The notes under the pieces were generated by a model. That model saw only the letters and a list, made by a program, of their open reading frames with translations. It had not been told where the DNA came from and searched no databases. DNA of 57,665 nucleotides. It comes from a virus (lineage: Duplodnaviria > Caudoviricetes). The translations under genes were made by a program, and so were the position numbers. Within the stretch, counting starts at the first letter, position 1. Every line of letters begins with the position of its first letter. The stretch covers positions 1 to 57,665 of the IMG/VR virus record IMGVR_UViG_3300042482_000462; one strand, 5' to 3'. Of this stretch, positions 1 to 57,665 are shown one piece after another.

Positions 1-211
1 CGCTGGGCCGGCGCGTGTAGCCGGCTGCGCGCATGCGTTGGCCCCGGCTTGGTTCGCTGGTCAGCATGTACGGCTTTCCGCCGAGCCAGTGCACGCCCAG
101 CGGAGTTTCTGCACGCTTCGGCTCCAGACGCCCAACATCGCACTCAACCTCGGCCCAAGTGCGTGTGCTGGGTGCAGGTGCGGGGGTCCGCTTGGTGTCG
201 GGGGTGCTCAT
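1..211 (-). CDS. Hypothetical early protein, 3' partial (MSTPDTKRTPAPAPSTRTWAEVECDVG...)
   Basis: Hand translation; ATG 211 overlaps the Gp157 stop (ATGA); frame stays open to the window edge. Confidence 0.6.
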   Translation of the reverse strand, partial: MSTPDTKRTPAPAPSTRTWAEVECDVGRLEPKRAETPLGVHWLGGKPYMLTSEPSRGQRMRAAGYTRRPS

Positions 212-705
212 TTGATTGCCAGCCTGTAACCGTGCACAAGCTCAGCCCCAGGAACAACGGCGCCGGTCTTGATCGCCGCTGCAATCGCCGTCTTGTCTGG
301 CGCTGGTGGTGGCGGTTCTGGTGTGCGCATGTAAGCCTGTGGAATCATGGCTTGATCCAGAATGCGCACGCTTGGCGGTTTCTTGGCCAGCTTTGCAGCC
401 CATTCGTCTGTGCTGACTTCTGGCAGGCCGGTGGCTTGCATCGTGTTGCGAGCGTAGTCGAGCAAAGATTCAGCCCGTGCGCCGGTTGCCTTGGCGCGCT
501 CAGACATGCGCTTTGCGGCAGCGGCTTGGCTTTCTGCGTCTGCGCCCAGTCCAAGGCCATAGGCGATCACAGCGCGCAGCTTGGCCTGTAGGTCGCCCTG
601 CATGCCTTCCAGCGTGTCGGCAACCGTCTGCGGGTCGAGGTCCAGGTCTGCCAGCGCGGCAAGGTCGGCGCGGTAGTCGGCGGCGATTTCGTACAGCGCA
701 GTCAT
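208..705 (-). CDS. Siphovirus Gp157-family protein
   Basis: MTALYEIAADY...DTLEGMQGDLQAK...KKPPSVRILDQAMIPQAYMRTPEPPPPAPDKTAIAAAIKTGAVVPGAEL is typical of Gp157; start coupled to the ERF stop. Confidence 0.88.
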   Translation of the reverse strand: MTALYEIAADYRADLAALADLDLDPQTVADTLEGMQGDLQAKLRAVIAYGLGLGADAESQAAAAKRMSERAKATGARAESLLDYARNTMQATGLPEVSTDEWAAKLAKKPPSVRILDQAMIPQAYMRTPEPPPPAPDKTAIAAAIKTGAVVPGAELVHGYRLAIK

Positions 706-1289
706 TTCACGTCCTTTGGCCAAGCTGCTGTCAAAGCATCCGCAGTGTCCGCCGCGAACAGCGCCCACACGGCATCAAGCTCCTGCTGTGGCAGCGTGGA
801 CAGAAACTCAGCAGCGCCAGCCGCATCGCCCTTTGTCACCCCTGCAGTGATGCGTTTGGCGCGTGCCTGCGGGCTGTCGTCAACGGATGGCTTGTTGCCT
901 TGTTGCGGCTTGCTGGCTGCGTTTCCGTCGTCGTCTTCGGGTGCAATGCCACATGCGGCCATGAGTGAATAGCGGCGCGCATACGTCAACGCAGAGCCGT
1001 AGCCTTGCGGGTCTTGCTTGGAAGCTGGGACATGCAACGGACCCGAAGCCCACTGCTCGCCAGACTCATGCAAAAACAGCGTTTCCACGGTCACGCCCGT
1101 GTTGTCTTCGCGGGTGCTTTGAACCAATGCGATGCCGTTGGCGTTTAGCGCATCCTGGACGGCTTCAATGCAAGCGCCAAGGTCAGCGTATTTGCTGCGG
1201 AAAGCCGGGTTTGTCTTGTCTTTCAAGGCCGGTGTAAAGGCGCGCTGCGCTTTGACCAGGGCCGAAAAGATCAACTTGTTGGTGCTCAT
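702..1289 (-). CDS. erf: ERF-family single-strand annealing recombinase
   Basis: KDKTNPAFRSKYADL and DPQGYGSALTYARRYSLMAACGIAPEDDDGNAA ERF signature. Confidence 0.93.
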   Translation of the reverse strand: MSTNKLIFSALVKAQRAFTPALKDKTNPAFRSKYADLGACIEAVQDALNANGIALVQSTREDNTGVTVETLFLHESGEQWASGPLHVPASKQDPQGYGSALTYARRYSLMAACGIAPEDDDGNAASKPQQGNKPSVDDSPQARAKRITAGVTKGDAAGAAEFLSTLPQQELDAVWALFAADTADALTAAWPKDVK

Positions 1290-1296
1290 GTGATCC

Positions 1297-1410
1297 TCAG
1301 AAGGGGATGCCTTGAATTGCAATGCGGTACGCACTGCGCAGCGCATAGGCGCGGTCGTGGTGGATTCGGTACAGCCGGTAAACGTCGATCAATTCGCGGA
1401 GTCGGTTCAT
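1297..1410 (-). CDS. Small hypothetical protein (MNRLRELIDVYRLYRIHHDRAYALRSAYRIAIQGIPF)
   Basis: Hand-translated 37-aa ORF filling the gap in the tightly packed operon. Confidence 0.55.
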   Translation of the reverse strand: MNRLRELIDVYRLYRIHHDRAYALRSAYRIAIQGIPF

Positions 1411-1411
1411 T

Positions 1412-1738
1412 TCATCCCCAAAAGCGAAAGTAAGCCCACACGCCACCAGTAATCACAACGATGGCGCAGAACACGCAGAGCATCCCGCCCAGCATTTCCA
1501 GCGCGCCGTCTTCGGTGCGGCAGCGCTCAGGGTGCGGGCAGGCATCGCCACCTTGCTGGCAGTCTCCAGCGCAGGACGGCATCGAGCGCAGCGCAGGGCC
1601 GTAAATCTCTTGGTTTGTCATGGTGCCCAACGGCGTGCGGCTTTTGCTTTGATCTGGCACGACAGCACCTCTGCGGTACGTGAAAAACGGGGTGGTATCG
1701 AACCATGCCGGTTCGCGGTTTTCGTGGCGGGCGCTCAT
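1412..1738 (-). CDS. Hypothetical Cys-rich protein with C-terminal TM helix
   Basis: CAGDCQQGGDACPHPERC followed by a hydrophobic helix; alternative start at 1621. Confidence 0.6.
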   Translation of the reverse strand: MSARHENREPAWFDTTPFFTYRRGAVVPDQSKSRTPLGTMTNQEIYGPALRSMPSCAGDCQQGGDACPHPERCRTEDGALEMLGGMLCVFCAIVVITGGVWAYFRFWG

Positions 1739-1739
1739 G

Positions 1740-2108
1740 TCAGTCCATGCGCAGCAATTCAATGCCGCGTTCGTTCATGTGCGTGATGTACGAGCCATTG
1801 CCCCAGACCCGGCTGCACTCGCTTGCAATGGCAGAACGCAGGGCTTCGCGGGTTGACTTGTCGGTGTCGAATGGGCCGAATGGGACAACATGAGCAGACC
1901 CGGGGTTGATGGTCTTCAGGATCGGCTCGTAGTAGTCTTTCAGCGTGCCACGCTTGAACTTCGGTGCTGCGCGCTTGCGCTCAGGCTCTGGCGCTGCAAC
2001 TGCCAAAGTGCCGTGCTTGGTGCCGTCGCTGGTAACGATGGCGAATTGGCACCCGGCCGCTGTCAGCAGCTTAATGGCGCGCGAGATAGCTTCCAGTTGA
2101 ACGTGCAT
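1740..2108 (-). CDS. Hypothetical protein
   Basis: Strong SD (AAGGAGA) upstream; operon packing. Confidence 0.75.
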   Translation of the reverse strand: MHVQLEAISRAIKLLTAAGCQFAIVTSDGTKHGTLAVAAPEPERKRAAPKFKRGTLKDYYEPILKTINPGSAHVVPFGPFDTDKSTREALRSAIASECSRVWGNGSYITHMNERGIELLRMD

Positions 2109-2120
2109 GATTTCTCCTTG

Positions 2121-2225
2121 TTAGGCCCATGGCCCCATCGCAAACAAGCCAACCACAAAGCCCATGATCGACACGGCCATCAGCCAGTCGCTGGCAGTCG
2201 CATCGCGTGATAGCAGGTGCATCAT
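2121..2225 (-). CDS. Small membrane peptide (MMHLLSRDATASDWLMAVSIMGFVVGLFAMGPWA)
   Basis: Hand-translated; ATGA overlap with the upstream gene; one TM helix. Confidence 0.55.
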   Translation of the reverse strand: MMHLLSRDATASDWLMAVSIMGFVVGLFAMGPWA

Positions 2226-2428
2226 TGCAAGCGCTCCTGCGGGTCAGCCAGCCAGCCCTTGGGGCTGCGACGGGCCAGCCACACAGCGCGCAGCCATGCG
2301 GCCCGGTTGTGGCGGCTGTAGTCCAGGGCATCGGGCCAGAGCTTGTCGGCCAGGGCTGCGAGCTTCGGGTCATCGCAGGCCGGCTGCGGGGCCGGCTGCG
2401 GTGCGGATTCGTGCAGGTGGACCATCAC
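2222..2428 (-). CDS. Hypothetical protein
   Basis: Overlapping start/stop with both neighbours. Confidence 0.6.
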   Translation of the reverse strand: MMVHLHESAPQPAPQPACDDPKLAALADKLWPDALDYSRHNRAAWLRAVWLARRSPKGWLADPQERLQ

Positions 2429-2661
2429 GCCACCTCTGCTTCAACTTCGACAGTGCGGTGGGCCAGGTTGTCGGCCCAGGCGCCCATCATGGCGATCAGC
2501 TTGCGGCCAACGGCGTTGGGGTCGCCGGCCTGGATCAGCTTGACCAGATCCTTTGCCGCATCACCTTCGATTTCTCCGCTGAGGTCACCCTCGTCCATCT
2601 TGGCGATGAAATGCCGGCGCTGTTCTTCGAGCGCGACCTGGTACGCAGAGGGGTAGCTCAT
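2425..2661 (-). CDS. Hypothetical protein
   Basis: AAGGAG SD upstream; protein-like composition. Confidence 0.7.
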   Translation of the reverse strand: MSYPSAYQVALEEQRRHFIAKMDEGDLSGEIEGDAAKDLVKLIQAGDPNAVGRKLIAMMGAWADNLAHRTVEVEAEVA

Positions 2662-2721
2662 CTTGCGACTCCTTGCCCCGGTGCCGCGCCTTGTGGCGGG
2701 CTGTCTTCAGGGCATGTTTGT

Positions 2722-2764
2722 ATTTTCGGCATCCGGGCGCGGAAGTAAATCCGGGAAAACCCGG
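2722..2764 (-). promoter_or_regulatory. Candidate leftward promoter (TTTACT-16-GAAAAT) with adjacent palindrome CCGGGAAAACCCGG
   Basis: Intergenic; -35 at 2749-2744, -10 at 2727-2722; inverted repeat 2751-2764. Confidence 0.4.
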
Positions 2765-2771
2765 GGGTGCA

Positions 2772-2996
2772 TCACTTTCCGCAGTCCAGCCGCAGCGGTT
2801 GCCTCAGCTCGTCGGGCGGTGGCCTAAGCACGGACTCCACTGGCTCACCCGTGCCAGGGTCATAGGTGAGCACCTCGCGGCACTCATAGTCCCCCCGGGC
2901 GCGGTGCTGGATGCCCCAGCGCTCGCGCCAGTGGCACCAGGTGCCGTCGCGGAAGACGGCAATGAACCAGTCGTCGGGGGCGGGCTTGATGTTCAT
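2772..2996 (-). CDS. Hypothetical protein (MNIKPAPDDWFIAVFRDGTWCHW...)
   Basis: ATGA coupling with the upstream ORF. Confidence 0.6.
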   Translation of the reverse strand: MNIKPAPDDWFIAVFRDGTWCHWRERWGIQHRARGDYECREVLTYDPGTGEPVESVLRPPPDELRQPLRLDCGK

Positions 2997-3163
2997 GGCG
3001 CACGTTTTATCCGTGAGCGCTTGCGCTGCAGTTTGTCGGCGCACTCAGTCAGCGCCGGCACGTCGTCAGGGTGAACCCAGCGTTTCCAATGCACGCGGCC
3101 TGCTGCGATTTCGCGGGCCTTGCGCTCGGCCTGGCGCTGGGCTGCGGTCTTGGCTGCGTTCAT
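2993..3163 (-). CDS. Small basic putative DNA-binding protein, ribbon-helix-helix-like (MNAAKTAAQRQAERKAREIAAGRVHWKRWVHPDDVPAL...)
   Basis: Hand-translated 56 aa, below the ORF-track cutoff; coupled on both sides; KTxAQRQxxxKxR...WVHP pattern of small phage regulators. Confidence 0.6.
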   Translation of the reverse strand: MNAAKTAAQRQAERKAREIAAGRVHWKRWVHPDDVPALTECADKLQRKRSRIKRAP

Positions 3164-3381
3164 TTCCACGCCTGCGGGAAGTGCTGCGCAGGCAAGTGAT
3201 AGCGCAGCAAGTGCAAGATTTTTGCCCTTGCCTCATCCACTTCTGAGCGAACCGCTTTTTGTTTTCCAGGGTCGAGCCGATCAAGTCGCGCTTTGCACCA
3301 CATATCGACTTGGTTGTACGCTTCCATAAGGCCAGCGTGATAGCCCTTGTCAAACTCGCTTCGGTAGTCTTGCGTACTCAT
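3160..3381 (-). CDS. Hypothetical protein
   Basis: ORF track; ATGA coupling downstream. Confidence 0.65.
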   Translation of the reverse strand: MSTQDYRSEFDKGYHAGLMEAYNQVDMWCKARLDRLDPGKQKAVRSEVDEARAKILHLLRYHLPAQHFPQAWK

Positions 3382-3426
3382 GCTTATGCAGTCTTTGCAC
3401 TCGTAAAAATGGCTTGCGCCCTCTGT

Positions 3427-3576
3427 TTAGTTTTGGGTGACCCGCCAAATGCGGTTTGGGGTGGTCATAAGGATGTAGCCGCCGTAGGCAGCTTGGAAGG
3501 CCGAGGCATCGGCCTCGGTACGGAAGTAAGAATGGGTGCCGAGGTGATCGGCGGCAGAGTAAAAGGCGGTGGTCAT
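3427..3576 (-). CDS. Hypothetical protein (MTTAFYSAADHLGTHSYF...), first gene of the leftward operon
   Basis: Directly downstream of the leftward promoter. Confidence 0.6.
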   Translation of the reverse strand: MTTAFYSAADHLGTHSYFRTEADASAFQAAYGGYILMTTPNRIWRVTQN

Positions 3577-3611
3577 GGCGTTTGCTCTGGGTGGTGTGTT
3601 GCGATGTAGAG

Positions 3612-3640
3612 AATGTATAGCATCGTGAGCACTCACGCAA
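3612..3640 (-). promoter_or_regulatory. Leftward sigma70-like promoter TTGCGT-17-TACATT with operator-like inverted repeat CGTGAG-CA-CTCACG (3624-3637)
   Basis: Hexamers and spacing read directly; the palindrome overlaps the spacer and -35. Confidence 0.65.
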
Positions 3641-3657
3641 GGGATCGGCGCAAAGAC

Positions 3658-3686
3658 TTGCAACTGAAAACCCTTAAGGGTAAACT
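3658..3686 (+). promoter_or_regulatory. Rightward sigma70-like promoter TTGCAA-17-TAAACT with palindrome ACCCTTAAGGGT (3670-3681)
   Basis: Hexamers, spacing and perfect 12-bp palindrome read directly. Confidence 0.65.
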
Positions 3687-3691
3687 CTAGG

Positions 3692-4075
3692 TGCCAAAGC
3701 CTGACACGCTGGTAAGATTTTCCTCGAAGGCCCGTAGGTCTTTGATTCATCCTCGGCTTCATTGCCGGCTTGTCAGGCGCGGATGGGTTGAAGCAGCTTA
3801 CGGGCCTTCACCCTTTCCGGCCCGCAAGTGCGGCAGTGGGTGTGGCGTAACCGTAGTGGGCGCTAGCTGGCCCCACCGCAAAACAGGCGAGCGCTGTACT
3901 GACAAGCCCAGCGCGCGGACCTTGCAGAGGGACCGCAGGAACAGGGTAGCAAGGTGATGCACGTCTGGCCCCACGACACGGGCACCCTGGAAACCGAATC
4001 TGCCGCGCGAGCGAGTCAGGCCCCAAACAGCCTGAAAGCGAGGGACATCACCCCTCGGGCTTGTCCTATGGCTTG
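3692..4075 (+). ncRNA. Candidate large structured RNA or leader (~380 nt)
   Basis: Nested stems 3726-3738/3797-3809 and 3744-3752/3781-3789 with G-U pairs favouring the + strand; further hairpins to 4065; no credible ORF. Confidence 0.5.
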
Positions 4076-4137
4076 TGCACACGTCTAAGGGTTTTTACCA
4101 GTGCGCGCAACCACAAAACGCTGGCATCATTCCAGCC

Positions 4138-4338
4138 ATGGACAACACAGACACGCCAGCAACGGCACAAGACCTAGACCGAGTTCGTGCTGCTGCACAA
4201 GTGCGAGCGAACGAAATGCAATGGATTGCCCGTGAGATACGGCGACCAAACTGCTCAGCAGCTATCAGGAGCATTGCCGCATACTTTCTGGAATGGGCAG
4301 CATCGCCAGCCTGCGGCACCACCGAGCAGGCCGCATGA
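4138..4338 (+). CDS. Hypothetical protein (MDNTDTPATAQ...)
   Basis: First rightward ORF; ATGA coupling downstream. Confidence 0.55.
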   Translation: MDNTDTPATAQDLDRVRAAAQVRANEMQWIAREIRRPNCSAAIRSIAAYFLEWAASPACGTTEQAA

Positions 4339-4574
4339 ACAAGCAAGAGCTTGGACTTTTGGAGCGCGCCTTTGACGCCGAAATCGGCGCTGCACTTGAT
4401 GGCAAGCCACATGTGATGCAAACCAAGGCCATCACCTGCGCCGATGGTCTTGTGACGGCGGGCCTGCTGAACAAAGTCTCGACTGTCTGGCGTGGCATTG
4501 AGATTCATGGATATGAACTCACGCACGCCGGGCGCTTTGCGTACTGCGCAACTTGTGAGGATGAGCCCGAATGA
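4335..4574 (+). CDS. Hypothetical protein, winged-helix-like (YELTHAGRFAYC)
   Basis: Coupled ORF; LVTAGLL...YELTHAGR resembles a wing motif. Confidence 0.65.
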   Translation: MNKQELGLLERAFDAEIGAALDGKPHVMQTKAITCADGLVTAGLLNKVSTVWRGIEIHGYELTHAGRFAYCATCEDEPE

Positions 4575-4780
4575 CCACCCCGCAACTTACCGGCTGGATC
4601 AAGGGCCAGCCGCTGAAAAGCCGGCCCGGCTACTACGAAGTGGCCATTGAGTACGGCAGCGGCAAAAGCCGATTCCTGTTGACTTCCCGCAAGCGCCGTC
4701 TTTGGACGGGAGAGGAATGGGACCGTGCGATTTTCTTGCATTGCTGGACCCACTTTCGCGGCTTGGCAAAGAAGGCCTGA
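4571..4780 (+). CDS. Hypothetical protein (DUF551-like, RPGYYEV...THFRGL)
   Basis: Coupled ORF; common small phage protein pattern. Confidence 0.65.
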   Translation: MTTPQLTGWIKGQPLKSRPGYYEVAIEYGSGKSRFLLTSRKRRLWTGEEWDRAIFLHCWTHFRGLAKKA

Positions 4781-4833
4781 CCGATGACGAACACAACCGA
4801 GTCTCCTCGGGCGGATGTAATGCCCCCGCCCTT

Positions 4834-4865
4834 GCCCCAGGGCTCCGGCTCTGGGGCCTTTTCTT
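4834..4865 (+). terminator. Intrinsic terminator
   Basis: GCCCCAGGGC-TCCG-GCTCTGGGGC followed by CTTTTCTT. Confidence 0.7.
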
Positions 4866-4876
4866 CCGAGGCCTGA

Positions 4877-5155
4877 ATGCCAGCACCAATCATTGAAGAC
4901 GAGGGCATGGCCTGCGTTCAGCCGGCCGGCAGTGAAGACCAGTGCGCCGCGTGCGCCAGGCCTGCCCGCACGACCGCCGCCAAGATCATCCCGGCGATGT
5001 ACGTGACGTTCCTGCGCCTGGGCGGTGAGCCGGTTTGGGAGTGCGTGCATAGGGTGCATGTGGCGACTGTGGCACCTGCGGGCGATGCTGACAAACACCT
5101 AACCCGTGGGGGTGTCATTCATACCAGCCCCAGCAACAGGGTGGGTGCAGCATGA
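4877..5155 (+). CDS. Hypothetical Cys-containing protein
   Basis: GAGG SD; ATGA coupling to the next gene. Confidence 0.55.
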   Translation: MPAPIIEDEGMACVQPAGSEDQCAACARPARTTAAKIIPAMYVTFLRLGGEPVWECVHRVHVATVAPAGDADKHLTRGGVIHTSPSNRVGAA

Positions 5156-5352
5156 GCCTGCCCCTATCCCCGCGCGAAACAGAAGCTTTGCGCCACTACG
5201 CAGCCGGCCGGTGCGGCAAGCAAGTGGCATCTGCCATGGGCATCAGTCTGGAAACAGTCAAGAACTACAGCATGAAGCTGCGCCTGAAGCTGGGCGCGCG
5301 AACCGTCGCCCATGCCGTGGCTATTGGCCTGAAGTCTCGAATCATCAAGTGA
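5152..5352 (+). CDS. Stand-alone LuxR/GerE-type helix-turn-helix regulator
   Basis: LSPRETEALRHYAAG..KQVASAMGISLETVKNY...LRLKLGARTVAHAV matches the LuxR HTH consensus. Confidence 0.88.
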   Translation: MSLPLSPRETEALRHYAAGRCGKQVASAMGISLETVKNYSMKLRLKLGARTVAHAVAIGLKSRIIK

Positions 5353-5360
5353 GCGCATAA

Positions 5361-5729
5361 ATGGCACGCAAAACATCCGCAAGCATCGTTGCAAGCATTA
5401 CCGCAGCCCTAGAAGCCGCTGGCGATGCTGGCGCCACATACACCGATCTGCAGCGCGATTGCAGCCTGTCGCAGATGACCGTGCGGCGCTTTTGCCGTAT
5501 TGGCGTGGACACAGGCGAATACGTGGCGCAGATTGAGCACCACGCGACGGGCGTGATGGGCACAAGACGGCTGCGGATTTGGATGAAGCGCTTTGCTCCT
5601 GCAGCAGCGATTGCCGCATCGTCAATCTCCAAGCCATCGCGCGAGGTCGCATACATGCCCAAGGTTTGCGGTGCGTTTGATCGGCCCTATGTCTCGCTGC
5701 TTGAAACCGCTTACCGGGACGCACGATGA
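5361..5729 (+). CDS. Putative winged-helix DNA-binding protein
   Basis: GATYTDLQRDCSLSQMTVRRF HTH-like segment. Confidence 0.55.
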   Translation: MARKTSASIVASITAALEAAGDAGATYTDLQRDCSLSQMTVRRFCRIGVDTGEYVAQIEHHATGVMGTRRLRIWMKRFAPAAAIAASSISKPSREVAYMPKVCGAFDRPYVSLLETAYRDAR

Positions 5730-5911
5730 GCGTGATTCACAACGCCACGCGCGATTTGACCGGCAAGCAGCCAGCGCGCGGGCCTGGCATGGCCATCGAC
5801 AGGCTGTTCCTGTGCGGCCACAAAGGCCAGGCCAAGGGCGCTTTTGTCCGCGCTGGGATTGGGATGCGCTGCGCGAATTGCCAGCGCAAGGTTTTGGAGC
5901 GGGCAGCATGA
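5726..5911 (+). CDS. Small Cys-containing hypothetical protein
   Basis: Coupled ORF; LCGH...RCANC. Confidence 0.6.
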   Translation: MSVIHNATRDLTGKQPARGPGMAIDRLFLCGHKGQAKGAFVRAGIGMRCANCQRKVLERAA

Positions 5912-5963
5912 AACGCAACGTCTACGCCACTAGTAGCAAAACTGCGCTATGATTTCTGCGACC

Positions 5964-6017
5964 CCGGATAGGTGCGAAGTCATGAGCGCACTGAAAAGCG
6001 AACCCAACGCCTGCCGG
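5964..6017 (+). ncRNA. Candidate three-way-junction cis-regulatory RNA upstream of replication genes
   Basis: CCGG(A)TAG closes with CTGCCGG; internal hairpins GTGCG/CGCAC and GCG/CGC linked by TGAAAA; TATGAT at 5948-5953 just upstream. Confidence 0.45.
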
Positions 6018-6050
6018 TAAGTCTTTTCTATTGGGCGCATTGGGGATCTG

Positions 6051-6365
6051 ATGTTCAGTCAATCGGAAATCAATAGTCGCATGCTCCCTTGGGGCGACCG
6101 CGAGTTTTCGCGGTTTGCATTCCGTGTGGCGCTGTTTCGGCGCCGTTTCATGAGCGAAACCGAGGCGACAAAAATCGCTGATCGACTTGCGCTGATGGAT
6201 CAGGAACGCGACGACAGACGCATGTGCGTCGAGTGCGAAAACCTGCAACAAGACGGCGGATGCTTTGCTGCGGCGCAGGGCTGGATCGCGCAAACAACCA
6301 AAACTCACAAGCCCGTGCGCACGCTACAGCAGCGGTGTGAGGCATTCAAATTTTGCAAGCCATGA
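6051..6365 (+). CDS. Hypothetical zinc-binding protein (RDDRRMCVECENL...LQQRCEAF)
   Basis: GGGGA SD; CxxC plus distal Cys residues. Confidence 0.75.
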   Translation: MFSQSEINSRMLPWGDREFSRFAFRVALFRRRFMSETEATKIADRLALMDQERDDRRMCVECENLQQDGGCFAAAQGWIAQTTKTHKPVRTLQQRCEAFKFCKP

Positions 6366-7159
6366 CACACGCTCTTATCAAGTATGAGGCTGCCTGCCGC
6401 GCGCTGGCTGAGTGCAAGTCTATCGACGAAGCAAAGGCGTGGACGGACAAAGCCGCTGCGATGCAAGCCTACGGCCGCATGGCGAAGGATCGGACCCTTG
6501 AGGTTGACGCTGCCGAGATTCGTATTCGAGCAGAGCGCCGTCTTGGCGAAATGCTTGCCGAGTCTGAACTTCAGAAGGGCGGAAGGCCATCAGAGCAAAC
6601 CGGTCGTCAGCAACGACCGGTTTCTGCGCCAACGCTTGCGCAGGCTGGGATCAGCAAAGATTTATCAAGCCGCGCGCAGAAGTTGGCTGCGGTTCCTGCC
6701 ACTGAGTTTGAGGCCGAACTTGCTGCTAAGCGTGAGCGCGACCGTAAAGACGGCGCCCGGGTGTCTGCGAGGCTTGAAGAGTCTGGTTCACGTCATCTTG
6801 CCAAGCGGCCAAAAGCCCAGGAAGAGCAACAGCTAGAACGTGCAGCAGACGACCCAAACGGCGACTTTGACATGGTGGCTGAGCTTGAGTCTGCCGCCAA
6901 GGAAATAGAAGCGCTGACAGGGGAGATTAAGGCGGCGCAGGCCGATGACCTGAAAGCAGAGGCCATCAAGTGGCGCCGCGCGTATGACAACGCAGTCAGG
7001 CAGCAGTCGGAAGCCATGGACCGCGCCAAGGCATCTTCGGATCGTGAGGCCTGGGTCATGCGGCAATTGATGCGCTGCGGCAAGGCTGTTGGTCAGGAAG
7101 ACCCAACCAAGATAGCCGCTGCTGTTGAGGGCGCCATGCGCGCCAAGGCGGCGGCATGA
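6362..7159 (+). CDS. Hypothetical phage protein with conserved N-terminal domain (AAEIRIRAERRLGEML..TLAQAGISKDLSSRAQKLA) and coiled-coil C-terminus
   Basis: N-terminal motif recurs in phage proteins often fused to methyltransferases; no MTase motif here. Confidence 0.8.
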   Translation: MTHALIKYEAACRALAECKSIDEAKAWTDKAAAMQAYGRMAKDRTLEVDAAEIRIRAERRLGEMLAESELQKGGRPSEQTGRQQRPVSAPTLAQAGISKDLSSRAQKLAAVPATEFEAELAAKRERDRKDGARVSARLEESGSRHLAKRPKAQEEQQLERAADDPNGDFDMVAELESAAKEIEALTGEIKAAQADDLKAEAIKWRRAYDNAVRQQSEAMDRAKASSDREAWVMRQLMRCGKAVGQEDPTKIAAAVEGAMRAKAAA

Positions 7160-7446
7160 AGGCTTACTTTTTTCGTTTTTTAGACGCGGAGTTGGTTTTT
7201 ACAGGCTGGCTAGGGCTTGCGATTGGCGAAGATCATGCCGCTATCAGAGAGCAGATTGATTCGCACGGCGACATTGAGGCCGCGCAGGTAATGCAGGCCA
7301 CGCGACCCGCGTCGTTTGCGGTTCTTTACACACCTACTGGCGATGGTCCTAACGAGGTAGCGGAAAGCGAAACAAGCGGGTGGGAGTTCCCATACAGCGA
7401 CAAAGGCTGGTCTAGGCCTGATTGGCTTGCAGGAGTGCCGTTTTGA
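7156..7446 (+). CDS. Hypothetical protein
   Basis: Coupled on both sides. Confidence 0.65.
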   Translation: MKAYFFRFLDAELVFTGWLGLAIGEDHAAIREQIDSHGDIEAAQVMQATRPASFAVLYTPTGDGPNEVAESETSGWEFPYSDKGWSRPDWLAGVPF

Positions 7447-8969
7447 AGGTCGCCCTGCGTGATTACCAAGCAAGAGCTTTTGACCTGGCGCGTGATGCCG
7501 TTCGCCAAGGCCACAAGCGCATTTTGATCGTGGCTCCAACTGGTGGCGGCAAGACCGTACTTGCGTCGGCCTTGATGGAAATGGTCCGGGAAAAAGGCAA
7601 GCGAGCCAGCTTTGTGGTGGACCGGCTTAGCCTGATACAGCAAACGAGCGATACGTTCGACCGGTATGGCTTGGACCATGGGGTGATTCAGGGTGGGCAC
7701 ACGCGCTGGCGTCCGTCGATGGAACTTCAGTTGTGCAGCGTGCAGACCTTGGCTCGTCGTCGGTGGCCTGAAACGCATGTTGACGTGTTTGATGAGGCGC
7801 ACGTACTGCACGCTTGCCACAAGGCGCGGCTTCAAAGCGCGGAGTCTATTGTCATCGGGCTGACTGCCACGCCATTTACCAAAGGCCTGGGAAAGTGGTT
7901 CGATTGCGTTATTAACGTGACGACGACTCGCGCATTGATTGAGCAGCAGTGGCTTGCTCCCTACAGAGTATTTTCGTGCGTTGAGCCGGACATGAGCGGC
8001 GTTGCCGTCAAGAGCACGGGCGAATGGGACGACAAGCAGGCCAGCAAGAAGGCGTTGGAAGTTGTTGGTGATGTGGTTGCTGAGTACCTGAAGCACGGCG
8101 AAAATCGCAAGTTTATTTGTTCGGGCGTGGACACGGCGCATGTCGAGGAATTGCAGCGCCAGTTTCTTGCGGCTGGAATCAACGCTGCCACGTACACGTA
8201 CAAAGACAAAGAGGAAGACCGCGCAGATGTCACGCTTGAGTTTCGCAAGCCTGACAGCGCAATCAAGGGGCTGATTACCGTTACCGCTGCATCGCGTGGA
8301 TTCGACATCCCAGATGTGTCGTGCATCATCATGGCGCGCCCATTGCGCAAGAGCTTGGCCGAACACATCCAGCTACTGGGGCGCGGCCTTCGCATTGCAG
8401 ACGGCAAGAAGGATTGTTTGGTGCTTTGCCATAGCGGGAACATGGCGCGTTTCTGGGCAGACACCGAAGGCTTTTTTGATTTCGGTCTTGATGAGCTTGA
8501 TGACGGGAAGCCAAAAGAGAAGAAAAAGGCTGAGAAGAAGCCAGAGGCTGAGCCAGTCAAGTGCAGCGCCTGCGGCCATCTTCACCGGCCGATGCCGTTT
8601 TGCCCCGCCTGCGGGCATGAGTACCCGAAAAAGGTTTCCGTCCAGCATGTGCCTGGCACGCTGAAGGAACTGATCGCGCACGGCGACCGTGAACTGATGC
8701 GCAAGAAGCTATGGCCGCAGATCGTGTCTTACGTGCTTGAAGGCACACAGGACATGGACAAAGCGCAACGCAAAGCCCAGGCGATGTATCACGAACTGAC
8801 GGGTGAGTTCGCCAAGGCCCGCGTCGAAAACACGACGCCGGAGCCATGCACATCAGAAGTTCGCAGCCGCATTCGCGCCAACACCATCCGCTGGGCCAAG
8901 GGCCGGCAAAAGGCATCGCGGCCGATGCCTGAATCGTGGGGCGAGACTCGCGCAGGGGCGCCAGCATGA
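7443..8969 (+). CDS. SF2 (DEAH) DNA helicase with C-terminal zinc ribbon
   Basis: LRDYQ, APTGGGKT Walker A, DEAH, TAT, GFDIP, QLLGRGLR, CSACGH..CPACGH; TTG start after AGGAG. Confidence 0.95.
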   Translation: MKVALRDYQARAFDLARDAVRQGHKRILIVAPTGGGKTVLASALMEMVREKGKRASFVVDRLSLIQQTSDTFDRYGLDHGVIQGGHTRWRPSMELQLCSVQTLARRRWPETHVDVFDEAHVLHACHKARLQSAESIVIGLTATPFTKGLGKWFDCVINVTTTRALIEQQWLAPYRVFSCVEPDMSGVAVKSTGEWDDKQASKKALEVVGDVVAEYLKHGENRKFICSGVDTAHVEELQRQFLAAGINAATYTYKDKEEDRADVTLEFRKPDSAIKGLITVTAASRGFDIPDVSCIIMARPLRKSLAEHIQLLGRGLRIADGKKDCLVLCHSGNMARFWADTEGFFDFGLDELDDGKPKEKKKAEKKPEAEPVKCSACGHLHRPMPFCPACGHEYPKKVSVQHVPGTLKELIAHGDRELMRKKLWPQIVSYVLEGTQDMDKAQRKAQAMYHELTGEFAKARVENTTPEPCTSEVRSRIRANTIRWAKGRQKASRPMPESWGETRAGAPA

Positions 8970-9859
8970 CGAGTTTCCATCAAGCCCTTGTCAGTGCTGG
9001 TTTGCGCCCGCGCGACATCGTTGCAGATGGCTTGTGGCGACGTTGCTCTACCGATGACAAACCAGGCAAGAAGAACGGCGCATACAAGCTATCTCTTGGC
9101 GGCGGTCGCGGCTGGTTTCGCAACTGGGCAACCCACGACGAGCTTTGTGTTTGGGATGACGACCGCGAACACGAAGTAAAGCCAATTGACGAAAACAGGC
9201 TGCGGGCATCGCGTGAGCGAGAGCGCAACTATCGAATCGAGGCCATGAAAGATGCGCGCCGCTTTTGGGAGTCATCGAAGCAGTCGAGAAGCCCGCATCC
9301 TTACATTGCCAACAAGGGGCTTTCCGCGCTTGGTTGCTCAGGACTTCGGGTGTCTGGTGACCTGCTTGTTGTGCCCGTGTGGCATGGAGACTGGATCACA
9401 AGTCTTCAGACGATCAACCCCAAAGGGGACAAACGATTTTGGACTGGCGCACCGGTCAAGGCGGGGGCATATATCATGGACCGCCCATCGGCTGCTGTGA
9501 CGGCTGTGTGCGAGGGTTTGGCGACAGGGATGGCGGTGTACCAGTCCGTGCGCAATGCGCGCGTCATAGTCGCGTTTGACGCTGGCAATTTGCTGCCAGT
9601 AGTGCAGCGCCTGAAGCTGCACGGGTCGGTCTTGATTGCCGCAGACAACGACCACGGTACGCAAGCTAGGACAGGCATCAATCCAGGGCTGGAGAAGGCT
9701 CGCAACGCTGCTGAACTGATCGGGTGCGGGGTGGCATACCCATCGGGTATTGAAGGGACCGACTGGGCAGACTTTCTGAAGGAACGCGGGCATGGTGCAT
9801 CCAAGGCATTGGAGCGAGAGATTTTGAAAGGGGCGCGGTATGTCGCAACCCCAGAGTAG
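8966..9859 (+). CDS. TOPRIM-domain DNA primase
   Basis: DKPGKKNGAY N-terminal domain, VCEGLATG, AFDAGNL, IAADND, TDWAD. Confidence 0.92.
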   Translation: MTSFHQALVSAGLRPRDIVADGLWRRCSTDDKPGKKNGAYKLSLGGGRGWFRNWATHDELCVWDDDREHEVKPIDENRLRASRERERNYRIEAMKDARRFWESSKQSRSPHPYIANKGLSALGCSGLRVSGDLLVVPVWHGDWITSLQTINPKGDKRFWTGAPVKAGAYIMDRPSAAVTAVCEGLATGMAVYQSVRNARVIVAFDAGNLLPVVQRLKLHGSVLIAADNDHGTQARTGINPGLEKARNAAELIGCGVAYPSGIEGTDWADFLKERGHGASKALEREILKGARYVATPE

Positions 9860-9861
9860 TA

Positions 9862-10120
9862 GATCAACCCTGAGCCTCGGGGAATCGCAAGCACCTGGAT
9901 GGGTGAGCAGGGCCAGAAACACCGGGGGTAGTCGTCGCCCCGAAGAAAACGACACCGAGCGCGGCGAATGCCAAGGGTGCAACTCCCTCAACGACTCGGC
10001 GGCTGGCGCAAGTCCCACGGCCGGGGGCTCTACCAGGAGCACGGTGGGAATCCCGCAAGGGGGTGACGCACAACACCTTCCCTACCCCCCCTATGGGGTA
10101 GGGGGGCGTTTGGGTGAAAT
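9862..10120 (+). ncRNA. Candidate structured RNA or replication-origin element after the primase gene
   Basis: ~260 nt of consecutive hairpins, including TCCC-GCAA-GGGG, AGGG-TGCAACT-CCCT, TCCCAC/GTGGGA and CCCTACCCC/GGGGTAGGG. Confidence 0.5.
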
Positions 10121-10139
10121 GTTAACTACAGGTGCCATC

Positions 10140-10313
10140 ATGACCACAGAAACCAAACTTCGCGAAGCGCTCAAGGAAATCCGCGACCGCATTGCTGAGC
10201 ATCCTGAATATCAGGAGCTTACCGAGAAAGAAGAAATGGAAATTGGCGGAGATACCGCAGAGTTTTCGTATCTGGTGCGTTTGGCTGACGAAGCGCTGGC
10301 GGCAAAGCCATGA
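10140..10313 (+). CDS. Hypothetical protein (MTTETKLREALKEI...)
   Basis: AGGT SD; 3' part of track ORF 9840..10313. Confidence 0.65.
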   Translation: MTTETKLREALKEIRDRIAEHPEYQELTEKEEMEIGGDTAEFSYLVRLADEALAAKP

Positions 10314-10711
10314 CCCAGCTATTCCAAAAGATTGGCCGCAGGTACGTCCCATGGGGCGACGGCAGGAACTACGACAGCGACATGATGCGTGCGGGGCAGT
10401 TTCGGCTGACGTATTGCGACCGAGAAGGCTCTGGTCGCTACGAGTACGACGTCAAGCCAGACACGGCCGGTTTTGTTGCCGCGTCGATGATCGCCCGTGG
10501 CGCGATGGAGCATTGGATGCGCGAAGCCGCAATTGGCCAGCCTGAGCTTGGCACGCCGATCCGATACACCAAGCGGCAATTGGAGATTCTGGAGCGCTTC
10601 CGGGCTGAAATGTCCGTGGCTGGAGGTCTTTGGCCAAGCTGGTGGACAGTAAGCAGCCCGCGTGAGATATCCCAGGCCGGTATTGATGCGGTTAGGAATT
10701 GGGCGCCATGA
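10310..10711 (+). CDS. Hypothetical protein
   Basis: Coupled ORF; LFQKIGRRYVP start typical of phage proteins. Confidence 0.75.
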   Translation: MTQLFQKIGRRYVPWGDGRNYDSDMMRAGQFRLTYCDREGSGRYEYDVKPDTAGFVAASMIARGAMEHWMREAAIGQPELGTPIRYTKRQLEILERFRAEMSVAGGLWPSWWTVSSPREISQAGIDAVRNWAP

Positions 10712-10743
10712 CAAACTATCTTTTTCAGGATAGGAAAGGATAA

Positions 10744-10959
10744 ATGGGCGCGCACCTAGACCTTGACGACTTGGCCGCTGACTGGCCGCTGGCAAAAACT
10801 GAACTGGCGCAGTTGCGGCAAAACGATGCCGCTTACCGATGGCTGCGCGCAAACACGACCGGAATCATTGAATTGCGCTTCGGTCACGGATTTAGCGCAG
10901 CCGGGACAACGGCAGATTTTGACGCTCAGGTGGCGGCAGAAATGCGGCGGAACCCATGA
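10744..10959 (+). CDS. Hypothetical protein (DAAYRWLR motif)
   Basis: AAGGA SD; DAxxYRWLR is frequent in phage accessory genes. Confidence 0.7.
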   Translation: MGAHLDLDDLAADWPLAKTELAQLRQNDAAYRWLRANTTGIIELRFGHGFSAAGTTADFDAQVAAEMRRNP

Positions 10960-11342
10960 GCGACAAGCGCAGTTACACCCTTGCCGATGAGGCAGTGCGC
11001 CGCCGCGCCATGGCTGCTGTGGCTGATGCGCCGCTGACGTACCGGGTAACCGTGGAGCCGGCCCGCAGGAACGCCGACATCAATGCAGCCCTGCACGCCA
11101 AGTTGGGCGAGATTGCCGACATCCGCAAGTGGGCCGGCAAGCGGTGGGACATCGAAACGTGGAAGCGCCTGCTAGTCGCGGCATGGAGCCGAGCCACGGG
11201 TCAAGCGCTGGTGATGCTGCCTGCGCTGGATGGGGCAGGGGTGGACATCGTATTCCGCCGCACATCGCAGATGACGCAGGCCGAGGTGCGCGACTTGCTT
11301 GCGTTTATCGAGTGCTGGGAAGCTGAGACGGAGACAGCATGA
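10956..11342 (+). CDS. ninB: NinB/Orf-family recombination protein
   Basis: RNADINAALHAKLGEIA..WAGKRWDIETWKRLL..RTSQMT..LLAFIECW. Confidence 0.9.
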   Translation: MSDKRSYTLADEAVRRRAMAAVADAPLTYRVTVEPARRNADINAALHAKLGEIADIRKWAGKRWDIETWKRLLVAAWSRATGQALVMLPALDGAGVDIVFRRTSQMTQAEVRDLLAFIECWEAETETA

Positions 11343-11345
11343 GCG

Positions 11346-11522
11346 CTACGCGGCAGCCTTTGGCCTTCCAACTGGCTTTGCGGGCACGCCGGCAGCGCGT
11401 AGCCGCATTGCAAGGGCTCGCACGCTACACCCGGCCGCGCGTGCAGCCTGGGCCTGCGTGTGTGACCCGGCCAGGACCAGGCGCACGGCCTGGAGTACGT
11501 GGGGGGCTGGTTTGCCGCTCAT
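11346..11522 (-). CDS. Small HTH DNA-binding protein
   Basis: AVRLVLAGSHTQAQAARAAGCSVRAL HTH; C-terminal GRPK. Confidence 0.7.
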   Translation of the reverse strand: MSGKPAPHVLQAVRLVLAGSHTQAQAARAAGCSVRALAMRLRAAGVPAKPVGRPKAAA

Positions 11523-11671
11523 TCCGCGCAAACGTCCCATTCGTCAGCCGGGCCAAAGAATTCGGGTCGCGTGTAGTCGTCGCCTGCATCTTCGAGGACT
11601 TGGCGCAGCGTTTCCGGCGTCACGATTTGCCGCATTACGCCGTTTTCGTCAGGTTGGTGGGTAATTTGCAT
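11519..11671 (-). CDS. Small acidic hypothetical protein (MQITHQPDENGVMRQIVTPETLRQVLEDAGDDYTRPEFFGPADEWDVCAE)
   Basis: Hand-translated 50 aa; stop overlaps the HTH start (ATGA). Confidence 0.6.
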   Translation of the reverse strand: MQITHQPDENGVMRQIVTPETLRQVLEDAGDDYTRPEFFGPADEWDVCAE

Positions 11672-11695
11672 GATGTTGCTTCCGGCGTTGGTGGG

Positions 11696-11914
11696 TCAGT
11701 TGTCGTCGCTGAAATAGGCGGCAGCGCCGTCGCGCTGGATGACGCCCATAGTCAGCGTACCGTCGTTGTTGCGGCGCGAGGCGTTCACGAAATCCCGCAG
11801 TTTGGCGGCTTCGGTGTGCGCCTTGAGCGCGCGCAGCGCGGACAGCGGAGTGTGGCCCTTGACTACGTTGGTGGTGCCGCTGCTGTTGGTGACTGCGATC
11901 TGGTAGGTAGTCAT
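11696..11914 (-). CDS. Hypothetical protein (MTTYQIAVTNSSG...)
   Basis: AGGAGA SD; first gene of the reversed cassette. Confidence 0.7.
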   Translation of the reverse strand: MTTYQIAVTNSSGTTNVVKGHTPLSALRALKAHTEAAKLRDFVNASRRNNDGTLTMGVIQRDGAAAYFSDDN

Positions 11915-11963
11915 TCTGTTTCTCCTGTTGCGAGCCCCGCGACATGCAGAACCCATGACCTGC

Positions 11964-11992
11964 ATAATAGGCATGTTTGCCTGTTAAATCAA
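11964..11992 (-). promoter_or_regulatory. Sigma70-like promoter TTGATT-17-TATTAT with inverted repeat AGGCA-TGTT-TGCCT
   Basis: Near-consensus hexamers; operator-like repeat 11969-11982. Confidence 0.7.
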
Positions 11993-12045
11993 GGGGGTTT
12001 TGTAGCTAGAAACCCTAAGTTTGCGCATTTTGTTGGGTTGCCGGC

Positions 12046-12417
12046 ATGAGCGCAGCACACATCATTTGTGCCAACGTACCCCTGAAGCTCATCAGTGAAG
12101 CCAACGCACACACCCACTGGCGCGAACGGCAGCGCAGGGCGAAGCTGCATCGAAAAGCGGCCCGCGAAGCCCTTGGGCCGGACATCAAGGGGCCGCCACC
12201 GCCATACGTCATCACTATTACTCGCATAGGTCCGCGCACACTTGACAGCGACAACTTGTCTGGAGCCGCGAAGCATGTACGCGATGGAGTCGCCGATTGG
12301 CTGGGCATCGATGATGGTGACAAACGGCTGACCTGGCTTTACGATCAGCGCAGTGGCGGGCCTGGTGTGTACGGGTGCGAGATATCCATACGAGCAGAAA
12401 TGCAGGGGCCGGCATGA
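12046..12417 (+). CDS. RusA-like Holliday junction resolvase
   Basis: ITITRIGPRTLDSDNLSGAAKHVRDGVADWLGIDD fits the RusA D-x-DN..K..D..DD pattern. Confidence 0.78.
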   Translation: MSAAHIICANVPLKLISEANAHTHWRERQRRAKLHRKAAREALGPDIKGPPPPYVITITRIGPRTLDSDNLSGAAKHVRDGVADWLGIDDGDKRLTWLYDQRSGGPGVYGCEISIRAEMQGPA

Positions 12418-12632
12418 CACCGCGCTGCATCGAATGCGGGCGCTGCCTGACAGCCGCAGCAAGCCAGCGCGTCGGCATCGGCCCGACTTGCCTGGAGTCG
12501 ATGCGCGCCCGGGGTCTGGTGGTTGGCGCCAGGCCGCGCACAAAGCGGCCACGGCTGTTTGCCGGGATGCGTCAGGGCCGAGTTTGGGCAAGCGATCTAC
12601 AGCGGGATTGGGTCAGGGAGATAGGCGCATGA
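12414..12632 (+). CDS. Zinc-finger protein (DUF6011-like)
   Basis: CIECGRCLT...SQRVGIGPTC. Confidence 0.7.
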   Translation: MTPRCIECGRCLTAAASQRVGIGPTCLESMRARGLVVGARPRTKRPRLFAGMRQGRVWASDLQRDWVREIGA

Positions 12633-12874
12633 CAGCAGATCAAATGCAGGTAGGCGTCCGCTACATCGTGACGCATCCGAGCAACGACATGGAGTTTCAG
12701 GCCGGCGACAAGATCATGCTGTGCGCGGACGGCAGCATTGAAAACGTCCAGGCCGAAGGCTGGATGGAGGCACATGACGTGCCAGAGGCAACGCGCGGGA
12801 TGCACTGTGAGATTGACACCGCCTACATCGAGCGCAAGCGGGCAAGGTTGCTCGCAGAACTGGCGCGGCTATGA
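12629..12874 (+). CDS. Hypothetical protein
   Basis: Coupled ORF starting MTADQMQVG. Confidence 0.65.
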   Translation: MTADQMQVGVRYIVTHPSNDMEFQAGDKIMLCADGSIENVQAEGWMEAHDVPEATRGMHCEIDTAYIERKRARLLAELARL

Positions 12875-12890
12875 CCCTGCAATCCCGCCC

Positions 12891-13301
12891 ATGACCCGAA
12901 CCGCCGTCAAATGGCTGGATCGCCGCATCGCCGCGCCTGGCCCGTACCTCGCGCTGTGCCTGTCCGAAGCGGAGTATCTGGCCGCAGCGAAGCACCTTGG
13001 CGTGCGCGACCCCGGTCCGTGGATCAAGAACGAGCGCAGCCACGCTACGGCCAACTTCTTCAGCTTTCCCGACAAGCCCACGGCCGTAATTGTGTCGATG
13101 CGGGACTGGCAAGGCCGCGAGCCTGTCGAGGTGGCTGGACTGCTGATCCACGAGGCCGTGCATATCTGGCAGCGGTACACCGACGACATTGGCGAGCACA
13201 ACCCGGGCAGCGAGCAGGAGGCCTACGCGGTTCAGTCAATCGCGCAGGAACTGATGGCCGAGTTCGCCATGAGGATGGCATGCGCCGCACCAAGCCCCTA
13301 A
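12891..13301 (+). CDS. Zincin-like HExxH protein
   Basis: GLLIHEAVHIWQ...EQEAY. Confidence 0.8.
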   Translation: MTRTAVKWLDRRIAAPGPYLALCLSEAEYLAAAKHLGVRDPGPWIKNERSHATANFFSFPDKPTAVIVSMRDWQGREPVEVAGLLIHEAVHIWQRYTDDIGEHNPGSEQEAYAVQSIAQELMAEFAMRMACAAPSP

Positions 13302-13786
13302 CACGCACCGGCTTCGCCCCCAAGCTCCCGCCGCGACCGGTGAAGACCATCGGCGACGGGTACACCCCGCGCCCGCGCGCTGCTGCTGTCGCGGTGGCCG
13401 ATGGGAAAGCCAGGATGGTGGTGCAGATCCCAAAGCGCCCAGCAGTCCGCAACCAGGCGCTGCGTGAGGCCTACCGAATGCTGCCGTGCCAATTCCAGTG
13501 GCCAGGCATGCTCACCATCTGCGGCGCAGAAGACGGCACCGTAGCGTGCTGTCACGCCAACTGGGCAGCCTACGGCAAAGGCATGGCGCGCAAGGCCGAC
13601 GACACGGCCGGCGCCAGTGGGTGCATCTACTGCCACCGTAAGCTCGACCAAGGCAAGACCTACAGCGTCGAGGAAAAGCGGCAGGCCTGGGAAGCGGCGC
13701 ACGCCCGGTCTGTGGCGCTGCTGACGTTTATGGGGCTGTGGCCGGATGCAGCCAAGAACAGCGAAGCCCTGAAGTCCGCACGATGA
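13280..13786 (+). CDS. DUF1364/YbcO-like putative nuclease
   Basis: LPCQ..CG..ACCHANW..GKGMARKADD..GCIYCHRKLDQ. Confidence 0.8.
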   Translation: MRRTKPLTRTGFAPKLPPRPVKTIGDGYTPRPRAAAVAVADGKARMVVQIPKRPAVRNQALREAYRMLPCQFQWPGMLTICGAEDGTVACCHANWAAYGKGMARKADDTAGASGCIYCHRKLDQGKTYSVEEKRQAWEAAHARSVALLTFMGLWPDAAKNSEALKSAR

Positions 13787-14226
13787 CAGACTTTTTCCGC
13801 ATCGTCACCGAAGACGTGGCAAGAAACCCGGTAGCCAAAGCCATCGCAAAGGCGCACCTGGATTCGGCAATGCGCACATTCCAAATCCAGCTATATCAAC
13901 TTGAAGACGGAACCGAGCAGGCCGCAAACCTCGAAGCAGCAAAGCAAGTGCTTCAAGTGGCGAAGCTGGCAATCCAGCAACACGAACCGCCGATAACGCT
14001 TTCCGTCATCCGTGGGGCACTTAGTGCAGTGCAGCAAATGATAGACGGCGGCTATCGCTGGAAATCAATCAACGCTATAGCTGTTGACTACGGTATGCAC
14101 TGCGCCCGGATGACTCTCAACCGGGCATCATCGCAGAAGGTCAAGGAGGCGTGGAATCAAGCGCAGATCTTTGGAGGCGAAAGTCTCTGGCTTGATGGTC
14201 CGGAAACCACGGAGGAAGCATCATGA
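13783..14226 (+). CDS. Hypothetical protein
   Basis: Coupled ORF starting MTDFFRIV. Confidence 0.7.
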   Translation: MTDFFRIVTEDVARNPVAKAIAKAHLDSAMRTFQIQLYQLEDGTEQAANLEAAKQVLQVAKLAIQQHEPPITLSVIRGALSAVQQMIDGGYRWKSINAIAVDYGMHCARMTLNRASSQKVKEAWNQAQIFGGESLWLDGPETTEEAS

Positions 14227-14510
14227 CAACCCGCGCCGAACTGGTGGCCGAGCTGGCCCCACAAGCCCCGCCCTGCTACGACAGCCAACGGGATTGGATC
14301 TCCTACCTGCAAACCACCGTCCAGTCCCGCGGCCCATCCGTCAAACGCATAGGCGTCATCGACGCCCGCACAAACCCCCCAAAGTTCAACCGAGACTTCA
14401 ACTTCTGCCGCGAGTGCCTCGCAAGCCACGCCCTGAAGATGATCGCGCAAGGCCGATGCAACCCGCGGGCTCTCAAAGAGCAGCCGCACCCTGATGTTGC
14501 GGTGAGTTGA
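14223..14510 (+). CDS. Hypothetical Cys-containing protein
   Basis: GGAGG SD; PPCY..FCREC..GRC. Confidence 0.7.
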   Translation: MTTRAELVAELAPQAPPCYDSQRDWISYLQTTVQSRGPSVKRIGVIDARTNPPKFNRDFNFCRECLASHALKMIAQGRCNPRALKEQPHPDVAVS

Positions 14511-14534
14511 CTTTCTCCCGGATGCTAAGAGCAT
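14502..14534 (+). promoter_or_regulatory. Candidate late promoter, GTGAGTTGAC motif copy 1
   Basis: Same 10-mer at 27977 and 46640, each ahead of a late gene block. Confidence 0.5.
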
Positions 14535-14540
14535 GACCGG

Positions 14541-15008
14541 ATGACGAAACTGTCAAAGTCACCATCGCCTGCCTGGAACAAGTTCATCGCGCAACCTGAT
14601 GCTGTCGATCAACTGTGCGCCTGGATCGAAAACGGCGAAACGCTGACCGCAATCACGGATTCGCTCAATGTCGGACGGATGACTCTGGCTGGCTGGATTG
14701 CAGCAGATTCTTCCCGTTCCGCGCGTGTGAATGAATCTCGCAAAGCCGCTTCAGCGAGCTACGTGGACCAGGCCCAGGACGAAATCAGCAAAGCCGCCGA
14801 CCCGTTTGAACTGGCCAAGGCCAAGGAACTGGCCCACCACCTGCGCTGGAAAGCCAGCAAGGCAAACCCCCGTCAATACGGCGACAAGCTGGAGCTATCC
14901 GGCGAAGTAGCCATCAAGACGGTATCTGACGACGTTCTGCTGGCTGAATTGGCCAAGAACGGCATTGCAGCGAAGATCGGCCCGGCGCAAGAAGATGGAG
15001 CCGGTTGA
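14541..15008 (+). CDS. terS: Terminase small subunit
   Basis: N-terminal HTH (GETLTAI..MTLAGWI), WKASKANPRQYGDKLELSG; position before the large subunit. Confidence 0.9.
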   Translation: MTKLSKSPSPAWNKFIAQPDAVDQLCAWIENGETLTAITDSLNVGRMTLAGWIAADSSRSARVNESRKAASASYVDQAQDEISKAADPFELAKAKELAHHLRWKASKANPRQYGDKLELSGEVAIKTVSDDVLLAELAKNGIAAKIGPAQEDGAG

Positions 15009-15756
15009 TCTGTCGAAGATGACCCAGGCCGAGAAGGTCCGGGTCTTCGAGCTGCTGCAGGAAGTATCCCGCCGCAGCAGTATGCGCAAGCTCGACCGGT
15101 TTTACCCAGACCTGGGTGTCTACCGACGCGAGTTGTACCAAAAGCACCTGGAATTCTTTGATGCTGGTGCGAAGTACAGAGAACGGTGTTTCCTGGCCGC
15201 GAACCGCATCGGCAAAACCGAGGGTGCAGGCGGATACGAAACAGCCCTGCACTTGACCGGGTGTTACCCGCCGTGGTGGACCGGCCGTCGCTTTGACCGC
15301 CCGGTGAAGGGGTGGGCCGCAGGAAAGACGAACGAAACAACCCGCGACATCGTGCAGGCAAAGCTGTTTGGCGAAATATCGCACGCCAGCGGCGAAAAGG
15401 GATTTACCGGAACTGGTCTGGTTTACGGCATGTGCTTGGGCAAAACAACTTGGAAACAGGGTGTTGCTGACTTAGCCGACACTGTGTCTGTGAAACACGT
15501 CAGTGGCGGATGGTCAAAACTGGGGCTGAAGAGCTACCAGCAAGGGCGGGGAAGTTTTGAGGGAACGGAACAAGACTTCATATGGCTTGATGAAGAACCA
15601 CCGTTGGATATATATGGCGAGTGCCTTATCCGCACGGCCACAACCCAGGGCATTGTCTACATCACGTTCACGCCGCTGGAAGGGCTTTCTGAAACGGTGT
15701 TGTCGTTCTTGCCGGGCGGCAAACTTGGTTCGGCATCGGAGATGGTGCATGCCTGA
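14995..15756 (+). CDS. terL: Terminase large subunit, ATPase half
   Basis: AANRIGKT Walker A, FIWLDEE Walker B, TFTP coupling motif; P22 gp2-like. Confidence 0.93.
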   Translation: MEPVDLSKMTQAEKVRVFELLQEVSRRSSMRKLDRFYPDLGVYRRELYQKHLEFFDAGAKYRERCFLAANRIGKTEGAGGYETALHLTGCYPPWWTGRRFDRPVKGWAAGKTNETTRDIVQAKLFGEISHASGEKGFTGTGLVYGMCLGKTTWKQGVADLADTVSVKHVSGGWSKLGLKSYQQGRGSFEGTEQDFIWLDEEPPLDIYGECLIRTATTQGIVYITFTPLEGLSETVLSFLPGGKLGSASEMVHA

Positions 15757-16495
15757 AATAAGCCCATCAAAGTATCTTGTGACGGCGGGCTGGTCTGATG
15801 TTCCACATTTGGACGCCAAGACGCAAGCCGAATTGCTTGCCAGCACGCCGCCGCACCTACGAGACGCAAGATCAAAGGGCATTCCTGCGCTTGGCGCAGG
15901 GGCCATTTACCCCGTGCCTGAATCTGAAATCCTGGTAGACGACTTCCAGATACCCGCTTACTGGCCGCGCGCATACGGCCTTGACGTTGGCTGGAACAAA
16001 ACCGCTGCCGTCTGGGGCGCCCACAACCGCGAAACCGATGTGCTGTATCTCTACAGCGAGTATTACCGTGGCCAGGCTGAGCCTTCAATCCACGCCGCAG
16101 CGATCAAAGCCCGCGGCGAATGGATACCCGGCGCGATTGATCCAGCAAGCCGCGGTCGAAGCCAGGCAGACGGACAGCAACTGTGGCAGTTGTACTGCGA
16201 TCTGGGCCTATTGCTGACGAAAGCAGACAACAAGGTCGAAGGCAATGGACCAGAATCAGGTATATACACGGTATGGGAGCGATTGAGCACCGGCCGGCTG
16301 AAGGTATTCAAGAGCCTGCAGAACTGGCTCAGTGAATACCGTATCTACAGGCGCGACTTGAACGGCAAAATCGTCAAGGAAAACGACCATTTGCAAGACG
16401 CCGCACGCTACCTGTGCAAAACCGGCATCAGTCTCGCATGTGTGCAGCCAAGATTGACGCAGCGCAAGGCCGCAACGAATTGGAGAACGGTATGA
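15749..16495 (+). CDS. terL: Terminase large subunit, nuclease half
   Basis: GWSDVPHL..RDARSKGIPALGAGAIY, GLDVGWNKTA, HLQDAARY; own SD GGAGA 15738-15742. Confidence 0.9.
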   Translation: MPEISPSKYLVTAGWSDVPHLDAKTQAELLASTPPHLRDARSKGIPALGAGAIYPVPESEILVDDFQIPAYWPRAYGLDVGWNKTAAVWGAHNRETDVLYLYSEYYRGQAEPSIHAAAIKARGEWIPGAIDPASRGRSQADGQQLWQLYCDLGLLLTKADNKVEGNGPESGIYTVWERLSTGRLKVFKSLQNWLSEYRIYRRDLNGKIVKENDHLQDAARYLCKTGISLACVQPRLTQRKAATNWRTV

Positions 16496-16956
16496 GTGGA
16501 TCAATTCTTGGCCCCAGCGGCGGCAAGTTCGTGGAGTTGGGCGGCGAACGCGCCTGGCTCACCCGCAACATCGGTGAGTTCGTGTGCTCGTTCCAATGGA
16601 TCGACTTGGACGACGGCGAAGACCCGCACCCGTGCATGTGCATCTTCAAGGCCAACAGAGCGTTTGATGTGGTGCCGTATGTGATCCCGCAGCGCAACGC
16701 CTACGCTTTCGCCAGCAAGACGGGCGGCCCATCGCCACACGCCATCGGAGCGGCATTCAAGGCCTGCGTGACCATGGGCACATTCCCGGCGCAGGACACC
16801 ATCCGCAAGCTGGTGGACATCATCGTTGAAGGCATCCCGGACCTGATTCGGATGCCAAGCGAGCAAGACAAGGCGCTCGATCTGGTGCGCACGTTCTACG
16901 GCATGGAAGCGACCGCGAAAATCAACGGCAAAGTTGTCCGAGAAGAGGTGCTGTGA
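16492..16956 (+). CDS. Hypothetical protein between terminase and portal
   Basis: GGAGA SD; coupled on both sides. Confidence 0.8.
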   Translation: MSGSILGPSGGKFVELGGERAWLTRNIGEFVCSFQWIDLDDGEDPHPCMCIFKANRAFDVVPYVIPQRNAYAFASKTGGPSPHAIGAAFKACVTMGTFPAQDTIRKLVDIIVEGIPDLIRMPSEQDKALDLVRTFYGMEATAKINGKVVREEVL

Positions 16957-19193
16957 TGTTTGGCATTGAGCACCGCAAGACAAACACCCAGGCGCCTGGG
17001 GACACGCCGTTCATTGACGAGAAGCTGGCCAAGTCTGACCCTGAAGCCGAACGCGACCGCCGCCACAGCATACTGATGGAGTGTCTGACCGACGAGCGCG
17101 ACCGCCAGCAGGAAGAACGGCTCCAGGCGTCGATTGACGAAGACTTCTACGATCACCTGCAGTGGCGCCAAGATGAGGCCATCATGTTGATCGACCGCGG
17201 CCAGGCCCCGCTGGTGTTCAACGAGGCCCGCCAGACCATCGACTGGCTGTCTGGCATGGAAAAGCGCATGCGCAAGGACTACAAGATCCTGCCGCGCGAA
17301 AAGAACGACGAGCAAGGCGCTGAAATCAAGACCCAGGTAGTCAAGTACACCGATGAGGTCAACCTGACGCAATGGCATCGCAGCCGGGCCTTCAAGCAGG
17401 CGGCACTGTCTGGCCTGGGCTGGCTGGAGGAAGGCGTCAACGTTGACCCGGAAGCGGAAATCATCTTCAGCGGATCCGAGGACTGGCGCAACGTCTACCG
17501 CGACAGCCGGTGCCGAAACTTCGCTCTTGAGGATGCCCGCTATCTGTTCCGCCGCAAGGTGACCGACCTTGACTATGCGCTCGCACTGCTGCCAAAAGCC
17601 AAGGAACACCTGCGGGCAATCGCCAGCACCGACGATACGTCGCTTGACGAGGAAGACACCTGGTATCTGGGCGAGAAGCTGACCGGTGCGAGCGACATAT
17701 CCGCAACCGATGGCCTGCCTGGTGGTTGGCGGGATCGCCGCGGGTATCTGGGCAACGACTACACCGACAAGGGCAGGCGCACCAGCGTGGAACTGCTGGA
17801 ATGCTGGTATCGCGTGCCAGAAACCGTGAAGGTGTTCGACAGCGGCCCGCTGGCAGGAAAGGTCTTCAACCCTGCCGAAAACGCTCACATGCAGCTGCAG
17901 CAAGACGGCCACAAGATGTACGAGGCCGTGAAGATGCGGATGCGCGTCATGGTGGCCACAAAGGACCAGCCGCTATGGGATGGACCAAGCCCATTCCGCC
18001 ACGGCCGGTTTCTGCTGGTTCCCATGTGGGGCTATCGCAGGTATCGGGATGGCATGGCCTATGGGGTCATGCGCGGGATGCGGGATCTGCAGGAAGACGT
18101 GAACAAGCGGGCGTCAAAGGCCCTTTGGCTGTTGTCGTCCAACCGCGTGGTGGCCGAAGAAAACGCAGTCGCCGACGTGGAAGAAGCCCGCCAGGAAGCT
18201 GCCAGGGCTGACGGCTGGATCTCAGTGCGAGCAGGCAAGAGCCTGAAGTTTGAGAAGCCCACCGCTGAAATCGCCGGCAACCTCGAGATGATGGACCGCA
18301 ACGTCCAGTTCATGCGCGATGTTGGTGGAGTCACTTCTGCCAACCTTGGCCGCGGCGCCAACCAGCAGAGCGGCATCGCCATCGAGCGACAGCAGGATCA
18401 AGGGTCGCTGACATCGAGCGAGCTGTTCGACAACAAGCTGCTGGCCACCAAAATTGCCGGGCAACTGCGCGTGTCGCACATCGAGCAGTTCATGACGCGC
18501 GAGAAGGCCATCCGCATCATGGGCGACGGCAAACCCATCGAGTGGCTGGAGGTCAACAAAGTCAACCCGGACACGGGCGAAGTCGTCAACGACCTGACCG
18601 CGCAGCAGGCTGACTTCACGGTCAGCGAGCAGGACTACCGCGAATCCTACGCACGGGCCGCCCTTGAACAGATGATGGAACTGCTGGGCCAGATCGCCAC
18701 CTACGCACCGCAAGTGGTCATGAGCGTGCTAGACCTTGTGGTTGACAGCGCCGAGATCAAGAACAAGGACGAGTGGGTGTCTCGCATCCGCAAACTCAAC
18801 GGGCAGCGCGACCCGACCAAGCAGGTTACCGAAGAAGAACAGCAGAAGGCGTTTGCCGACGCACAGAAGCAGGCCCTGACAGACCAGATGGCCATGAAGC
18901 AGATGCACCTGCAACTCAAGAAGCTGGAGGGCGAAATCGGCAAGATGGATTCCGACGCCATTCTCAAGCGCGTGCAGGGAATGATGAGCGCCCTGCAGGC
19001 CGCCCAGCAGGTGGCAATCACCCCAGCCATCGCCCCGGTGGCAGACGAAATCATGCGCGGCGCAGGTTTTGAGGACCAGAAGGGGCAAGACCCGAACATC
19101 CAGACTGTGCAGCCAGCGCAGCAAATCCCAGCACAGGCGGCGCCACAGCCGCCAACGATGCAACAACCCACGATCCAACCCATGGAGCAATGA
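16953..19193 (+). CDS. Portal protein (P22-like)
   Basis: DEDFYDHLQW..RGQAPLVFN, YGVMRGMRDLQEDVNKR, SGIAIERQQDQG; 746 aa; position. Confidence 0.93.
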   Translation: MMFGIEHRKTNTQAPGDTPFIDEKLAKSDPEAERDRRHSILMECLTDERDRQQEERLQASIDEDFYDHLQWRQDEAIMLIDRGQAPLVFNEARQTIDWLSGMEKRMRKDYKILPREKNDEQGAEIKTQVVKYTDEVNLTQWHRSRAFKQAALSGLGWLEEGVNVDPEAEIIFSGSEDWRNVYRDSRCRNFALEDARYLFRRKVTDLDYALALLPKAKEHLRAIASTDDTSLDEEDTWYLGEKLTGASDISATDGLPGGWRDRRGYLGNDYTDKGRRTSVELLECWYRVPETVKVFDSGPLAGKVFNPAENAHMQLQQDGHKMYEAVKMRMRVMVATKDQPLWDGPSPFRHGRFLLVPMWGYRRYRDGMAYGVMRGMRDLQEDVNKRASKALWLLSSNRVVAEENAVADVEEARQEAARADGWISVRAGKSLKFEKPTAEIAGNLEMMDRNVQFMRDVGGVTSANLGRGANQQSGIAIERQQDQGSLTSSELFDNKLLATKIAGQLRVSHIEQFMTREKAIRIMGDGKPIEWLEVNKVNPDTGEVVNDLTAQQADFTVSEQDYRESYARAALEQMMELLGQIATYAPQVVMSVLDLVVDSAEIKNKDEWVSRIRKLNGQRDPTKQVTEEEQQKAFADAQKQALTDQMAMKQMHLQLKKLEGEIGKMDSDAILKRVQGMMSALQAAQQVAITPAIAPVADEIMRGAGFEDQKGQDPNIQTVQPAQQIPAQAAPQPPTMQQPTIQPMEQ

Positions 19194-20092
19194 TGCAACT
19201 GACCGAACTTGAACGCCAAGGCCTGAGCGAAGACGAGATTGCCCTGCTGGCCGATGGCCTGGAAGAAGACGGCACGCCAGTCGAGGAAGGCAGCGCTACC
19301 GCGGCGCCAGACGATGAGCTCGACGAAGACCCGGCCGATGAACCCCAGGCCGCCGAAGCCAAGCCGGTTGCGAAGCCGCAGGAGCCCGAGCCTGCAGCCG
19401 ACGAACAGACACAGGAAGAAACGACCGCAGCTCAGCCGGTGTTCGTTCCGCAGTACAGCGCCGAAGTCCCCGCCGACGCAAAAGAGCAGATGGCGTTGCT
19501 GCGCGCCGAGGAACGAGCCGCTTTCGCCAAGCTCATGGACGGCGAAGAAGGCATGGACACCGAGGCCTACAACGCCATCCGTGACCGCACCGATGCCGCA
19601 ATTGACGACCTGAAGACCAGGGCGTTGACCGCAAGCATCTTCCGCCAGGCCACCGAACAGGCCGCCACACAGCGCGCCCGCGAGGAATGGGATTCCGCCA
19701 AAACCCAGTGCTTCGCGCAGTTCAAGGCCGATGGGCAGGATTACACCGACTCCACCAAGCCAGGCCTGCTGGCAGCCTACAACCACCACCTCAAGGCGTT
19801 GGGTGCAAACCCGGCAAACGAAGACAAGAACAGCGACTGGTTTCTGCGTGAAGCGCACAGGCTTACACGCGCCGACCTTGGCATTACGTCGAAACCGAGC
19901 GCCAATACAGTGCAAATGGCGCGCGGAGTTGACAAATCGTCAATTCCTCCGACACTTTCCCGTGTGCCACCGGCCGCTGATGCGTCAATTGCCGGTGATG
20001 AGTTTGCGCACTTGGCCAACATGAGCGGCGCGGCATTGGAAAAGGCCATCGCCGGCATGACGCCAGAGCAGCTTGATCGTTACCTGAGCTGA
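19190..20092 (+). CDS. Putative scaffolding protein
   Basis: Acidic, helical, between portal and MCP; ends MTPEQLDRYLS. Confidence 0.8.
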   Translation: MMQLTELERQGLSEDEIALLADGLEEDGTPVEEGSATAAPDDELDEDPADEPQAAEAKPVAKPQEPEPAADEQTQEETTAAQPVFVPQYSAEVPADAKEQMALLRAEERAAFAKLMDGEEGMDTEAYNAIRDRTDAAIDDLKTRALTASIFRQATEQAATQRAREEWDSAKTQCFAQFKADGQDYTDSTKPGLLAAYNHHLKALGANPANEDKNSDWFLREAHRLTRADLGITSKPSANTVQMARGVDKSSIPPTLSRVPPAADASIAGDEFAHLANMSGAALEKAIAGMTPEQLDRYLS

Positions 20093-20283
20093 TGAGCGAG
20101 AAACATACGCTCACGGTCGAGGTCAGGGTCGGTGAGGCTCTGTCGATTGACCGAGGGCGCATTGTGCTGAAGGTGGAAGAGAAGTCCGGTCAAAGAGCGC
20201 GTCTGAGGTTTGAATTTCAGGCGCCAACAGAAGTACGGAAGATCATCCCGGGCGCGGCCATGCTGGCGCGTCAGGGGGTTTGA
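20092..20283 (+). CDS. Divergent CsrA/RsmA-like protein
   Basis: LTVEVRVGEALSID..IVLKVEEKSGQRARLRFEFQAPTEVRK parallels CsrA [33 protein letters not shown]. Confidence 0.7.
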   Translation: MSEKHTLTVEVRVGEALSIDRGRIVLKVEEKSGQRARLRFEFQAPTEVRKIIPGAAMLARQGV

Positions 20284-20360
20284 GGAAGCCTGGCGAGGCA
20301 AAACGCACAGTCTGGCCGCGCAGTAGTGCAGCCCTATCAACCTAAGTTGAAGGAGCGCAC

Positions 20361-21485
20361 ATGCGTACCGTGATCGGGGTCAACGACCCGCAAACCGTCA
20401 AGAAGTGGTCATCCGCCCTGGGCGTGGCCGTCAACAAGCAGTCCTACTTTGCGTCCAAGATGATGGGCATGGGCAAGGACTCGCGCCTTCCCATCCAGCG
20501 CATGGACGAGCTGGAGAAGGACGCAGGCGATGAAGTCACCTATGACCTGTTGATGCCCATGAACATGGAGCCCATCATCGGCGATGAGGCTCTGGACGGC
20601 CGCGAGCAGCAGCTCAAGTACTACACCGACAAGATGCGCATCGACCAAGTGCGCGGCGGTGTGGATCTGGGCTCGCGCATGACCCGCAAGCGCACGTTGC
20701 GCAACATCCGCACCGATGCCAAGCGTGTCCAGGCCGACTGGTGGAAGCGCCTCTACGACGAACTGTTCTTCATCTACCTGTCCGGCAGCCGCGGTACTCA
20801 AACCGGCTACGTCTGGCCGACGAGCAGCCCGTTCTTCTCGGTCAACACCTTGACGGCGCCTGATTCCATGCACCAGATGTATGGCGGCACCGCAACCAGC
20901 AAGGCGACGGTTGCCAACACCGACAACTTTGATCTGCGGTTGATCGACAAGGCGGTGGCCAAGGCCGAAACGATGGGCGGTGACGGAAGCGACGAAATCA
21001 GCATGTTGCCCTGCCAAGTGGAAGGCGGCGAGTACTACGTCGCCCTGATGCACACCTTCCAGTACGACAGCATGAAGTCGAACACTTCAACCGGTCAGTG
21101 GCTGGACATCCAGAAGGCAGCGGCTGCTGCTGAAGGCACCAAGGCCCCGTTGTTCAAGAACAGCGGCGGCATGTACGCCGATGTGGTCTTGCACAAGCAC
21201 CGCAACGTGGTCGGCTGGACGGACTACGGCGCTGGTGGCAACCTGCCCGCTCGTCGCGCGCTGTTCCTGGGCGCGCAGGCCGCTGCGATCTGCTTTGGCT
21301 CGCCTGGCGATGGCATGCGGTTTGACTGGACCGAGGAAATCAAGGACCACGGCAACTCGATCAAGATCGGCAGCAACAGCATCATGGGTGTGAAGAAGGT
21401 CACCTACAAGTCCAAGGACACCCTGGTGTCCCGCGACTTCGGCGTGATCGCGCTCGACACGCACGCCAAAGACCCCAACACCTGA
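20361..21485 (+). CDS. Major capsid protein (N4-gp56/DUF4043-like)
   Basis: MRTVIGVNDPQTVKKWS, ELEKDAGDEVTYDL, RALFLGAQA, DFGVIALDT; strong SD; biased codon usage. Confidence 0.93.
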   Translation: MRTVIGVNDPQTVKKWSSALGVAVNKQSYFASKMMGMGKDSRLPIQRMDELEKDAGDEVTYDLLMPMNMEPIIGDEALDGREQQLKYYTDKMRIDQVRGGVDLGSRMTRKRTLRNIRTDAKRVQADWWKRLYDELFFIYLSGSRGTQTGYVWPTSSPFFSVNTLTAPDSMHQMYGGTATSKATVANTDNFDLRLIDKAVAKAETMGGDGSDEISMLPCQVEGGEYYVALMHTFQYDSMKSNTSTGQWLDIQKAAAAAEGTKAPLFKNSGGMYADVVLHKHRNVVGWTDYGAGGNLPARRALFLGAQAAAICFGSPGDGMRFDWTEEIKDHGNSIKIGSNSIMGVKKVTYKSKDTLVSRDFGVIALDTHAKDPNT

Positions 21486-21490
21486 TTGAC

Positions 21491-21510
21491 GGCCCTTCGG
21501 GGCCTTCTTC
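21491..21510 (+). terminator. UUCG hairpin or weak terminator after MCP
   Basis: GGCCC-TTCG-GGGCC-TTCTTC. Confidence 0.55.
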
Positions 21511-21534
21511 TCACCACCTTTCAAGGAGCACAAA

Positions 21535-21975
21535 GTGCCAAACGTTTCTACCCGAGTTTTTACCGGTGCGCGCAACATCCCGCAGCCGGATGAGGGCGCG
21601 CTGAAGCCAGTCGTCATCCAAGTTGACTTTCCTTCAACCGCTTTCGCTGCCAATGACCTGGTGTTTCTGACCCGCATCCCCATCGGGGTTGCGGTGCAGG
21701 ACTACGAGTTCCACTTCCCGGACATCGACACCGGCACCCCGGCGTTTGCGTTCAGTTTCGGCGTGTGCAATGCCGGCCTGACCGACCTGGCCACGGTGTA
21801 TGCGTCTGGCCTGACGGCCGGTCAATCCACCGCCATCGTTCGCGCCACCACCACCGTCGCAGCCCAAGACGCGACTACGGCCGAGCGCGTGCTGGCGCTG
21901 AAGATCACCACCATCGCCGCGACCTACGCAGGGTCCGGTGCTGTTGGTCAAGTCGTGCTGCATCTGCGCGGCTAA
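21535..21975 (+). CDS. Putative capsid decoration or minor virion protein
   Basis: AAGGAG SD plus GTG; beta-rich; follows MCP. Confidence 0.75.
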   Translation: MPNVSTRVFTGARNIPQPDEGALKPVVIQVDFPSTAFAANDLVFLTRIPIGVAVQDYEFHFPDIDTGTPAFAFSFGVCNAGLTDLATVYASGLTAGQSTAIVRATTTVAAQDATTAERVLALKITTIAATYAGSGAVGQVVLHLRG

Positions 21976-21996
21976 AAGGTTCTTTGCAGTGGGTTT

Positions 21997-22025
21997 GGGC
22001 CAGCTGCAAAGGCTGGCCCGTTTTT
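21997..22025 (+). terminator. Intrinsic terminator
   Basis: GGGCCAGC-loop-GCTGGCCC-GTTTTT. Confidence 0.65.
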
Positions 22026-22038
22026 GAAAGCACGACAC

Positions 22039-22428
22039 ATGGCTCTTGTCCACGCATACCGGCGCGACGCCCCGCACCAACTTGATTTTGGGGCGCTCAA
22101 GTTCGACTTTGCCGCCAACGATGCAGGGCATCAGGTGTGCGAGGTGCCAGACGGGCCTGAGCTTGCCAGGCTGCTGGAGATCACCGAGGGCTATGTCCTG
22201 TACGGTAACGTGCCAAATGCGCCAAGTGCGGCAGAAGACGACGACGCGATGGCGTCGAAGTTCATCATCACCAGCGGTGACGATGACCAGGCCGTGGATC
22301 TGCGCAAGCTGGACCGCGCCGGGCTCTTGGCCTTCATCGAAGAACAGGAACTGGACTACAAGCCGCACCACCGCGCTGGTGACGACACCATTCGGCACAA
22401 GATCGTTGAACTGCTGATCGGCGGCTAA
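22039..22428 (+). CDS. Hypothetical head-region protein
   Basis: ORF track; position. Confidence 0.7.
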   Translation: MALVHAYRRDAPHQLDFGALKFDFAANDAGHQVCEVPDGPELARLLEITEGYVLYGNVPNAPSAAEDDDAMASKFIITSGDDDQAVDLRKLDRAGLLAFIEEQELDYKPHHRAGDDTIRHKIVELLIGG

Positions 22429-22430
22429 GT

Positions 22431-23219
22431 GTGCCTGCAACCACCATCACTGTCCGCGAGGTACTGCGCCAAGCCAGCACCCTGCTAGCCGACATTGCGC
22501 CGCAGTACGACCGTCAACCAGAGCATGAGATGGTCGGCTGGCTCAACGAGGGCCAGTTGTGGATCTCCAGCCTGCTGCCGCTGTCCACGTCGCGCATCGA
22601 CGCGATCAAGCTAAAGGCAGGATCGTTGCAAAGCATTGAGTCCATCGCCACGACAGACATCAAGCCAAGCGACGGCACGACACCCGCAGCCACGGTGCTG
22701 GGGACGCAGTTGCTGCGTGTGATGTGCAACATGGGGTCGGATGGGTTGACAGAAGGGCGCGCAATCCGCCTGACCGTGCAAGAAGCCAAGGACATGCAAA
22801 ACAGCATGTGGCGCACCAACACCGGCTTAGAGGTCAAGGAATACTGCCACGATCCAGTGACGCCGCGGCAGTTCGAGGTGTGGCCTGCCGTTACCGGCAA
22901 CGTCTGGGTGCGTGTTTCCATGAATGCCCAGCCGGCCATCATCCCCAACTCAACGTTCGGCGGCTCTACGCTGTACCCGGCATCTGGATCTGCATCGCTC
23001 AAGATCAGCCTGGCCGACGAATACGCCCAGATGCTGGTGAACTTCATCGTGGCCCGGTCCCTGATGCGCGAAACCGAGTGGGCTGACGCTGCAAAAGCTC
23101 AGTTCTTCTCCGGTTTGGTGGTCAACGGACTGAATGCCAAAGTGGCTGCGGTGACCGGCGCCAATCCGAACCTTAAGTCTTTGCCGTTTGCCCCGAACCC
23201 GGTGGGTCAGGCGGGGTAA
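22431..23219 (+). CDS. Head-tail adaptor-like virion protein (DUF6682-like)
   Basis: TVREVLRQASTLLAD..EMVGWLNEGQ..RQFEVWPA..LADEYAQMLVNF. Confidence 0.75.
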   Translation: MPATTITVREVLRQASTLLADIAPQYDRQPEHEMVGWLNEGQLWISSLLPLSTSRIDAIKLKAGSLQSIESIATTDIKPSDGTTPAATVLGTQLLRVMCNMGSDGLTEGRAIRLTVQEAKDMQNSMWRTNTGLEVKEYCHDPVTPRQFEVWPAVTGNVWVRVSMNAQPAIIPNSTFGGSTLYPASGSASLKISLADEYAQMLVNFIVARSLMRETEWADAAKAQFFSGLVVNGLNAKVAAVTGANPNLKSLPFAPNPVGQAG

Positions 23220-23221
23220 CC

Positions 23222-24883
23222 ATGACGCCCATCCGGCTCGCTGGATTTGCAGGCTGCAACGTGTCAATGCAGCCGCGCGTGCTGCCGCCAGAAGTGGGAG
23301 CGTTCTGCGAGAACCAACGGCCTGGCCGCGGCGACTTCCGCCCATGGCGTGTCCCGCTGAACGTGGCCACCGTGCCATCGGGTAGAAAGGCAATCTATCG
23401 GTTCAACCGTGATACGCGCAGTGACGTAAACCACTGGTTCAGCCTGACCACGTTCGGGCATTTTGTCCGTGCATTCCTGGCCGAAGACCCGACAGAGCGG
23501 ACCTACTTTGCTGCCGAGACTGGCGGCCTCAAGGTCACAGACAACACCATTGCGCTGGCTGGGACACCGTACCCAACAGCATCGCGCGCAGTGGGTGTTC
23601 CTGCCCCCGTTGGCCTGCCGATTGTCACGCAGACAACTGCCGGAACTGGGGCCGACGAAACTCGCTTCTACATCTACGTGTACGTCAACGACTGGGGTGA
23701 AGTCAGCGCACCAAGCCCAGTCAGCGCGGCGGTGACGTGTAAGCCTGGCGCAATCCTGGACATCACGGGGCTGTCTACCGTGCCGGGCGGTACGCACGGG
23801 ATCAACAAGATCCGCATCTACCGGACGGTTGCAGGAACCACCAACGCCGACTTCTTTTTTCTGCGCGAGATCACACCTGCAACGTCAACGACAGACGATG
23901 CGCGTGCAGTCGGAACCGATGTGCTGGAAAGCGCCGGGCCGGCCGGCACGCTTGGTTTGCAGTGGGAAGTGCCACCGGCTGACCTGACGTGCCCGACGCG
24001 CATGTGGAACGGCATGATGGCCGGCATTTCCGACAAGTCAGTGCGAATCTGCGAGCCGTACAAGCCCTACGCCTGGCCACCTGCGTATGAGGTCTTGACG
24101 GACGACAGGCCTGTTGCGCTCGCATCCTTTGGCAGCAACGTGGTGATCCTGACCACGGGCACGCCATACATCATGTACGGCGCGTCGCCAGAGGCAATCG
24201 ACTCCAAGCCAGCCCAAAAGGTGATGTCGTGCGAATCCAGGGCCAGTGTCGTGTCGTTTGAGCACGGCGTTGTCTGGGCCAGTGCTGACGGACTTGCGTA
24301 TGTCGGCGCATCTGGGTCGCCAAAGATGCTCACAGAGGGGGTGGTCACCAAAGAGCAGTGGCGCACCTTCAGCCCGGCAACCATGGTCGCGGCGCAGTTC
24401 GATGGCATGTACGTGGGGTTCTATGAGTACCTGGGCGTGTGGAAAGGGTTTGCCATAGACCCGCTGTCGCCAAGCACGGTGTTCCCCATCGACGTTGGAT
24501 ACCCGGCCTGCTACTACGACCAGTTGCAGGGGTTCCTGTACGTGCTGTCAGGCGAGAACATCGCCAAGTGGGATGCTGGCGCTACGTTCATGACTGCCCA
24601 GCACCGCAGCAAGATATTCCGGGTGCCAAGGCCTTCCAACCCGGCCGTGGCAGAGGTCATCGCTGACGGGTATCCGGTGACATTCAAGCTGTACGCTGGG
24701 CGTTTCAGCGTGGACGGATGGTCTGCTGGAGCGCTCAAGACAACCAAGACCGTCACCAGCCGCGCGCCGTTTTGGCTGCCATCCGGGTATCTGGCCGAGG
24801 ACATTCAAATCGAGCTGAGCAGCGCATCACCGATCACTGGTGTGGCGGTTGCCGGCAGCATTCTTGACCTTCGAGAGACGTAA
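23222..24883 (+). CDS. Tail tubular/stabilisation-like virion protein
   Basis: YVYVNDWGEVSAPSP, IRIYRT, EPYKPYAWP, GVVWASADGL, FWLPSGY. Confidence 0.8.
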   Translation: MTPIRLAGFAGCNVSMQPRVLPPEVGAFCENQRPGRGDFRPWRVPLNVATVPSGRKAIYRFNRDTRSDVNHWFSLTTFGHFVRAFLAEDPTERTYFAAETGGLKVTDNTIALAGTPYPTASRAVGVPAPVGLPIVTQTTAGTGADETRFYIYVYVNDWGEVSAPSPVSAAVTCKPGAILDITGLSTVPGGTHGINKIRIYRTVAGTTNADFFFLREITPATSTTDDARAVGTDVLESAGPAGTLGLQWEVPPADLTCPTRMWNGMMAGISDKSVRICEPYKPYAWPPAYEVLTDDRPVALASFGSNVVILTTGTPYIMYGASPEAIDSKPAQKVMSCESRASVVSFEHGVVWASADGLAYVGASGSPKMLTEGVVTKEQWRTFSPATMVAAQFDGMYVGFYEYLGVWKGFAIDPLSPSTVFPIDVGYPACYYDQLQGFLYVLSGENIAKWDAGATFMTAQHRSKIFRVPRPSNPAVAEVIADGYPVTFKLYAGRFSVDGWSAGALKTTKTVTSRAPFWLPSGYLAEDIQIELSSASPITGVAVAGSILDLRET

Positions 24884-24895
24884 CGAAAGACAGCC

Positions 24896-25174
24896 ATGGC
24901 AAACATTCTTGCAGCCGGTACAACCGCAACCTCGTCGTCAACGTTCACTCTTGACGGCACCACCGAAACAACGCTGAAGGTCATCGGCGCTACAGGCGGG
25001 TCATTCCTGCCCGACGATGAACTGATGTTCATTGAATACCAAGGGTCAGACAATGGCTGGGTGCCGTTCAGCATGTTGACGACCGCCGCACCCATAGTGG
25101 TACTCAAGGCCGCAGGAACATTCCGCGTGCGCAGGGTGGCGCTGCTGGCGGACGTAGGGTGCGACCGGGACTGA
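24896..25174 (+). CDS. Small virion-associated beta protein
   Basis: ORF track; ends AAGTFRVRR..VGCDRD. Confidence 0.7.
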   Translation: MANILAAGTTATSSSTFTLDGTTETTLKVIGATGGSFLPDDELMFIEYQGSDNGWVPFSMLTTAAPIVVLKAAGTFRVRRVALLADVGCDRD

Positions 25175-25175
25175 C

Positions 25176-27980
25176 ATGACGGTTCCGTTCGCGCCGCCAT
25201 GGGCGGTCAACCGGACGGCGCTTGACCGTCTGGCCGACATCCCAGACCTACAAGATGACAACTCCAACCTTGTGGACTGGGCGCGTTCGGTGCGCGAGGC
25301 GCTGCAAACGCTTCGCGGCCAGCGTGGGGATGTTCTAGACCGGGCGATCACAGCGCGCACAGCAATCGAGCTTGGCCTGGTGGATAACCTTGGCCGGGCG
25401 CGAACTGGGGACGTGACCTACGTCACAAACCCGCCCGGCGCCCCCGGGCCTGGCACGCCACCGGATCTGACCCCGCCGCCGACAGCGACCGGGTTGGTGG
25501 TGACGGCTGGCATCAGCCACCTGTTTGTGTCGCACGATACGCCCGTCTACACAACTGGCGCGGGCCACGACAGAACCGTGGTCTACGGGGCAAAGTGGCC
25601 ATTGTCAACGCCAACGGCCCCGACGTTTGCCGCTGCTGTGCCCTTGTTCCAGTTCACGGGCACATTTGGAGCCTACCCGGTTGACCCGGCGACACGCTGG
25701 TGCATCTGGATCAAGTGGCAGTCCATTGACGGGGTGTTGTCGGTCAGCCCGGCCGGCGGAACAAACGGCGTCCAGGCAACTACTGGTCAGGATGTCAGGC
25801 TGTTGCTGGACGCATTGACCGCGGCGGCCGAAGACCCGCTATCCCCGTACAGCAAGCTCACGCTACGCGGCGACCTGATAAGCGTTGCAGACAACGACGG
25901 CAACGCCACGGACCTGTTCAATATCGTCACGACGCCGATCACGCAAAACGGCGTGACAGTCCCCACTGGCGTCTACATGGCAAACGCCATGATTGCCAAC
26001 GGCACGATCACCAATGCCATGATTGGCAACGCGATGATTGACGACGCCAAGATCGCAACGCTGTCGGCCGCGAAGTTCACAGGCGGCGAGATGCGGGTCG
26101 GTTCGTTTCTTGAGAGCACGAACTACACATCAGGCACAAACGGCGACGGTTTCAGGCTCAACGCGGACGGCACTGCGGAGTTGCAAGCGGCCTACATCCG
26201 TGGCGCGCTCACAGCAGGACAGATCAACAGCCGCGGGCTGACGATTCTGGATCCGTCTGGTGCTGTGCTTCTGAATGCCGGGGCTTCGCCCAGCATCGCC
26301 CCAGGCATCGTCATCGGCGGGACGGGTGGAACAACCATTGGCGACTTGACCGCCGCCACCAGCGCCCCGCCGATGGTCACACTGACGGCCACGGCGCAGA
26401 TCTTTGTCCACAAAAGCGGCCTGCCCGTGTCGCCGGCAACCATAACGGTGACCGCCACGGCAAAGAACATCCCATCGACGGCCTATACATGGTCGATTGA
26501 TGGTGTTGTTGTGCCTGGCGAAACCGGACCGACACTGACCGTGCAGCCGTTTCCAACCACGGCACCTGCTTATCGAGCTGTCCGGTGCGATGCGAGCGGC
26601 GGCGCAGTGTCTGCATTCGATGTCATCACGCTGTACGCACTGCAAGAAGGCGGGGAGTCATACAACGCGGGCCTTGACCCGGAAAACGCCTTCATCGTTA
26701 CAAACTCCACCGGGTTTGTGGATGGCGGGCAGTTGCCCATCACGTCGCGGCTTGTCATGGCGCGTGGTGCTGAGTTGCTGTCAACTGGAGTGACCTACTC
26801 AGTTGTTGCTGGGTCGAACATCGGGTTTGTGTCGCCAACGATTGACGCCAACACCGGCCAGATTGTCATCCCAGGCATCAACACAGACGTGGCTCAAGTG
26901 GTGTTCCGTGCGACCACTGGCCCGGGTGGGTCAATCACCAGAGACGCGATTTTCAGGGGCTACAAGATACGCCGCGGCGCGGACGGGACAGCAGTTCCTG
27001 GCCCGCCTGGCGCTCGTGGAACTGTGAAACGTTACCTGTCAGGCTACAGCGCGTGGAGCAACGCAGCGGCAACCGCTTCAGTTCCTGATGGGATTCCCAT
27101 CGTTGGCGACGAGGTGGTTCAGTACAACAACACAAACTTTGCCGAGACACGGGTGTGGAATGGTTCGTGGAACCTGCCTGGTGTCGTGATTGACGGGTCG
27201 CTGCTGGTGCGCAAGACCGTCACGGCGTCTGCCATCGACGTCATCAGTCTGGCGGCACTTTCGGCTGACCTTGGTACGGTCACGGCCGGAAACATCACCG
27301 GAACAGCGAACATTGACATTGCAGGGTCAGGGCGGATAAGGGGCACCACGCCCATCGGATTGACTGACCCGCTAACCCCATTCGGCGGCATCACAACGTG
27401 TTCGTTTGTGGGCAACGAAAGCGGCACGGCAATGGTCGGCGTGGTCGGCATGACATCAGCGGCGAACTTTGGCGCAGGTGTGTACGGCTACAGCAGCTCA
27501 TTCGGCAGCCCAGCAACAATTTCGTACAACGCTGCTTCAGCCATTGGGGGTAAAGCGCTGCGAGCAGTCTCAGACAACGGCACAGCAGTTGAGGCTCGCG
27601 GTAGGTTTTACGGTGTTGAGGGCTCAGCCTGGGCCGTCAACGGTGTCGGTGTTGCTGGCACCGCTGCAAGTACCGGTGGCAGCGGCATATACGGTGAAGC
27701 AGGGCACCCGGGCGGGTTTGGTGTCTATGCCAGAAACATCGCCGGGGGCACAGCGCTGCTTGCGCAAGGCGCGACAGACCTGCAAGGCCCTGTCATCGCC
27801 CGTTCTACAGTTTCCGTGAGCATGGCCCCAAACGCTGCCGCAGCACTTGTGTTGCCGGTAGTGACGGGGGCATTCCCGCCGCCAATCTATGGCGGTGTCG
27901 CTTTGCACAACGTTTACGGCATCATCTTGAGTGAAGGAACGGGCTGGTTCAAGTTCAACGTTGGGCTCACGCCTGTGTGA
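25176..27980 (+). CDS. Tail fibre/tip protein (DUF1983-like segment, Gly-rich beta C-terminus)
   Basis: VYMANAMIANGTITNAMIGNAMIDDAKIATLSAAK; GVYG/GVEG/GIYG repeats near the C-terminus. Confidence 0.82.
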   Translation: MTVPFAPPWAVNRTALDRLADIPDLQDDNSNLVDWARSVREALQTLRGQRGDVLDRAITARTAIELGLVDNLGRARTGDVTYVTNPPGAPGPGTPPDLTPPPTATGLVVTAGISHLFVSHDTPVYTTGAGHDRTVVYGAKWPLSTPTAPTFAAAVPLFQFTGTFGAYPVDPATRWCIWIKWQSIDGVLSVSPAGGTNGVQATTGQDVRLLLDALTAAAEDPLSPYSKLTLRGDLISVADNDGNATDLFNIVTTPITQNGVTVPTGVYMANAMIANGTITNAMIGNAMIDDAKIATLSAAKFTGGEMRVGSFLESTNYTSGTNGDGFRLNADGTAELQAAYIRGALTAGQINSRGLTILDPSGAVLLNAGASPSIAPGIVIGGTGGTTIGDLTAATSAPPMVTLTATAQIFVHKSGLPVSPATITVTATAKNIPSTAYTWSIDGVVVPGETGPTLTVQPFPTTAPAYRAVRCDASGGAVSAFDVITLYALQEGGESYNAGLDPENAFIVTNSTGFVDGGQLPITSRLVMARGAELLSTGVTYSVVAGSNIGFVSPTIDANTGQIVIPGINTDVAQVVFRATTGPGGSITRDAIFRGYKIRRGADGTAVPGPPGARGTVKRYLSGYSAWSNAAATASVPDGIPIVGDEVVQYNNTNFAETRVWNGSWNLPGVVIDGSLLVRKTVTASAIDVISLAALSADLGTVTAGNITGTANIDIAGSGRIRGTTPIGLTDPLTPFGGITTCSFVGNESGTAMVGVVGMTSAANFGAGVYGYSSSFGSPATISYNAASAIGGKALRAVSDNGTAVEARGRFYGVEGSAWAVNGVGVAGTAASTGGSGIYGEAGHPGGFGVYARNIAGGTALLAQGATDLQGPVIARSTVSVSMAPNAAAALVLPVVTGAFPPPIYGGVALHNVYGIILSEGTGWFKFNVGLTPV

Positions 27981-28009
27981 GTTGACGGTATCGCCTGCGG
28001 GTGTAAGGT
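27977..28009 (+). promoter_or_regulatory. Candidate late promoter, GTGAGTTGAC copy 2 (TTGACG-16-TAAGGT)
   Basis: Intergenic, upstream of the ejection-protein genes. Confidence 0.55.
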
Positions 28010-28051
28010 GCGCCACACGCCCGCCGTGGGTGCTTTATTGCCTGAAACGCC

Positions 28052-29998
28052 ATGCCATCAAACGCCGCCGCCATTGCATCGCAGGGAATTGAAGACCCTT
28101 ACGCTCCCATCCGGCGCCTTCGCGTAAACCGCCAGACCGGCCGCCAGCAACTGATCGAGCGCGGCGAAGGCGGCAGTTCAGTCCCAGAGTACGAAGCGCT
28201 GCCCGACCAGTTGATGCTGGCCGACGACACCATTGCGAACATGGGTCAGTTCCAGAGCAAGTACAACGGGCTGACAGAACTGCCCGATGGTCGGGTTCAG
28301 ATGACCGTACAGCGCCCCGGGATGCACAAGTACGACACGCAGGAGTTGGTCTACAAAGTGGACCCGGCGACTGGCGAATACGTGCTTGATGATTCTGTTG
28401 CCCCGGTGGATTCGCGGCAGACCAGCAGCAACAACCGCATCCGCGACGGCCTTGAACATGGCATCGGGTTTGTTGGCACCGGGTTGGCGGCGGCCTACGG
28501 TGGCGCGCAATTGATGGGCCTGAATGCTGCAGGTGGGGCTGGTGCGGCCGGCGCTGCCGGTGGCGCTGCTGAAGGCATCGGAACGCTTGGCACCATTGCA
28601 GCAAGCCCCGCGACGGCGGCGGTAGCGCCACTGTCGGCTACTGGCGCAGCTACTGGCATCGGTGCGTTGCCCAGCATTCCAGCCCTCGGCACGGTGGGCA
28701 CAGGTATCGGCACCTTGGGCGCCATCGGCCAGGGCGCTTCTGCTGGGGGCGCTGCGGCAGGCAGTGCCGGCACAACTGCAGCCGGTGGTACGGCGGCTAC
28801 TGCTGGCGGCGGCAGTTTGTTGAGCCGCGCTGGCGATGCAGTAACCAGCGCAGTCACCAACGCACGTCCGGCAGATTGGGTTCAGTTGGCAACCGCTGGC
28901 GCGGGCGCAGTCCTGGCCAACAACGCCCAGAACGACGCAAACGCCGCGGCAACCAGAACAGCCGACGACGCAGCTGCAGCGCGGGCCTTCACAGAGCGGC
29001 AGTACAACGACAACCTGCCGTATGTGCGCCAGGCCCAAGAGCGCAGCATCCAGGTGGCCGACGCGCAACTGGCCTCTATGCGTCAGCAAGACGAGCTCGC
29101 ACGAGAGTACGCGGACTACAACCGCACCACGTTCCGCCCGCTTGAGCAGGGGATTGTCAGAAGCGCGCAGGAATACGACACACCCGAAAAGCGCCAAGCC
29201 GCGGCCGGAACAGCGCTTGCGGACGTTGATATGCGCTTTGCTGCCCAGAACCAAGCAGCGGCACGCCAGATGGCCGCCAACGGCGTCAACCCGGGCAGCG
29301 CGCGGTCCATGGCTGTCATGGGCAGTCAAGGTGTCGAGCAGGCCCGTGCAGGTGCAGGCGCTGCAGCACAAGCACGCAAAGGCGTGGAAACCACCGGGTT
29401 CGCACGGCAGATGGACGCCGCAAGCCTGGGCCGCAACCTGCCAAGCTCACAGGCCACCAGCGCAAGCCTGGGGATCAACGCCGGCAACAGCGCGGTGAAC
29501 GCAGGTCAAGCAGCGGCAAACGTGGCAATCCCAACGAACAGCCTTGCGCAGCAGGGGTTCAACGCAGCCAACAACCTGAATCTGGCGGCATCGAACCTGC
29601 AGCAGCGCGCCACGGACTCGTCCAATCAGCTATGGGGCCAACTTGGGCAGACCGCGGGGCGGTTCATCACGTCCGATGTAAACATGAAACAAGACATCGA
29701 GCCGGCTGATAGCGACGAAGCGCTGGAGCAGGTGACGTCAACCCCGGTCAGCAATTTCCGCTACAACCCGGCCAAGATGGCGCAGGCCGGCATCCCGATG
29801 GAGCGCCCGGCTGAAGAAGTCCAGACCGGACCCATGGCTCAGGACGTGAACGCGACCATGGGCGACAAGGCCGCACCTGGCGGAAAGAAAATCAACGTCG
29901 CCACGCTTCTGGGCAAGGCCATGCTGTCTATCCAGGCGCTGGACAAGAAGGTGGACGCGCTCACGCAGCAAGTGGGCGGCAAAGGAGCATACGCATGA
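28052..29998 (+). CDS. Putative DNA ejection protein with C-terminal peptidase S74-type chaperone domain
   Basis: Gly/Ala-rich hydrophobic region, GVNPGSAR motif, TSDVNMKQDI..FRY..GPMAQD from 29669. Confidence 0.8.
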   Translation: MPSNAAAIASQGIEDPYAPIRRLRVNRQTGRQQLIERGEGGSSVPEYEALPDQLMLADDTIANMGQFQSKYNGLTELPDGRVQMTVQRPGMHKYDTQELVYKVDPATGEYVLDDSVAPVDSRQTSSNNRIRDGLEHGIGFVGTGLAAAYGGAQLMGLNAAGGAGAAGAAGGAAEGIGTLGTIAASPATAAVAPLSATGAATGIGALPSIPALGTVGTGIGTLGAIGQGASAGGAAAGSAGTTAAGGTAATAGGGSLLSRAGDAVTSAVTNARPADWVQLATAGAGAVLANNAQNDANAAATRTADDAAAARAFTERQYNDNLPYVRQAQERSIQVADAQLASMRQQDELAREYADYNRTTFRPLEQGIVRSAQEYDTPEKRQAAAGTALADVDMRFAAQNQAAARQMAANGVNPGSARSMAVMGSQGVEQARAGAGAAAQARKGVETTGFARQMDAASLGRNLPSSQATSASLGINAGNSAVNAGQAAANVAIPTNSLAQQGFNAANNLNLAASNLQQRATDSSNQLWGQLGQTAGRFITSDVNMKQDIEPADSDEALEQVTSTPVSNFRYNPAKMAQAGIPMERPAEEVQTGPMAQDVNATMGDKAAPGGKKINVATLLGKAMLSIQALDKKVDALTQQVGGKGAYA

Positions 29999-31446
29999 GC
30001 GGAGCGGTTGCATTCCTGGCCGGGCTTGGCACCGGCTACCTGAACGAGCGCGACCGGAAAGACGAGCGCTTTCGTCTGGATGAGCGTGAGCGCCGGGAAA
30101 TCGAGCGCGAAAGCAGGCGGATGGCCCGCGAAGACACGGCCGACGCTCGCGCCACCGAGAACTACAACTTCCAGCTGGGCGAACGGCAGCGTGCCGTTGA
30201 ACAGCGCACGGCCCTGGAGCGTGCAGCCACGCCAGATGCTGTCACAAGCGGTGAGGTGTATCAGCCTGCGGTTGACGACGAGGGCAATTCGATGCCTGCC
30301 AACCCAACGATTGGCACGGCAAAGGTTGGTGCAAGCCGGTTTGCGTCGCAGGGTTTGGCGCAGGAAGCCGCATTGCAGCAGGCCAACCAGCGCGTGCAGC
30401 AGTTCATGGACGTGCAAGACCCGGCCGGACGCCAGAGGCGGCAGACCGAGGCCACCCAGGCGAAAGCAGCGCAGGTTCAACTGAGCGCGGCAGAGGCGCA
30501 ACTGAAGGAAAACGCCAGGAAGGCCATGAACGAGGGGGTGTTGGAAGCCCTGCAAGCGGCGGCGGGGGGTGCGTCACCTGAGCAGGTCAAGGCAATCTAC
30601 AACCGCAACGGCGACAACCGCGTGGTGGACCTTCAGATCGAGCCATTCGAGTTCGACCACCCAACCCTTGGCAAGCAGCGCAGTGCGCGCATCGTGGGCA
30701 AGTTTGAAAACGGTGCACCGCTGCAAGTGCAGGACGCTTTTGCTTCTGCGCTGGACCTGTTCGGAGCGGCCAAGAAGTTTGACCTGTTGGGCCAGTGGGC
30801 CAGGGACAAGGCGGCCAAGGACGACCGCAAGGAAGACAACGTGCTGGCCCGTGATCGGTTCAACCAACAGATGGACCTGCAGAAGCAGGGCATCCAGGCC
30901 CAGCGCGCACAACTTGGCATGCAGATGCAGGCCTTCCGTGCGCAGCAGAAAGCCGCAGAAGCCGACGCTCGCATCCCGCCAGCGGTGAAGATGCAACACC
31001 AGATGATGGGCGAAGAACTGAAGCAGATCGGCGCCGCAATCACCAAGGCCATGGCCGAGGACACCTACAAGGCCGACTCGCAAAATTCGCAGATGCTGAT
31101 GCTGCGCCAACGCGAACTGACCACGAAAGCCAGCCAACTGCTGGCACCGTACCTGAGCGGCGGGTCGGCACCTGCTGCAGCAAGCGGCGGCGACCCGCTG
31201 GGGCTATTCAAACCGCCGCCACAAGCGGCGCAGACAGCACGTCAAGCCGCACCGCCTGGCGCAGCGCGCATGGCCGCAGCCGGCGTGCCGCAGCCTATCC
31301 TGCCGCAGCAACTGGCCATGTTCGACAAGATGCCAGACGCTGAATTGCAGGCCTACGTGAAGGCTGGAAACCAGATCGCCGCAGAAGTGGCTCGCCGCCG
31401 CGCTGCTGTGCAGGTGCAAGTCCCTGTCGGCATGGTTCAGGACTGA
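29995..31446 (+). CDS. Putative DNA ejection (internal virion) protein
   Basis: FLAGLGTGY N-terminus, Gln/Ala-rich coiled coils, position. Confidence 0.75.
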   Translation: MSGAVAFLAGLGTGYLNERDRKDERFRLDERERREIERESRRMAREDTADARATENYNFQLGERQRAVEQRTALERAATPDAVTSGEVYQPAVDDEGNSMPANPTIGTAKVGASRFASQGLAQEAALQQANQRVQQFMDVQDPAGRQRRQTEATQAKAAQVQLSAAEAQLKENARKAMNEGVLEALQAAAGGASPEQVKAIYNRNGDNRVVDLQIEPFEFDHPTLGKQRSARIVGKFENGAPLQVQDAFASALDLFGAAKKFDLLGQWARDKAAKDDRKEDNVLARDRFNQQMDLQKQGIQAQRAQLGMQMQAFRAQQKAAEADARIPPAVKMQHQMMGEELKQIGAAITKAMAEDTYKADSQNSQMLMLRQRELTTKASQLLAPYLSGGSAPAAASGGDPLGLFKPPPQAAQTARQAAPPGAARMAAAGVPQPILPQQLAMFDKMPDAELQAYVKAGNQIAAEVARRRAAVQVQVPVGMVQD

Positions 31447-31455
31447 AGACACAGC

Positions 31456-34400
31456 ATGCCAACACTTCAAGAACTGCGCACCAGCATTCCAGAGCTTACC
31501 GGCCTGGACGACAGCACCGCCGTCGAGTACATCCGGCGCATTCACTACCCTGACCGGACAGCCGCAGAAATCGGCTCACGGCTGGGCGTGAAGCCGGCTG
31601 CGCCTTCCGTGAAGCCGCGCAGTATCCCGGCCGCCGTCAACGACACGGTGATCGACTTCAGCAACGCCGTTGCCGGTGGTGTCGCGTCCATCGGCAACTT
31701 TGTGTCGCCCGGCAACCGGGTTTCCAAGTTCATTCAGGACGACATCATCCAGGCTGGCCGGGCAAACCAGTCCGATGCCACCCAGGCAGAAGATGCCCGC
31801 TACGGCCAGGAAATGGAAGCCGCGCAGGGCATTGGCGACGAGGTTGCATCGACGCTTGGCTACGTGGCGCGCAATCCAATCCGGTCGCTGGCCACCGCCG
31901 CAGGTTCGTTCGTCGGCCCTGCTGCCGGCGTCAAGGCCGCACAGTTGGCTGCGCGCGGTGTCGGCGTGTCTGCTGGCGGCGTTGGTGCTGCGCGTGCAGG
32001 CATGGCCGGTGGTGCGTTGACCGGTGCAGCCCTGGCCGGTGGTGACGCTGGCGGAACGGCTTACGACCTGGTGATAAAGGCGGGCGGCACGCCTGAGCAG
32101 GCCACAGAAGCGGCCCGCAACGCATCCGTGATCCCGGCTGCCGTTGGTGGCGTGGGCGGCATGGTTGGTGCCGAACGTCTGCTGGCTGGCGCCAAAGGCT
32201 TCAGCGGCGGCAGGTTGGCGCAGATCGGCAAGACAGCAGCCGTGGAAGGCGGGCAAGAGTTCATTGAGGAAGGCGTCACCCAGTACGAAGGCCGGCGCGC
32301 TGCGATGCCGTATGACCCAACCATCGACCCCATGAAGGGTGTGGCAGGCGCCGCAACGATGGGCGCTGTGTTGGGTGCTGCTACAGGTGGTGCGATGGCA
32401 GCGCTGAAGCCGCAGGTTCCAGAGCTTGGCCCGTTGAGCCGTGCGGCAAACATCGCACCAGACACAACGCCAGAACCGCCGCCGCCACCCGTACCGCTGA
32501 CGCCAGAGCAGGACGCAACGCTCAAGGCCCACGCCAACGCCCGCAACGCCGAGTTGACCGAAAAGGCCAAGGGCACCAAGGACGTGAAAACGCCAGAGGG
32601 CACGATCCCTGGCAAGCAGCCCGAGTTTCTGACGCCTGCAGAGAAGGAAGAACAGGCATTCCTGCAGCAGAACGGCGGCGACACTCAGGCGCTGGCCAAG
32701 GCTTACCCTGGACTGACCGCAGAGCAAGAGCAGCGGGCGCTCGCCAACATTCAAGACTTCGCCAACGAAGGCCAGGACCGGATGCGCACGTTCGCGCCCG
32801 CGCCGCAGCCGGCCCCGCCGCGCCAGCCGGCAACGGTCATCAGGGCAGAGCCTGAGCCGCGCCCACAGCCGCCGTCATTCGAGCCTGACCTGACCACACC
32901 GGCAGCGATCTATGAATCGCTGAACGAGATCGAGCAGCGCAACGACCAGACGCGCCGCATGTATGCGCAGCAGCCAGGTGACCGGCTGAACAAGCAAGGA
33001 AAGCCGTTCAGCAACAAGGCCGCGGCGAAGATCGACCAGAAGAAGGCCGGCGACGGGTTTGCGATTGTTCCAGCCGACAATGGTTTTGTGGTGCGTCCGG
33101 TGGTGGGCGTATCTGCGGAAATTCCGCAGATGGACGCAGACCTGCCGACGCTGAAGAAAGCATGGAGCGACGCCGCAGCGGCCGGGCGCACCGAAGACGC
33201 CAAGGTCATCAACGACCGCATCCTGGCACTGAAGGCTCCAAAAAATGCACCAGAACGGCAAGCACCAGCCCAAGCCGAAGGAACTCAAGCGCCAGCGCCG
33301 GCAGCAGTTGCAGGAGCGGCAGCACCAGAAGCCGATTTTTCCGCAACCGGACAGCCTGCCGTTCAAGCGGGAGGGGTAGATCAGAAAGCGCGCTGGTTGA
33401 AGAACGTCGCCGACAGCAACAGACTGGCAGGCCCCACGGGCGCGCAGATCACCGGTATCGAGAACGGTCGGCTCAACTATGCAGGCGACCCGCGCACAAG
33501 CAAGCAGGGCAAGTCTCTGATAGCCAGCGTGGACGAGGCGCTCAAGGCTGGCGCCACGCTTGCGGAGATTGCGCAGGCAGCGGCACCCAAGCCTACTTCC
33601 ACCAATGCCGCGGCCCCGAAAGTACAACCCCCCGCGCAAGTCGCCGGGGATCGGGTAGCCGCGGCGCCACGTCAAGGACAGGTTGGCGACAAGTTTGCGG
33701 CCGGCGAGGTGGCGCTGACGGCCAGCGGGCGAACCACAACGCCATTTCCAAAGGTCGCGCTGGACACAAATCGCAAGGCAGCGGCCACCATCAAGGCCGT
33801 TGACCAGTGGCTGATGTCGAACGCGCTGGCTGAGGCCGAGTCGCGTGGTGACGATTTCAACGCCAGACAGTTTCGAGCGAATCAGACCAAGCCGCAGCAG
33901 GCAGACAAGGACAGCGCCGAGGAATACCTTTTTGGCGATCAGCCGCGCGTGCTGCCGTCCATTACCAGGCCGCTGATTTCAACCGCTGCCGCCCCACCCC
34001 CACAAGCACAACCCGCTGCCACAGCAGTGGCCCGCCCAAACCGCCGCACCAAGGCCGTGGAAGCCAAGGCAAAAGAGGCAGAGTCCAAGCGCGCGGACTA
34101 CTTCAGCCCAGGAAACATCGTCAAGAGCTTTGGCGGCCACGACGAGGTTTTGTCCTACACGCCCACCGCTGGTGGCGGGTTCACCGTCAAGGTGCATGAG
34201 GTCAAGAAGAACGACCAAGGCGAGTGGGTTCGACTTGGCAAACCGCAGGACGCCCGCCAGCACGCCACCAACCCCGATGCACGCGAACTGGCAGCCGGCC
34301 CCGTTGCAAGGCTGAACCCGCAGCCGGGCGCCGAGGTTAAGTACAGCGAGCCACGGGCAGATGGGGCGCCGTTCCAAAACGCCCCAGGCCGTGGCAGGGC

Positions 34401-37400
34401 ACCAGTACAGGACCAGGCCAATCCCGCTGCACCAGAGCCCGCACCCAAGACGCTGAAAGAGCGCCGGGAGCAGGCCAAGGCAACGCCAGGACGCAACGGC
34501 CCGAACGTCATCATCAACCGCCTGGGCCCGGATGGGCTGACCGACGCCGAGCGCGCGGCAGGCAAGAAGCCGTACAACGACCCGCCAGCGCCACCTGCTG
34601 ACGACAAGACAGTCAAGAGTTTGTTTGGAAACGCCCCTCTCAAGGGAGCATCCGGCAAGATGGATACTCTGGGTGGCTTCTCTGCCGGCGACCGCGTGAA
34701 GGTCAGTGGCCGCACCATCGGCGACTCGACCGTCGAGTTCCTGTTTACGCGCGACATGGCAGGGTTCAGTGAGCCAGGCCAGATGGCGCAAATTGTGAAT
34801 GCCGACGGCAAAAGGCTTCAGGTGCTCACGTCTGAGTTGCAGCGCATCGACGCCGCGCCCGACCTGCAGACCAGCGTGGCAGTGCGGGAACTGGCTGCAC
34901 GCGCAGCGGCATTGCAGACCCCACCGGCCGCGGCACCGGCCCCGAGCGCCAACACCGTCTTCACCGAAGACGCCGCCGCAGCCGCCCGTGCCCGCCTGAA
35001 GGCCAAGCTGGGCCGCCTGAGTTCCGGCATCGACCCCGAGACGATGATGGACGGCATCACGCTGGCCGGCTACCACGTCGAGAAGGGCGCCCGCACGTTT
35101 GCCGCCTACGCCCGCGCGATGGTCGACGACCTGGGCGATGCGGTGAAGCCGTACCTTCAATCCTGGTACATGGCCTTGCGCGCCGACCCGAAGGCAGCCG
35201 CTTTCAAGGCCGACATGGACAAGGCCAGCGCCATTGAAGATCTGACGCCCCCCCAGATTGAAGCGCTGCTGGCGCCAAATGACGCCAACCAGACGGCTCA
35301 AAAAGCGCAGAATGAGGCGCCAAAGGAGAACCCAGATGATTCCCCCACTTCAGGATCTGCGCCTGCGGTCAATCAGCCGCTGGCTCAAAGACCAGAGCCC
35401 AGCACTGCCCGCCGCGGTGCTCAACAGCCGCGCAAGCGAGCTGGACGAGCAGATGATCGAGTCGTTCGAGGAACGGGAGGACTCGTTGAAAGCGCAGCGG
35501 ATGAAGGAGCGCCGCTGGGGGACGGAGGAAAGCCTGACACGGTTCCCGCTGGAGCGGATGGAACTGTGGCAGGAGGTGTGCAGCGAGTTCCTACCCGTGA
35601 CTTCCGACCAGCCGCAGGAGACCTGAAGCGCGAGGGTTCGTGGTTTGCCACGGCTGCACGCAACATTGACCTGATTGAACTGGCTCTGCGCATCCAGGCC
35701 GAAAAGCGAGTGGCCACGCCGCAGGAACAGGCTCAACTTGCGAAGTACGTGGGCTTTGGCGCCAGCGAGATCAGGAACAACCTGTTCCCGGTGCCGTCGC
35801 AGTGGGCCCGCCAGCAAGACCCCAAGCGCCTGATCTGGCCAGACTTGGTGCGTGAAGCGCGCTGGAAGCCGCTGGCCGAGCGCATGGCCGCGTTGCCAGA
35901 AGAGTGGCAGCGTTCGGTGCTTCAGTCAACGCAGTATGCCCACTACACCAGCGAAGGCGTGATCCGTTCCGTGTGGAGCGGCCTGCAGCGCCTGGGCTTT
36001 ACCGGCGGCAAGGTGCTGGAGCCAGGCATGGGCATCGGCAGCTTCAACATGCTGATGCCAGACACGGTGCACGCCACCAGCCGTTACACCGGTGTGGAGT
36101 TCGACGGACCGACCGCGCTGATTGCGCAGATGCTGTCTCCCGACCAGAACATGCTGCACGAGGACTTCATCAAGCGGAAGTTCCCGCGTGACTTCTTCGA
36201 CCTGGCGGTAGGCAACCCGCCTTTCTCGCAGACCAAGATTCTTGGCGACCCGGACTACGAAAAGTTTGGGTTCATGCTTCACGACTTCTTCTTTGCCAAG
36301 AGCCTGGATCGCGTGCGGCCAGGTGGCCTGCTGGTGTTTGTCACCAGCAAGGGCACGATGGACAAGCAAAGCGACAAGGCCCGGAAGTATCTGGCCGAGC
36401 GCGCCGACTTGCTGGGCGCCATCCGGCTGCCGTCTACCGCCTTTGAGGACAACGCCGGCACCAGCGTTGTCACCGACGTTCTGTTCCTGCGCAAGCGCGC
36501 CCCTGGCCAGGAGCCGGCAGGCCCGGCGTGGACCGGCGTGCAAACCATCGACACCAAGGATGGCCCCGTCGTAGTGAACGAGTATTTTGCGGCGAACCCC
36601 GGTATGGTGCTGGGCGAGCAGCGCATCAACGGCAACGTGGACGACTTCGGCCGGCGCATCAACAGCAATGGCATGGGCGGCGCCAAGTACACGGTGGTGA
36701 GCTACGACTCCACGCCTGAGCAACTGGACGAGCGTTTTGCCAAAGCCATCGAAAGCCTGCCAGAAAACGTGTATTCGCCCCTGAGCGCCAACAGCGAGCA
36801 GGTGAAGCGCGAAACGGCCAAGGTGGACTTTGACCCGTCGATCAAGCGCGAGGGTGTTGTGTACCTTGGCGCCGACGGCAAGCTGCGCCGCGTGCAGAGC
36901 GGTGTTGGCGTGGCCCTGGCCGATGGCATGAAGTTGTCGGCCAAAGACGAAGCCTGGTTCAAGGGGTACGTGGGTGTGCGCGACATGGTGCAGGCCGCAC
37001 GGCTTGCCCAGGTGCAGGACGGCGATTGGGAGAAGGCGCTGAAGGCGCTAAACAAGGCTTACGACGCATTCCGCAAAGAACACGGCCCAATCAACGACTT
37101 CCGCACGCAGACCCGCCGCGGCACCGACGAAGAAGGCAACGAGGTCACGACCGAGATCCGCATCTTCAAGAACCGGCGCCTGTTCCGCGAAGACTACGAC
37201 AGCGCCGTCATGACGCAACTGGAGGTCATCAACGAAACCGGCGAGATCATCAAAGCCCCGTTCCTGCTTGGCCGCACCATCGGCAAGCCTGTGGTGCGCG
37301 AGGTCAAGACCGTGGGTGACGCGCTGGCCGTGTCGTTGGATGAAACCGGTCGGCTGGACCTGGACGACATTGCGCGCCGCATGAGCTTGAGGCGCGACGA

Positions 37401-40400
37401 AGTGGTCGACGCGCTGGGCACTCAGATCTACAAGGCCCCTGGCGGCCAGTGGCAACTGTCGGACGAGTACCTGTCCGGTGACGTGGTGGCCAAACTTGAG
37501 GAAGCCGAGCTTGCCGCGCGCCTTGACCCAAGCCTCGCGCGCAACGTGCAAGCTCTGAAGGAAGTTCAACCCGAGAAACTTGGCCCGTCGCAAATCAGCG
37601 TGAAGGCCGGCGCATCATGGGTTCCTGCGGAGTACGTCAATGACTTTGCCAAGGAAATCGGCGCAGGCGCTGTGACGTTCGATTCCAAGACCGAATCTTG
37701 GCAAGTCCAGGGCGGCAACGAGCGCAGCGCGCGCCGGGCTGGCGCTGAGTACGGCACCGCCGATCGTTCGCCTTCGGAGTTGCTGGAGTCTGTGCTGAAC
37801 AGCCAGAGCATCACGATCAAGCGCACCGATGCCGACAAGAAGGTTTACACCGACGCGGCGGCAACCACGGCGGCCAACGAAATGGCACGCAAGATCAAGG
37901 AGAAGTTCAAGGGGTGGGTGTGGACTGACGCCGACCGCGCAAGCAACCTGGTGGAGATCTACAACAAGCGCTTCAACAACATCGCGCCGCGCCGTTTCGA
38001 CGGCTCGCACATGACGCTGCCTGGGGTGAGCCTGCGGTTTAGCCTGCATCCGCACCAGAAGCGCGCGATCTGGCGCCAGGTGCAGACCGGCGACACCTAC
38101 CTTGCGCACGCGGTGGGCGCCGGCAAGACCATCGAAATGATTGCCGGCGGCATGGAGCAAAAGCGCCTTGGGCTCATCAGCAAGCCCATGTACGCCGTGC
38201 CAAACCACATGCTGGAGCAGTTCGCCAACGAGTTCATGGAGCTCTACCCGCTGGCCAACATCATGGTGGCCGACGACGAAAACTTCTCAGCCGAGCGCCG
38301 CAAGGCTTTTGTGGCCGCCGCCACCTTGAACGCCCCTGACGCCATTGTCATCACTCACAGCGCGTTTGAGCGCATTGGTGTGAAGGAGGAAACCGTCGCT
38401 CCCATCCGCGATGAGATTCTGGACGACCTTCAAACCGAACTGGAGGACAGCGACAAAGGCGACCGCGTGCGCCGGGCGCAGCTGCAGCAGCAGATCGAGG
38501 CTGTGGAACAGCGGTTTGACAGCATCGTCGGTGCCGGCAAGAAGGACTCGACCATCAAGTTCGAGGACATCGGCGCCGATTTTGTCTACGTGGATGAGGC
38601 CCACGCTTTCCGCAAGCTGGACTTCACGACGAACCAGAAGATCAAGGGCATTGACCCCAACGGGTCACGCAGGGCCCTGGATATGTACGTCAAGACCCGC
38701 TACCTGGGCCGCAAGAAGCCAGGTCGCGCAATGGTGTTTGCGTCTGGCACGCCGGTGACCAACACCATGGGCGAGCTTTACACCATCATGCGGTTCTTCT
38801 CACCCCAAGAGTTGAGCCGGGGTGGCATTGCAACCTTCGACGCTTGGGCGCGGCAGTTCGGCGAGGCAGTGCCTGCACTGGAAGCCAACGCCGCCGGCCG
38901 GTACGAGGTAGTGGAGCGCTTCGCCAAGTTTGACAACGTGCCCGAACTGATGTCACGAGTGCGGCAGTTCATGGACGTGCTGACGTCGGAACACCTGGGC
39001 GCCTTGGTCAAGCGGCCAGACATTGAGGGCGGCAAGCCTGACCTTATCACGGTAGATCCTACCGAGGCCCTGAAGAAGTACATGAAGGGCGTGCTTCTGC
39101 CGCGCCTGGAGCAGTCGCGCAAGTGGAAGCCGACGAAAGATCAGCCGTTCAACCCCGACCCCGTGATCGCCATCACCAGTGACGGCCGTTTTGCCGCGCT
39201 GGACCCGCGTTTTGTTGGGGAAAAGATCGACGAGAACGCAACCCCGACCAAGCTCACGCGCATGGCCGACGAGGTGGCGCAGATCTACAAGGCCAGCGCT
39301 GGCAACGAATACTTGGACAAGCAGGGCAAGCCAGAGCCTGTCAAGGGCAGCACGCAGATCGTGTTCTACAACCTGGGCTTTGGGGCGCAGTCGATGCAGA
39401 ACCGCGGCTTCGATGCGCGCGGCACTCTGACCAAGCGTCTGGTGGCGCAGGGCGTGAAGCGCGACCACATCCTGTGGTTTGATGATGCGGACACCGACTC
39501 CAAGAAGGAGACGATGTTCAAGGCCATGCGCAATGGCCAGGCCCGTGTGCTGATTGGCAGCGCCAAGAAGATGGGCACTGGTGTGAACGTGCAGAAACGC
39601 CTGCTGGCTCTGCACTACTTCGACCCGCCCTGGTATCCCAGCGACGTGGAGCAGCCGCACGGCCGCATCATCCGCCAGGGCAACCAAAACACACTGGCCA
39701 CCATCAAGTGGTACGCCACCAAGGGCACCTACGACAGCACCATGTGGCAGATGGTGGCACGCAAGCAGCGCTTTATCGACCAAGCGTTCAGCGGCGACAA
39801 GTCGCTGCGCACGATGGAGGACATGAGCGAAGCCAGCATGTTCGAGCAGGCCGCCGCGGTGGCCAGCGGAGACCCGAGGGCTTTGCAGTTGGCCGGGTTG
39901 CGCCAAGACGTGGAGCGACTGGAACGGCTGCAGGCGGCGCACGCCAGCGAGCAGATTGCACTGCGCAGCGGCCTGCGCAGTGCCGAGTGGAACATTGAGA
40001 GCTACGCCAAGCGGGTGAAGACCTACGGCGACGCATTCAAGGCCATCGGCGGCGGGTACTACAGCTTCAGCAGTGCAACGGTTGGCGGCAAGACATTCGA
40101 CAAGGTAGGTGAGTTCGGCCAGGCGCTGAAGGATGCTTTCAACCAGAAGGCCGCCGATGCAGTCATGGAACCGGGCACCAAGACGCGCGCCCTTGCCACG
40201 CTGCCATCTGGCATCACAGTCCGCATGGAGGCCAACGAAGACCGCGAAGGCAAGCCAACCGGCGAACATGAACTGGTGCTGCGTGCCGGGTCCGTCGACA
40301 TTCAGTTGACCGGCTACGCTGCCGCGCTGGGCGAGAAGGTTGACGCCGTGGGCCTTGGCCGGCGCGTCATCAACGCCGTCAACGGCATCGAGGCAGACTT

Positions 40401-43400
40401 GAACCGCGCCAAGTCGTCGCTGGCCAACGAGGAAACCGACGCGACGCGGCTGCGCAAGAAACTGGGCGCGCCTTTTGAGTATCAACAAGAACTGGCCGAG
40501 AAGATCGGCGACCTGAAGCGCCTGGAAGAAGAACTTCGCGCCGAAGGAGAGGCAGAAGCCCGCGCCGCGGCGGCAGAGGTGGTGATTGACGCCACGGGCG
40601 CCAGTGAAGCAGGACAGCCGCGCGCCGACGGCGCCGCGCAGTTCAGCCGCGCCACCGGCCAGTCCACCACCCCCGCCCAGCTTCGCACCGCCCTTGAAAC
40701 CGAGTTCAGCCCTGAAACCATCGGCGCCCTTGAGCGCGCTGGCCTGCTGACCATTGGCGACCGCCCGACCGCTGGCATGCCTTCAGACGCAGCTGGTGTG
40801 AGCCAGGGCGGCAGGATTGGCCTGTTCGCCGGCAACACCCGGCCGGGCTCGACAGCCGTCGCGTACCACGAAGCCCTTCACGCCACGCTCAAGACCAGCA
40901 TCGGCGAGCAGACCTACGCTGCGCTGCTGGACCGCCTGGCGGCCATCGACAGCAAGGCCATGGCCGGTGGGGCTACGCAGAAGTTCTTTGCCCAGGCGCG
41001 GGGTCGCATCCCTGCCGACCTGACGGGCACTGAGCGGCTGGAAGAACTTGCCGCGTACTCGGTCGAGGCCGTGCAAGCCGAACGCGAAGGCACGCCGCTG
41101 GCCATCAAGCGCTGGGTGAGCGACTTCCTGGCAGCGCTGCGCGCGGGGCTTTCCAAGGCACTGCAAGCGGCAGGTGTGGGCCTGCGCATCCGGGCGCGGC
41201 TGCTGGCCGACCCGGCAACGCTGCGGAAGATCGCGCGCGACGGGCTGCAGGCAATGGCAAGGCAGGGGATGCAGGGCGATGCTGCAATGGCGTTCAGCCA
41301 GCCAGCAGCCGGCCCGAAGTGGTACAGCGCACTGAAGCAGTCCATCGCAGGCCTGAGCATGGGCGCAGCGCCGGCCCAGGGTTGGAAGGACAGTATCAAG
41401 GGGCTGGTGGCCAAGGGCGCCGTGAAAGCTGATGAAATCGAATGGACCGGCATCAACGAGTTCTTGGACCTGCAGCAAGGCAAGGTCACCAAGGCCCAAG
41501 TGATGGCATTCATGGATGCCAACGGGGTGCAGGTAACCGAGACGGTGCTGTCTGACGAAGTAGCGCGTTCGCTGCCCGCTGGTTGGCAGGTTCTGCGCGG
41601 CTACGACGACACGTTCACTGTTTCTGATGGCGACGGCAACATCATGGGAGAGGGCGAAACGGCGGCAGAAGCCGTGGCCAACGCGCAAGACGAAGACGCA
41701 GCGGCGGACACGCCGTCAATGACCAAGTACGGCCGGTACACCCTGCCTGGCGGCACCAACTACCGCGAGGTGCTGCTGACGCTGCCCACCAAGTCGTCGG
41801 GAAAGTATTGGGCCGAAGACGTAGGCACTGTTCCCGGGGTCCAGAACTGGATGGTCGCATCAACGCGCGAATCAGATGGGGAAACCGTGTATCGCGGCAA
41901 GAGCCACGGTTCACGCCAATCAGCAGAGCGAGCCATTGCGGAACTTGAAGGCGCGAAGAACTACAAGTCCAGCCACTGGGACCAGCCCAACGTCCTGGCC
42001 CACATCCGCCTGAACGACCGCACGGATGCAGACGGCAACCGGGTGCTGTTTGTGGAAGAGGCCCAATCCGACTGGGGCCAGGATGGCAAGAAGAAGGGGT
42101 TTGCCAACCCTTCAATGAAGCCGCTCACCAACAAGGAGTACCAGGCCTATCTCGACGGCCTGGTGGATGAGTACGCAGACAAGTTTGCCAAAGAGGCTGG
42201 CAGCCGTAGGGATGCTGAACGCAACGCCATCAACATGCCTATGCGTGCACTCGCTGAGGCACTTGGCAAGGCCGACGAGCTCGCCACCATGAGGGCTCGC
42301 CGACAAATGGACATTGATGGCGTGGCCGCCGTCCCGCTTGCCCCATTCGTTGGCGCCACCGACAAGTGGCTCACACTGGCCCTGAAGCGCGTCATCAAGA
42401 TGGCCGTCGATGGCAGCTACGACAAGGTGGCCTTTGTCACGGGCGAGCAAAGCGCGGATCGGTATGACCTGAGCAAGCAGGTGGACTCCATCCGCATCAC
42501 ACGAGTGGGCGCCGATGAGTTTGATGTGGCCGCCGCCGTGAAGGGTGGCGGGCGGGGCATCAGCGAAACCGGCCTGTCACTTGCACGGCTTGAAGAAACT
42601 GTCGGCAAGGAGTTGGCAAAGCGCGGCGCTGCATTGCCCGAGGGCGTCGGCGAAACCTACACCGACACGGACCTGAAAGTCGGCGGCGAAGGCATGAAAG
42701 CCTTCTATGACCAGATCGTCCCTGCCGCTACCAAGGCCCTGCTGAAGAAGCTGGGCGGCGGGCAGATGGAGGCTGTACCAATCGCGGCAGTTGAACAAGG
42801 GTTGCGAGTCAAGCCGGTTGACAGCCCGTTTGGCAAATTTGTTCTTGTCGATGGAAGCGGCAAAGAAGTAGGACTATTTGAAACGGAAGCCGAGGCAAAG
42901 GCTTACATTCGCCAAGCGGCGAAGCCGCAGCCCGGATTCGCCATCACCCCCCAGATGCGCGAGAAGGCCAGCGGTGGAATGCCGCTGTTCAGCCGCACCG
43001 ACCAGACCGCCACCGAAGCATTCAAGCGCTGGTTGTCAGCGTCATTGGCATTCGACGGCCGGCCGGATGCCTTTGCGGCGGAACATGGCGGCGACAGCTT
43101 GGCGAGTGACGCCGCATTCGTGCGCAATTTCTTTGATACGCGAACCGTTCAAGAATTTGGACTTGGCGGCTTCGACATCCCAAGTCGGCGCGTTGTGATG
43201 CGTCGAGTGCTCGGAGTGCTTGAAGATTTCAAGATTCGCCAATCTGTTGTCCAACTTATCCCCGTTGATGTGGTGAACATCCTCGGAGCGAAGCAGCTTA
43301 CGCCCAAGATGCTTTTCAACGACATGGCGATGCTCACGGATTTGCTTGCCGGCAACCGTAATGATTCGATACCCCTTGCGGTCGATGAAACCGCAAAGGT

Positions 43401-46400
43401 TGCTGACGCTGTAGCAGCGGTGACTGCAGAACATCTTGCCGCGAACCCCAAGCTCGGAAGATCGTCTGGTAACGACGGTGCCGCATTGGGCGCAGGGCAT
43501 CGTGATGCTGCCGCCCTTCGCCAAAGCGGAGCAGGCGTGCTTGCAGTAGACATTCCCGCTGGGCGAAACGGCAGACGGGAACCGGAGAACGGGCGTGGAG
43601 CACTGAGCGCAAGAGTAGAGACTTTTCATGACAGGCAACGCATTAAACATGCGATAGCCTACAACGCAGAGTCCGGCACGTCAACAATAAAGACGTTCAA
43701 CCCCGCAAGCCCTGACATCAGATTTAGCCGCACCATGGGCGAGACTCTGCGCGAGGCCGTGCCATCCGCCGCACAAGAGTGGATTGCCGACCGCGCCACC
43801 TCACAGCGCGGGTTCAACCGCCCGTGGCACCGCACCGTGGGCACCCAACTGCACAAGGCCAAGATCAACAAGGACTTCGGCCGGGTGTACTACGCTGCCC
43901 AGGACTTCATGAAGGACGTAAGCCGGATTGCCACCCTGGCATCCGACCGCGCGCCCGACATGCTTCCCCAGATCGAAACCCTGTCTGACATGGCAAAGTT
44001 GGCGCCGAGCCTGGCAAGCCCCGCAGCCTACAAGCAGCGTAAGGCCGACATCAAGGGTGCGAGTGATGCGCTGTTTGACGGCACGCTGCGCTACACCCGA
44101 AACGACGACGGCGAAGCTGTGGCCGTGGATCCTGACAGCAATGAACTGGGCGGGCTGGTGTGGACAGACGCCGAACTGCGCGACCGTGGCATGAGCGAGC
44201 GGGCCATCAAGATGTACCGGCAAAGCCGTGAGGCCATCGACCAGAGCCTGGACAGTATGCTGGCGGCAGACCTGTTCCGCCAAGCCGGTGTACTGAAGCC
44301 TGAAATGCTGGCCGACACCCCGAGCGCGCACCAGGCGCTGCTGGACGGCATGCGCAAGGCCGCTGCGTCCGACAACCCAGCGCAGGTCGGGCAGATGCTG
44401 CGCGAGGCCATTCGCGGACAACTTGAATCGTTGGGCACGGCCCTGGAAGGTCAGCCCAACCAGTACACAGACGGCCTGAAGCAGCGCCAGCAGGAACTGC
44501 GCGACCTGCAGGTGGCCATTGGCGAGAAGATCGAGCGCATCGGTTCGCTGAAGGCATCCGGCTACGCTCCGTTGATGCGTTTCGGACCTTACGCCGTGGA
44601 CGTGATCGACGCTGACGGACAGCGCATTTTCTTTGGCCTGTACGAGGGCCAGGCCGCCGCCAACCAGGCCGCGCGCAACTTCCGTGGCCAAGGACTGCAG
44701 GTCAGCCAAAGCGTGATGCCGCAAAGCGACTTTGAAGCGCTGAAGGGTGTCAGCCCTGAAACGGCCATGCTGTTTGCTGAAATGCTGGGCGTGGAGAAGA
44801 ACGAGGCCATGCAGACGTGGTTGAAGAACGCGGTGGCCGAGCAGTCGGCCCTGAAGCGCCACATCCGCCGCAAGGGCATTGAAGGGTTTGACGAGGACGG
44901 CAGCCGCGTGCTGGCCGCTTTTGTGACCAGCAACGCCCGCGCCGCATCGCGCGCCCTGCACGCTACCCGCATGGCTGACGCTGTGGAGAACGTGCGCCAG
45001 GGTGACGTGAAGGACGAGGCCCGCGCGCTGGTTGAGTACATCAACAACCCCAAGGAAGAAGCGCAGGCCATCCGTTCGCTGCTGTTCGTGCAGTACATCG
45101 GCGGCAGCGTGGCGTCAGCGCTGGTGAACCTGACCCAGACCCTGGTGCAGACGCTGCCCTACCTGAGCCAGTACGGCGGGGCTGTGAAAGCCGGGCAGCG
45201 CCTTTCCGGGGCTATGAAACTGGCCCTGGCCGACAAGATCACAGACACGGAACTGTCCGACGCTGTGAAGCGCGCCGAGAAGGATGGCGTCATCAAGCCG
45301 CAGGAAGTTTTCCAGCTGCAGGCCGAGGCCAGCCGCAGCCTGGGGTCCAACCTGTACGTGCGATCACTGCTTTCGGCCTGGGGATCAATGTTCCAGATGG
45401 CCGAGGTGTTCAACCGCCGCGTGGCCTTCATCGGCGCCTACAACACCGCCAAGGAACAGGGGATTGCGGACCCGTTCGCTTTCGCGGAAAACGCGGTGGA
45501 TGAAACGCAGTCCGTGTTCAACAAGGGCAACCGGCCAAACTGGAGCCGCGGCGCCGTGGGTGCCACCTTGTTCACCTTCAAGACCTTCACCATCCAGTAC
45601 GTGGAATTCCTGAAGCGCCTTTCGACCGCTGGCGAGCCTGGCTCACCTGAGCGCAAGCAGGGTCAGCGCGCCGCTGCCGTGGCGCTGATGATGCTGATGA
45701 TCCTGTCGGGCATGAAAGGCATTCCGTTTGCTGATGATGCAGAGGATTTGGTTGACACCGTGGCGCAGGCCCTGGGCTACAACTGGGTGACCGATGCGCA
45801 GCGCGACCGCTGGCTGGACAAGATGCTGGGCGAAACCATGTCAGACATCGTGCAGCATGGCCTGAGCGGCGTGCCCGGTGTGCCGTTCGACGTGTCGCAG
45901 CGCCTTGGCATGGCAAACCTGCTGCCCGGCACCGGGCTGCTGAAGCAGTCGGAAACCAACAAGCAGAACCAGGTGCTGGAAGTATTTGGCGTGGCCGGGT
46001 CAGCGGTAAAGGATGCCACCCAAGGCCAGGTGCTTCCGTTGGCCATCCGCAACCTGATGAAAGGCCTGGACACCTACCAGACCGGCATGTACCGCGACAG
46101 CAGGGGGCGCAACGTGGTTGAGTCTGACGGCTTGGGCGCGGCATTGAAGGCCATAGGCCTGCAGCCTTCGCGGGTGGCCAGCGCCCAACGCGACATTGGC
46201 CGGCAGATCGAGGAACGCAACCTGTACAGTGCGGTGAAGGAAGAAATCACCGACGCCATGGCGCAAGCCCGCTTCGACAAAGACGCAAACGCCGCCAAAC
46301 AGGCTGCTGCTGCGCTGAATAAGTGGAACGACACCAACCCCGAGGCGCCCATCATCATCAAGTCCCACACCATTCAGGCCCGCGTGCGGCAGATGATGCG

Positions 46401-46473
46401 CAGCAAGGCAGAGCGCACCATTGCCAACGCGCCCCGGCCGCTGCGGGCCGCCACGGCAGAGGCCTTGCAGTGA
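31456..46473 (+). CDS. Giant DarB-like polyvalent virion protein: N6-adenine MTase + SNF2 helicase + zincin metallopeptidase + PLxRFG domain
   Basis: EPGMGIG (36019), NPPF (36214), AHAVGAGKT (38104), DEAH (38593), HEALH (40867), PLMRFG (44569); 5005 aa. Confidence 0.93.
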   Translation: MPTLQELRTSIPELTGLDDSTAVEYIRRIHYPDRTAAEIGSRLGVKPAAPSVKPRSIPAAVNDTVIDFSNAVAGGVASIGNFVSPGNRVSKFIQDDIIQAGRANQSDATQAEDARYGQEMEAAQGIGDEVASTLGYVARNPIRSLATAAGSFVGPAAGVKAAQLAARGVGVSAGGVGAARAGMAGGALTGAALAGGDAGGTAYDLVIKAGGTPEQATEAARNASVIPAAVGGVGGMVGAERLLAGAKGFSGGRLAQIGKTAAVEGGQEFIEEGVTQYEGRRAAMPYDPTIDPMKGVAGAATMGAVLGAATGGAMAALKPQVPELGPLSRAANIAPDTTPEPPPPPVPLTPEQDATLKAHANARNAELTEKAKGTKDVKTPEGTIPGKQPEFLTPAEKEEQAFLQQNGGDTQALAKAYPGLTAEQEQRALANIQDFANEGQDRMRTFAPAPQPAPPRQPATVIRAEPEPRPQPPSFEPDLTTPAAIYESLNEIEQRNDQTRRMYAQQPGDRLNKQGKPFSNKAAAKIDQKKAGDGFAIVPADNGFVVRPVVGVSAEIPQMDADLPTLKKAWSDAAAAGRTEDAKVINDRILALKAPKNAPERQAPAQAEGTQAPAPAAVAGAAAPEADFSATGQPAVQAGGVDQKARWLKNVADSNRLAGPTGAQITGIENGRLNYAGDPRTSKQGKSLIASVDEALKAGATLAEIAQAAAPKPTSTNAAAPKVQPPAQVAGDRVAAAPRQGQVGDKFAAGEVALTASGRTTTPFPKVALDTNRKAAATIKAVDQWLMSNALAEAESRGDDFNARQFRANQTKPQQADKDSAEEYLFGDQPRVLPSITRPLISTAAAPPPQAQPAATAVARPNRRTKAVEAKAKEAESKRADYFSPGNIVKSFGGHDEVLSYTPTAGGGFTVKVHEVKKNDQGEWVRLGKPQDARQHATNPDARELAAGPVARLNPQPGAEVKYSEPRADGAPFQNAPGRGRAPVQDQANPAAPEPAPKTLKERREQAKATPGRNGPNVIINRLGPDGLTDAERAAGKKPYNDPPAPPADDKTVKSLFGNAPLKGASGKMDTLGGFSAGDRVKVSGRTIGDSTVEFLFTRDMAGFSEPGQMAQIVNADGKRLQVLTSELQRIDAAPDLQTSVAVRELAARAAALQTPPAAAPAPSANTVFTEDAAAAARARLKAKLGRLSSGIDPETMMDGITLAGYHVEKGARTFAAYARAMVDDLGDAVKPYLQSWYMALRADPKAAAFKADMDKASAIEDLTPPQIEALLAPNDANQTAQKAQNEAPKENPDDSPTSGSAPAVNQPLAQRPEPSTARRGAQQPRKRAGRADDRVVRGTGGLVESAADEGAPLGDGGKPDTVPAGADGTVAGGVQRVPTRDFRPAAGDLKREGSWFATAARNIDLIELALRIQAEKRVATPQEQAQLAKYVGFGASEIRNNLFPVPSQWARQQDPKRLIWPDLVREARWKPLAERMAALPEEWQRSVLQSTQYAHYTSEGVIRSVWSGLQRLGFTGGKVLEPGMGIGSFNMLMPDTVHATSRYTGVEFDGPTALIAQMLSPDQNMLHEDFIKRKFPRDFFDLAVGNPPFSQTKILGDPDYEKFGFMLHDFFFAKSLDRVRPGGLLVFVTSKGTMDKQSDKARKYLAERADLLGAIRLPSTAFEDNAGTSVVTDVLFLRKRAPGQEPAGPAWTGVQTIDTKDGPVVVNEYFAANPGMVLGEQRINGNVDDFGRRINSNGMGGAKYTVVSYDSTPEQLDERFAKAIESLPENVYSPLSANSEQVKRETAKVDFDPSIKREGVVYLGADGKLRRVQSGVGVALADGMKLSAKDEAWFKGYVGVRDMVQAARLAQVQDGDWEKALKALNKAYDAFRKEHGPINDFRTQTRRGTDEEGNEVTTEIRIFKNRRLFREDYDSAVMTQLEVINETGEIIKAPFLLGRTIGKPVVREVKTVGDALAVSLDETGRLDLDDIARRMSLRRDEVVDALGTQIYKAPGGQWQLSDEYLSGDVVAKLEEAELAARLDPSLARNVQALKEVQPEKLGPSQISVKAGASWVPAEYVNDFAKEIGAGAVTFDSKTESWQVQGGNERSARRAGAEYGTADRSPSELLESVLNSQSITIKRTDADKKVYTDAAATTAANEMARKIKEKFKGWVWTDADRASNLVEIYNKRFNNIAPRRFDGSHMTLPGVSLRFSLHPHQKRAIWRQVQTGDTYLAHAVGAGKTIEMIAGGMEQKRLGLISKPMYAVPNHMLEQFANEFMELYPLANIMVADDENFSAERRKAFVAAATLNAPDAIVITHSAFERIGVKEETVAPIRDEILDDLQTELEDSDKGDRVRRAQLQQQIEAVEQRFDSIVGAGKKDSTIKFEDIGADFVYVDEAHAFRKLDFTTNQKIKGIDPNGSRRALDMYVKTRYLGRKKPGRAMVFASGTPVTNTMGELYTIMRFFSPQELSRGGIATFDAWARQFGEAVPALEANAAGRYEVVERFAKFDNVPELMSRVRQFMDVLTSEHLGALVKRPDIEGGKPDLITVDPTEALKKYMKGVLLPRLEQSRKWKPTKDQPFNPDPVIAITSDGRFAALDPRFVGEKIDENATPTKLTRMADEVAQIYKASAGNEYLDKQGKPEPVKGSTQIVFYNLGFGAQSMQNRGFDARGTLTKRLVAQGVKRDHILWFDDADTDSKKETMFKAMRNGQARVLIGSAKKMGTGVNVQKRLLALHYFDPPWYPSDVEQPHGRIIRQGNQNTLATIKWYATKGTYDSTMWQMVARKQRFIDQAFSGDKSLRTMEDMSEASMFEQAAAVASGDPRALQLAGLRQDVERLERLQAAHASEQIALRSGLRSAEWNIESYAKRVKTYGDAFKAIGGGYYSFSSATVGGKTFDKVGEFGQALKDAFNQKAADAVMEPGTKTRALATLPSGITVRMEANEDREGKPTGEHELVLRAGSVDIQLTGYAAALGEKVDAVGLGRRVINAVNGIEADLNRAKSSLANEETDATRLRKKLGAPFEYQQELAEKIGDLKRLEEELRAEGEAEARAAAAEVVIDATGASEAGQPRADGAAQFSRATGQSTTPAQLRTALETEFSPETIGALERAGLLTIGDRPTAGMPSDAAGVSQGGRIGLFAGNTRPGSTAVAYHEALHATLKTSIGEQTYAALLDRLAAIDSKAMAGGATQKFFAQARGRIPADLTGTERLEELAAYSVEAVQAEREGTPLAIKRWVSDFLAALRAGLSKALQAAGVGLRIRARLLADPATLRKIARDGLQAMARQGMQGDAAMAFSQPAAGPKWYSALKQSIAGLSMGAAPAQGWKDSIKGLVAKGAVKADEIEWTGINEFLDLQQGKVTKAQVMAFMDANGVQVTETVLSDEVARSLPAGWQVLRGYDDTFTVSDGDGNIMGEGETAAEAVANAQDEDAAADTPSMTKYGRYTLPGGTNYREVLLTLPTKSSGKYWAEDVGTVPGVQNWMVASTRESDGETVYRGKSHGSRQSAERAIAELEGAKNYKSSHWDQPNVLAHIRLNDRTDADGNRVLFVEEAQSDWGQDGKKKGFANPSMKPLTNKEYQAYLDGLVDEYADKFAKEAGSRRDAERNAINMPMRALAEALGKADELATMRARRQMDIDGVAAVPLAPFVGATDKWLTLALKRVIKMAVDGSYDKVAFVTGEQSADRYDLSKQVDSIRITRVGADEFDVAAAVKGGGRGISETGLSLARLEETVGKELAKRGAALPEGVGETYTDTDLKVGGEGMKAFYDQIVPAATKALLKKLGGGQMEAVPIAAVEQGLRVKPVDSPFGKFVLVDGSGKEVGLFETEAEAKAYIRQAAKPQPGFAITPQMREKASGGMPLFSRTDQTATEAFKRWLSASLAFDGRPDAFAAEHGGDSLASDAAFVRNFFDTRTVQEFGLGGFDIPSRRVVMRRVLGVLEDFKIRQSVVQLIPVDVVNILGAKQLTPKMLFNDMAMLTDLLAGNRNDSIPLAVDETAKVADAVAAVTAEHLAANPKLGRSSGNDGAALGAGHRDAAALRQSGAGVLAVDIPAGRNGRREPENGRGALSARVETFHDRQRIKHAIAYNAESGTSTIKTFNPASPDIRFSRTMGETLREAVPSAAQEWIADRATSQRGFNRPWHRTVGTQLHKAKINKDFGRVYYAAQDFMKDVSRIATLASDRAPDMLPQIETLSDMAKLAPSLASPAAYKQRKADIKGASDALFDGTLRYTRNDDGEAVAVDPDSNELGGLVWTDAELRDRGMSERAIKMYRQSREAIDQSLDSMLAADLFRQAGVLKPEMLADTPSAHQALLDGMRKAAASDNPAQVGQMLREAIRGQLESLGTALEGQPNQYTDGLKQRQQELRDLQVAIGEKIERIGSLKASGYAPLMRFGPYAVDVIDADGQRIFFGLYEGQAAANQAARNFRGQGLQVSQSVMPQSDFEALKGVSPETAMLFAEMLGVEKNEAMQTWLKNAVAEQSALKRHIRRKGIEGFDEDGSRVLAAFVTSNARAASRALHATRMADAVENVRQGDVKDEARALVEYINNPKEEAQAIRSLLFVQYIGGSVASALVNLTQTLVQTLPYLSQYGGAVKAGQRLSGAMKLALADKITDTELSDAVKRAEKDGVIKPQEVFQLQAEASRSLGSNLYVRSLLSAWGSMFQMAEVFNRRVAFIGAYNTAKEQGIADPFAFAENAVDETQSVFNKGNRPNWSRGAVGATLFTFKTFTIQYVEFLKRLSTAGEPGSPERKQGQRAAAVALMMLMILSGMKGIPFADDAEDLVDTVAQALGYNWVTDAQRDRWLDKMLGETMSDIVQHGLSGVPGVPFDVSQRLGMANLLPGTGLLKQSETNKQNQVLEVFGVAGSAVKDATQGQVLPLAIRNLMKGLDTYQTGMYRDSRGRNVVESDGLGAALKAIGLQPSRVASAQRDIGRQIEERNLYSAVKEEITDAMAQARFDKDANAAKQAAAALNKWNDTNPEAPIIIKSHTIQARVRQMMRSKAERTIANAPRPLRAATAEALQ
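35336..35626 (+). CDS. Nested +1-frame gene inside the giant ORF, 96-aa helical protein (MIPPLQDLRLRSISRWLKDQSP...)
   Basis: AAGGAG at 35323-35328, 7 nt before the ATG; protein-like composition while the host frame reads as a low-complexity linker. Confidence 0.62.
   Translation: MIPPLQDLRLRSISRWLKDQSPALPAAVLNSRASELDEQMIESFEEREDSLKAQRMKERRWGTEESLTRFPLERMELWQEVCSEFLPVTSDQPQET
43042..43650 (-). CDS. HNH homing endonuclease with two Cys4 zinc fingers and C-terminal HTH, nested antisense in the giant ORF
   Basis: CAQC..YCKHAC, CAQC..FCSHRC, GYRII..EHRHVVEKHLGRKL..EDVHHINGDKLDNRLANLEI..EHSTHH, IKEIAHECGVTRQAV. Confidence 0.93.
   Translation of the reverse strand: MFNALPVMKSLYSCAQCSTPVLRFPSAVSPSGNVYCKHACSALAKGGSITMPCAQCGTVVTRRSSELGVRGKMFCSHRCYSVSNLCGFIDRKGYRIITVAGKQIREHRHVVEKHLGRKLLRSEDVHHINGDKLDNRLANLEIFKHSEHSTHHNAPTWDVEAAKSKFLNGSRIKEIAHECGVTRQAVAAMFRRKGIRPAVECQ
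43656..43684 (-). promoter_or_regulatory. Sigma70-like promoter of the nested HNH gene (TTGACG-17-TAGGCT), likely leaderless mRNA
   Basis: -35 at 43684-43679, -10 at 43661-43656, ATG 5 nt downstream at 43650. Confidence 0.72.
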
Positions 46474-46595
46474 TCGGCGCTGGGCTGATTGTTGCTGGGT
46501 ATCTGACCGTGGTATTCACATTCGGCTGGCCGGGCCTGTTGGTTGCGGCCGTGCATCTGGGAGTGCTGGCGCTTGGGCTGAAAAGCAAGAAGTGA
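46470..46595 (+). CDS. Small two-TM membrane protein
   Basis: GTG overlapping the giant ORF stop; IGAGLIVAGYLTVVFTFGWPGLLVAAVHLGVLALGLKSKK. Confidence 0.55.
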   Translation: MIGAGLIVAGYLTVVFTFGWPGLLVAAVHLGVLALGLKSKK

Positions 46596-46639
46596 CTCGT
46601 ACCGGCTGACAATTTAGGCCAACCCAGCATCAAACTAGG

Positions 46640-46672
46640 GTGAGTTGACTTCGCATAGGTGTCGTGTTCAAT
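46640..46672 (+). promoter_or_regulatory. Candidate late promoter, GTGAGTTGAC copy 3
   Basis: Intergenic, upstream of the second tail cluster. Confidence 0.5.
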
Positions 46673-46720
46673 GTGGACACGCCTGCGGATGTGTGTCTGC
46701 GTCAGGCGGATGGAGCGCCT

Positions 46721-47164
46721 GTGAGCAAGACAAACCAGTGGAGCAACGAGTTTCTGTTGCTGGCATTCAACAACCAGGCGACGGGCCTGGACGGCGATTC
46801 AACCGGGTTGCGCGGCAGTGCTACTGCTGGCGTCTATTGGATCAGTCTTCACACGGCTGACCCGGGTGAACTGGGCGCCCAAAACACATCTGAAGTCGGC
46901 TATACGGGGTACGCGCGCGTCAGCGTAAATCGTGCCGCTGGTGCAGGTGGCTTTACCGTTGCGGATGGCGTTGCATCCTTTGCGTCAAACGTCGAGTTTC
47001 CGCTTGGTGTTGGAGGTACTGGAACCGCAACACACTGGGGCATTGGAACAGGCCAAACGGGCGCCGGCAAACTTCGTTGGAAAGGGGCGCTAGACCCCGC
47101 CGTGGTGTGCGGTAACGGGGTCCGACCGCTGATTTTGGCCGGGCAGGTAGTCACAGAAACCTGA
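46721..47164 (+). CDS. Phage tail-associated protein
   Basis: GGAG SD plus GTG; ISLHTADPGE..EVGYTGYARVSV..THWGIG. Confidence 0.8.
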   Translation: MSKTNQWSNEFLLLAFNNQATGLDGDSTGLRGSATAGVYWISLHTADPGELGAQNTSEVGYTGYARVSVNRAAGAGGFTVADGVASFASNVEFPLGVGGTGTATHWGIGTGQTGAGKLRWKGALDPAVVCGNGVRPLILAGQVVTET

Positions 47165-47166
47165 CC

Positions 47167-50100
47167 ATGCCGATAGCCGCTGCAGACCTATACACAGCGC
47201 CGTTGGGGACCGCAGTAGTGCGGTTTGGCAATGGGCTGGGTGTTCCGCAATTTACGCAACAGCCGGTGAGCGTTGTTGCCAATGCGCCAGCAGCGGCCAC
47301 ATTCACGGCCACGGTAATCGGGGCAACATCGCTCCAATGGCAGCGGACAGCGCCAGGCGGCGGGGCGTTTTCCGACATCAGCGGCGCCACTTCAAGCAGC
47401 TATACAACCGCAGCTACCGATGACATTCATGACAGCGGAAGGCAGTACCGGTTACTTGCCTCAAACCCTGCCGGGGAGACGTTCAGCAATGTCGTGACGC
47501 TGACAGTACTGCGCAGTGTGGCGCCAGTCACAGGAACCATACCGCAGTACCTGACAAGCGATGGCGGCATTGCTGCAGCCGGCATGAACTACTCTGGTCC
47601 TACACGAACCAAGTGGCACAACAGGCTTGGTTTCGACTGGATCAGGCCCAACACCATGGGCAACTGGCGTGATTCTGCACAGGTGGCTGAGGGCGCGACG
47701 CCGTTTGCATCGTCGGCTGCAGTTACGACAGTGGGCCAGGTGGTAAGCATCACAGCCACGGCTCTGCTCAATCGCTGGATCAGCACAGGCCACAACAGGG
47801 GTGCTTATCTGGCTGTCACCAGCGGCAGTCTCTTCCCTGTCGTATTCCATGGGCGGACTGACCCAACGCCAGCGCTGCGCCCGAGGCTGACGGTGGTCAC
47901 GTCAACGGGAACGTTCGTATTGACGGCGCAGTGCAATGCCTGGTGGTCAATCAGCTCGTTCACGGCCGCTGGCAGCGCTGCTGAATGGCGCCTGTCACGG
48001 GACCAATCGCCCGGCGTGCTACGTTTTGACTTGAGCACACTGACCGGAACGGTGACCAGCGCCACGCTGGCATTCACCGTGAAGAGTTTCCCGAACGGCG
48101 GCAGCACGGGCCAGGTGATCGGTTTGTTTGAGCTGGACCCGCCAGGCATCATTGACCCCACGGGCGTGCAATCCCCGGTAGCTGGCCTGCTTACCGGGTA
48201 CTCCACATTCAATGCCTTCAAGTCGGCCGGCCTGTCGTCTGTGCTTTTGGCTGATGACTTCGAGTCACCAGGCCCATTCGATGCTGGCTTTACGCCACCT
48301 GCCACGCGCGCCCTGAACCAGGGCACTGGCACCACCTATGCGCGCGGCACCATCGCAAGCGGCGGCGCCCCAGATTCCGGCACCCCCAGTGCAGACAACA
48401 ACAAGGCGGTCAGTTCAGGAACTGGGCTTCGCGGGGCGCCGAACGTGGTGTATGAGGAGTTGTTCGGCCACTACGCCTGGTACATGGAGTCAACCTTCGG
48501 CACGACGCAGGAAGACGCCATCAAGATCCCGGCAATGGGCGTGCAGTTTGGCATATGGAATCCGGTGGGCTACTGGCAGCAAACCACCGGGAATGGCGGC
48601 TCCCGCGGCACCGGCTTGAAGGTAGACCGAGGCGGATCAACAAACTTTGAATACCAGGGCCACAGCATTCGACTGCTGACCGGTACGTCACCAAAGGCAG
48701 GGGACGACGACCCCTACAACGGGCTGTTCGGTCTGGGCGTGTACCCGTACAACCTGGACCAAGTGGATGACAACCCGGCCGGCGAAGCAGTGCCATACGT
48801 GGCACTGAAACGCGAAACGTGGTACGACATCGACATTAGGGTCAAGCAAAACACCGTTACAGGCGCGCAAGACGTGCTTGGCAACTACGCAACCGCCAAC
48901 GCTGACGGCATTTACCAGATCTGGATCAATGGTCTGCTGGTCTACAGCAAGACGACATTCCGCTGGCGCCGTCATCTGGAATTTGGCGTGCAAGGGTTGT
49001 GGATTGATGTGTACCACGGCGGCAAAACTCCTGCGCTTGTTGACATGCACTACCGTGTTGACCGGGCGGCCATCGCCACTGCTTACATCGGCCCGCCGCT
49101 GAACGCTATTCCAGTCTGGGTCACGTCAATCACACCGGGGGAAATGGCGACGTACACAGGTGGCGGTTCGGTGGTCACCAACAACTTCAGGTCGGTGGTG
49201 TCGCCCCTGTACGACGAGTTTTACTCGGTCAAGATCGTCAATGACTTCTCCGGTGCCGCGGCCAATCCTTGGTGGGGCACGCTGGGCGCCAAGATGTTCA
49301 AGGGCGCTGGGCATTCTGCGTCAAACGACAACAGCACGATGGTTCTGGAGTATGGCCAGACAACGATGACGTGGAAGCGGGTTGTAGACCCCAGTCCGTG
49401 GACCTATTCAGGTACAGGGGCTCCGCGCGACACCAGCGCAGAGTACACAAACCAGATGAACTACACCTGGGGCGAGTACCTGGTTGATGGCAAGCCGATG
49501 TCTTTGCACAGCTACGGGATGCTATGTGTGCAAGGCCCAGACGCTGGCGGCGCAGCCAACGGAACGATGTTGCTGCCCGCAATACTTGCCGGGCAGGTGG
49601 GCAGCTTCAAAGCGCAAGCAGCGCACGCTCTGCCTCTGACGAGCACCACTACGGCGCCGGTCTGGGCGCGTGCCAGTACAACCGCTCCCACAATCAGCGG
49701 TGACCCGGTTGGCCTTGCCGCTTACGTGCCGGCTCAGCGCCGTGTGTACCTGACCTACGGCAACGACTCCGGGGTGGTCCGGTGGCTTGACACTGTGACT
49801 CAATCATGGGTCACCGGGTCAGGGACAGGTTTTGCCCTGGCGCAGCACCTGTACGCAGCCGGCGAGTTCTACGCCACGATGGTCGCGGTGCCGGAACGAG
49901 ACTTGCTGCTCGTACTGGGCCGTTCAAACACAACTGGCAACCTAGTCATCCAATGGATGGCTGTCGGCGCCGCAGTCAATCAGCCAACCCTTGGCGGCAC
50001 AGCCGCGCTGTCGGCTGCGCTGACGCTTGAAACGCCGTGGACATCAGCGACATGGTGCCCGGACAACGGGAAGTTGCTGATCATCGGCGTGGCTGGCGAC

Positions 50101-50331
50101 TTGGGCGCGGTCCACGAAGTGGCCATACCAACGCTTCCGGCGTCGCAGACATGGCAGGTCACGCGCGTGCCATTGGGCGCCGGGCAAACGCTCAGCAACA
50201 CGATGGCTGGCTCTGTCGGCAACGTGTTCGGCAAGTGGGGCTATGACCGCAGGATCAAAGCGGTGGTGTTTGTGCCCGTGGTCAGTCTGTCGAACGACCA
50301 GGTGTACGTTTACCGACCGCTCAATACCTAA
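47167..50331 (+). CDS. Multi-domain surface/receptor-binding protein: Ig-like + beta-sandwich + polysaccharide-lyase-like jelly roll + beta-propeller-like C-terminus
   Basis: FTQQPVSV..LQWQ..ISGATSSSYT (Ig); IKIPAMG..WYDIDIRVKQNT..DGIYQIWING..LWIDVYHGG (PL14-like). Confidence 0.78.
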   Translation: MPIAAADLYTAPLGTAVVRFGNGLGVPQFTQQPVSVVANAPAAATFTATVIGATSLQWQRTAPGGGAFSDISGATSSSYTTAATDDIHDSGRQYRLLASNPAGETFSNVVTLTVLRSVAPVTGTIPQYLTSDGGIAAAGMNYSGPTRTKWHNRLGFDWIRPNTMGNWRDSAQVAEGATPFASSAAVTTVGQVVSITATALLNRWISTGHNRGAYLAVTSGSLFPVVFHGRTDPTPALRPRLTVVTSTGTFVLTAQCNAWWSISSFTAAGSAAEWRLSRDQSPGVLRFDLSTLTGTVTSATLAFTVKSFPNGGSTGQVIGLFELDPPGIIDPTGVQSPVAGLLTGYSTFNAFKSAGLSSVLLADDFESPGPFDAGFTPPATRALNQGTGTTYARGTIASGGAPDSGTPSADNNKAVSSGTGLRGAPNVVYEELFGHYAWYMESTFGTTQEDAIKIPAMGVQFGIWNPVGYWQQTTGNGGSRGTGLKVDRGGSTNFEYQGHSIRLLTGTSPKAGDDDPYNGLFGLGVYPYNLDQVDDNPAGEAVPYVALKRETWYDIDIRVKQNTVTGAQDVLGNYATANADGIYQIWINGLLVYSKTTFRWRRHLEFGVQGLWIDVYHGGKTPALVDMHYRVDRAAIATAYIGPPLNAIPVWVTSITPGEMATYTGGGSVVTNNFRSVVSPLYDEFYSVKIVNDFSGAAANPWWGTLGAKMFKGAGHSASNDNSTMVLEYGQTTMTWKRVVDPSPWTYSGTGAPRDTSAEYTNQMNYTWGEYLVDGKPMSLHSYGMLCVQGPDAGGAANGTMLLPAILAGQVGSFKAQAAHALPLTSTTTAPVWARASTTAPTISGDPVGLAAYVPAQRRVYLTYGNDSGVVRWLDTVTQSWVTGSGTGFALAQHLYAAGEFYATMVAVPERDLLLVLGRSNTTGNLVIQWMAVGAAVNQPTLGGTAALSAALTLETPWTSATWCPDNGKLLIIGVAGDLGAVHEVAIPTLPASQTWQVTRVPLGAGQTLSNTMAGSVGNVFGKWGYDRRIKAVVFVPVVSLSNDQVYVYRPLNT

Positions 50332-50343
50332 CCGAAAACAGCC

Positions 50344-51828
50344 ATGGCAGTCACTCATATCTCCAGCTTCAGCGGCGGCACAAACTTTTCCGCTACGCAC
50401 AGTGAAGCAGGCGTTGCTTGCGGCACTGGATCGAATCGGGTTGCATACGTTCTGCTGGGGCGCATCAACAACAGCACCCCTGAGCCCACGACTTGCAGCG
50501 TAGGGTCTGACACGCTTACAGCCAGTGGTGCTGGGCCGTTCACGGACAGCACAGGGCGCAAGTGGCGCCTGTTCTCTGGCGCCCTGACAGTCACGGGAAC
50601 ACAGACCGTTTCCGGGGCCTGGAGCACCGATGACGGTTTTGCTCTGATGTCCGGTGTGATCTTGCAAGTGGCAGACAGCGCAACCCACATTGCCGATCTG
50701 GTTACGGGCGCTGCTGTGAGCAGCACGGCCATGGATCTGACGGTGGCCGCCAGCGGTGCAGGCGACGCCGTGCTTCTGAGCTACCAAAATGACGGCCACC
50801 TAGTCACGACTGGCGCTGGTACAACAGCACTTCCCGCCCAGGACGGCGTAAACGGCACGCCGGCTCCTATCTACTTCCAGGCGCTCACAGAAGCCATTTC
50901 CGGCGCGGGCAACGTAGTCATCGGCGGTACGACAGCAACGCCCGCAGAGTGGCGCGCGGTTGCGTTCCGTGTCCCTTCTGATTCAGGCGGTACGCCGCCG
51001 ACGATCACGTTGCAGCCGACCAATCAAACGGTAACGGCGCCTGCAACGGCAACGTTTACCGCGTCGGCAACCGGTTCGCCAACACCGACAGTACAGTGGC
51101 AGCGCAACGGCACCAACATCAGCGGGGCGACATCCTCCAGTTACACGACGCCGTCCACGGCAGTGACGGGCGGCTCAGCCAACAACGGTGACGTTTACTC
51201 GGCGCGCTTTACAAACGCTTTAGGGTTTGTGCAGACATTGAATGTGACGCTGACGGTCAGTGCTTCCGGCACAGCTCCCAGCATTGCGGTACAGCCAGCT
51301 AGCCAATCTGTGTTTTCTGGGGCTACTGCGACTTTCACGGTTTCGGCTGCGGGCAGCGGCACGCTTACCTACCAGTGGCGCCGCAATGGGTCGAACATCA
51401 GCGGGGCCACATCAGCCAGCTACACCACACCGGCAACGACAGTGGCTGGTGGATCAGCCAACAGCGGCGATGTCTACAGCGTGGTGGTGACTGGCGACAC
51501 GTCGCCGGCCGCGACGAGCAGCAACGCGACGCTTACGGTCACCGCGGCGGCCACCTTCAGCATGACCTTCGGGCCATTTGCCCTGAATACAGGTGCTGGC
51601 CAGCGGGTTGCTGGTGAGGCTTTTGACTGGTGGGCATTTTCTGGGGTGGTGATCGGCGGCGACATCGACGCAGCGACACGGCGCAGGGGATCTGGCACTT
51701 TGAACGCATCTGGCCTTGCAGTCATTGCCGGCTTGCCTTCGGCCGGAAGTTGGGAGGTGCAGGTGCGGTTCCCGGGTGATGCAGAGCCCGAAAAGGGCAC
51801 CATGCGCGACACCTTGACGGCGGCCTGA
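50344..51828 (+). CDS. Virion protein with two tandem Ig-like domains
   Basis: Two copies of P.I..QP..Q.V....ATF...A.GS....QW.RNG.NISGATS.SYTTP. Confidence 0.85.
   Translation: MAVTHISSFSGGTNFSATHSEAGVACGTGSNRVAYVLLGRINNSTPEPTTCSVGSDTLTASGAGPFTDSTGRKWRLFSGALTVTGTQTVSGAWSTDDGFALMSGVILQVADSATHIADLVTGAAVSSTAMDLTVAASGAGDAVLLSYQNDGHLVTTGAGTTALPAQDGVNGTPAPIYFQALTEAISGAGNVVIGGTTATPAEWRAVAFRVPSDSGGTPPTITLQPTNQTVTAPATATFTASATGSPTPTVQWQRNGTNISGATSSSYTTPSTAVTGGSANNGDVYSARFTNALGFVQTLNVTLTVSASGTAPSIAVQPASQSVFSGATATFTVSAAGSGTLTYQWRRNGSNISGATSASYTTPATTVAGGSANSGDVYSVVVTGDTSPAATSSNATLTVTAAATFSMTFGPFALNTGAGQRVAGEAFDWWAFSGVVIGGDIDAATRRRGSGTLNASGLAVIAGLPSAGSWEVQVRFPGDAEPEKGTMRDTLTAA
50995..51540 (+). repeat. 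Tandem duplicated Ig-like domain coding repeat (about 50995-51258 and 51274-51540)
   Basis: Shared AACATCAGCGGGGC and TCAGCCAACA segments with matching peptide. Confidence 0.75.
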
Positions 51829-51829
51829 T

Positions 51830-52927
51830 ATGTACCGCAATTGGTCAGCCCGCATCCCTGCAGGCCCATCGCTTGGGCGCTACATCAGCGGCACCTGCAG
51901 GGTCGGCTGGTTGGGCGCTGACATTTTGTCGGCCACGGCATCAGGAGCTTTTGGCGCCGGCATATTCAACAACGATCAGATCGACCCGCTGAAGCGGTAC
52001 AGCGCAAGACTTGCGAGCAGTACGTTCCCTGCTGGCGCGTTTACTCTGAGAGAGCGCGGCGATGGAGAGTTCACCGCGAATGGGTTTGCCACCTTTGTGC
52101 TGTTTGAGAACGGCGCACAGTACGGCAACTCATCGTTCAGCGGCGTCATAGGTGGTCAAACACCGACATCTGCAATACCTGCGGTCGGATCGTCGCAAAC
52201 TGGGATGCTGATAGGGTCGGCCACCATTACCCCATTCATCAGGGCGACGCGCGCCCGTGTCGCGTCCGGGTTGTCTTCTGTGTCTGCCATTGGCGCGGCG
52301 TTGGGCGTTGCAGTGACGCCAAGGCCGCGCGTGTCGCTTGACCGCTGGCTTCCATTTGTCATGCCATACGTTACCGGCTGCCCAGAAGATGCCGCCATTC
52401 ACAACATCAGACAGTCGGCGATAGAGTTTCTTGATAAGACGGGCGTGTGGCAAGAAACACTGCCAGCAAAACTGACAATCTCTGGCGATTCGCTATACAC
52501 GCTTGATATTCCGGCCGCGTCGGCTCCAGTCAAGATTCTTGAATACAAGCTCGATGATGTGTATGGGAAAGTAAGTGATGGCAGCGCAGTGGCATCGGCT
52601 GTCGCATCTGCGAAATTGGTTGATCGAGAGACTGTCGAACTGACGCCAACCCCGCAAAAGACGGGGCAGCAAATGGTGTTTGTCGTCACGCTGAAGCTAA
52701 CGCAAGCAGCGACGGATGTCACGAACGAGGTTTTTGAGCACTACGCGCAAGACATCGCGGATGGGGCGGTTGCAAGGATCTTGAAAATCGCCGGGCAGTC
52801 ATGGACTAATCTGCCCGAAAGCAAGATACGCGAAGCTGCGTTCAATGCTGCCGTCGATAAAGCGCAGTGGCTCAGACAAAAGGGCTTTGGTCGGACGACG
52901 CAACGAGTCAAAGCCGTATGGTTCTGA
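51830..52927 (+). CDS. Virion protein; C-terminal adaptor-like domain (MPYVTGCPE..IRQSAIEF) with an N-terminal extension
   Basis: LPFVMPYVTGCPEDAAIHNIRQSAIEFLDKTGVW..IADGAVARILKIAGQSWTN. Confidence 0.75.
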   Translation: MYRNWSARIPAGPSLGRYISGTCRVGWLGADILSATASGAFGAGIFNNDQIDPLKRYSARLASSTFPAGAFTLRERGDGEFTANGFATFVLFENGAQYGNSSFSGVIGGQTPTSAIPAVGSSQTGMLIGSATITPFIRATRARVASGLSSVSAIGAALGVAVTPRPRVSLDRWLPFVMPYVTGCPEDAAIHNIRQSAIEFLDKTGVWQETLPAKLTISGDSLYTLDIPAASAPVKILEYKLDDVYGKVSDGSAVASAVASAKLVDRETVELTPTPQKTGQQMVFVVTLKLTQAATDVTNEVFEHYAQDIADGAVARILKIAGQSWTNLPESKIREAAFNAAVDKAQWLRQKGFGRTTQRVKAVWF

Positions 52928-52935
52928 AGACTGAC

Positions 52936-54696
52936 ATGCTCCGCTCCCCCCTTCGCCCCGCGCTCTCCCCCGCACTGCGGCACCCGCTTGAGCCTGGGGT
53001 TGGGGGTGCGCCTCTGTCGCTCACAGCGCAAACCCAGGCCATAGCCCAAATATCAGGCCGCGTTGCTGGGGTTTACGACACGCAAGACCTGACGACGATG
53101 TATTCGTCGCGCACCGGGTCTACGCTAATCGGCACGCCTGGGAACGGCACCGCGCAGTTTGTGGGGCGGTGGGAGGATATTTCCCAGGGGCGGGTGCTTG
53201 GGTCAGATCGCCTGTCGGGTGCCGGGTCTTTCCCATCCACGTCTGGGTGGGTTCCTGACAGCGGGTGCACGCTGTCTGCCTCAGGTGGTGTGCTGACTGT
53301 TACGACCACGGGAGACAACACTTTTGCAGTGCAGCGGACGGGTGTCTATGTCATTGGCGAATCGTTCCTGGTTGAGTTCACCTATTCTGCAAATGCCGCG
53401 ACAACGATTCGTTTGCGTGACTCTGGCACTACGTTCTGGTCAGAGACGGCGTCGCTGACGCCCAAATTCATTAGCGTCGTAGTCACACCCCTCAGTAGCA
53501 CGACCTTTGAATTTGGGGTGACGGGCGGCACGGTCACAGCATTCACCGTGTCGGGGCTGACCGTAAAAAAGAACCCCGGCCACCACGCCCTAGCCCCGAA
53601 CGACACCACCGGCCGGCCGCAGTTGTCGGCGCGGGTGAATCTGCTGACGTATTCTGAGGATTTGTCGAATGCGGCTTGGCCGAAGACTCGGCTAGCCACC
53701 GTGGTCAGTAATACTTTGATTGCCACGGCAGTTTCAGACACGCATTTTGCGCAACAAAGCACAATGGATACTGGCGTATCCTATAGCTGGTATGCTGAAG
53801 TCGAGGATGTGGGCGCGAGGTATTTTGCAATTGGTCAGGGCGTTACTCTCACTCGCTCGCTAATCGTTGACCTGCAAACTGGATTGGCAACCTATACCGG
53901 CGCAACAGTTACTGGCGTTTCTATCGTTGCACGAACTGGTGGTGGGTGGGTAATCCGCGCCAGCTATGCTGCAGCAGCGACGGCAGTGCTCACAATTGGC
54001 CCGTCTGCCAGTGGTTCGTGGACTGTTTTAGGCGATGGAGTCGCCGGGGTTCGCGTTCATCGAATTGACAGCCGCCCCACAAACATTCACGCAGCCGGTT
54101 CAATCCCCGCATACCAGCGCGTCGTTGATGCAGAAACCTACGACTCCGTAGGCTTCCCCTACCGCTTCATCCCCAACGGCACCGGGCAGGCTTTCCAGAC
54201 GAGCACGATTACTCCGGGGAGTGATACGGTTACGGTGGTTTCTGGGTTGCGGAAACTGAGTGATGCGTCAAGGCAAATTGTGCTGGAACACGGAAACTGG
54301 GGAACTCCGTTGTCCGGGTCGCTTACCCTAAATGCGCCGACCTCAGGCCCGGCACAATATGTATTCTCGTCTGGCGGCACCACTGCGGTTAACTCATCGA
54401 CTGCTGTGATTGCGGCGCCCGATACGGCGGTCATGACGCTACACGGTTCCATAAGCGCACCAAGCGCGAGCATAAATCGCAACAACGGCACTCCCGTTGT
54501 AGTGACTACAACGCAAGGCACCGGAAACTATCTTGCCTACTCGCTCAACATCTTCGGCCGCAGTGTTGCATCAGGCGGCTCACTCTGGTTTGGTGGCCAA
54601 GGTTTCCGTCAATTCGTCTGCTTCGGCCCGGCCCTAAGCGCTGGTGAAACCGCCACGGTTGAATCCTGGGTCAACGAATCCGCAAAGGCGTACTGA
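52936..54696 (+). CDS. Tail fibre/spike-like protein with beta-sandwich domains
   Basis: MLRSPLRPALSPAL start; VGRWEDIS, VNLLTYSEDLSNAAW, AYQRV; alternative start at 52918. Confidence 0.78.
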   Translation: MLRSPLRPALSPALRHPLEPGVGGAPLSLTAQTQAIAQISGRVAGVYDTQDLTTMYSSRTGSTLIGTPGNGTAQFVGRWEDISQGRVLGSDRLSGAGSFPSTSGWVPDSGCTLSASGGVLTVTTTGDNTFAVQRTGVYVIGESFLVEFTYSANAATTIRLRDSGTTFWSETASLTPKFISVVVTPLSSTTFEFGVTGGTVTAFTVSGLTVKKNPGHHALAPNDTTGRPQLSARVNLLTYSEDLSNAAWPKTRLATVVSNTLIATAVSDTHFAQQSTMDTGVSYSWYAEVEDVGARYFAIGQGVTLTRSLIVDLQTGLATYTGATVTGVSIVARTGGGWVIRASYAAAATAVLTIGPSASGSWTVLGDGVAGVRVHRIDSRPTNIHAAGSIPAYQRVVDAETYDSVGFPYRFIPNGTGQAFQTSTITPGSDTVTVVSGLRKLSDASRQIVLEHGNWGTPLSGSLTLNAPTSGPAQYVFSSGGTTAVNSSTAVIAAPDTAVMTLHGSISAPSASINRNNGTPVVVTTTQGTGNYLAYSLNIFGRSVASGGSLWFGGQGFRQFVCFGPALSAGETATVESWVNESAKAY

Positions 54697-54697
54697 C

Positions 54698-54955
54698 ATG
54701 CCAATCGTTACCCTTTATGTCGCCGCAGCAGATGCACAAGCCGCGCACGAATACGCGCAGATTCTGGCCGCAGAAAACGGCACTCCTGACGATGTGCTGG
54801 GATTCTTCCAGCGCGTCAAGTGCTACTCCGAAAACGCCTACGACGAAGACATCGAAAACGGCACAGAACGCGTCGTCGGCTACATCGAATCCGGCGACTG
54901 CCCGCAGTACCTGATTGATGGCTTTGATCTTGTCAGCTACGTGGAGACTTTGTAA
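54698..54955 (+). CDS. Small acidic hypothetical protein
   Basis: Starts 1 nt after the upstream stop. Confidence 0.65.
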   Translation: MPIVTLYVAAADAQAAHEYAQILAAENGTPDDVLGFFQRVKCYSENAYDEDIENGTERVVGYIESGDCPQYLIDGFDLVSYVETL

Positions 54956-55218
54956 TGCCAAGCGTCAAAGCCCCAAAAGAACCGAAGCCGCCGAAGCCGC
55001 CAAAGAATCCGCGTACCAAACCAATCGGCAAGCCTGAAAAGCCAAAGAAGCCGGCAAAGGACAAACCTGCCAAGGCCGAGCGGGTTGCAAAGGTGCGCGC
55101 GGCCAGCAAAGGCAAGTACAAGAACAACGCCGAGGTCCGCGCTGTCATTGCAAAGGTCGAAGCCACCAATGACCCGCTTGAAGACGTGCTTACAAACCTT
55201 GGCTTGAGGGTGGCATGA
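54955..55218 (+). CDS. Lys/Pro-rich basic protein
   Basis: TAATG overlap, GGAG SD; PKEPKPPKPPK..KPEKPKKPAKDKPAK. Confidence 0.65.
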   Translation: MPSVKAPKEPKPPKPPKNPRTKPIGKPEKPKKPAKDKPAKAERVAKVRAASKGKYKNNAEVRAVIAKVEATNDPLEDVLTNLGLRVA

Positions 55219-55499
55219 CCCCATCCGGCCCCATCCGCGTCAAGACCGGCGAGACGTTGCACGACGTGTGGGCGGTCGGTGACGGCGGGCCTACTTTTCT
55301 GCCAGACCCTGGCGCCACCGGCTGGACCGTTGACCGCTTTCATTTTGAGTCGCCCGCCCCGGCTGCGGGCGATCCACGCGAGGCATACCGCGCGGTCAGC
55401 ATCTACATCCGGGGCGGCAGCGGCACCATCCGCAACGGCCACTTTCGGGACACGGCCGCTGCGGTGCAAGCTGCGCGCGGTGCTTTCCGGGCACATTGA
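55215..55499 (+). CDS. Hypothetical protein, possibly a truncated beta-helix
   Basis: ATGA coupling, GAGG SD. Confidence 0.55.
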   Translation: MTPSGPIRVKTGETLHDVWAVGDGGPTFLPDPGATGWTVDRFHFESPAPAAGDPREAYRAVSIYIRGGSGTIRNGHFRDTAAAVQAARGAFRAH

Positions 55500-55600
55500 A
55501 TTCGCTGTCAACCCCCAAAGGTTTGTAGGGTAGCAAAGCACGACGCGCAAGGAAAATAGCGCGCGTGCGATATGAAATTTCAACGCACAAGGATCAACAC

Positions 55601-55690
55601 ATGACCGCCTTTCGACAATGGCTTGCAGACAAGCTCCAGCGCCTTGCAGAAATCCTGCGCGGCGGTGTGGGCGGCCCTGGCGAAGAATGA
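55601..55690 (+). CDS. Small peptide MTAFRQWLADKLQRLAEILRGGVGGPGEE
   Basis: AAGGA SD; 29 aa; stop overlaps the next ATG (ATGA). Confidence 0.65.
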   Translation: MTAFRQWLADKLQRLAEILRGGVGGPGEE

Positions 55691-56100
55691 ACGACCGTGC
55701 CGCCACCGCTGCAGGCGCTGCCTTGCTTTTGCTGGTGGTTGTGACGCACTTTCGCTATCACGACATAGCCGCATGGCTGTACCCGGAGCGTGCTGAGTAC
55801 GCATCCCGGGCGCTGTTCTACGTGCTGCGTGGCGTGTCTGGTGCGCTTGTCTTCGCTGCCCTGATGCTGTTTGCTCCCCCCGCAATCCTGCTACGCATCG
55901 CTTGCTCAGTCGGCATGTTTGCCGAGGGCGCGACTGCTTTTTGCCGGGCTTCGTATCCGCTGGATCAGCCGATTCCAGCCGGTGCAAACGCTGGTGGTTT
56001 GTGTGACGCGGCTACGCGCGAGCCGGTCACTGCAATGCTTGCGGGTGGGGTAGCGGTATCGCTGCTGTGGCTGGGGCGACAAAAGAAGGGCGCGCGATGA
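55687..56100 (+). CDS. Multi-pass membrane protein
   Basis: About four hydrophobic helices; loop FCRASYP...GGLCD. Confidence 0.75.
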   Translation: MNDRAATAAGAALLLLVVVTHFRYHDIAAWLYPERAEYASRALFYVLRGVSGALVFAALMLFAPPAILLRIACSVGMFAEGATAFCRASYPLDQPIPAGANAGGLCDAATREPVTAMLAGGVAVSLLWLGRQKKGAR

Positions 56101-56456
56101 TCGAAGAATCCGGTACCAAGTTGCTGGCCACTGCTGTGCTCGCAGGCATTGCCGTGGCGCTGGACACCTACGGCTGGACAGTCGCCTGTGCGACTGCTGG
56201 GGCCTATTGGGCTGTCAGCGGAATGGAAACCAAGACCAAGGGCCATGCCGCCGCCTGCATGTTGCGCTGGGTGCTTGTGTCCGTGATCTTCAGTGAGCTT
56301 GTGGTCGCCCTGTCGGCGCAGCACATGGGCGTGAAGGCCGAACTGATGCAGGGGCCTATCGCTTTCCTGCTCGCATTTTGGGGCGACCGCTGGCGCGATG
56401 TCCCGGGTCTTTTGTCACGCGCCGTTGAGCGCATATTCCCCAGGAAGCAGCCATGA
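56097..56456 (+). CDS. Putative holin
   Basis: Three to four TM segments; position upstream of the lysin. Confidence 0.65.
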   Translation: MIEESGTKLLATAVLAGIAVALDTYGWTVACATAGAYWAVSGMETKTKGHAAACMLRWVLVSVIFSELVVALSAQHMGVKAELMQGPIAFLLAFWGDRWRDVPGLLSRAVERIFPRKQP

Positions 56457-56755
56457 GTGATGTAGAGCTGTTGCGCGTGTGGCTGTACGCAATCGGGTGC
56501 GTCGTCATCGCCGTGACGATGTTTTGCAGGGCGGTGCACATGGATCGTCACCGGGCGGTGCTGCCGATCCGAATCGCGGTGACGTGCGGCGGCAGCGCTG
56601 CGGTGTGGTGCTTGTACAGCCTGACGGACGGCCATGTGCCAAGTTGGCCGGACCTTGCGATGGTGGCGGCTTGGGGCGTTATGCTGGTGACGACTTCACG
56701 CCTGTGGGAATACGGCCTGCCAAACGAGTTTGAGCAGTCGGTTCAGTTTGATTAG
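56453..56755 (+). CDS. Putative holin or antiholin
   Basis: Three TM segments, FCRAVHM; directly before the lysin. Confidence 0.65.
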   Translation: MSDVELLRVWLYAIGCVVIAVTMFCRAVHMDRHRAVLPIRIAVTCGGSAAVWCLYSLTDGHVPSWPDLAMVAAWGVMLVTTSRLWEYGLPNEFEQSVQFD

Positions 56756-56763
56756 GTGAAACC

Positions 56764-57665
56764 GTGACAACCCGCGAACAGGGCATTGCAGCCATCAAGG
56801 CCCACGAAGGGCTGCGGCTGCAGGCGTACCCTGACCCTGGCAGCGGCGGTGAGCCTTGGACCATCGGGTGGGGTCGAGCGCACGGCGTCAAGCGTGGCGA
56901 CATCGTTACGATTGAGCAAGCCGAGCAGTTCCTGGCCGAAGACATCGAGACAGCGCAGGCCGGCATCCGTGAACTAGTCAAGGTGCCGCTGACGGATGGC
57001 CAGCTATGGGCGCTGACCAGCTTTGTCTTCAACCTCGGGGCGGGCGCTCTGCGCAAATCCACGCTGCTGAAGCGGCTCAACGCTGGCGACTATGCCGGTG
57101 CTGCTGGGCAGTTCGGGCTGTGGGTCAACGCAGCCGGTAAGCCAATGCCGGGCCTGGTGCGCAGGCGCGCGGAAGAAAAGGCCATGTTTCTTTCTGGCGG
57201 TTCTTTGAACACGTCGCCGGAACCTGTACAGAAAACGCCCGAAACCGAACACGTCAAGGAGGCCCACGTGGCACTACCCGCAATCCTCGCAGCGCTGCTG
57301 CCGTCGCTGATCCAGGTGGTCCCAAAGCTGGGCAAGATGTTCGGCAGCGGATCTGATGTGTCAGAGCGCAACGTCGCCGCCGTGACCATGGCAATGGATG
57401 TCGCCAAAGAGGCGTTGGGCGCCAAGAGCGCGCAAGAGGCCATCGAGACGGCGCTGGCTGATCCTGAGGCCGCGCAGCAAGTGCGCCAGGCCGTCGAGTC
57501 GCGTTGGCTGGAATTGTCGGAAGCCGGCGGTGACGGCATCGCCGGGGCGCGCAAAGCCGATGCCGAGGCGCGAGCGTCCGCTGAAAGCGTATGGAAAAGC
57601 CCGAGTTTCTGGTTTCTGGTGTTCGCCATGCCGCTGGTCTACATGATCGTTGGCAGTGTCGTTGG
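56764..57665 (+). CDS. GH24 lysozyme endolysin fused to a C-terminal holin-like membrane domain (3' partial)
   Basis: Hand translation from GTG 56764: IKAHEGLRLQAYPDPGSGGEPWTIGWG (E-D-T triad), ALTSFVFNLG, GLVRRRAEE; frame open to the window end, so absent from the ORF track. Confidence 0.92.
   Translation, partial: MTTREQGIAAIKAHEGLRLQAYPDPGSGGEPWTIGWGRAHGVKRGDIVTIEQAEQFLAEDIETAQAGIRELVKVPLTDGQLWALTSFVFNLGAGALRKSTLLKRLNAGDYAGAAGQFGLWVNAAGKPMPGLVRRRAEEKAMFLSGGSLNTSPEPVQKTPETEHVKEAHVALPAILAALLPSLIQVVPKLGKMFGSGSDVSERNVAAVTMAMDVAKEALGAKSAQEAIETALADPEAAQQVRQAVESRWLELSEAGGDGIAGARKADAEARASAESVWKSPSFWFLVFAMPLVYMIVGSVV

Follow-up and report, generated by a model that had tools for sequence, protein, structure and literature searches.

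The window analyzed here, the whole 57,665-nt stretch of a Caudoviricetes virus record (IMG/VR IMGVR_UViG_3300042482_000462), carries on its plus strand a giant gene at 31456-46473, set in the structural module of a Bcep22-like podophage and encoding a DarB-like virion protein of 5005 aa with methyltransferase and SNF2-type helicase parts. Both parts score just below their Pfam cut-offs, the Eco57I domain at aa 1569-1652 with 25.0 bits (cut-off 25.3; Eco57I-type methyltransferase motif region at about 36160-36411, plus strand) and SNF2-rel_dom with 21.9 bits (cut-off 24.9). In blastp comparisons, the giant protein shares 49% identity over 574 aa with BcepIL02 gp70, a "DarB-like antirestriction protein", and 67% identity over 459 aa with a giant CDS of a Massilia plasmid. 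The conserved methyltransferase-helicase module, giant aa 1381-2245, occupies 35596-38190 on the plus strand, and its alignment across 14 sequences has a mean column identity of 79%.

Immediately before this module, a second open reading frame of 96 codons, here called family A, runs on the same strand from 35336 to 35626 (ATG 35336-35338, TGA 35624-35626) in the +1 frame relative to the giant ORF. A Shine-Dalgarno-like AAGGAG at 35323-35328 precedes its ATG with a 7-nt spacer, precisely as the initial annotation had read it, and translation reproduces the 96-aa sequence of that annotation letter for letter. The product is acidic, with a pI of 4.7 and a charge of -6.5, and the family motif string is MIPPLQ..RLRSISRWLKD..LDEQMIEAFE..WGTEE..LWQEV..EFLP. 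The giant-frame stretch overlapping it (35335-35595, plus strand) is a G/A/R/P/D-rich linker with inverted codon-position GC (0.82/0.64/0.43), and the block common to the Massilia and BcepIL02 giant proteins opens at the end of the nested ORF ("DFRP..GDLKREGSW"); alignment with these two proteins thus bears out the earlier view that the nested frame lies over linker-like text and stops where the methyltransferase-helicase block starts. The nested gene is missing from annotation.

The pattern AAGGAG-N5-9-ATG occurs five times on the two strands of the window, compared with 1.0 ± 1.0 times in triplet-block shuffles. The other four sites (20361 and 29995 on the plus strand, 2661 and 2108 on the minus strand) are starts of ORFs with coding composition, and in this window the pattern is a marker of gene starts, judged by sequence, in 5/5 occurrences. 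A purine-rich, Shine-Dalgarno-like run lies 5-16 nt upstream of the ATG in 25/27 distinct homologous loci, by a loose pattern. Neither a promoter nor a terminator was found in a scan of 34800-35900, so that with no promoter-like site nearby, expression of the nested gene would depend on the transcript of the giant gene. Three RNA-type runs gave only small word shares, 0.05-0.07 of the sampled words.

Coding signature and conservation of the nested frame

By its length, the nested ORF does not stand out. Seven stop-free stretches of 108-126 codons are present in the +1 frame of the giant gene, although when codons were drawn from typical parts of this gene, the +1 frame stayed open over 97 codons in only 3% of draws. 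Composition does set the locus apart. Over 35326-35595, the inverted GC values of the giant frame correspond to 0.64/0.43/0.82 at the three positions of the +1 frame, the normal gene pattern here, and this flip is the sharpest in the 15-kb giant gene; nested-frame coding GC recurs in 15/15 loci, with GC3 of 0.76-0.91 and GC2 of 0.38-0.49.

Conservation separates the nested ORF from its alternative-frame neighbors in a tblastn control. A stop-free match covering at least 80% of the nested ORF was found in 11/14 loci, and 13/14 matches contained no stop, compared with at most 5/14 loci for the 24 other alternative-frame runs of at least 90 codons in the giant gene. One of these other frames, the +2-frame ORF at 32982-33800 (holding 33162-33803), has GC1-3 of 0.66/0.70/0.55, which is no coding composition, and looks spurious; its stop-free match at 80% cover or more appears in 1/14 loci, only two of which span that part.

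Homologues of the product are readily found. Called proteins account for 36 of 38 candidates, with lengths of 95-108 aa and 40-87% identity, and searching at E≤1e-3 returned 48 cluster representatives, 37 of them 90-107 aa long and mostly aligned from residue 1. Fifteen residues are invariant, including M1, I2, P3, and P4. Among 27 distinct copies in the collected loci, all start with ATG and 26 with MIPP; 22 copies are nested (21 with the giant frame open on both sides, plus the one at locus L040), mostly 92-101 aa long with one of 122 aa.

Substitutions among nine closer pairs favor the same frame. There are 106 changes that leave the nested protein intact but alter the giant one, versus 54 of the reverse kind, a ratio of 1.96 where 0.74 is expected, with the same direction in 9/9 pairs, which are not independent of one another. 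When these bases are translated in all three frames, amino-acid identity is highest for the nested one (0.52), followed by the giant one (0.43) and the third (0.375), in keeping with the proposed check that the +1 frame be conserved better than the giant one. Variation at the nested third position exceeds that at the other two only modestly (0.435 vs. 0.334 and 0.317) because both frames constrain the bases. When the order of the codons in the nested gene is shuffled, the giant frame still lacks stops in 23% of cases, which makes it cheap to keep open. By these comparisons, selection in the overlap is seen to act mainly on the small protein, the giant protein reading a low-complexity linker.

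AlphaFold2 with the family alignment predicts a confident three-helix fold (pLDDT 89.3, pTM 0.76; helices at residues 6-20, 26-57, and 64-85); structure prediction of the product had been proposed in the initial annotation. A profile search for a known family, proposed alongside it, returned nothing above threshold: Pfam gave no hit above cut-off with the 96-aa protein or its family, PHROGs only scattered families with a best E of 5.5e-4, and the PDB by sequence a best E of 1.4. Foldseek against the PDB and BFVD found no match at E≤1e-3, and a wide fold search listed generic helical neighbors with a best Z of 6.3.

Conserved start and stop, purifying selection on the nested frame, and a putative initiation signal of its own are thus all found here, and 35336-35626 is, in all likelihood, a real, selected, and separately translated gene. 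The initial annotation had proposed a real overprinted gene. Composition, conservation, substitutions, fold, and free-standing homologues strongly uphold the gene itself, but the direction of overprinting is probably reversed: the same lines of evidence point to the small gene as the constrained and probably older frame, with the giant ORF running through it as linker.

Free-standing relatives, TnpV, and the slot before large helicase genes

Family A also occurs outside giant genes. The free-standing homologues have no giant gene nearby, with tblastn matches of the giant protein confined to the overlap stretch, and they share the MIPP start, with an in-frame stop 11-18 codons upstream. In Accumulibacter-type loci, the gene is flanked by those for a small terminase and a regulator, beside helicase and primase genes; at locus L034, it follows an integrase and lies upstream of a UvrD helicase; and one further copy precedes NucS-like and HamA genes. 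Because these copies stand without a methyltransferase-helicase gene, the partner of the protein may be something else. A search of 401 genomes from the order to which one carrier belongs found family A in that carrier alone, which suggests that the family is rare in chromosomes, and tblastn against 50,697 GenBank phage records gave no match.

The likeness to TnpV, which the initial annotation had drawn loosely, holds for gene position, immediately before a large helicase gene and sometimes +1-nested in it, but not for membership at the gathering cut-off of Pfam PF14198, where the best family A score is 19.5 bits against 27. The window protein itself does not match PF14198, and the weak matches seen in 5 of 37 family members, all in one register, reach 14.2-19.5 bits and stay below the cut-off. 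No protein in 401 Pseudomonadota genomes exceeded this cut-off, so TnpV sequences for comparison were drawn from Actinomycetota plasmids, where bona fide TnpV reaches 28.4 bits. Alignment of family A with TnpV by hhalign was not significant (E 0.32 with 37 vs. 51 sequences, E 0.14 with 77 vs. 66); these alignments are colinear over 57-77 columns, and HMM matches stay at the level of reversed decoys.

TnpV, known from Tn4451-type elements and Actinomycetota plasmids, has a three-helix core of about 90 residues, modeled with helices at 3-25, 30-53, and 62-84; the helix boundaries of family A are similar, and three-helix bundles are common. Both models list 2apl_A as a low-Z neighbor (Z 5.8 for family A and 5.6 for TnpV), and a Protein Atlas neighbor of family A at 0.83 is a cluster with the TnpV family on 17% of it. 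The invariant motifs of family A (MIPP, RLRSI.RW, WGT) are absent from TnpV. Whether family A is a distant relative of TnpV is an evenly balanced question.

In BcepIL02 and Ralstonia phage Eline, this slot holds a different nested +1 ORF, family B. Its 107-aa product has its own AGGAGG, and its loci show a GC-position flip like that at the family A locus. The hosts of family B are the DarB-like genes of Lessievirus (Bcep22, BcepIL02, BcepMigl, DC1, JC1, CSP3) and Cimandefvirus (Eline), and like family A, it takes up the final ~100 codons ahead of the methyltransferase block, is read in the +1 frame, has its own Shine-Dalgarno sequence, and looks helical. It is without annotation in the records examined. 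No sequence similarity is detectable between families A and B (hhalign probability 0.1%), and by sequence comparison family B is the closer of the two to TnpV, with hhalign P of 1e-4 to 1.8e-4 and a Pfam score of 21.4 bits. Of eight Actinomycetota plasmids inspected, seven have a TnpV or TnpV-like gene that either immediately precedes a large helicase gene or is nested within it in the +1 frame. The slot therefore recurs in Betaproteobacteria phages, with two families, and in Actinomycetota plasmids.

Expression, origin, and function of the nested gene

Because the nested gene carries its own Shine-Dalgarno sequence and ATG, internal initiation on the mRNA of the giant gene is most likely and would yield a separate, acidic, three-helix protein of 96 aa, in step with the methyltransferase-helicase module. 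In the ancestral state, the small gene may have been the immediate 5′ neighbor of a methyltransferase-helicase gene, an arrangement that TnpV still shows in Actinomycetota plasmids; the ORF of a virion protein upstream would then have fused to the helicase ORF by passing through the -1 frame of the small gene, in which GC3-rich genes have hardly any stops, since every stop codon starts with T. The protein could serve as an accessory partner, whether adaptor, regulator, or assembly factor, of the DarB-like antirestriction module. This account as a whole, covering the gene, its history, and an accessory function, is the best explanation and a probable one, more so for the gene than for the function.

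A link to the module is suggested by gene position conserved across phyla together with a complex prediction. Pairing the small protein with giant aa 1381-2245 scored 0.50 (runs of 0.50, 0.00, and 0.55), and the controls gave 0.00 as the best of three. The pass mark is reached by 58/80 solved complexes and 2/110 mismatched pairs, and at scores of 0.60 or below, only 7/80 solved complexes pass, along with both of the passing mismatches. Contact agreement in these runs was at least 0% and partner pLDDT at least 68, and the predicted complex lends weak support to the pairing. That the small protein works with the helicase module is put at slightly less than an even chance.

Three other readings deserve consideration. 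A programmed frameshift from the giant frame, with AAGGAG as its stimulator, would give, instead of or besides a free protein, an N-terminal fragment of the virion protein with the helical domain at its end. Shine-Dalgarno-like sequences stimulate frameshifting in prfB and dnaX, and in the nested loci no stop interrupts the +1 frame over 16-130 codons ahead of the ATG, yet conservation starts exactly at M1, where MIPP is all but constant; before it, the +1 translation is rich in R and not conserved. The ATG and a Shine-Dalgarno-like run are also kept at start-site spacing, and free-standing homologues open with the same MIPP, behind an in-frame stop, which makes this reading very unlikely. Less likely still, to the point of being hardly credible, is a frame opened by composition, or a dead remnant, without a working protein: spurious ORFs are plentiful in GC-rich DNA and the giant gene has its seven comparable +1 runs, but neither fits the coding composition, the length and start kept down to 40% identity, the nested-silent excess, the confident fold, and the free-standing relatives.

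More weight, short of making it likely, attaches to a real gene whose product is independent of the methyltransferase-helicase and could either serve mobile elements in anti-defense or regulation or assist in excision or recombination directionality, a role once postulated for TnpV. A small, acidic, helical protein would suit such a role, as would the free-standing copies in satellite-like, integrase-bearing, or defense-island settings. The slot before a large helicase, however, recurs in Betaproteobacteria phages, with both small-protein families, and in nearly all of the Actinomycetota plasmids inspected, the free-standing copy at L034 also lies upstream of a helicase, and the complex prediction passed, if weakly, where its controls did not. 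An accessory partner of the module stays the preferred reading.

In phage P1, the methyltransferase-helicase antirestriction protein DarB relies on further small proteins of the phage, whose genes are separate and non-overlapping. The present locus likewise combines such a protein with a small phage protein, a likeness at the level of the system only. The need of the P1 system for further components is noted in the available portion of the JC1 paper (PMC9144972), which also describes the embedding of Rz/Rz1 in Lessievirus and, within that portion, mentions no ORF inside the DarB-like gene. Rz1-in-Rz spanin genes are likewise a complete gene inside another, on the same strand in a different frame and with its own start; they differ in that Rz and Rz1 are two subunits of one lysis complex, Rz1 being a lipoprotein. 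Unlike Rz1, the gene described here sits in a gene for a 5005-aa virion protein, overlaps only linker in the host frame, and has free-standing homologues elsewhere.

The locus is a well-supported addition to dual coding in double-stranded DNA phages, with one gene wholly inside another on the same strand. Constraint falls on the small gene and the host frame is the linker, the reverse of usual overprinting, with a simple compositional explanation in the rarity of stops in the -1 frame. Nested genes of this kind are absent from every annotated record inspected (the Massilia plasmid, BcepIL02, and Eline, and one Micromonospora plasmid for TnpV), which suggests that phage and plasmid annotation systematically loses such proteins. 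A broader proposal, tentative and rather doubtful at present, is that small TnpV-like three-helix proteins are general subunits or regulators of large methyltransferase/SNF2/UvrD-type helicases in phages, plasmids, and ICEs, their genes having been taken in more than once, each time independently, as helicase genes became extended at the N-terminal end; the cases cited are two or more phage lineages, whose small proteins belong to different families, plus the Micromonospora plasmid. If this is true, "gene-swallowing" through the stop-poor -1 frame would be a general route to dual coding, missed every time by standard annotation. The finding also points to a conserved small partner of DarB-type antirestriction proteins and may offer a testable role for TnpV-like proteins.

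The giant gene and its nested reading frame

The record (57,665 bases, completeness estimated at 84%) carries helicase, primase, portal, major head protein and internal virion protein genes of the Bcep22-like podophage type. Its giant ORF (31456-46473, plus strand, 5005 aa) encodes a protein with 49% identity over 574 aa to gp70 of phage BcepIL02, annotated as a "DarB-like antirestriction protein," and 67% identity over 459 aa to a giant CDS of a Massilia violaceinigra plasmid. Pfam matches to an Eco57I-type methylase (aa 1569-1652) and to an SNF2 piece both lie slightly below cut-off.

In the +1 frame of this gene, an ORF of 96 residues runs on the plus strand from an ATG at 35336 to a TGA at 35624-35626, with a Shine-Dalgarno-like AAGGAG (35323-35328, plus strand) 7 nt ahead of the start. 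This is the arrangement described in the initial annotation, and the translation matches it residue for residue. Length is no argument for a gene, because the giant gene holds seven +1 stop-free runs of 108-126 codons, but the other evidence that this ORF is more than chance is much stronger. Third-position GC in the giant frame is ∼0.8 along the whole 15-kb gene, yet falls to 0.43 at 35326-35595, where first-position GC rises to 0.82; the +1 frame therefore shows the normal gene pattern there (0.64/0.43/0.82). This flip was seen in each of 15 homologous loci, and the nested ORF is the sole same-strand ORF inside the giant gene to pass a compositional filter passed by real genes. The window holds five copies of the spaced motif AAGGAG-N5-9-ATG, compared with about one in shuffles, and the other four sites are starts of compositionally called genes, the major head gene among them.

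The longest alternative-frame ORF of the giant gene (32982-33800, +2 frame, 273 stop-free codons, including ORF 33162-33803) looks spurious. Its positional GC of 0.66/0.70/0.55 is without coding composition, and it had a stop-free match with at least 80% cover in one of 14 loci searched, only two of which span that part. On the minus strand within the giant gene, an HNH endonuclease ORF (43045-43680, 212 stop-free codons) matches Pfam HNH_3 at 42.9 bits (cut-off 24.8) and coincides with a dip in giant-frame third-position GC at 43066-43785, where the giant frame is uninterrupted and reads R/G/A-rich. The fetched loci, which seldom extend over that part, showed no counterpart.

Conservation and selection in the nested frame

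A profile search of the product, proposed as a check in the initial annotation, returned homologues. Sequence searching gave 36 called proteins of 95-108 aa with 40-87% identity, and an exhaustive HMMER scan gave 48 cluster representatives, 37 of them of 90-107 aa. This group, here family A, has no named family; its alignment has 15 invariant positions, M-I-P-P first. AlphaFold2 with the family alignment predicts three helices (pLDDT 89.3, pTM 0.76), in keeping with the helical character first ascribed to the protein.

Forty-two fetched loci were examined, and after one partial locus and three on the other strand (unparsed) were set aside, the remaining 38 yielded 27 distinct small-protein sequences. 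All 27 begin with ATG, 26 with MIPP, and 25 keep a purine-rich, Shine-Dalgarno-like run. Twenty-one are nested in a giant frame open on both sides, five are free-standing and one runs off a contig end, although the loci are mutually related and such counts are not independent events. One more nested copy lies at L040, a locus skipped in this count. An Oxalobacteraceae genome, G004, holds three diverged nested copies, each within a giant frame, on contigs C30 (L040), C46 (L042/L005) and C154 (L043/L006), and probably contains several related elements.

Stops interrupting the +1 frame in relatives would have spoken for chance; instead, stop-free tblastn matches to the nested ORF with at least 80% cover were found in 11 of 14 loci, compared with no more than five of 14 for the 24 other alternative-frame runs (at least 90 codons) of the giant gene. 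Selection also favors the nested frame over frame 0. Across nine closer pairs, 106 substitutions are silent in the nested frame and replacing in the giant one, compared with 54 of the opposite kind; the ratio of silent-nested to silent-giant substitutions is 1.96, compared with 0.74 expected, and all nine pairs agree, though they are not independent. Within the nested stretch the third position of the giant frame is the least variable (0.317), whereas the same position varies most (0.412 vs 0.184 and 0.136) in the adjoining methylase block.

The same slot in other phages and plasmids

A different nested ORF (family B) occupies the same place, just before the methylase block, in BcepIL02 (L002:1829-2152, +1 frame, 107 aa; AAGGAGG, 9 nt, ATG), where the GC flip is even sharper. 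Ten Lessievirus records retain it at 76-100% identity, and Ralstonia phage Eline has a clear homologue of it (L044:1912-2235, +1 frame, 107 aa; AGGAGG). Both ORFs are unannotated in the two feature tables fetched, those of BcepIL02 and Eline, and other Lessievirus records list the giant CDS alone under the match. No similarity was found between families A and B.

At the sequence level, family B resembles TnpV (Pfam, 21.4 bits over residues 14-88; hhalign, P 1e-4 to 1.8e-4), a small protein whose only suggested function, in excision, is a guess made decades ago (PMC3158075). The initial annotation loosely compared the family A protein with TnpV-like proteins beside helicases. Five of 37 family A members match Pfam TnpV below threshold (14-19.5 bits, one register), and a Protein Atlas neighbor was found at 0.83, in a cluster partly assigned to TnpV. 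As modelled by AlphaFold, a bona fide TnpV has a similar three-helix layout of ∼88 residues and shares low-Z structural neighbors with family A, although such bundles are common. Profile comparisons with TnpV were not significant; the link is suggestive only, and membership in TnpV is not established.

The helicase association itself was found in plasmids. The gene directly before the DarB-like methylase-helicase gene of Micromonospora maris pVMKU is a true TnpV (28.4 bits, cut-off 27). TnpV matches occur in 51 plasmid records, and in five of the eight inspected, a TnpV(-like) gene directly precedes a gene of the helicase-related, SNF2 or UvrD kind. In one of these five, Streptomyces sp. NBC_00470 plasmid NZ_CP107890.1 (L056), a TnpV-like 89-aa gene is followed immediately by a gene of 26,241 nt (8746 aa) annotated as "UvrD-helicase domain-containing protein." In another of the eight (Thermobifida), the gene has no helicase after it. 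In the remaining two, it is read in the +1 frame within a CDS annotated as a helicase. The TnpV of Micromonospora sp. NBC_00821 plasmid NZ_CP108881.1 (L051:3001-3420, 139 aa, GGAGG upstream) lies 418 codons after the helicase CDS start and shows the GC flip seen in the phages; judged by that flip, it is true dual coding and a separate Actinomycetota case of the same architecture. The helicase CDS of pTC2 extends just 76 nt upstream, and its nesting may be an annotation artefact. A big helicase gene that is preceded by a small three-helix gene, or has engulfed one, is thus an arrangement that recurs across phyla.

Origin, translation and possible role

The small gene reads as the primary frame: the giant ORF would have run through a pre-existing small gene, rather than the small gene arising inside the giant one, because free-standing homologues exist and the giant frame is cheap to keep open. 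Homologues stand alone at loci without the giant gene, where the giant protein as query matches only at aa 1277-1447, the overlap. In Accumulibacter-type loci the homologue is 172-175 aa long and carries a conserved C-terminal extension (L025:3001-3528; also L003 and L023); it is located between small terminase and regulator genes, adjoining helicase and DUF7146-Toprim primase genes, with a transposase. This locus, on a 532-kb contig, has the look of a phage satellite or a prophage remnant. A 138-aa copy ending in a Gly-Leu repeat (L034:3001-3417) is flanked by an integrase and a UvrD helicase; since the locus keeps, in another frame, a scrap resembling the methylase N-terminus, it could be left over from a broken giant gene. 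A third copy sits ahead of NucS-like and HamA genes. When codon order in the nested gene is shuffled, the giant frame is stop-free in 23% of cases and the third frame in 1%. All stop codons begin with T, and the first position of the giant frame falls on the GC-rich third position of the small gene, which makes the giant frame cheap to keep open.

As the nested gene has its own Shine-Dalgarno and ATG, and no promoter or terminator was found nearby, the simplest route to its product would be for ribosomes to start internally on the mRNA of the giant gene. This product, an 11-kDa acidic protein (pI 4.7), may act with the methylase-helicase module. Complex prediction with giant aa 1381-2245 lends weak support to the partnership proposed initially, with a score of 0.50 (runs 0.50, 0.00 and 0.55) against 0.00 for the best of three controls, contact agreement of at least 0% and partner pLDDT of at least 68. 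A pass is obtained for 58 of 80 solved complexes and for two of 110 mismatched pairs, but passes at 0.60 or below comprise only seven of the 80 and both mismatches. The free-standing copies, which lack the module, leave room for a role independent of it.

Nested genes in phages are known, and PMC9144972 describes one in these same phages, Rz1 within Rz. The literature searches run here turned up no account of an ORF within a DarB-like gene, nor of a TnpV gene nested in that of a helicase. On this reading, a giant virion-protein ORF would have engulfed the small neighbor of its helicase, giving a dual-coding gene.

What the first reader, a model, noticed from the sequence alone, without database searches (positions are those of the whole stretch)
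42988..43731. HNH homing endonuclease hidden antisense inside a giant virion polyprotein, between two FSR junctions, with no intron or intein
Seen: a complete 202-aa Zn-finger/HNH/HTH gene (43650-43042, minus strand) with its own near-consensus promoter (TTGACG-17-TAGGCT, ATG at the expected +1, i.e. leaderless) lies wholly inside the 5005-aa ORF. Its codons are exactly in register with the host frame, which stays open across ~660 bp and continues into the PLxRFG C-terminal part. The sense-strand translation here is just the antisense shadow of the HNH. The insert sits between LFSR-TDQTATEAFKRW and TFNPASPDIRFSR. From family knowledge: those two strings resemble the start and end of an ADP-ribosyltransferase-like module common in polyvalent phage proteins, whose core (YHGT etc.) is absent here. 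Inference: the nuclease replaced the inside of an effector module and is tolerated because the frame stays open and the junk peptide lies between putative proteolytic processing sites. This would be a third way, besides self-splicing introns and inteins, for a homing endonuclease to occupy an essential gene, and a possible weapon against co-infecting relatives carrying the intact module.
Basis: partly seen in the sequence, partly recalled or inferred. Interest (0 to 1): 0.92.

Follow-up and report, generated by a model that had tools for sequence, protein, structure and literature searches.

The report
Mirror-coded homing endonuclease inside giant phage gene
A selfish DNA-cutting enzyme gene sits backwards inside a 5005-codon phage gene, spelled so that the host gene still reads straight through it, and hundreds of other giant phage proteins in public data carry the same kind of hidden passenger.

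Summary
A 202-codon HNH_3 endonuclease gene (43042-43650, minus strand) lies codon-for-codon antisense inside the 5005-aa polyvalent virion ORF (31456-46473).

A near-identical phage carries the nuclease-free allele. There, an intact 144-aa ART-PolyVal core sits exactly where the window has a 660-bp HNH cassette (43035-43694). Downstream sequence is identical.

The window alone is not statistically remarkable: the chance of an open host frame is about 0.13-0.30. The family is. All 14 complete copies of this HNH clade found embedded in large phage ORFs (33-66% GC) contain no TTA, CTA or TCA, the three codons that would read as stops in the host frame. Individual probabilities reach about 1e-6, and the summed log10 P is -29. 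A non-embedded relative has 7 such codons in 181.

Selection acts on the HNH frame: its identity exceeds the mirror frame's in 91 of 91 pairs. A profile of the mirror peptide hits 2243 representative proteins; the best 150 have a median length of 2333 aa.

No intron or intein was found. The "near-consensus leaderless promoter" and the "processing sites" remain unsupported, and nuclease activity and homing remain inferred.

This is a new variant of a known kind and of high interest.

The parts
31456..46473 (+). Host gene: a 5005-aa polyvalent virion protein ORF, continuous across the insert.
   Evidence: ORF list. Pfam hits to Eco57I/N6_Mtase and SNF2. Relatives are annotated as structural, DarB-like or PLxRFG proteins. 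Gene callers also report the 5005-aa product, P0003.
42988..43032 (+). FSR junction plus the remnant of the ART-PolyVal start (FSRTDQTATEAFKRW).
   Evidence: Translation. Window 42987-43034, which contains this part, matches the nuclease-free contig with 2 differences in 48 nt. Intact modules in L005, L008, L012, L137 and P0004 begin the same way.
43035..43694 (-). 660-bp HNH cassette. The allelic form has 429 bp of ART-PolyVal core here.
   Evidence: Joint 43034->43695, "skips 660, 429 letters between", in a 47367-nt contig. The arithmetic fits the 144-aa core of P0004. GC dip and AT-skew reversal.
43042..43650 (-). HNH_3 endonuclease ORF: two zinc ribbons, the HNH motif and a C-terminal HTH. 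The stop TGA is at 43044-43042. The conserved start is more likely the ATG at 43629 (195 aa).
   Evidence: Pfam 3.4e-11 and PHROG 3.2e-14. 22 invariant columns across 16 relatives, including C53, C56, C75, C79, H126, H127, N139, H148 and H152. AF2 pLDDT 86.9. Best PDB fold match is I-HmuI, 1u3e (E 5.5e-3, prob 0.98). Start compared with L137.
43656..43684 (-). Promoter-like motif TTGACG-17-TAGGCT upstream of the HNH. It is encoded in a diverged remnant of the ART end (sense peptide AIAYNAESGTST).
   Evidence: Sequence. Conserved as TTGACA-17-TACGCT in L137. It fails the tool's sigma-70 criteria (0 sites). Function not shown.
43696..43731 (+). Remnant of the ART-PolyVal end plus the second FSR junction (FNPASPDIRFSR). 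Identity with the nuclease-free allele begins here.
   Evidence: The same end motif follows the insert in L137, L139, L024a and L020.
43735..46470 (+). C-terminal PLxRFG ("tail-700") module downstream of the insert, which needs the frame to stay open.
   Evidence: NCBIfam NF032893, E 9.3e-143, residues 276-901 of this segment. 34-35% identical to proteins of F116-like phages, with homology starting just after the insert.

Best explanation
A mobile HNH homing-endonuclease cassette lives "mirror-coded" inside the giant polyvalent virion gene.

Shown:
- A 660-bp cassette (43035-43694) holds an I-HmuI-like HNH_3 gene and a short upstream region. It occupies the place of the 429-bp core of an ART-PolyVal effector module, on the opposite strand and with codons in register.
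- In that register, the only HNH codons that would stop the host ribosome are TTA, CTA and TCA. Conversely, the HNH's own stop codon (TGA) reads as Ser (TCA) in the host frame.
- The clade avoids these three codons completely, even in genomes of 33-40% GC. The host ORF therefore runs on into its conserved PLxRFG C-terminal module and carries a mirror peptide of about 220 aa between two FSR junction motifs.
- Purifying selection acts on the HNH frame.
- HNH lineages keep to particular site types.
- Alleles with and without the nuclease coexist in near-identical phages.

Inferred:
- The host protein is translated through the mirror segment and tolerates it, because polyvalent proteins are strings of independent modules.
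- The enzyme cuts or nicks nuclease-free (ART-bearing) alleles in co-infecting relatives, and repair copies the cassette in. The enzyme thereby drives its own spread and the turnover of modules.
- The HNH is transcribed from its own weak antisense promoter.
For: HNH identity:
- Pfam and PHROG matches, 22 invariant columns that include the catalytic and zinc residues across 16 relatives, AF2 pLDDT 86.9, and best fold match to I-HmuI.

Allele pair:
- The joint 43034->43695 with 429 other letters, and 0 differences over 43695-44900, in a 47367-nt contig at depth 63.6.
- P0004 has an intact ART-PolyVal between FKRW and FNPASPDIRFSR.
- Other states of the same slot occur: L002 has neither the ART core nor the HNH, L005 and L008 have ART-PolyVal, and L230 has a different module that looks GNAT-like by eye.

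Recurrence:
- There are 14 complete embedded copies on 13 contigs, all in register 0, inside ORFs of 642 to 5005 aa. 11 of the 13 host ORFs have Pfam hits to polyvalent-protein domains such as ART-PolyVal, LPD1/5/38, RadC, ddrB-ParB, InPase, PBECR5, SNF2 and Eco57I. L026's host has only GNAT hits and L024's has none.

Stop avoidance:
- 0 stop-equivalent codons in the 14 copies, against 7 of 181 in the non-embedded relative L145.
- Conditional P is 1.3e-6 for L020 (33% GC), 2.8e-6 for L147 (40% GC) and 3.5e-4 for L141. The summed log10 P is -29.2.

Frame under selection:
- HNH identity exceeds mirror identity in 91 of 91 pairs (0.393 against 0.257). Nucleotide identity by HNH codon position is 0.50/0.60/0.38.
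- The mirror profile shows no relation to the ART core (hhalign probability 1.4%).

Site fidelity:
- WIN+L137 (support 100/99), L020+L024a+L139 (98/96) and L141+L147 (99/99). Site labels need 4 changes on the tree, the minimum possible, and 0 of 200 shuffles do as well.
- L012 has an intact ART-PolyVal where L141 and L147 carry the HNH.

Scale:
- The mirror profile hits 2243 representative proteins at E<=1e-3, 455 at <=1e-10 and 124 at <=1e-30.
- Of the best 150, 128 are >=1000 aa, the hit is internal in 127, and none matches the sense HNH profile.
- 4 of 92 PLxRFG giant proteins carry it.

Other checks:
- No intron: 0 Rfam hits at E<=1 in 42000-44700.
- Control: 0 of 8 other long antisense ORFs in the giant gene have a Pfam match.
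Against: - For the window alone, the open frame could be chance (P 0.13-0.30).
- No transcript, protein or nuclease activity has been observed.
- The promoter-like motif fails the sigma-70 scan, and the start codon is uncertain.
- The closest relative, L137, has the HNH beside an intact ART-PolyVal. "Replacement" is therefore not intrinsic to the element.
- The identical downstream flank is also what ordinary mosaic recombination between close relatives would give. The two giant proteins share near-identical N-terminal stretches too.
- AF2 gives the mirror peptide a partly confident helical model: pLDDT 73-88 over about residues 21-110 and 121-140 in the best of five models, with the five means at 62.7, 57.1, 45.0, 40.8 and 37.8. 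A role for the mirror peptide is not excluded.
- "Embedded" was scored by open frames, and the 14 copies are related. The summed P therefore overstates independence, although synonymous sites are near saturation.
- I examined only 28 of the 80 metagenome loci for context.
Confidence: 0.75

Rival explanations
1. Passive passenger. The HNH gene is real and mirror-coded, but it no longer homes. It spreads only by the ordinary shuffling of modules at the conserved junction-coding DNA of polyvalent genes, or it has been domesticated for another phage function.
For: The slot between the UP and PLxRFG modules holds different modules in different relatives, and FSR junction motifs recur. The window's protein and P0004 are mosaics in several places. 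No activity data exist.
Against: The catalytic and zinc residues are invariant across 16 sequences with 36% mean column identity, and every ORF is intact. HNH subclades track site types. There is a sharp presence/absence boundary with a 100% identical flank. The element has reached at least four unrelated site types and occurs more than once in a single protein.
Confidence: 0.14
2. Dual coding. The sense-strand "mirror" peptide is itself a selected, folded domain of the polyvalent protein, so both strands encode functional proteins.
For: AF2's best model gives helices with pLDDT 73-88 for most of residues 21-140. The mirror family is large.
Against: No Pfam or PHROG family matches. The mirror is less conserved than the HNH in 91 of 91 pairs, and the mirror's third codon position (HNH position 1) is not the most variable. 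The five AF2 models disagree, with means from 62.7 down to 37.8. Only one column is invariant in the mirror alignment.
Confidence: 0.07
3. Chance or artefact. The nuclease landed antisense and the frame is open by luck in GC-rich DNA, or the region is a misassembly, or a hidden intron removes it.
For: The window-only probability is 0.13-0.30. In-register antisense frames of 300-500 codons are common in this 61% GC gene.
Against: AT-rich relatives have open frames at P about 1e-6. Independent runs cross both junctions with 0 differences. Rfam gives 0 hits. A spliced intron would not need a stop-free, in-register insert.
Confidence: 0.03

Closest known systems
I-HmuI-type HNH (HNH_3) homing endonucleases of phages
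   Same: HNH_3 catalytic motif, an extended multi-domain build with a C-terminal HTH, and phage-borne. Best solved fold match is 1u3e. There is a presence/absence polymorphism at a defined site.
   Different: By recall, I-HmuI lies in the sense orientation inside a self-splicing group I intron. Here there is no intron, the gene is antisense, and the host ORF is read through it. The window's enzyme adds one or two N-terminal zinc ribbons.
Free-standing homing endonuclease genes that split a host gene (mobE in Aeh1 nrdA, mobA in T4 gene 60, seg in gene 43)
   Same: A free-standing endonuclease gene occupies an important coding gene without an intron or intein (PMC2988022, passages read).
   Different: Those insertions cut the host gene into two polypeptides that must reassemble. 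Here the host ORF stays single and continuous, because the insert is in-register antisense and free of stop equivalents.
Inteins and group I/II introns carrying endonuclease genes
   Same: Both are solutions that let an endonuclease gene sit in an essential gene at low cost.
   Different: The cost is not removed by RNA or protein splicing. No ribozyme was found, and there is no Hint domain in the sense frame. The extra peptide apparently stays in the protein.
Polyvalent proteins of phages and conjugative elements (Iyer et al. 2017, PMC5512222)
   Same: The host is such a protein. The Pfam hits in the window itself are Eco57I/N6_Mtase and SNF2. ART-PolyVal, LPD, RadC, InPase and PBECR hits come from the hosts of the related copies.
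   Different: A term search of that paper's main text found "homing", "antisense" and "opposite strand" 0 times. Antisense endonuclease passengers are not part of its description.
Antisense overlapping genes made by overprinting
   Same: Two long ORFs lie on opposite strands of the same DNA.
   Different: Neither frame arose de novo here. A pre-existing foreign gene was inserted, and the host-frame reading is its by-product.

Membership tests
HNH_3 / I-HmuI-like homing endonuclease | HNH (beta-beta-alpha-metal) motif with conserved His and Asn residues. | tested here: met
   Pfam PF13392, E 3.4e-11, score 43.1 against a cut-off of 24.8. H126, H127, N129, N135, N139, H148 and H152 are invariant in 16 sequences. 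Best fold hit is 1u3e.
HNH_3 / I-HmuI-like homing endonuclease | Separate DNA-binding module (HTH). | tested here: met
   Three C-terminal helices with pLDDT 83-96. The profile matches HTH repeats and the GcrA HTH in the PDB.
HNH_3 / I-HmuI-like homing endonuclease | Presence/absence polymorphism at a fixed site between otherwise similar genomes. | tested here: met
   the ART-bearing allele; the L002 allele with neither.
HNH_3 / I-HmuI-like homing endonuclease | Site-specific cleavage of the empty allele and biased inheritance. | not testable with these tools
   This needs an enzyme assay and co-infection crosses.
Intron-borne endonuclease gene | A group I or II ribozyme around the gene. | tested here: not met
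   0 Rfam matches at E<=1 in 42000-44700, both strands. The need for a stop-free in-register insert also argues against splicing.
Intein | A Hint splicing domain in the host reading frame. | tested here: not met
   No Pfam family in the sense translation 42850-43900 at E<=0.1. The endonuclease is on the other strand.
Gene-splitting free-standing endonuclease gene | Host gene divided into two ORFs. | tested here: not met
   A single ORF, 31456..46473, and the same is true for the 13 other embedded copies.
ART-PolyVal module (PF18760) at this position | The catalytic core domain. | tested here: not met
   No ART-PolyVal hit in the window's giant protein. The mirror profile against the ART profile gives probability 1.4%. 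Only the start and end motifs remain.
Polyvalent protein | Many unrelated effector or enzymatic domains in one giant phage polypeptide. | tested here: met
   Eco57I/N6_Mtase and SNF2 and the PLxRFG module. Homologues carry ART-PolyVal, LPD, InPase and similar domains.

The most novel reading that the evidence does not exclude
A large and so far undescribed guild of homing endonucleases has evolved "mirror coding". The genes sit in-register antisense and are free of stop equivalents. This is a distinct way to inhabit long or essential phage ORFs, alongside introns, inteins and gene splitting.

They colonise the junctions of polyvalent virion proteins in hundreds of phage lineages and drive the gain, loss and replacement of effector modules such as ART-PolyVal. 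Other HNH_3 lineages appear to use antisense residence too: one inside an intein-like insert of a terminase gene and one inside a DNA methylase gene (both seen in passing).
Probability: 0.6. Interest if true: 0.9.

Novelty: new variant of a known kind. Interest (0 to 1): 0.86.

Why it matters
- It would add a further solution to the old problem of how a selfish nuclease gene can occupy a gene its host needs. Nothing is spliced out. The element is simply spelled so that the host ribosome can read through its mirror image.
- It gives a concrete, testable driver for the rapid module turnover of polyvalent anti-defence proteins.
- It matters for annotation. Gene callers report the giant ORF and miss the nuclease: the top 150 mirror-profile hits are annotated as ordinary long proteins. 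Stretches of about 200 aa in many "giant phage proteins" are not domains at all.
- The allele pair (HNH+ in the window, ART+ in P0004), from related lake-water phages, offers a ready experimental system once a host is found or the alleles are rebuilt in a model phage.

Tried and rejected
Checks that argue against other readings:
- Intron: the Rfam E-value scan of 42000-44700 gave 0 hits.
- Intein, or a domain in the sense peptide: Pfam and PHROG gave 0 families.
- Mirror peptide as a diverged ART core: hhalign probability 1.4%, and only the end motif aligns.

Searches that gave little:
- The sequence profile against the PDB matched only the HTH part.
- The DNA search of the phage collection with 41500-45200 gave only short, distant hits.
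- An exact 40-nt search of IMG/VR for the right flank found 0, so the nuclease-free allele is not in that collection. I found it instead through the protein search.
- The genome-contig scan gave 12 distant HNH loci, none from the close clade. I checked the context of only one of them (L224, not embedded).
- In the window's own record, P0001 has no second copy.

RNA and read evidence:
- No RNA holder was listed for the stretch, so nothing can be said about expression.
- One contig in run X5 lacks a base at 43636, at depth 2. I treat this as a probable error.
- Parts of the stretch that X5 and X12 do not cover are not interpreted.

Other limits:
- The AF2 model of the mirror peptide is inconclusive.
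- Literature: five full-text searches and term look-ups in two papers turned up no description of in-frame antisense endonuclease genes. This does not prove that none exists. Supplements were closed and not consulted.

Full report
**1. The observation**

The window is a 57,665-bp viral contig, 84% complete by CheckV's estimate. The plus-strand ORF 31456..46473 encodes 5005 aa. The minus-strand ORF 43042..43650 (202 aa) lies wholly inside it.

The minus-strand product matches Pfam HNH_3 (E 3.4e-11, above the curated cut-off) and 13 PHROG families annotated as HNH endonuclease (best E 3.2e-14). The sense translation of 42850-43900 matches nothing.

The two frames are codon-aligned, because 43042-31456 = 3 x 3862. 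GC drops to 0.52 and the AT skew reverses at 43000-43400, as expected for a foreign gene on the other strand. As a control, 0 of 8 other long antisense ORFs inside the giant gene have a Pfam match.

The giant protein has Eco57I/N6-methylase and SNF2 hits. Its last 912 residues match the NCBIfam PLxRFG "tail-700" domain (E 9.3e-143). Relatives in F116-like Pseudomonas phages are annotated as structural, PLxRFG or DarB-like proteins, and their homology begins immediately after the insert.

**2. The nuclease-free allele**

Contigs from two runs in other studies (X3, X4) cross both junctions of the insert with no differences. The arrangement is therefore not an assembly artefact.

In run X12, a 47,367-nt contig at depth 63.6 matches window 43695-44900 with 0 differences and 42987-43034 with 2 differences. 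It joins 43034 to 43695 with 429 other letters in place of the window's 660.

A protein search with the region just downstream found P0004. It is 3644 aa, lies on a contig of that same length, and is 100% identical over the queried region. Its sequence reads ...AFSRTDQTTTEAFKRW-FGDSKVVDAQGRPLVVYHGT...EQIKSATGNSGQ-FNPASPDIRFSRTMGE... The alignment shows no difference from the window for about 800 residues after that, then 9 substitutions near the C-terminus.

The 144 residues between W and F equal 432 nt. Subtracting the 3 nt shared at the edges gives the 429 letters seen in the reads. This segment is an ART-PolyVal domain (precomputed Pfam PF18760; my ART profile gives E 1.8e-31 for residues 2577-2731).

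The window's HNH cassette (43035-43694) is therefore allelic to the core of an ADP-ribosyltransferase module. Only the module's start (TDQTATEAFKRW) and end (FNPASPDIRFSR) survive in the window. The mirror peptide is not a diverged ART core (hhalign probability 1.4%).

The same slot has other states in relatives:
- L002 has neither the ART core nor the HNH (...TEAFDAGNTDIRFSR...).
- L005 and L008 have an intact ART-PolyVal (E 2.7e-20 and 9.5e-13).
- L230 has a different module that looks GNAT-like by eye.
- L137, which carries the closest HNH relative (59% identity), has an intact ART-PolyVal (residues 1515-1660, full profile) immediately followed by the antisense HNH (1665-1862).

All four combinations of ART and HNH exist. 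The window's state may therefore have arisen by insertion at the ART end motif followed by loss of the core.

**3. The family**

For the window alone, the open host frame is unremarkable. From the host's usage of TTA+CTA+TCA (0.57%), P = 0.30. Conditioned on the HNH's own Leu and Ser content, P = 0.13.

The closest HNH relatives tell a different story. In IMG/VR, the five best contigs other than L025 all carry the gene antisense inside open frames of 645 to more than 3000 codons, and one contig carries two copies.

I examined 28 of the 80 metagenome loci, chosen for long matches. Nine were embedded, two of them cut by contig ends.

In total there are 14 complete embedded copies on 13 contigs of 33-66% GC. 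All are in register 0. The hosts range from 642 aa (L026) to 5005 aa. 11 of the 13 host ORFs have Pfam hits to polyvalent-protein domains: ART-PolyVal, LPD1/5/38, RadC, ddrB-ParB, InPase, PBECR5, SNF2, Eco57I and GGDEF. L026's host has only GNAT hits and L024's has none.

Two clade members are not embedded (L025, L145). Two lie on fragments too short to tell (L142, L151).

The 14 embedded copies contain no TTA, CTA or TCA at all. L145 has 7 in 181 codons. Given each HNH's Leu and Ser content and its host's synonymous usage, the probabilities are 1.3e-6 (L020, where 58% of host Leu codons are TTA or CTA), 2.8e-6 (L147) and 3.5e-4 (L141). The summed log10 P is -29.2. The copies are related, so this sum overstates independence. 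However, third positions are near saturation (identity 0.38).

**4. Which frame is selected**

On one codon alignment, HNH amino-acid identity exceeds mirror identity in 91 of 91 pairs (means 0.393 and 0.257). Nucleotide identity by HNH codon position is 0.50/0.60/0.38, which is the signature of purifying selection in the HNH frame.

Across 16 relatives, 22 columns are invariant, including the zinc cysteines and the HNH His and Asn residues. The mirror alignment has one invariant column.

The AF2 model of the HNH has pLDDT 86.9, and its best PDB fold match is the homing endonuclease I-HmuI (E 5.5e-3, prob 0.98). The mirror peptide's five models range from 62.7 to 37.8. The best shows helices at pLDDT 73-88 over most of residues 21-140, and residues 147-203 fall below 50. 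This is inconclusive.

**5. Sites**

Insert flanks fall into recurring types:
- The ART-PolyVal end or junction motif (window, L137, L139, L024a, L020).
- A second context where L012 has an intact ART-PolyVal and L141 and L147 have the HNH.
- A "W.RPLSEQP..VRKAL" site (L026, L148, L143; L010 looks like the empty form by eye).
- Others.

On a maximum-likelihood tree the HNH subclades follow site type. WIN+L137 has support 100/99, L020+L024a+L139 has 98/96, and L141+L147 has 99/99. The site labels need only the minimum 4 changes, and 0 of 200 shuffles do as well. This is the pattern expected of site-specific homing with occasional moves to new sites.

**6. Scale**

A profile of the mirror peptide hits 2243 of 1.84 billion representative proteins at E<=1e-3, 455 at <=1e-10 and 124 at <=1e-30.

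Among the best 150, 128 are >=1000 aa (median 2333). The hit is internal in 127, 5 have two copies, 36 also carry ART-PolyVal, and none matches the sense HNH profile. Of the 92 PLxRFG giant proteins, 4 carry the mirror segment.

I could not fetch DNA for these proteins, so an intact antisense HNH in each is inferred.

**7. Mechanism**

In the codon-aligned antisense register, host-frame stops can arise only from TTA, CTA or TCA in the passenger. All three can be replaced synonymously. The passenger's own stop codon reads as Ser or Leu for the host. This follows directly from the genetic code.

The element can therefore start and stop its own translation without stopping the host's, at no cost to its own protein. 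The host pays with a filler of about 220 aa between two junctions.

FSR recurs at module borders: 3 observed against 0.59 expected in the window, and 5 against 0.46 in P0004. Whether these motifs are cleavage sites is untested.

Homing, meaning cleavage of ART-bearing alleles followed by copying of the cassette, is inferred. The grounds are the enzyme family, the sharp allele boundary with an identical flank, and the site fidelity. Ordinary mosaic recombination could also give the identical flank.

The promoter-like TTGACG-17-TAGGCT (43684-43656) is conserved in L137 but fails the sigma-70 scan. L137 starts at the equivalent of the ATG at 43629, so the leaderless reading is doubtful. No Rfam family matches. 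No RNA run was available.

**8. Comparison with what is known, and novelty**

The enzyme is an ordinary HNH_3, I-HmuI-like endonuclease. What is new is its way of living.

Known ways for endonuclease genes to occupy coding genes are introns, inteins and splitting of the host gene into two polypeptides (PMC2988022, passages read). The paper that defined polyvalent proteins does not contain "homing", "antisense" or "opposite strand" (PMC5512222, term search). Five literature searches found no description of in-frame antisense endonuclease genes.

I rate this a new variant of a known kind, of high interest.

Noticed in passing
L119:1949-4471 (also L121, L127, L131): A 291-aa HNH_3+HTH ORF (L119:3061-3933:+; Pfam E 2.1e-9) lies antisense, in register 1, inside an 821-1010-aa ORF. 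For L119 and L131, PHROG identifies that ORF as a terminase large subunit; L121 and L127 were not scanned. In L119 the terminase match is in two stretches around an intein-like insert (Hint N-terminal hit at aa 140-168; by eye NL|CVAVGTPI... and ...GLINKN|SD). The HNH mirror fills host aa ~179-470, roughly where an intein's own endonuclease domain would sit.
   Followed up: partly
L100:4294-6384: In a 33% GC contig, a 173-aa HNH_3 ORF (4896-5414, +; Pfam E 3.3e-11) lies antisense, in register 1, inside a 697-aa DNA methylase ORF (N6_N4_Mtase 1.5e-31, in two stretches). Uninterrupted homologues in Klebsiella phage Kpn BU9 and others are about 190 aa shorter.
   Followed up: partly
L229 (Mycobacterium phage Bipolar 46390-48396) and the other methylase hits: In many mycobacteriophages, and in Cylindrospermopsis phage Cr-LKS3, the HNH match lies under a CDS annotated as DNA methylase. 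In Bipolar it is in the sense orientation, within a 668-aa CDS. This looks like an in-frame sense insertion without an intein.
   Followed up: partly
L024:1-4479 and proteins P0096-P0099, P0104: Some giant ORFs carry two antisense HNH copies at different sites. L024 has two, at 442-987 and 1399-2028. Five of the best 150 mirror-profile hits have two mirror segments each.
   Followed up: partly
L025:1894-3513: In this 63% GC contig the HNH homologue has no stop-equivalent codons, and its mirror frame is open for 193 codons. However, an in-frame stop at 2476-2478 separates it from the upstream 345-aa ORF. This may be an embedded copy whose host frame has since been broken, or a copy at a gene end.
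   Followed up: no
window 43636: One low-depth (2x) contig of run X5 lacks one base here. That would frameshift the host ORF and the M1-start HNH, but not an HNH that starts at 43629. It is probably a sequencing error.
   Followed up: no
window 31456-46473 compared with P0004: The two giant proteins are mosaics. The C-terminal ~925 aa is 98% identical over the alignment, and N-terminal stretches are 84-95% identical, but the middle modules differ. The total lengths are 5005 and 3644 aa. Module content turns over quickly between very close phages.
   Followed up: partly
window 40642, 42988, 43723: FSR occurs 3 times in the giant protein (0.59 expected) and 5 times in P0004 (0.46 expected). In the window the three copies read ...QFSRATGQ...LFSRTDQ and ...RFSRTMGE. 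The two that flank the insert lie at module borders, which fits a conserved junction motif of unknown role.
   Followed up: partly
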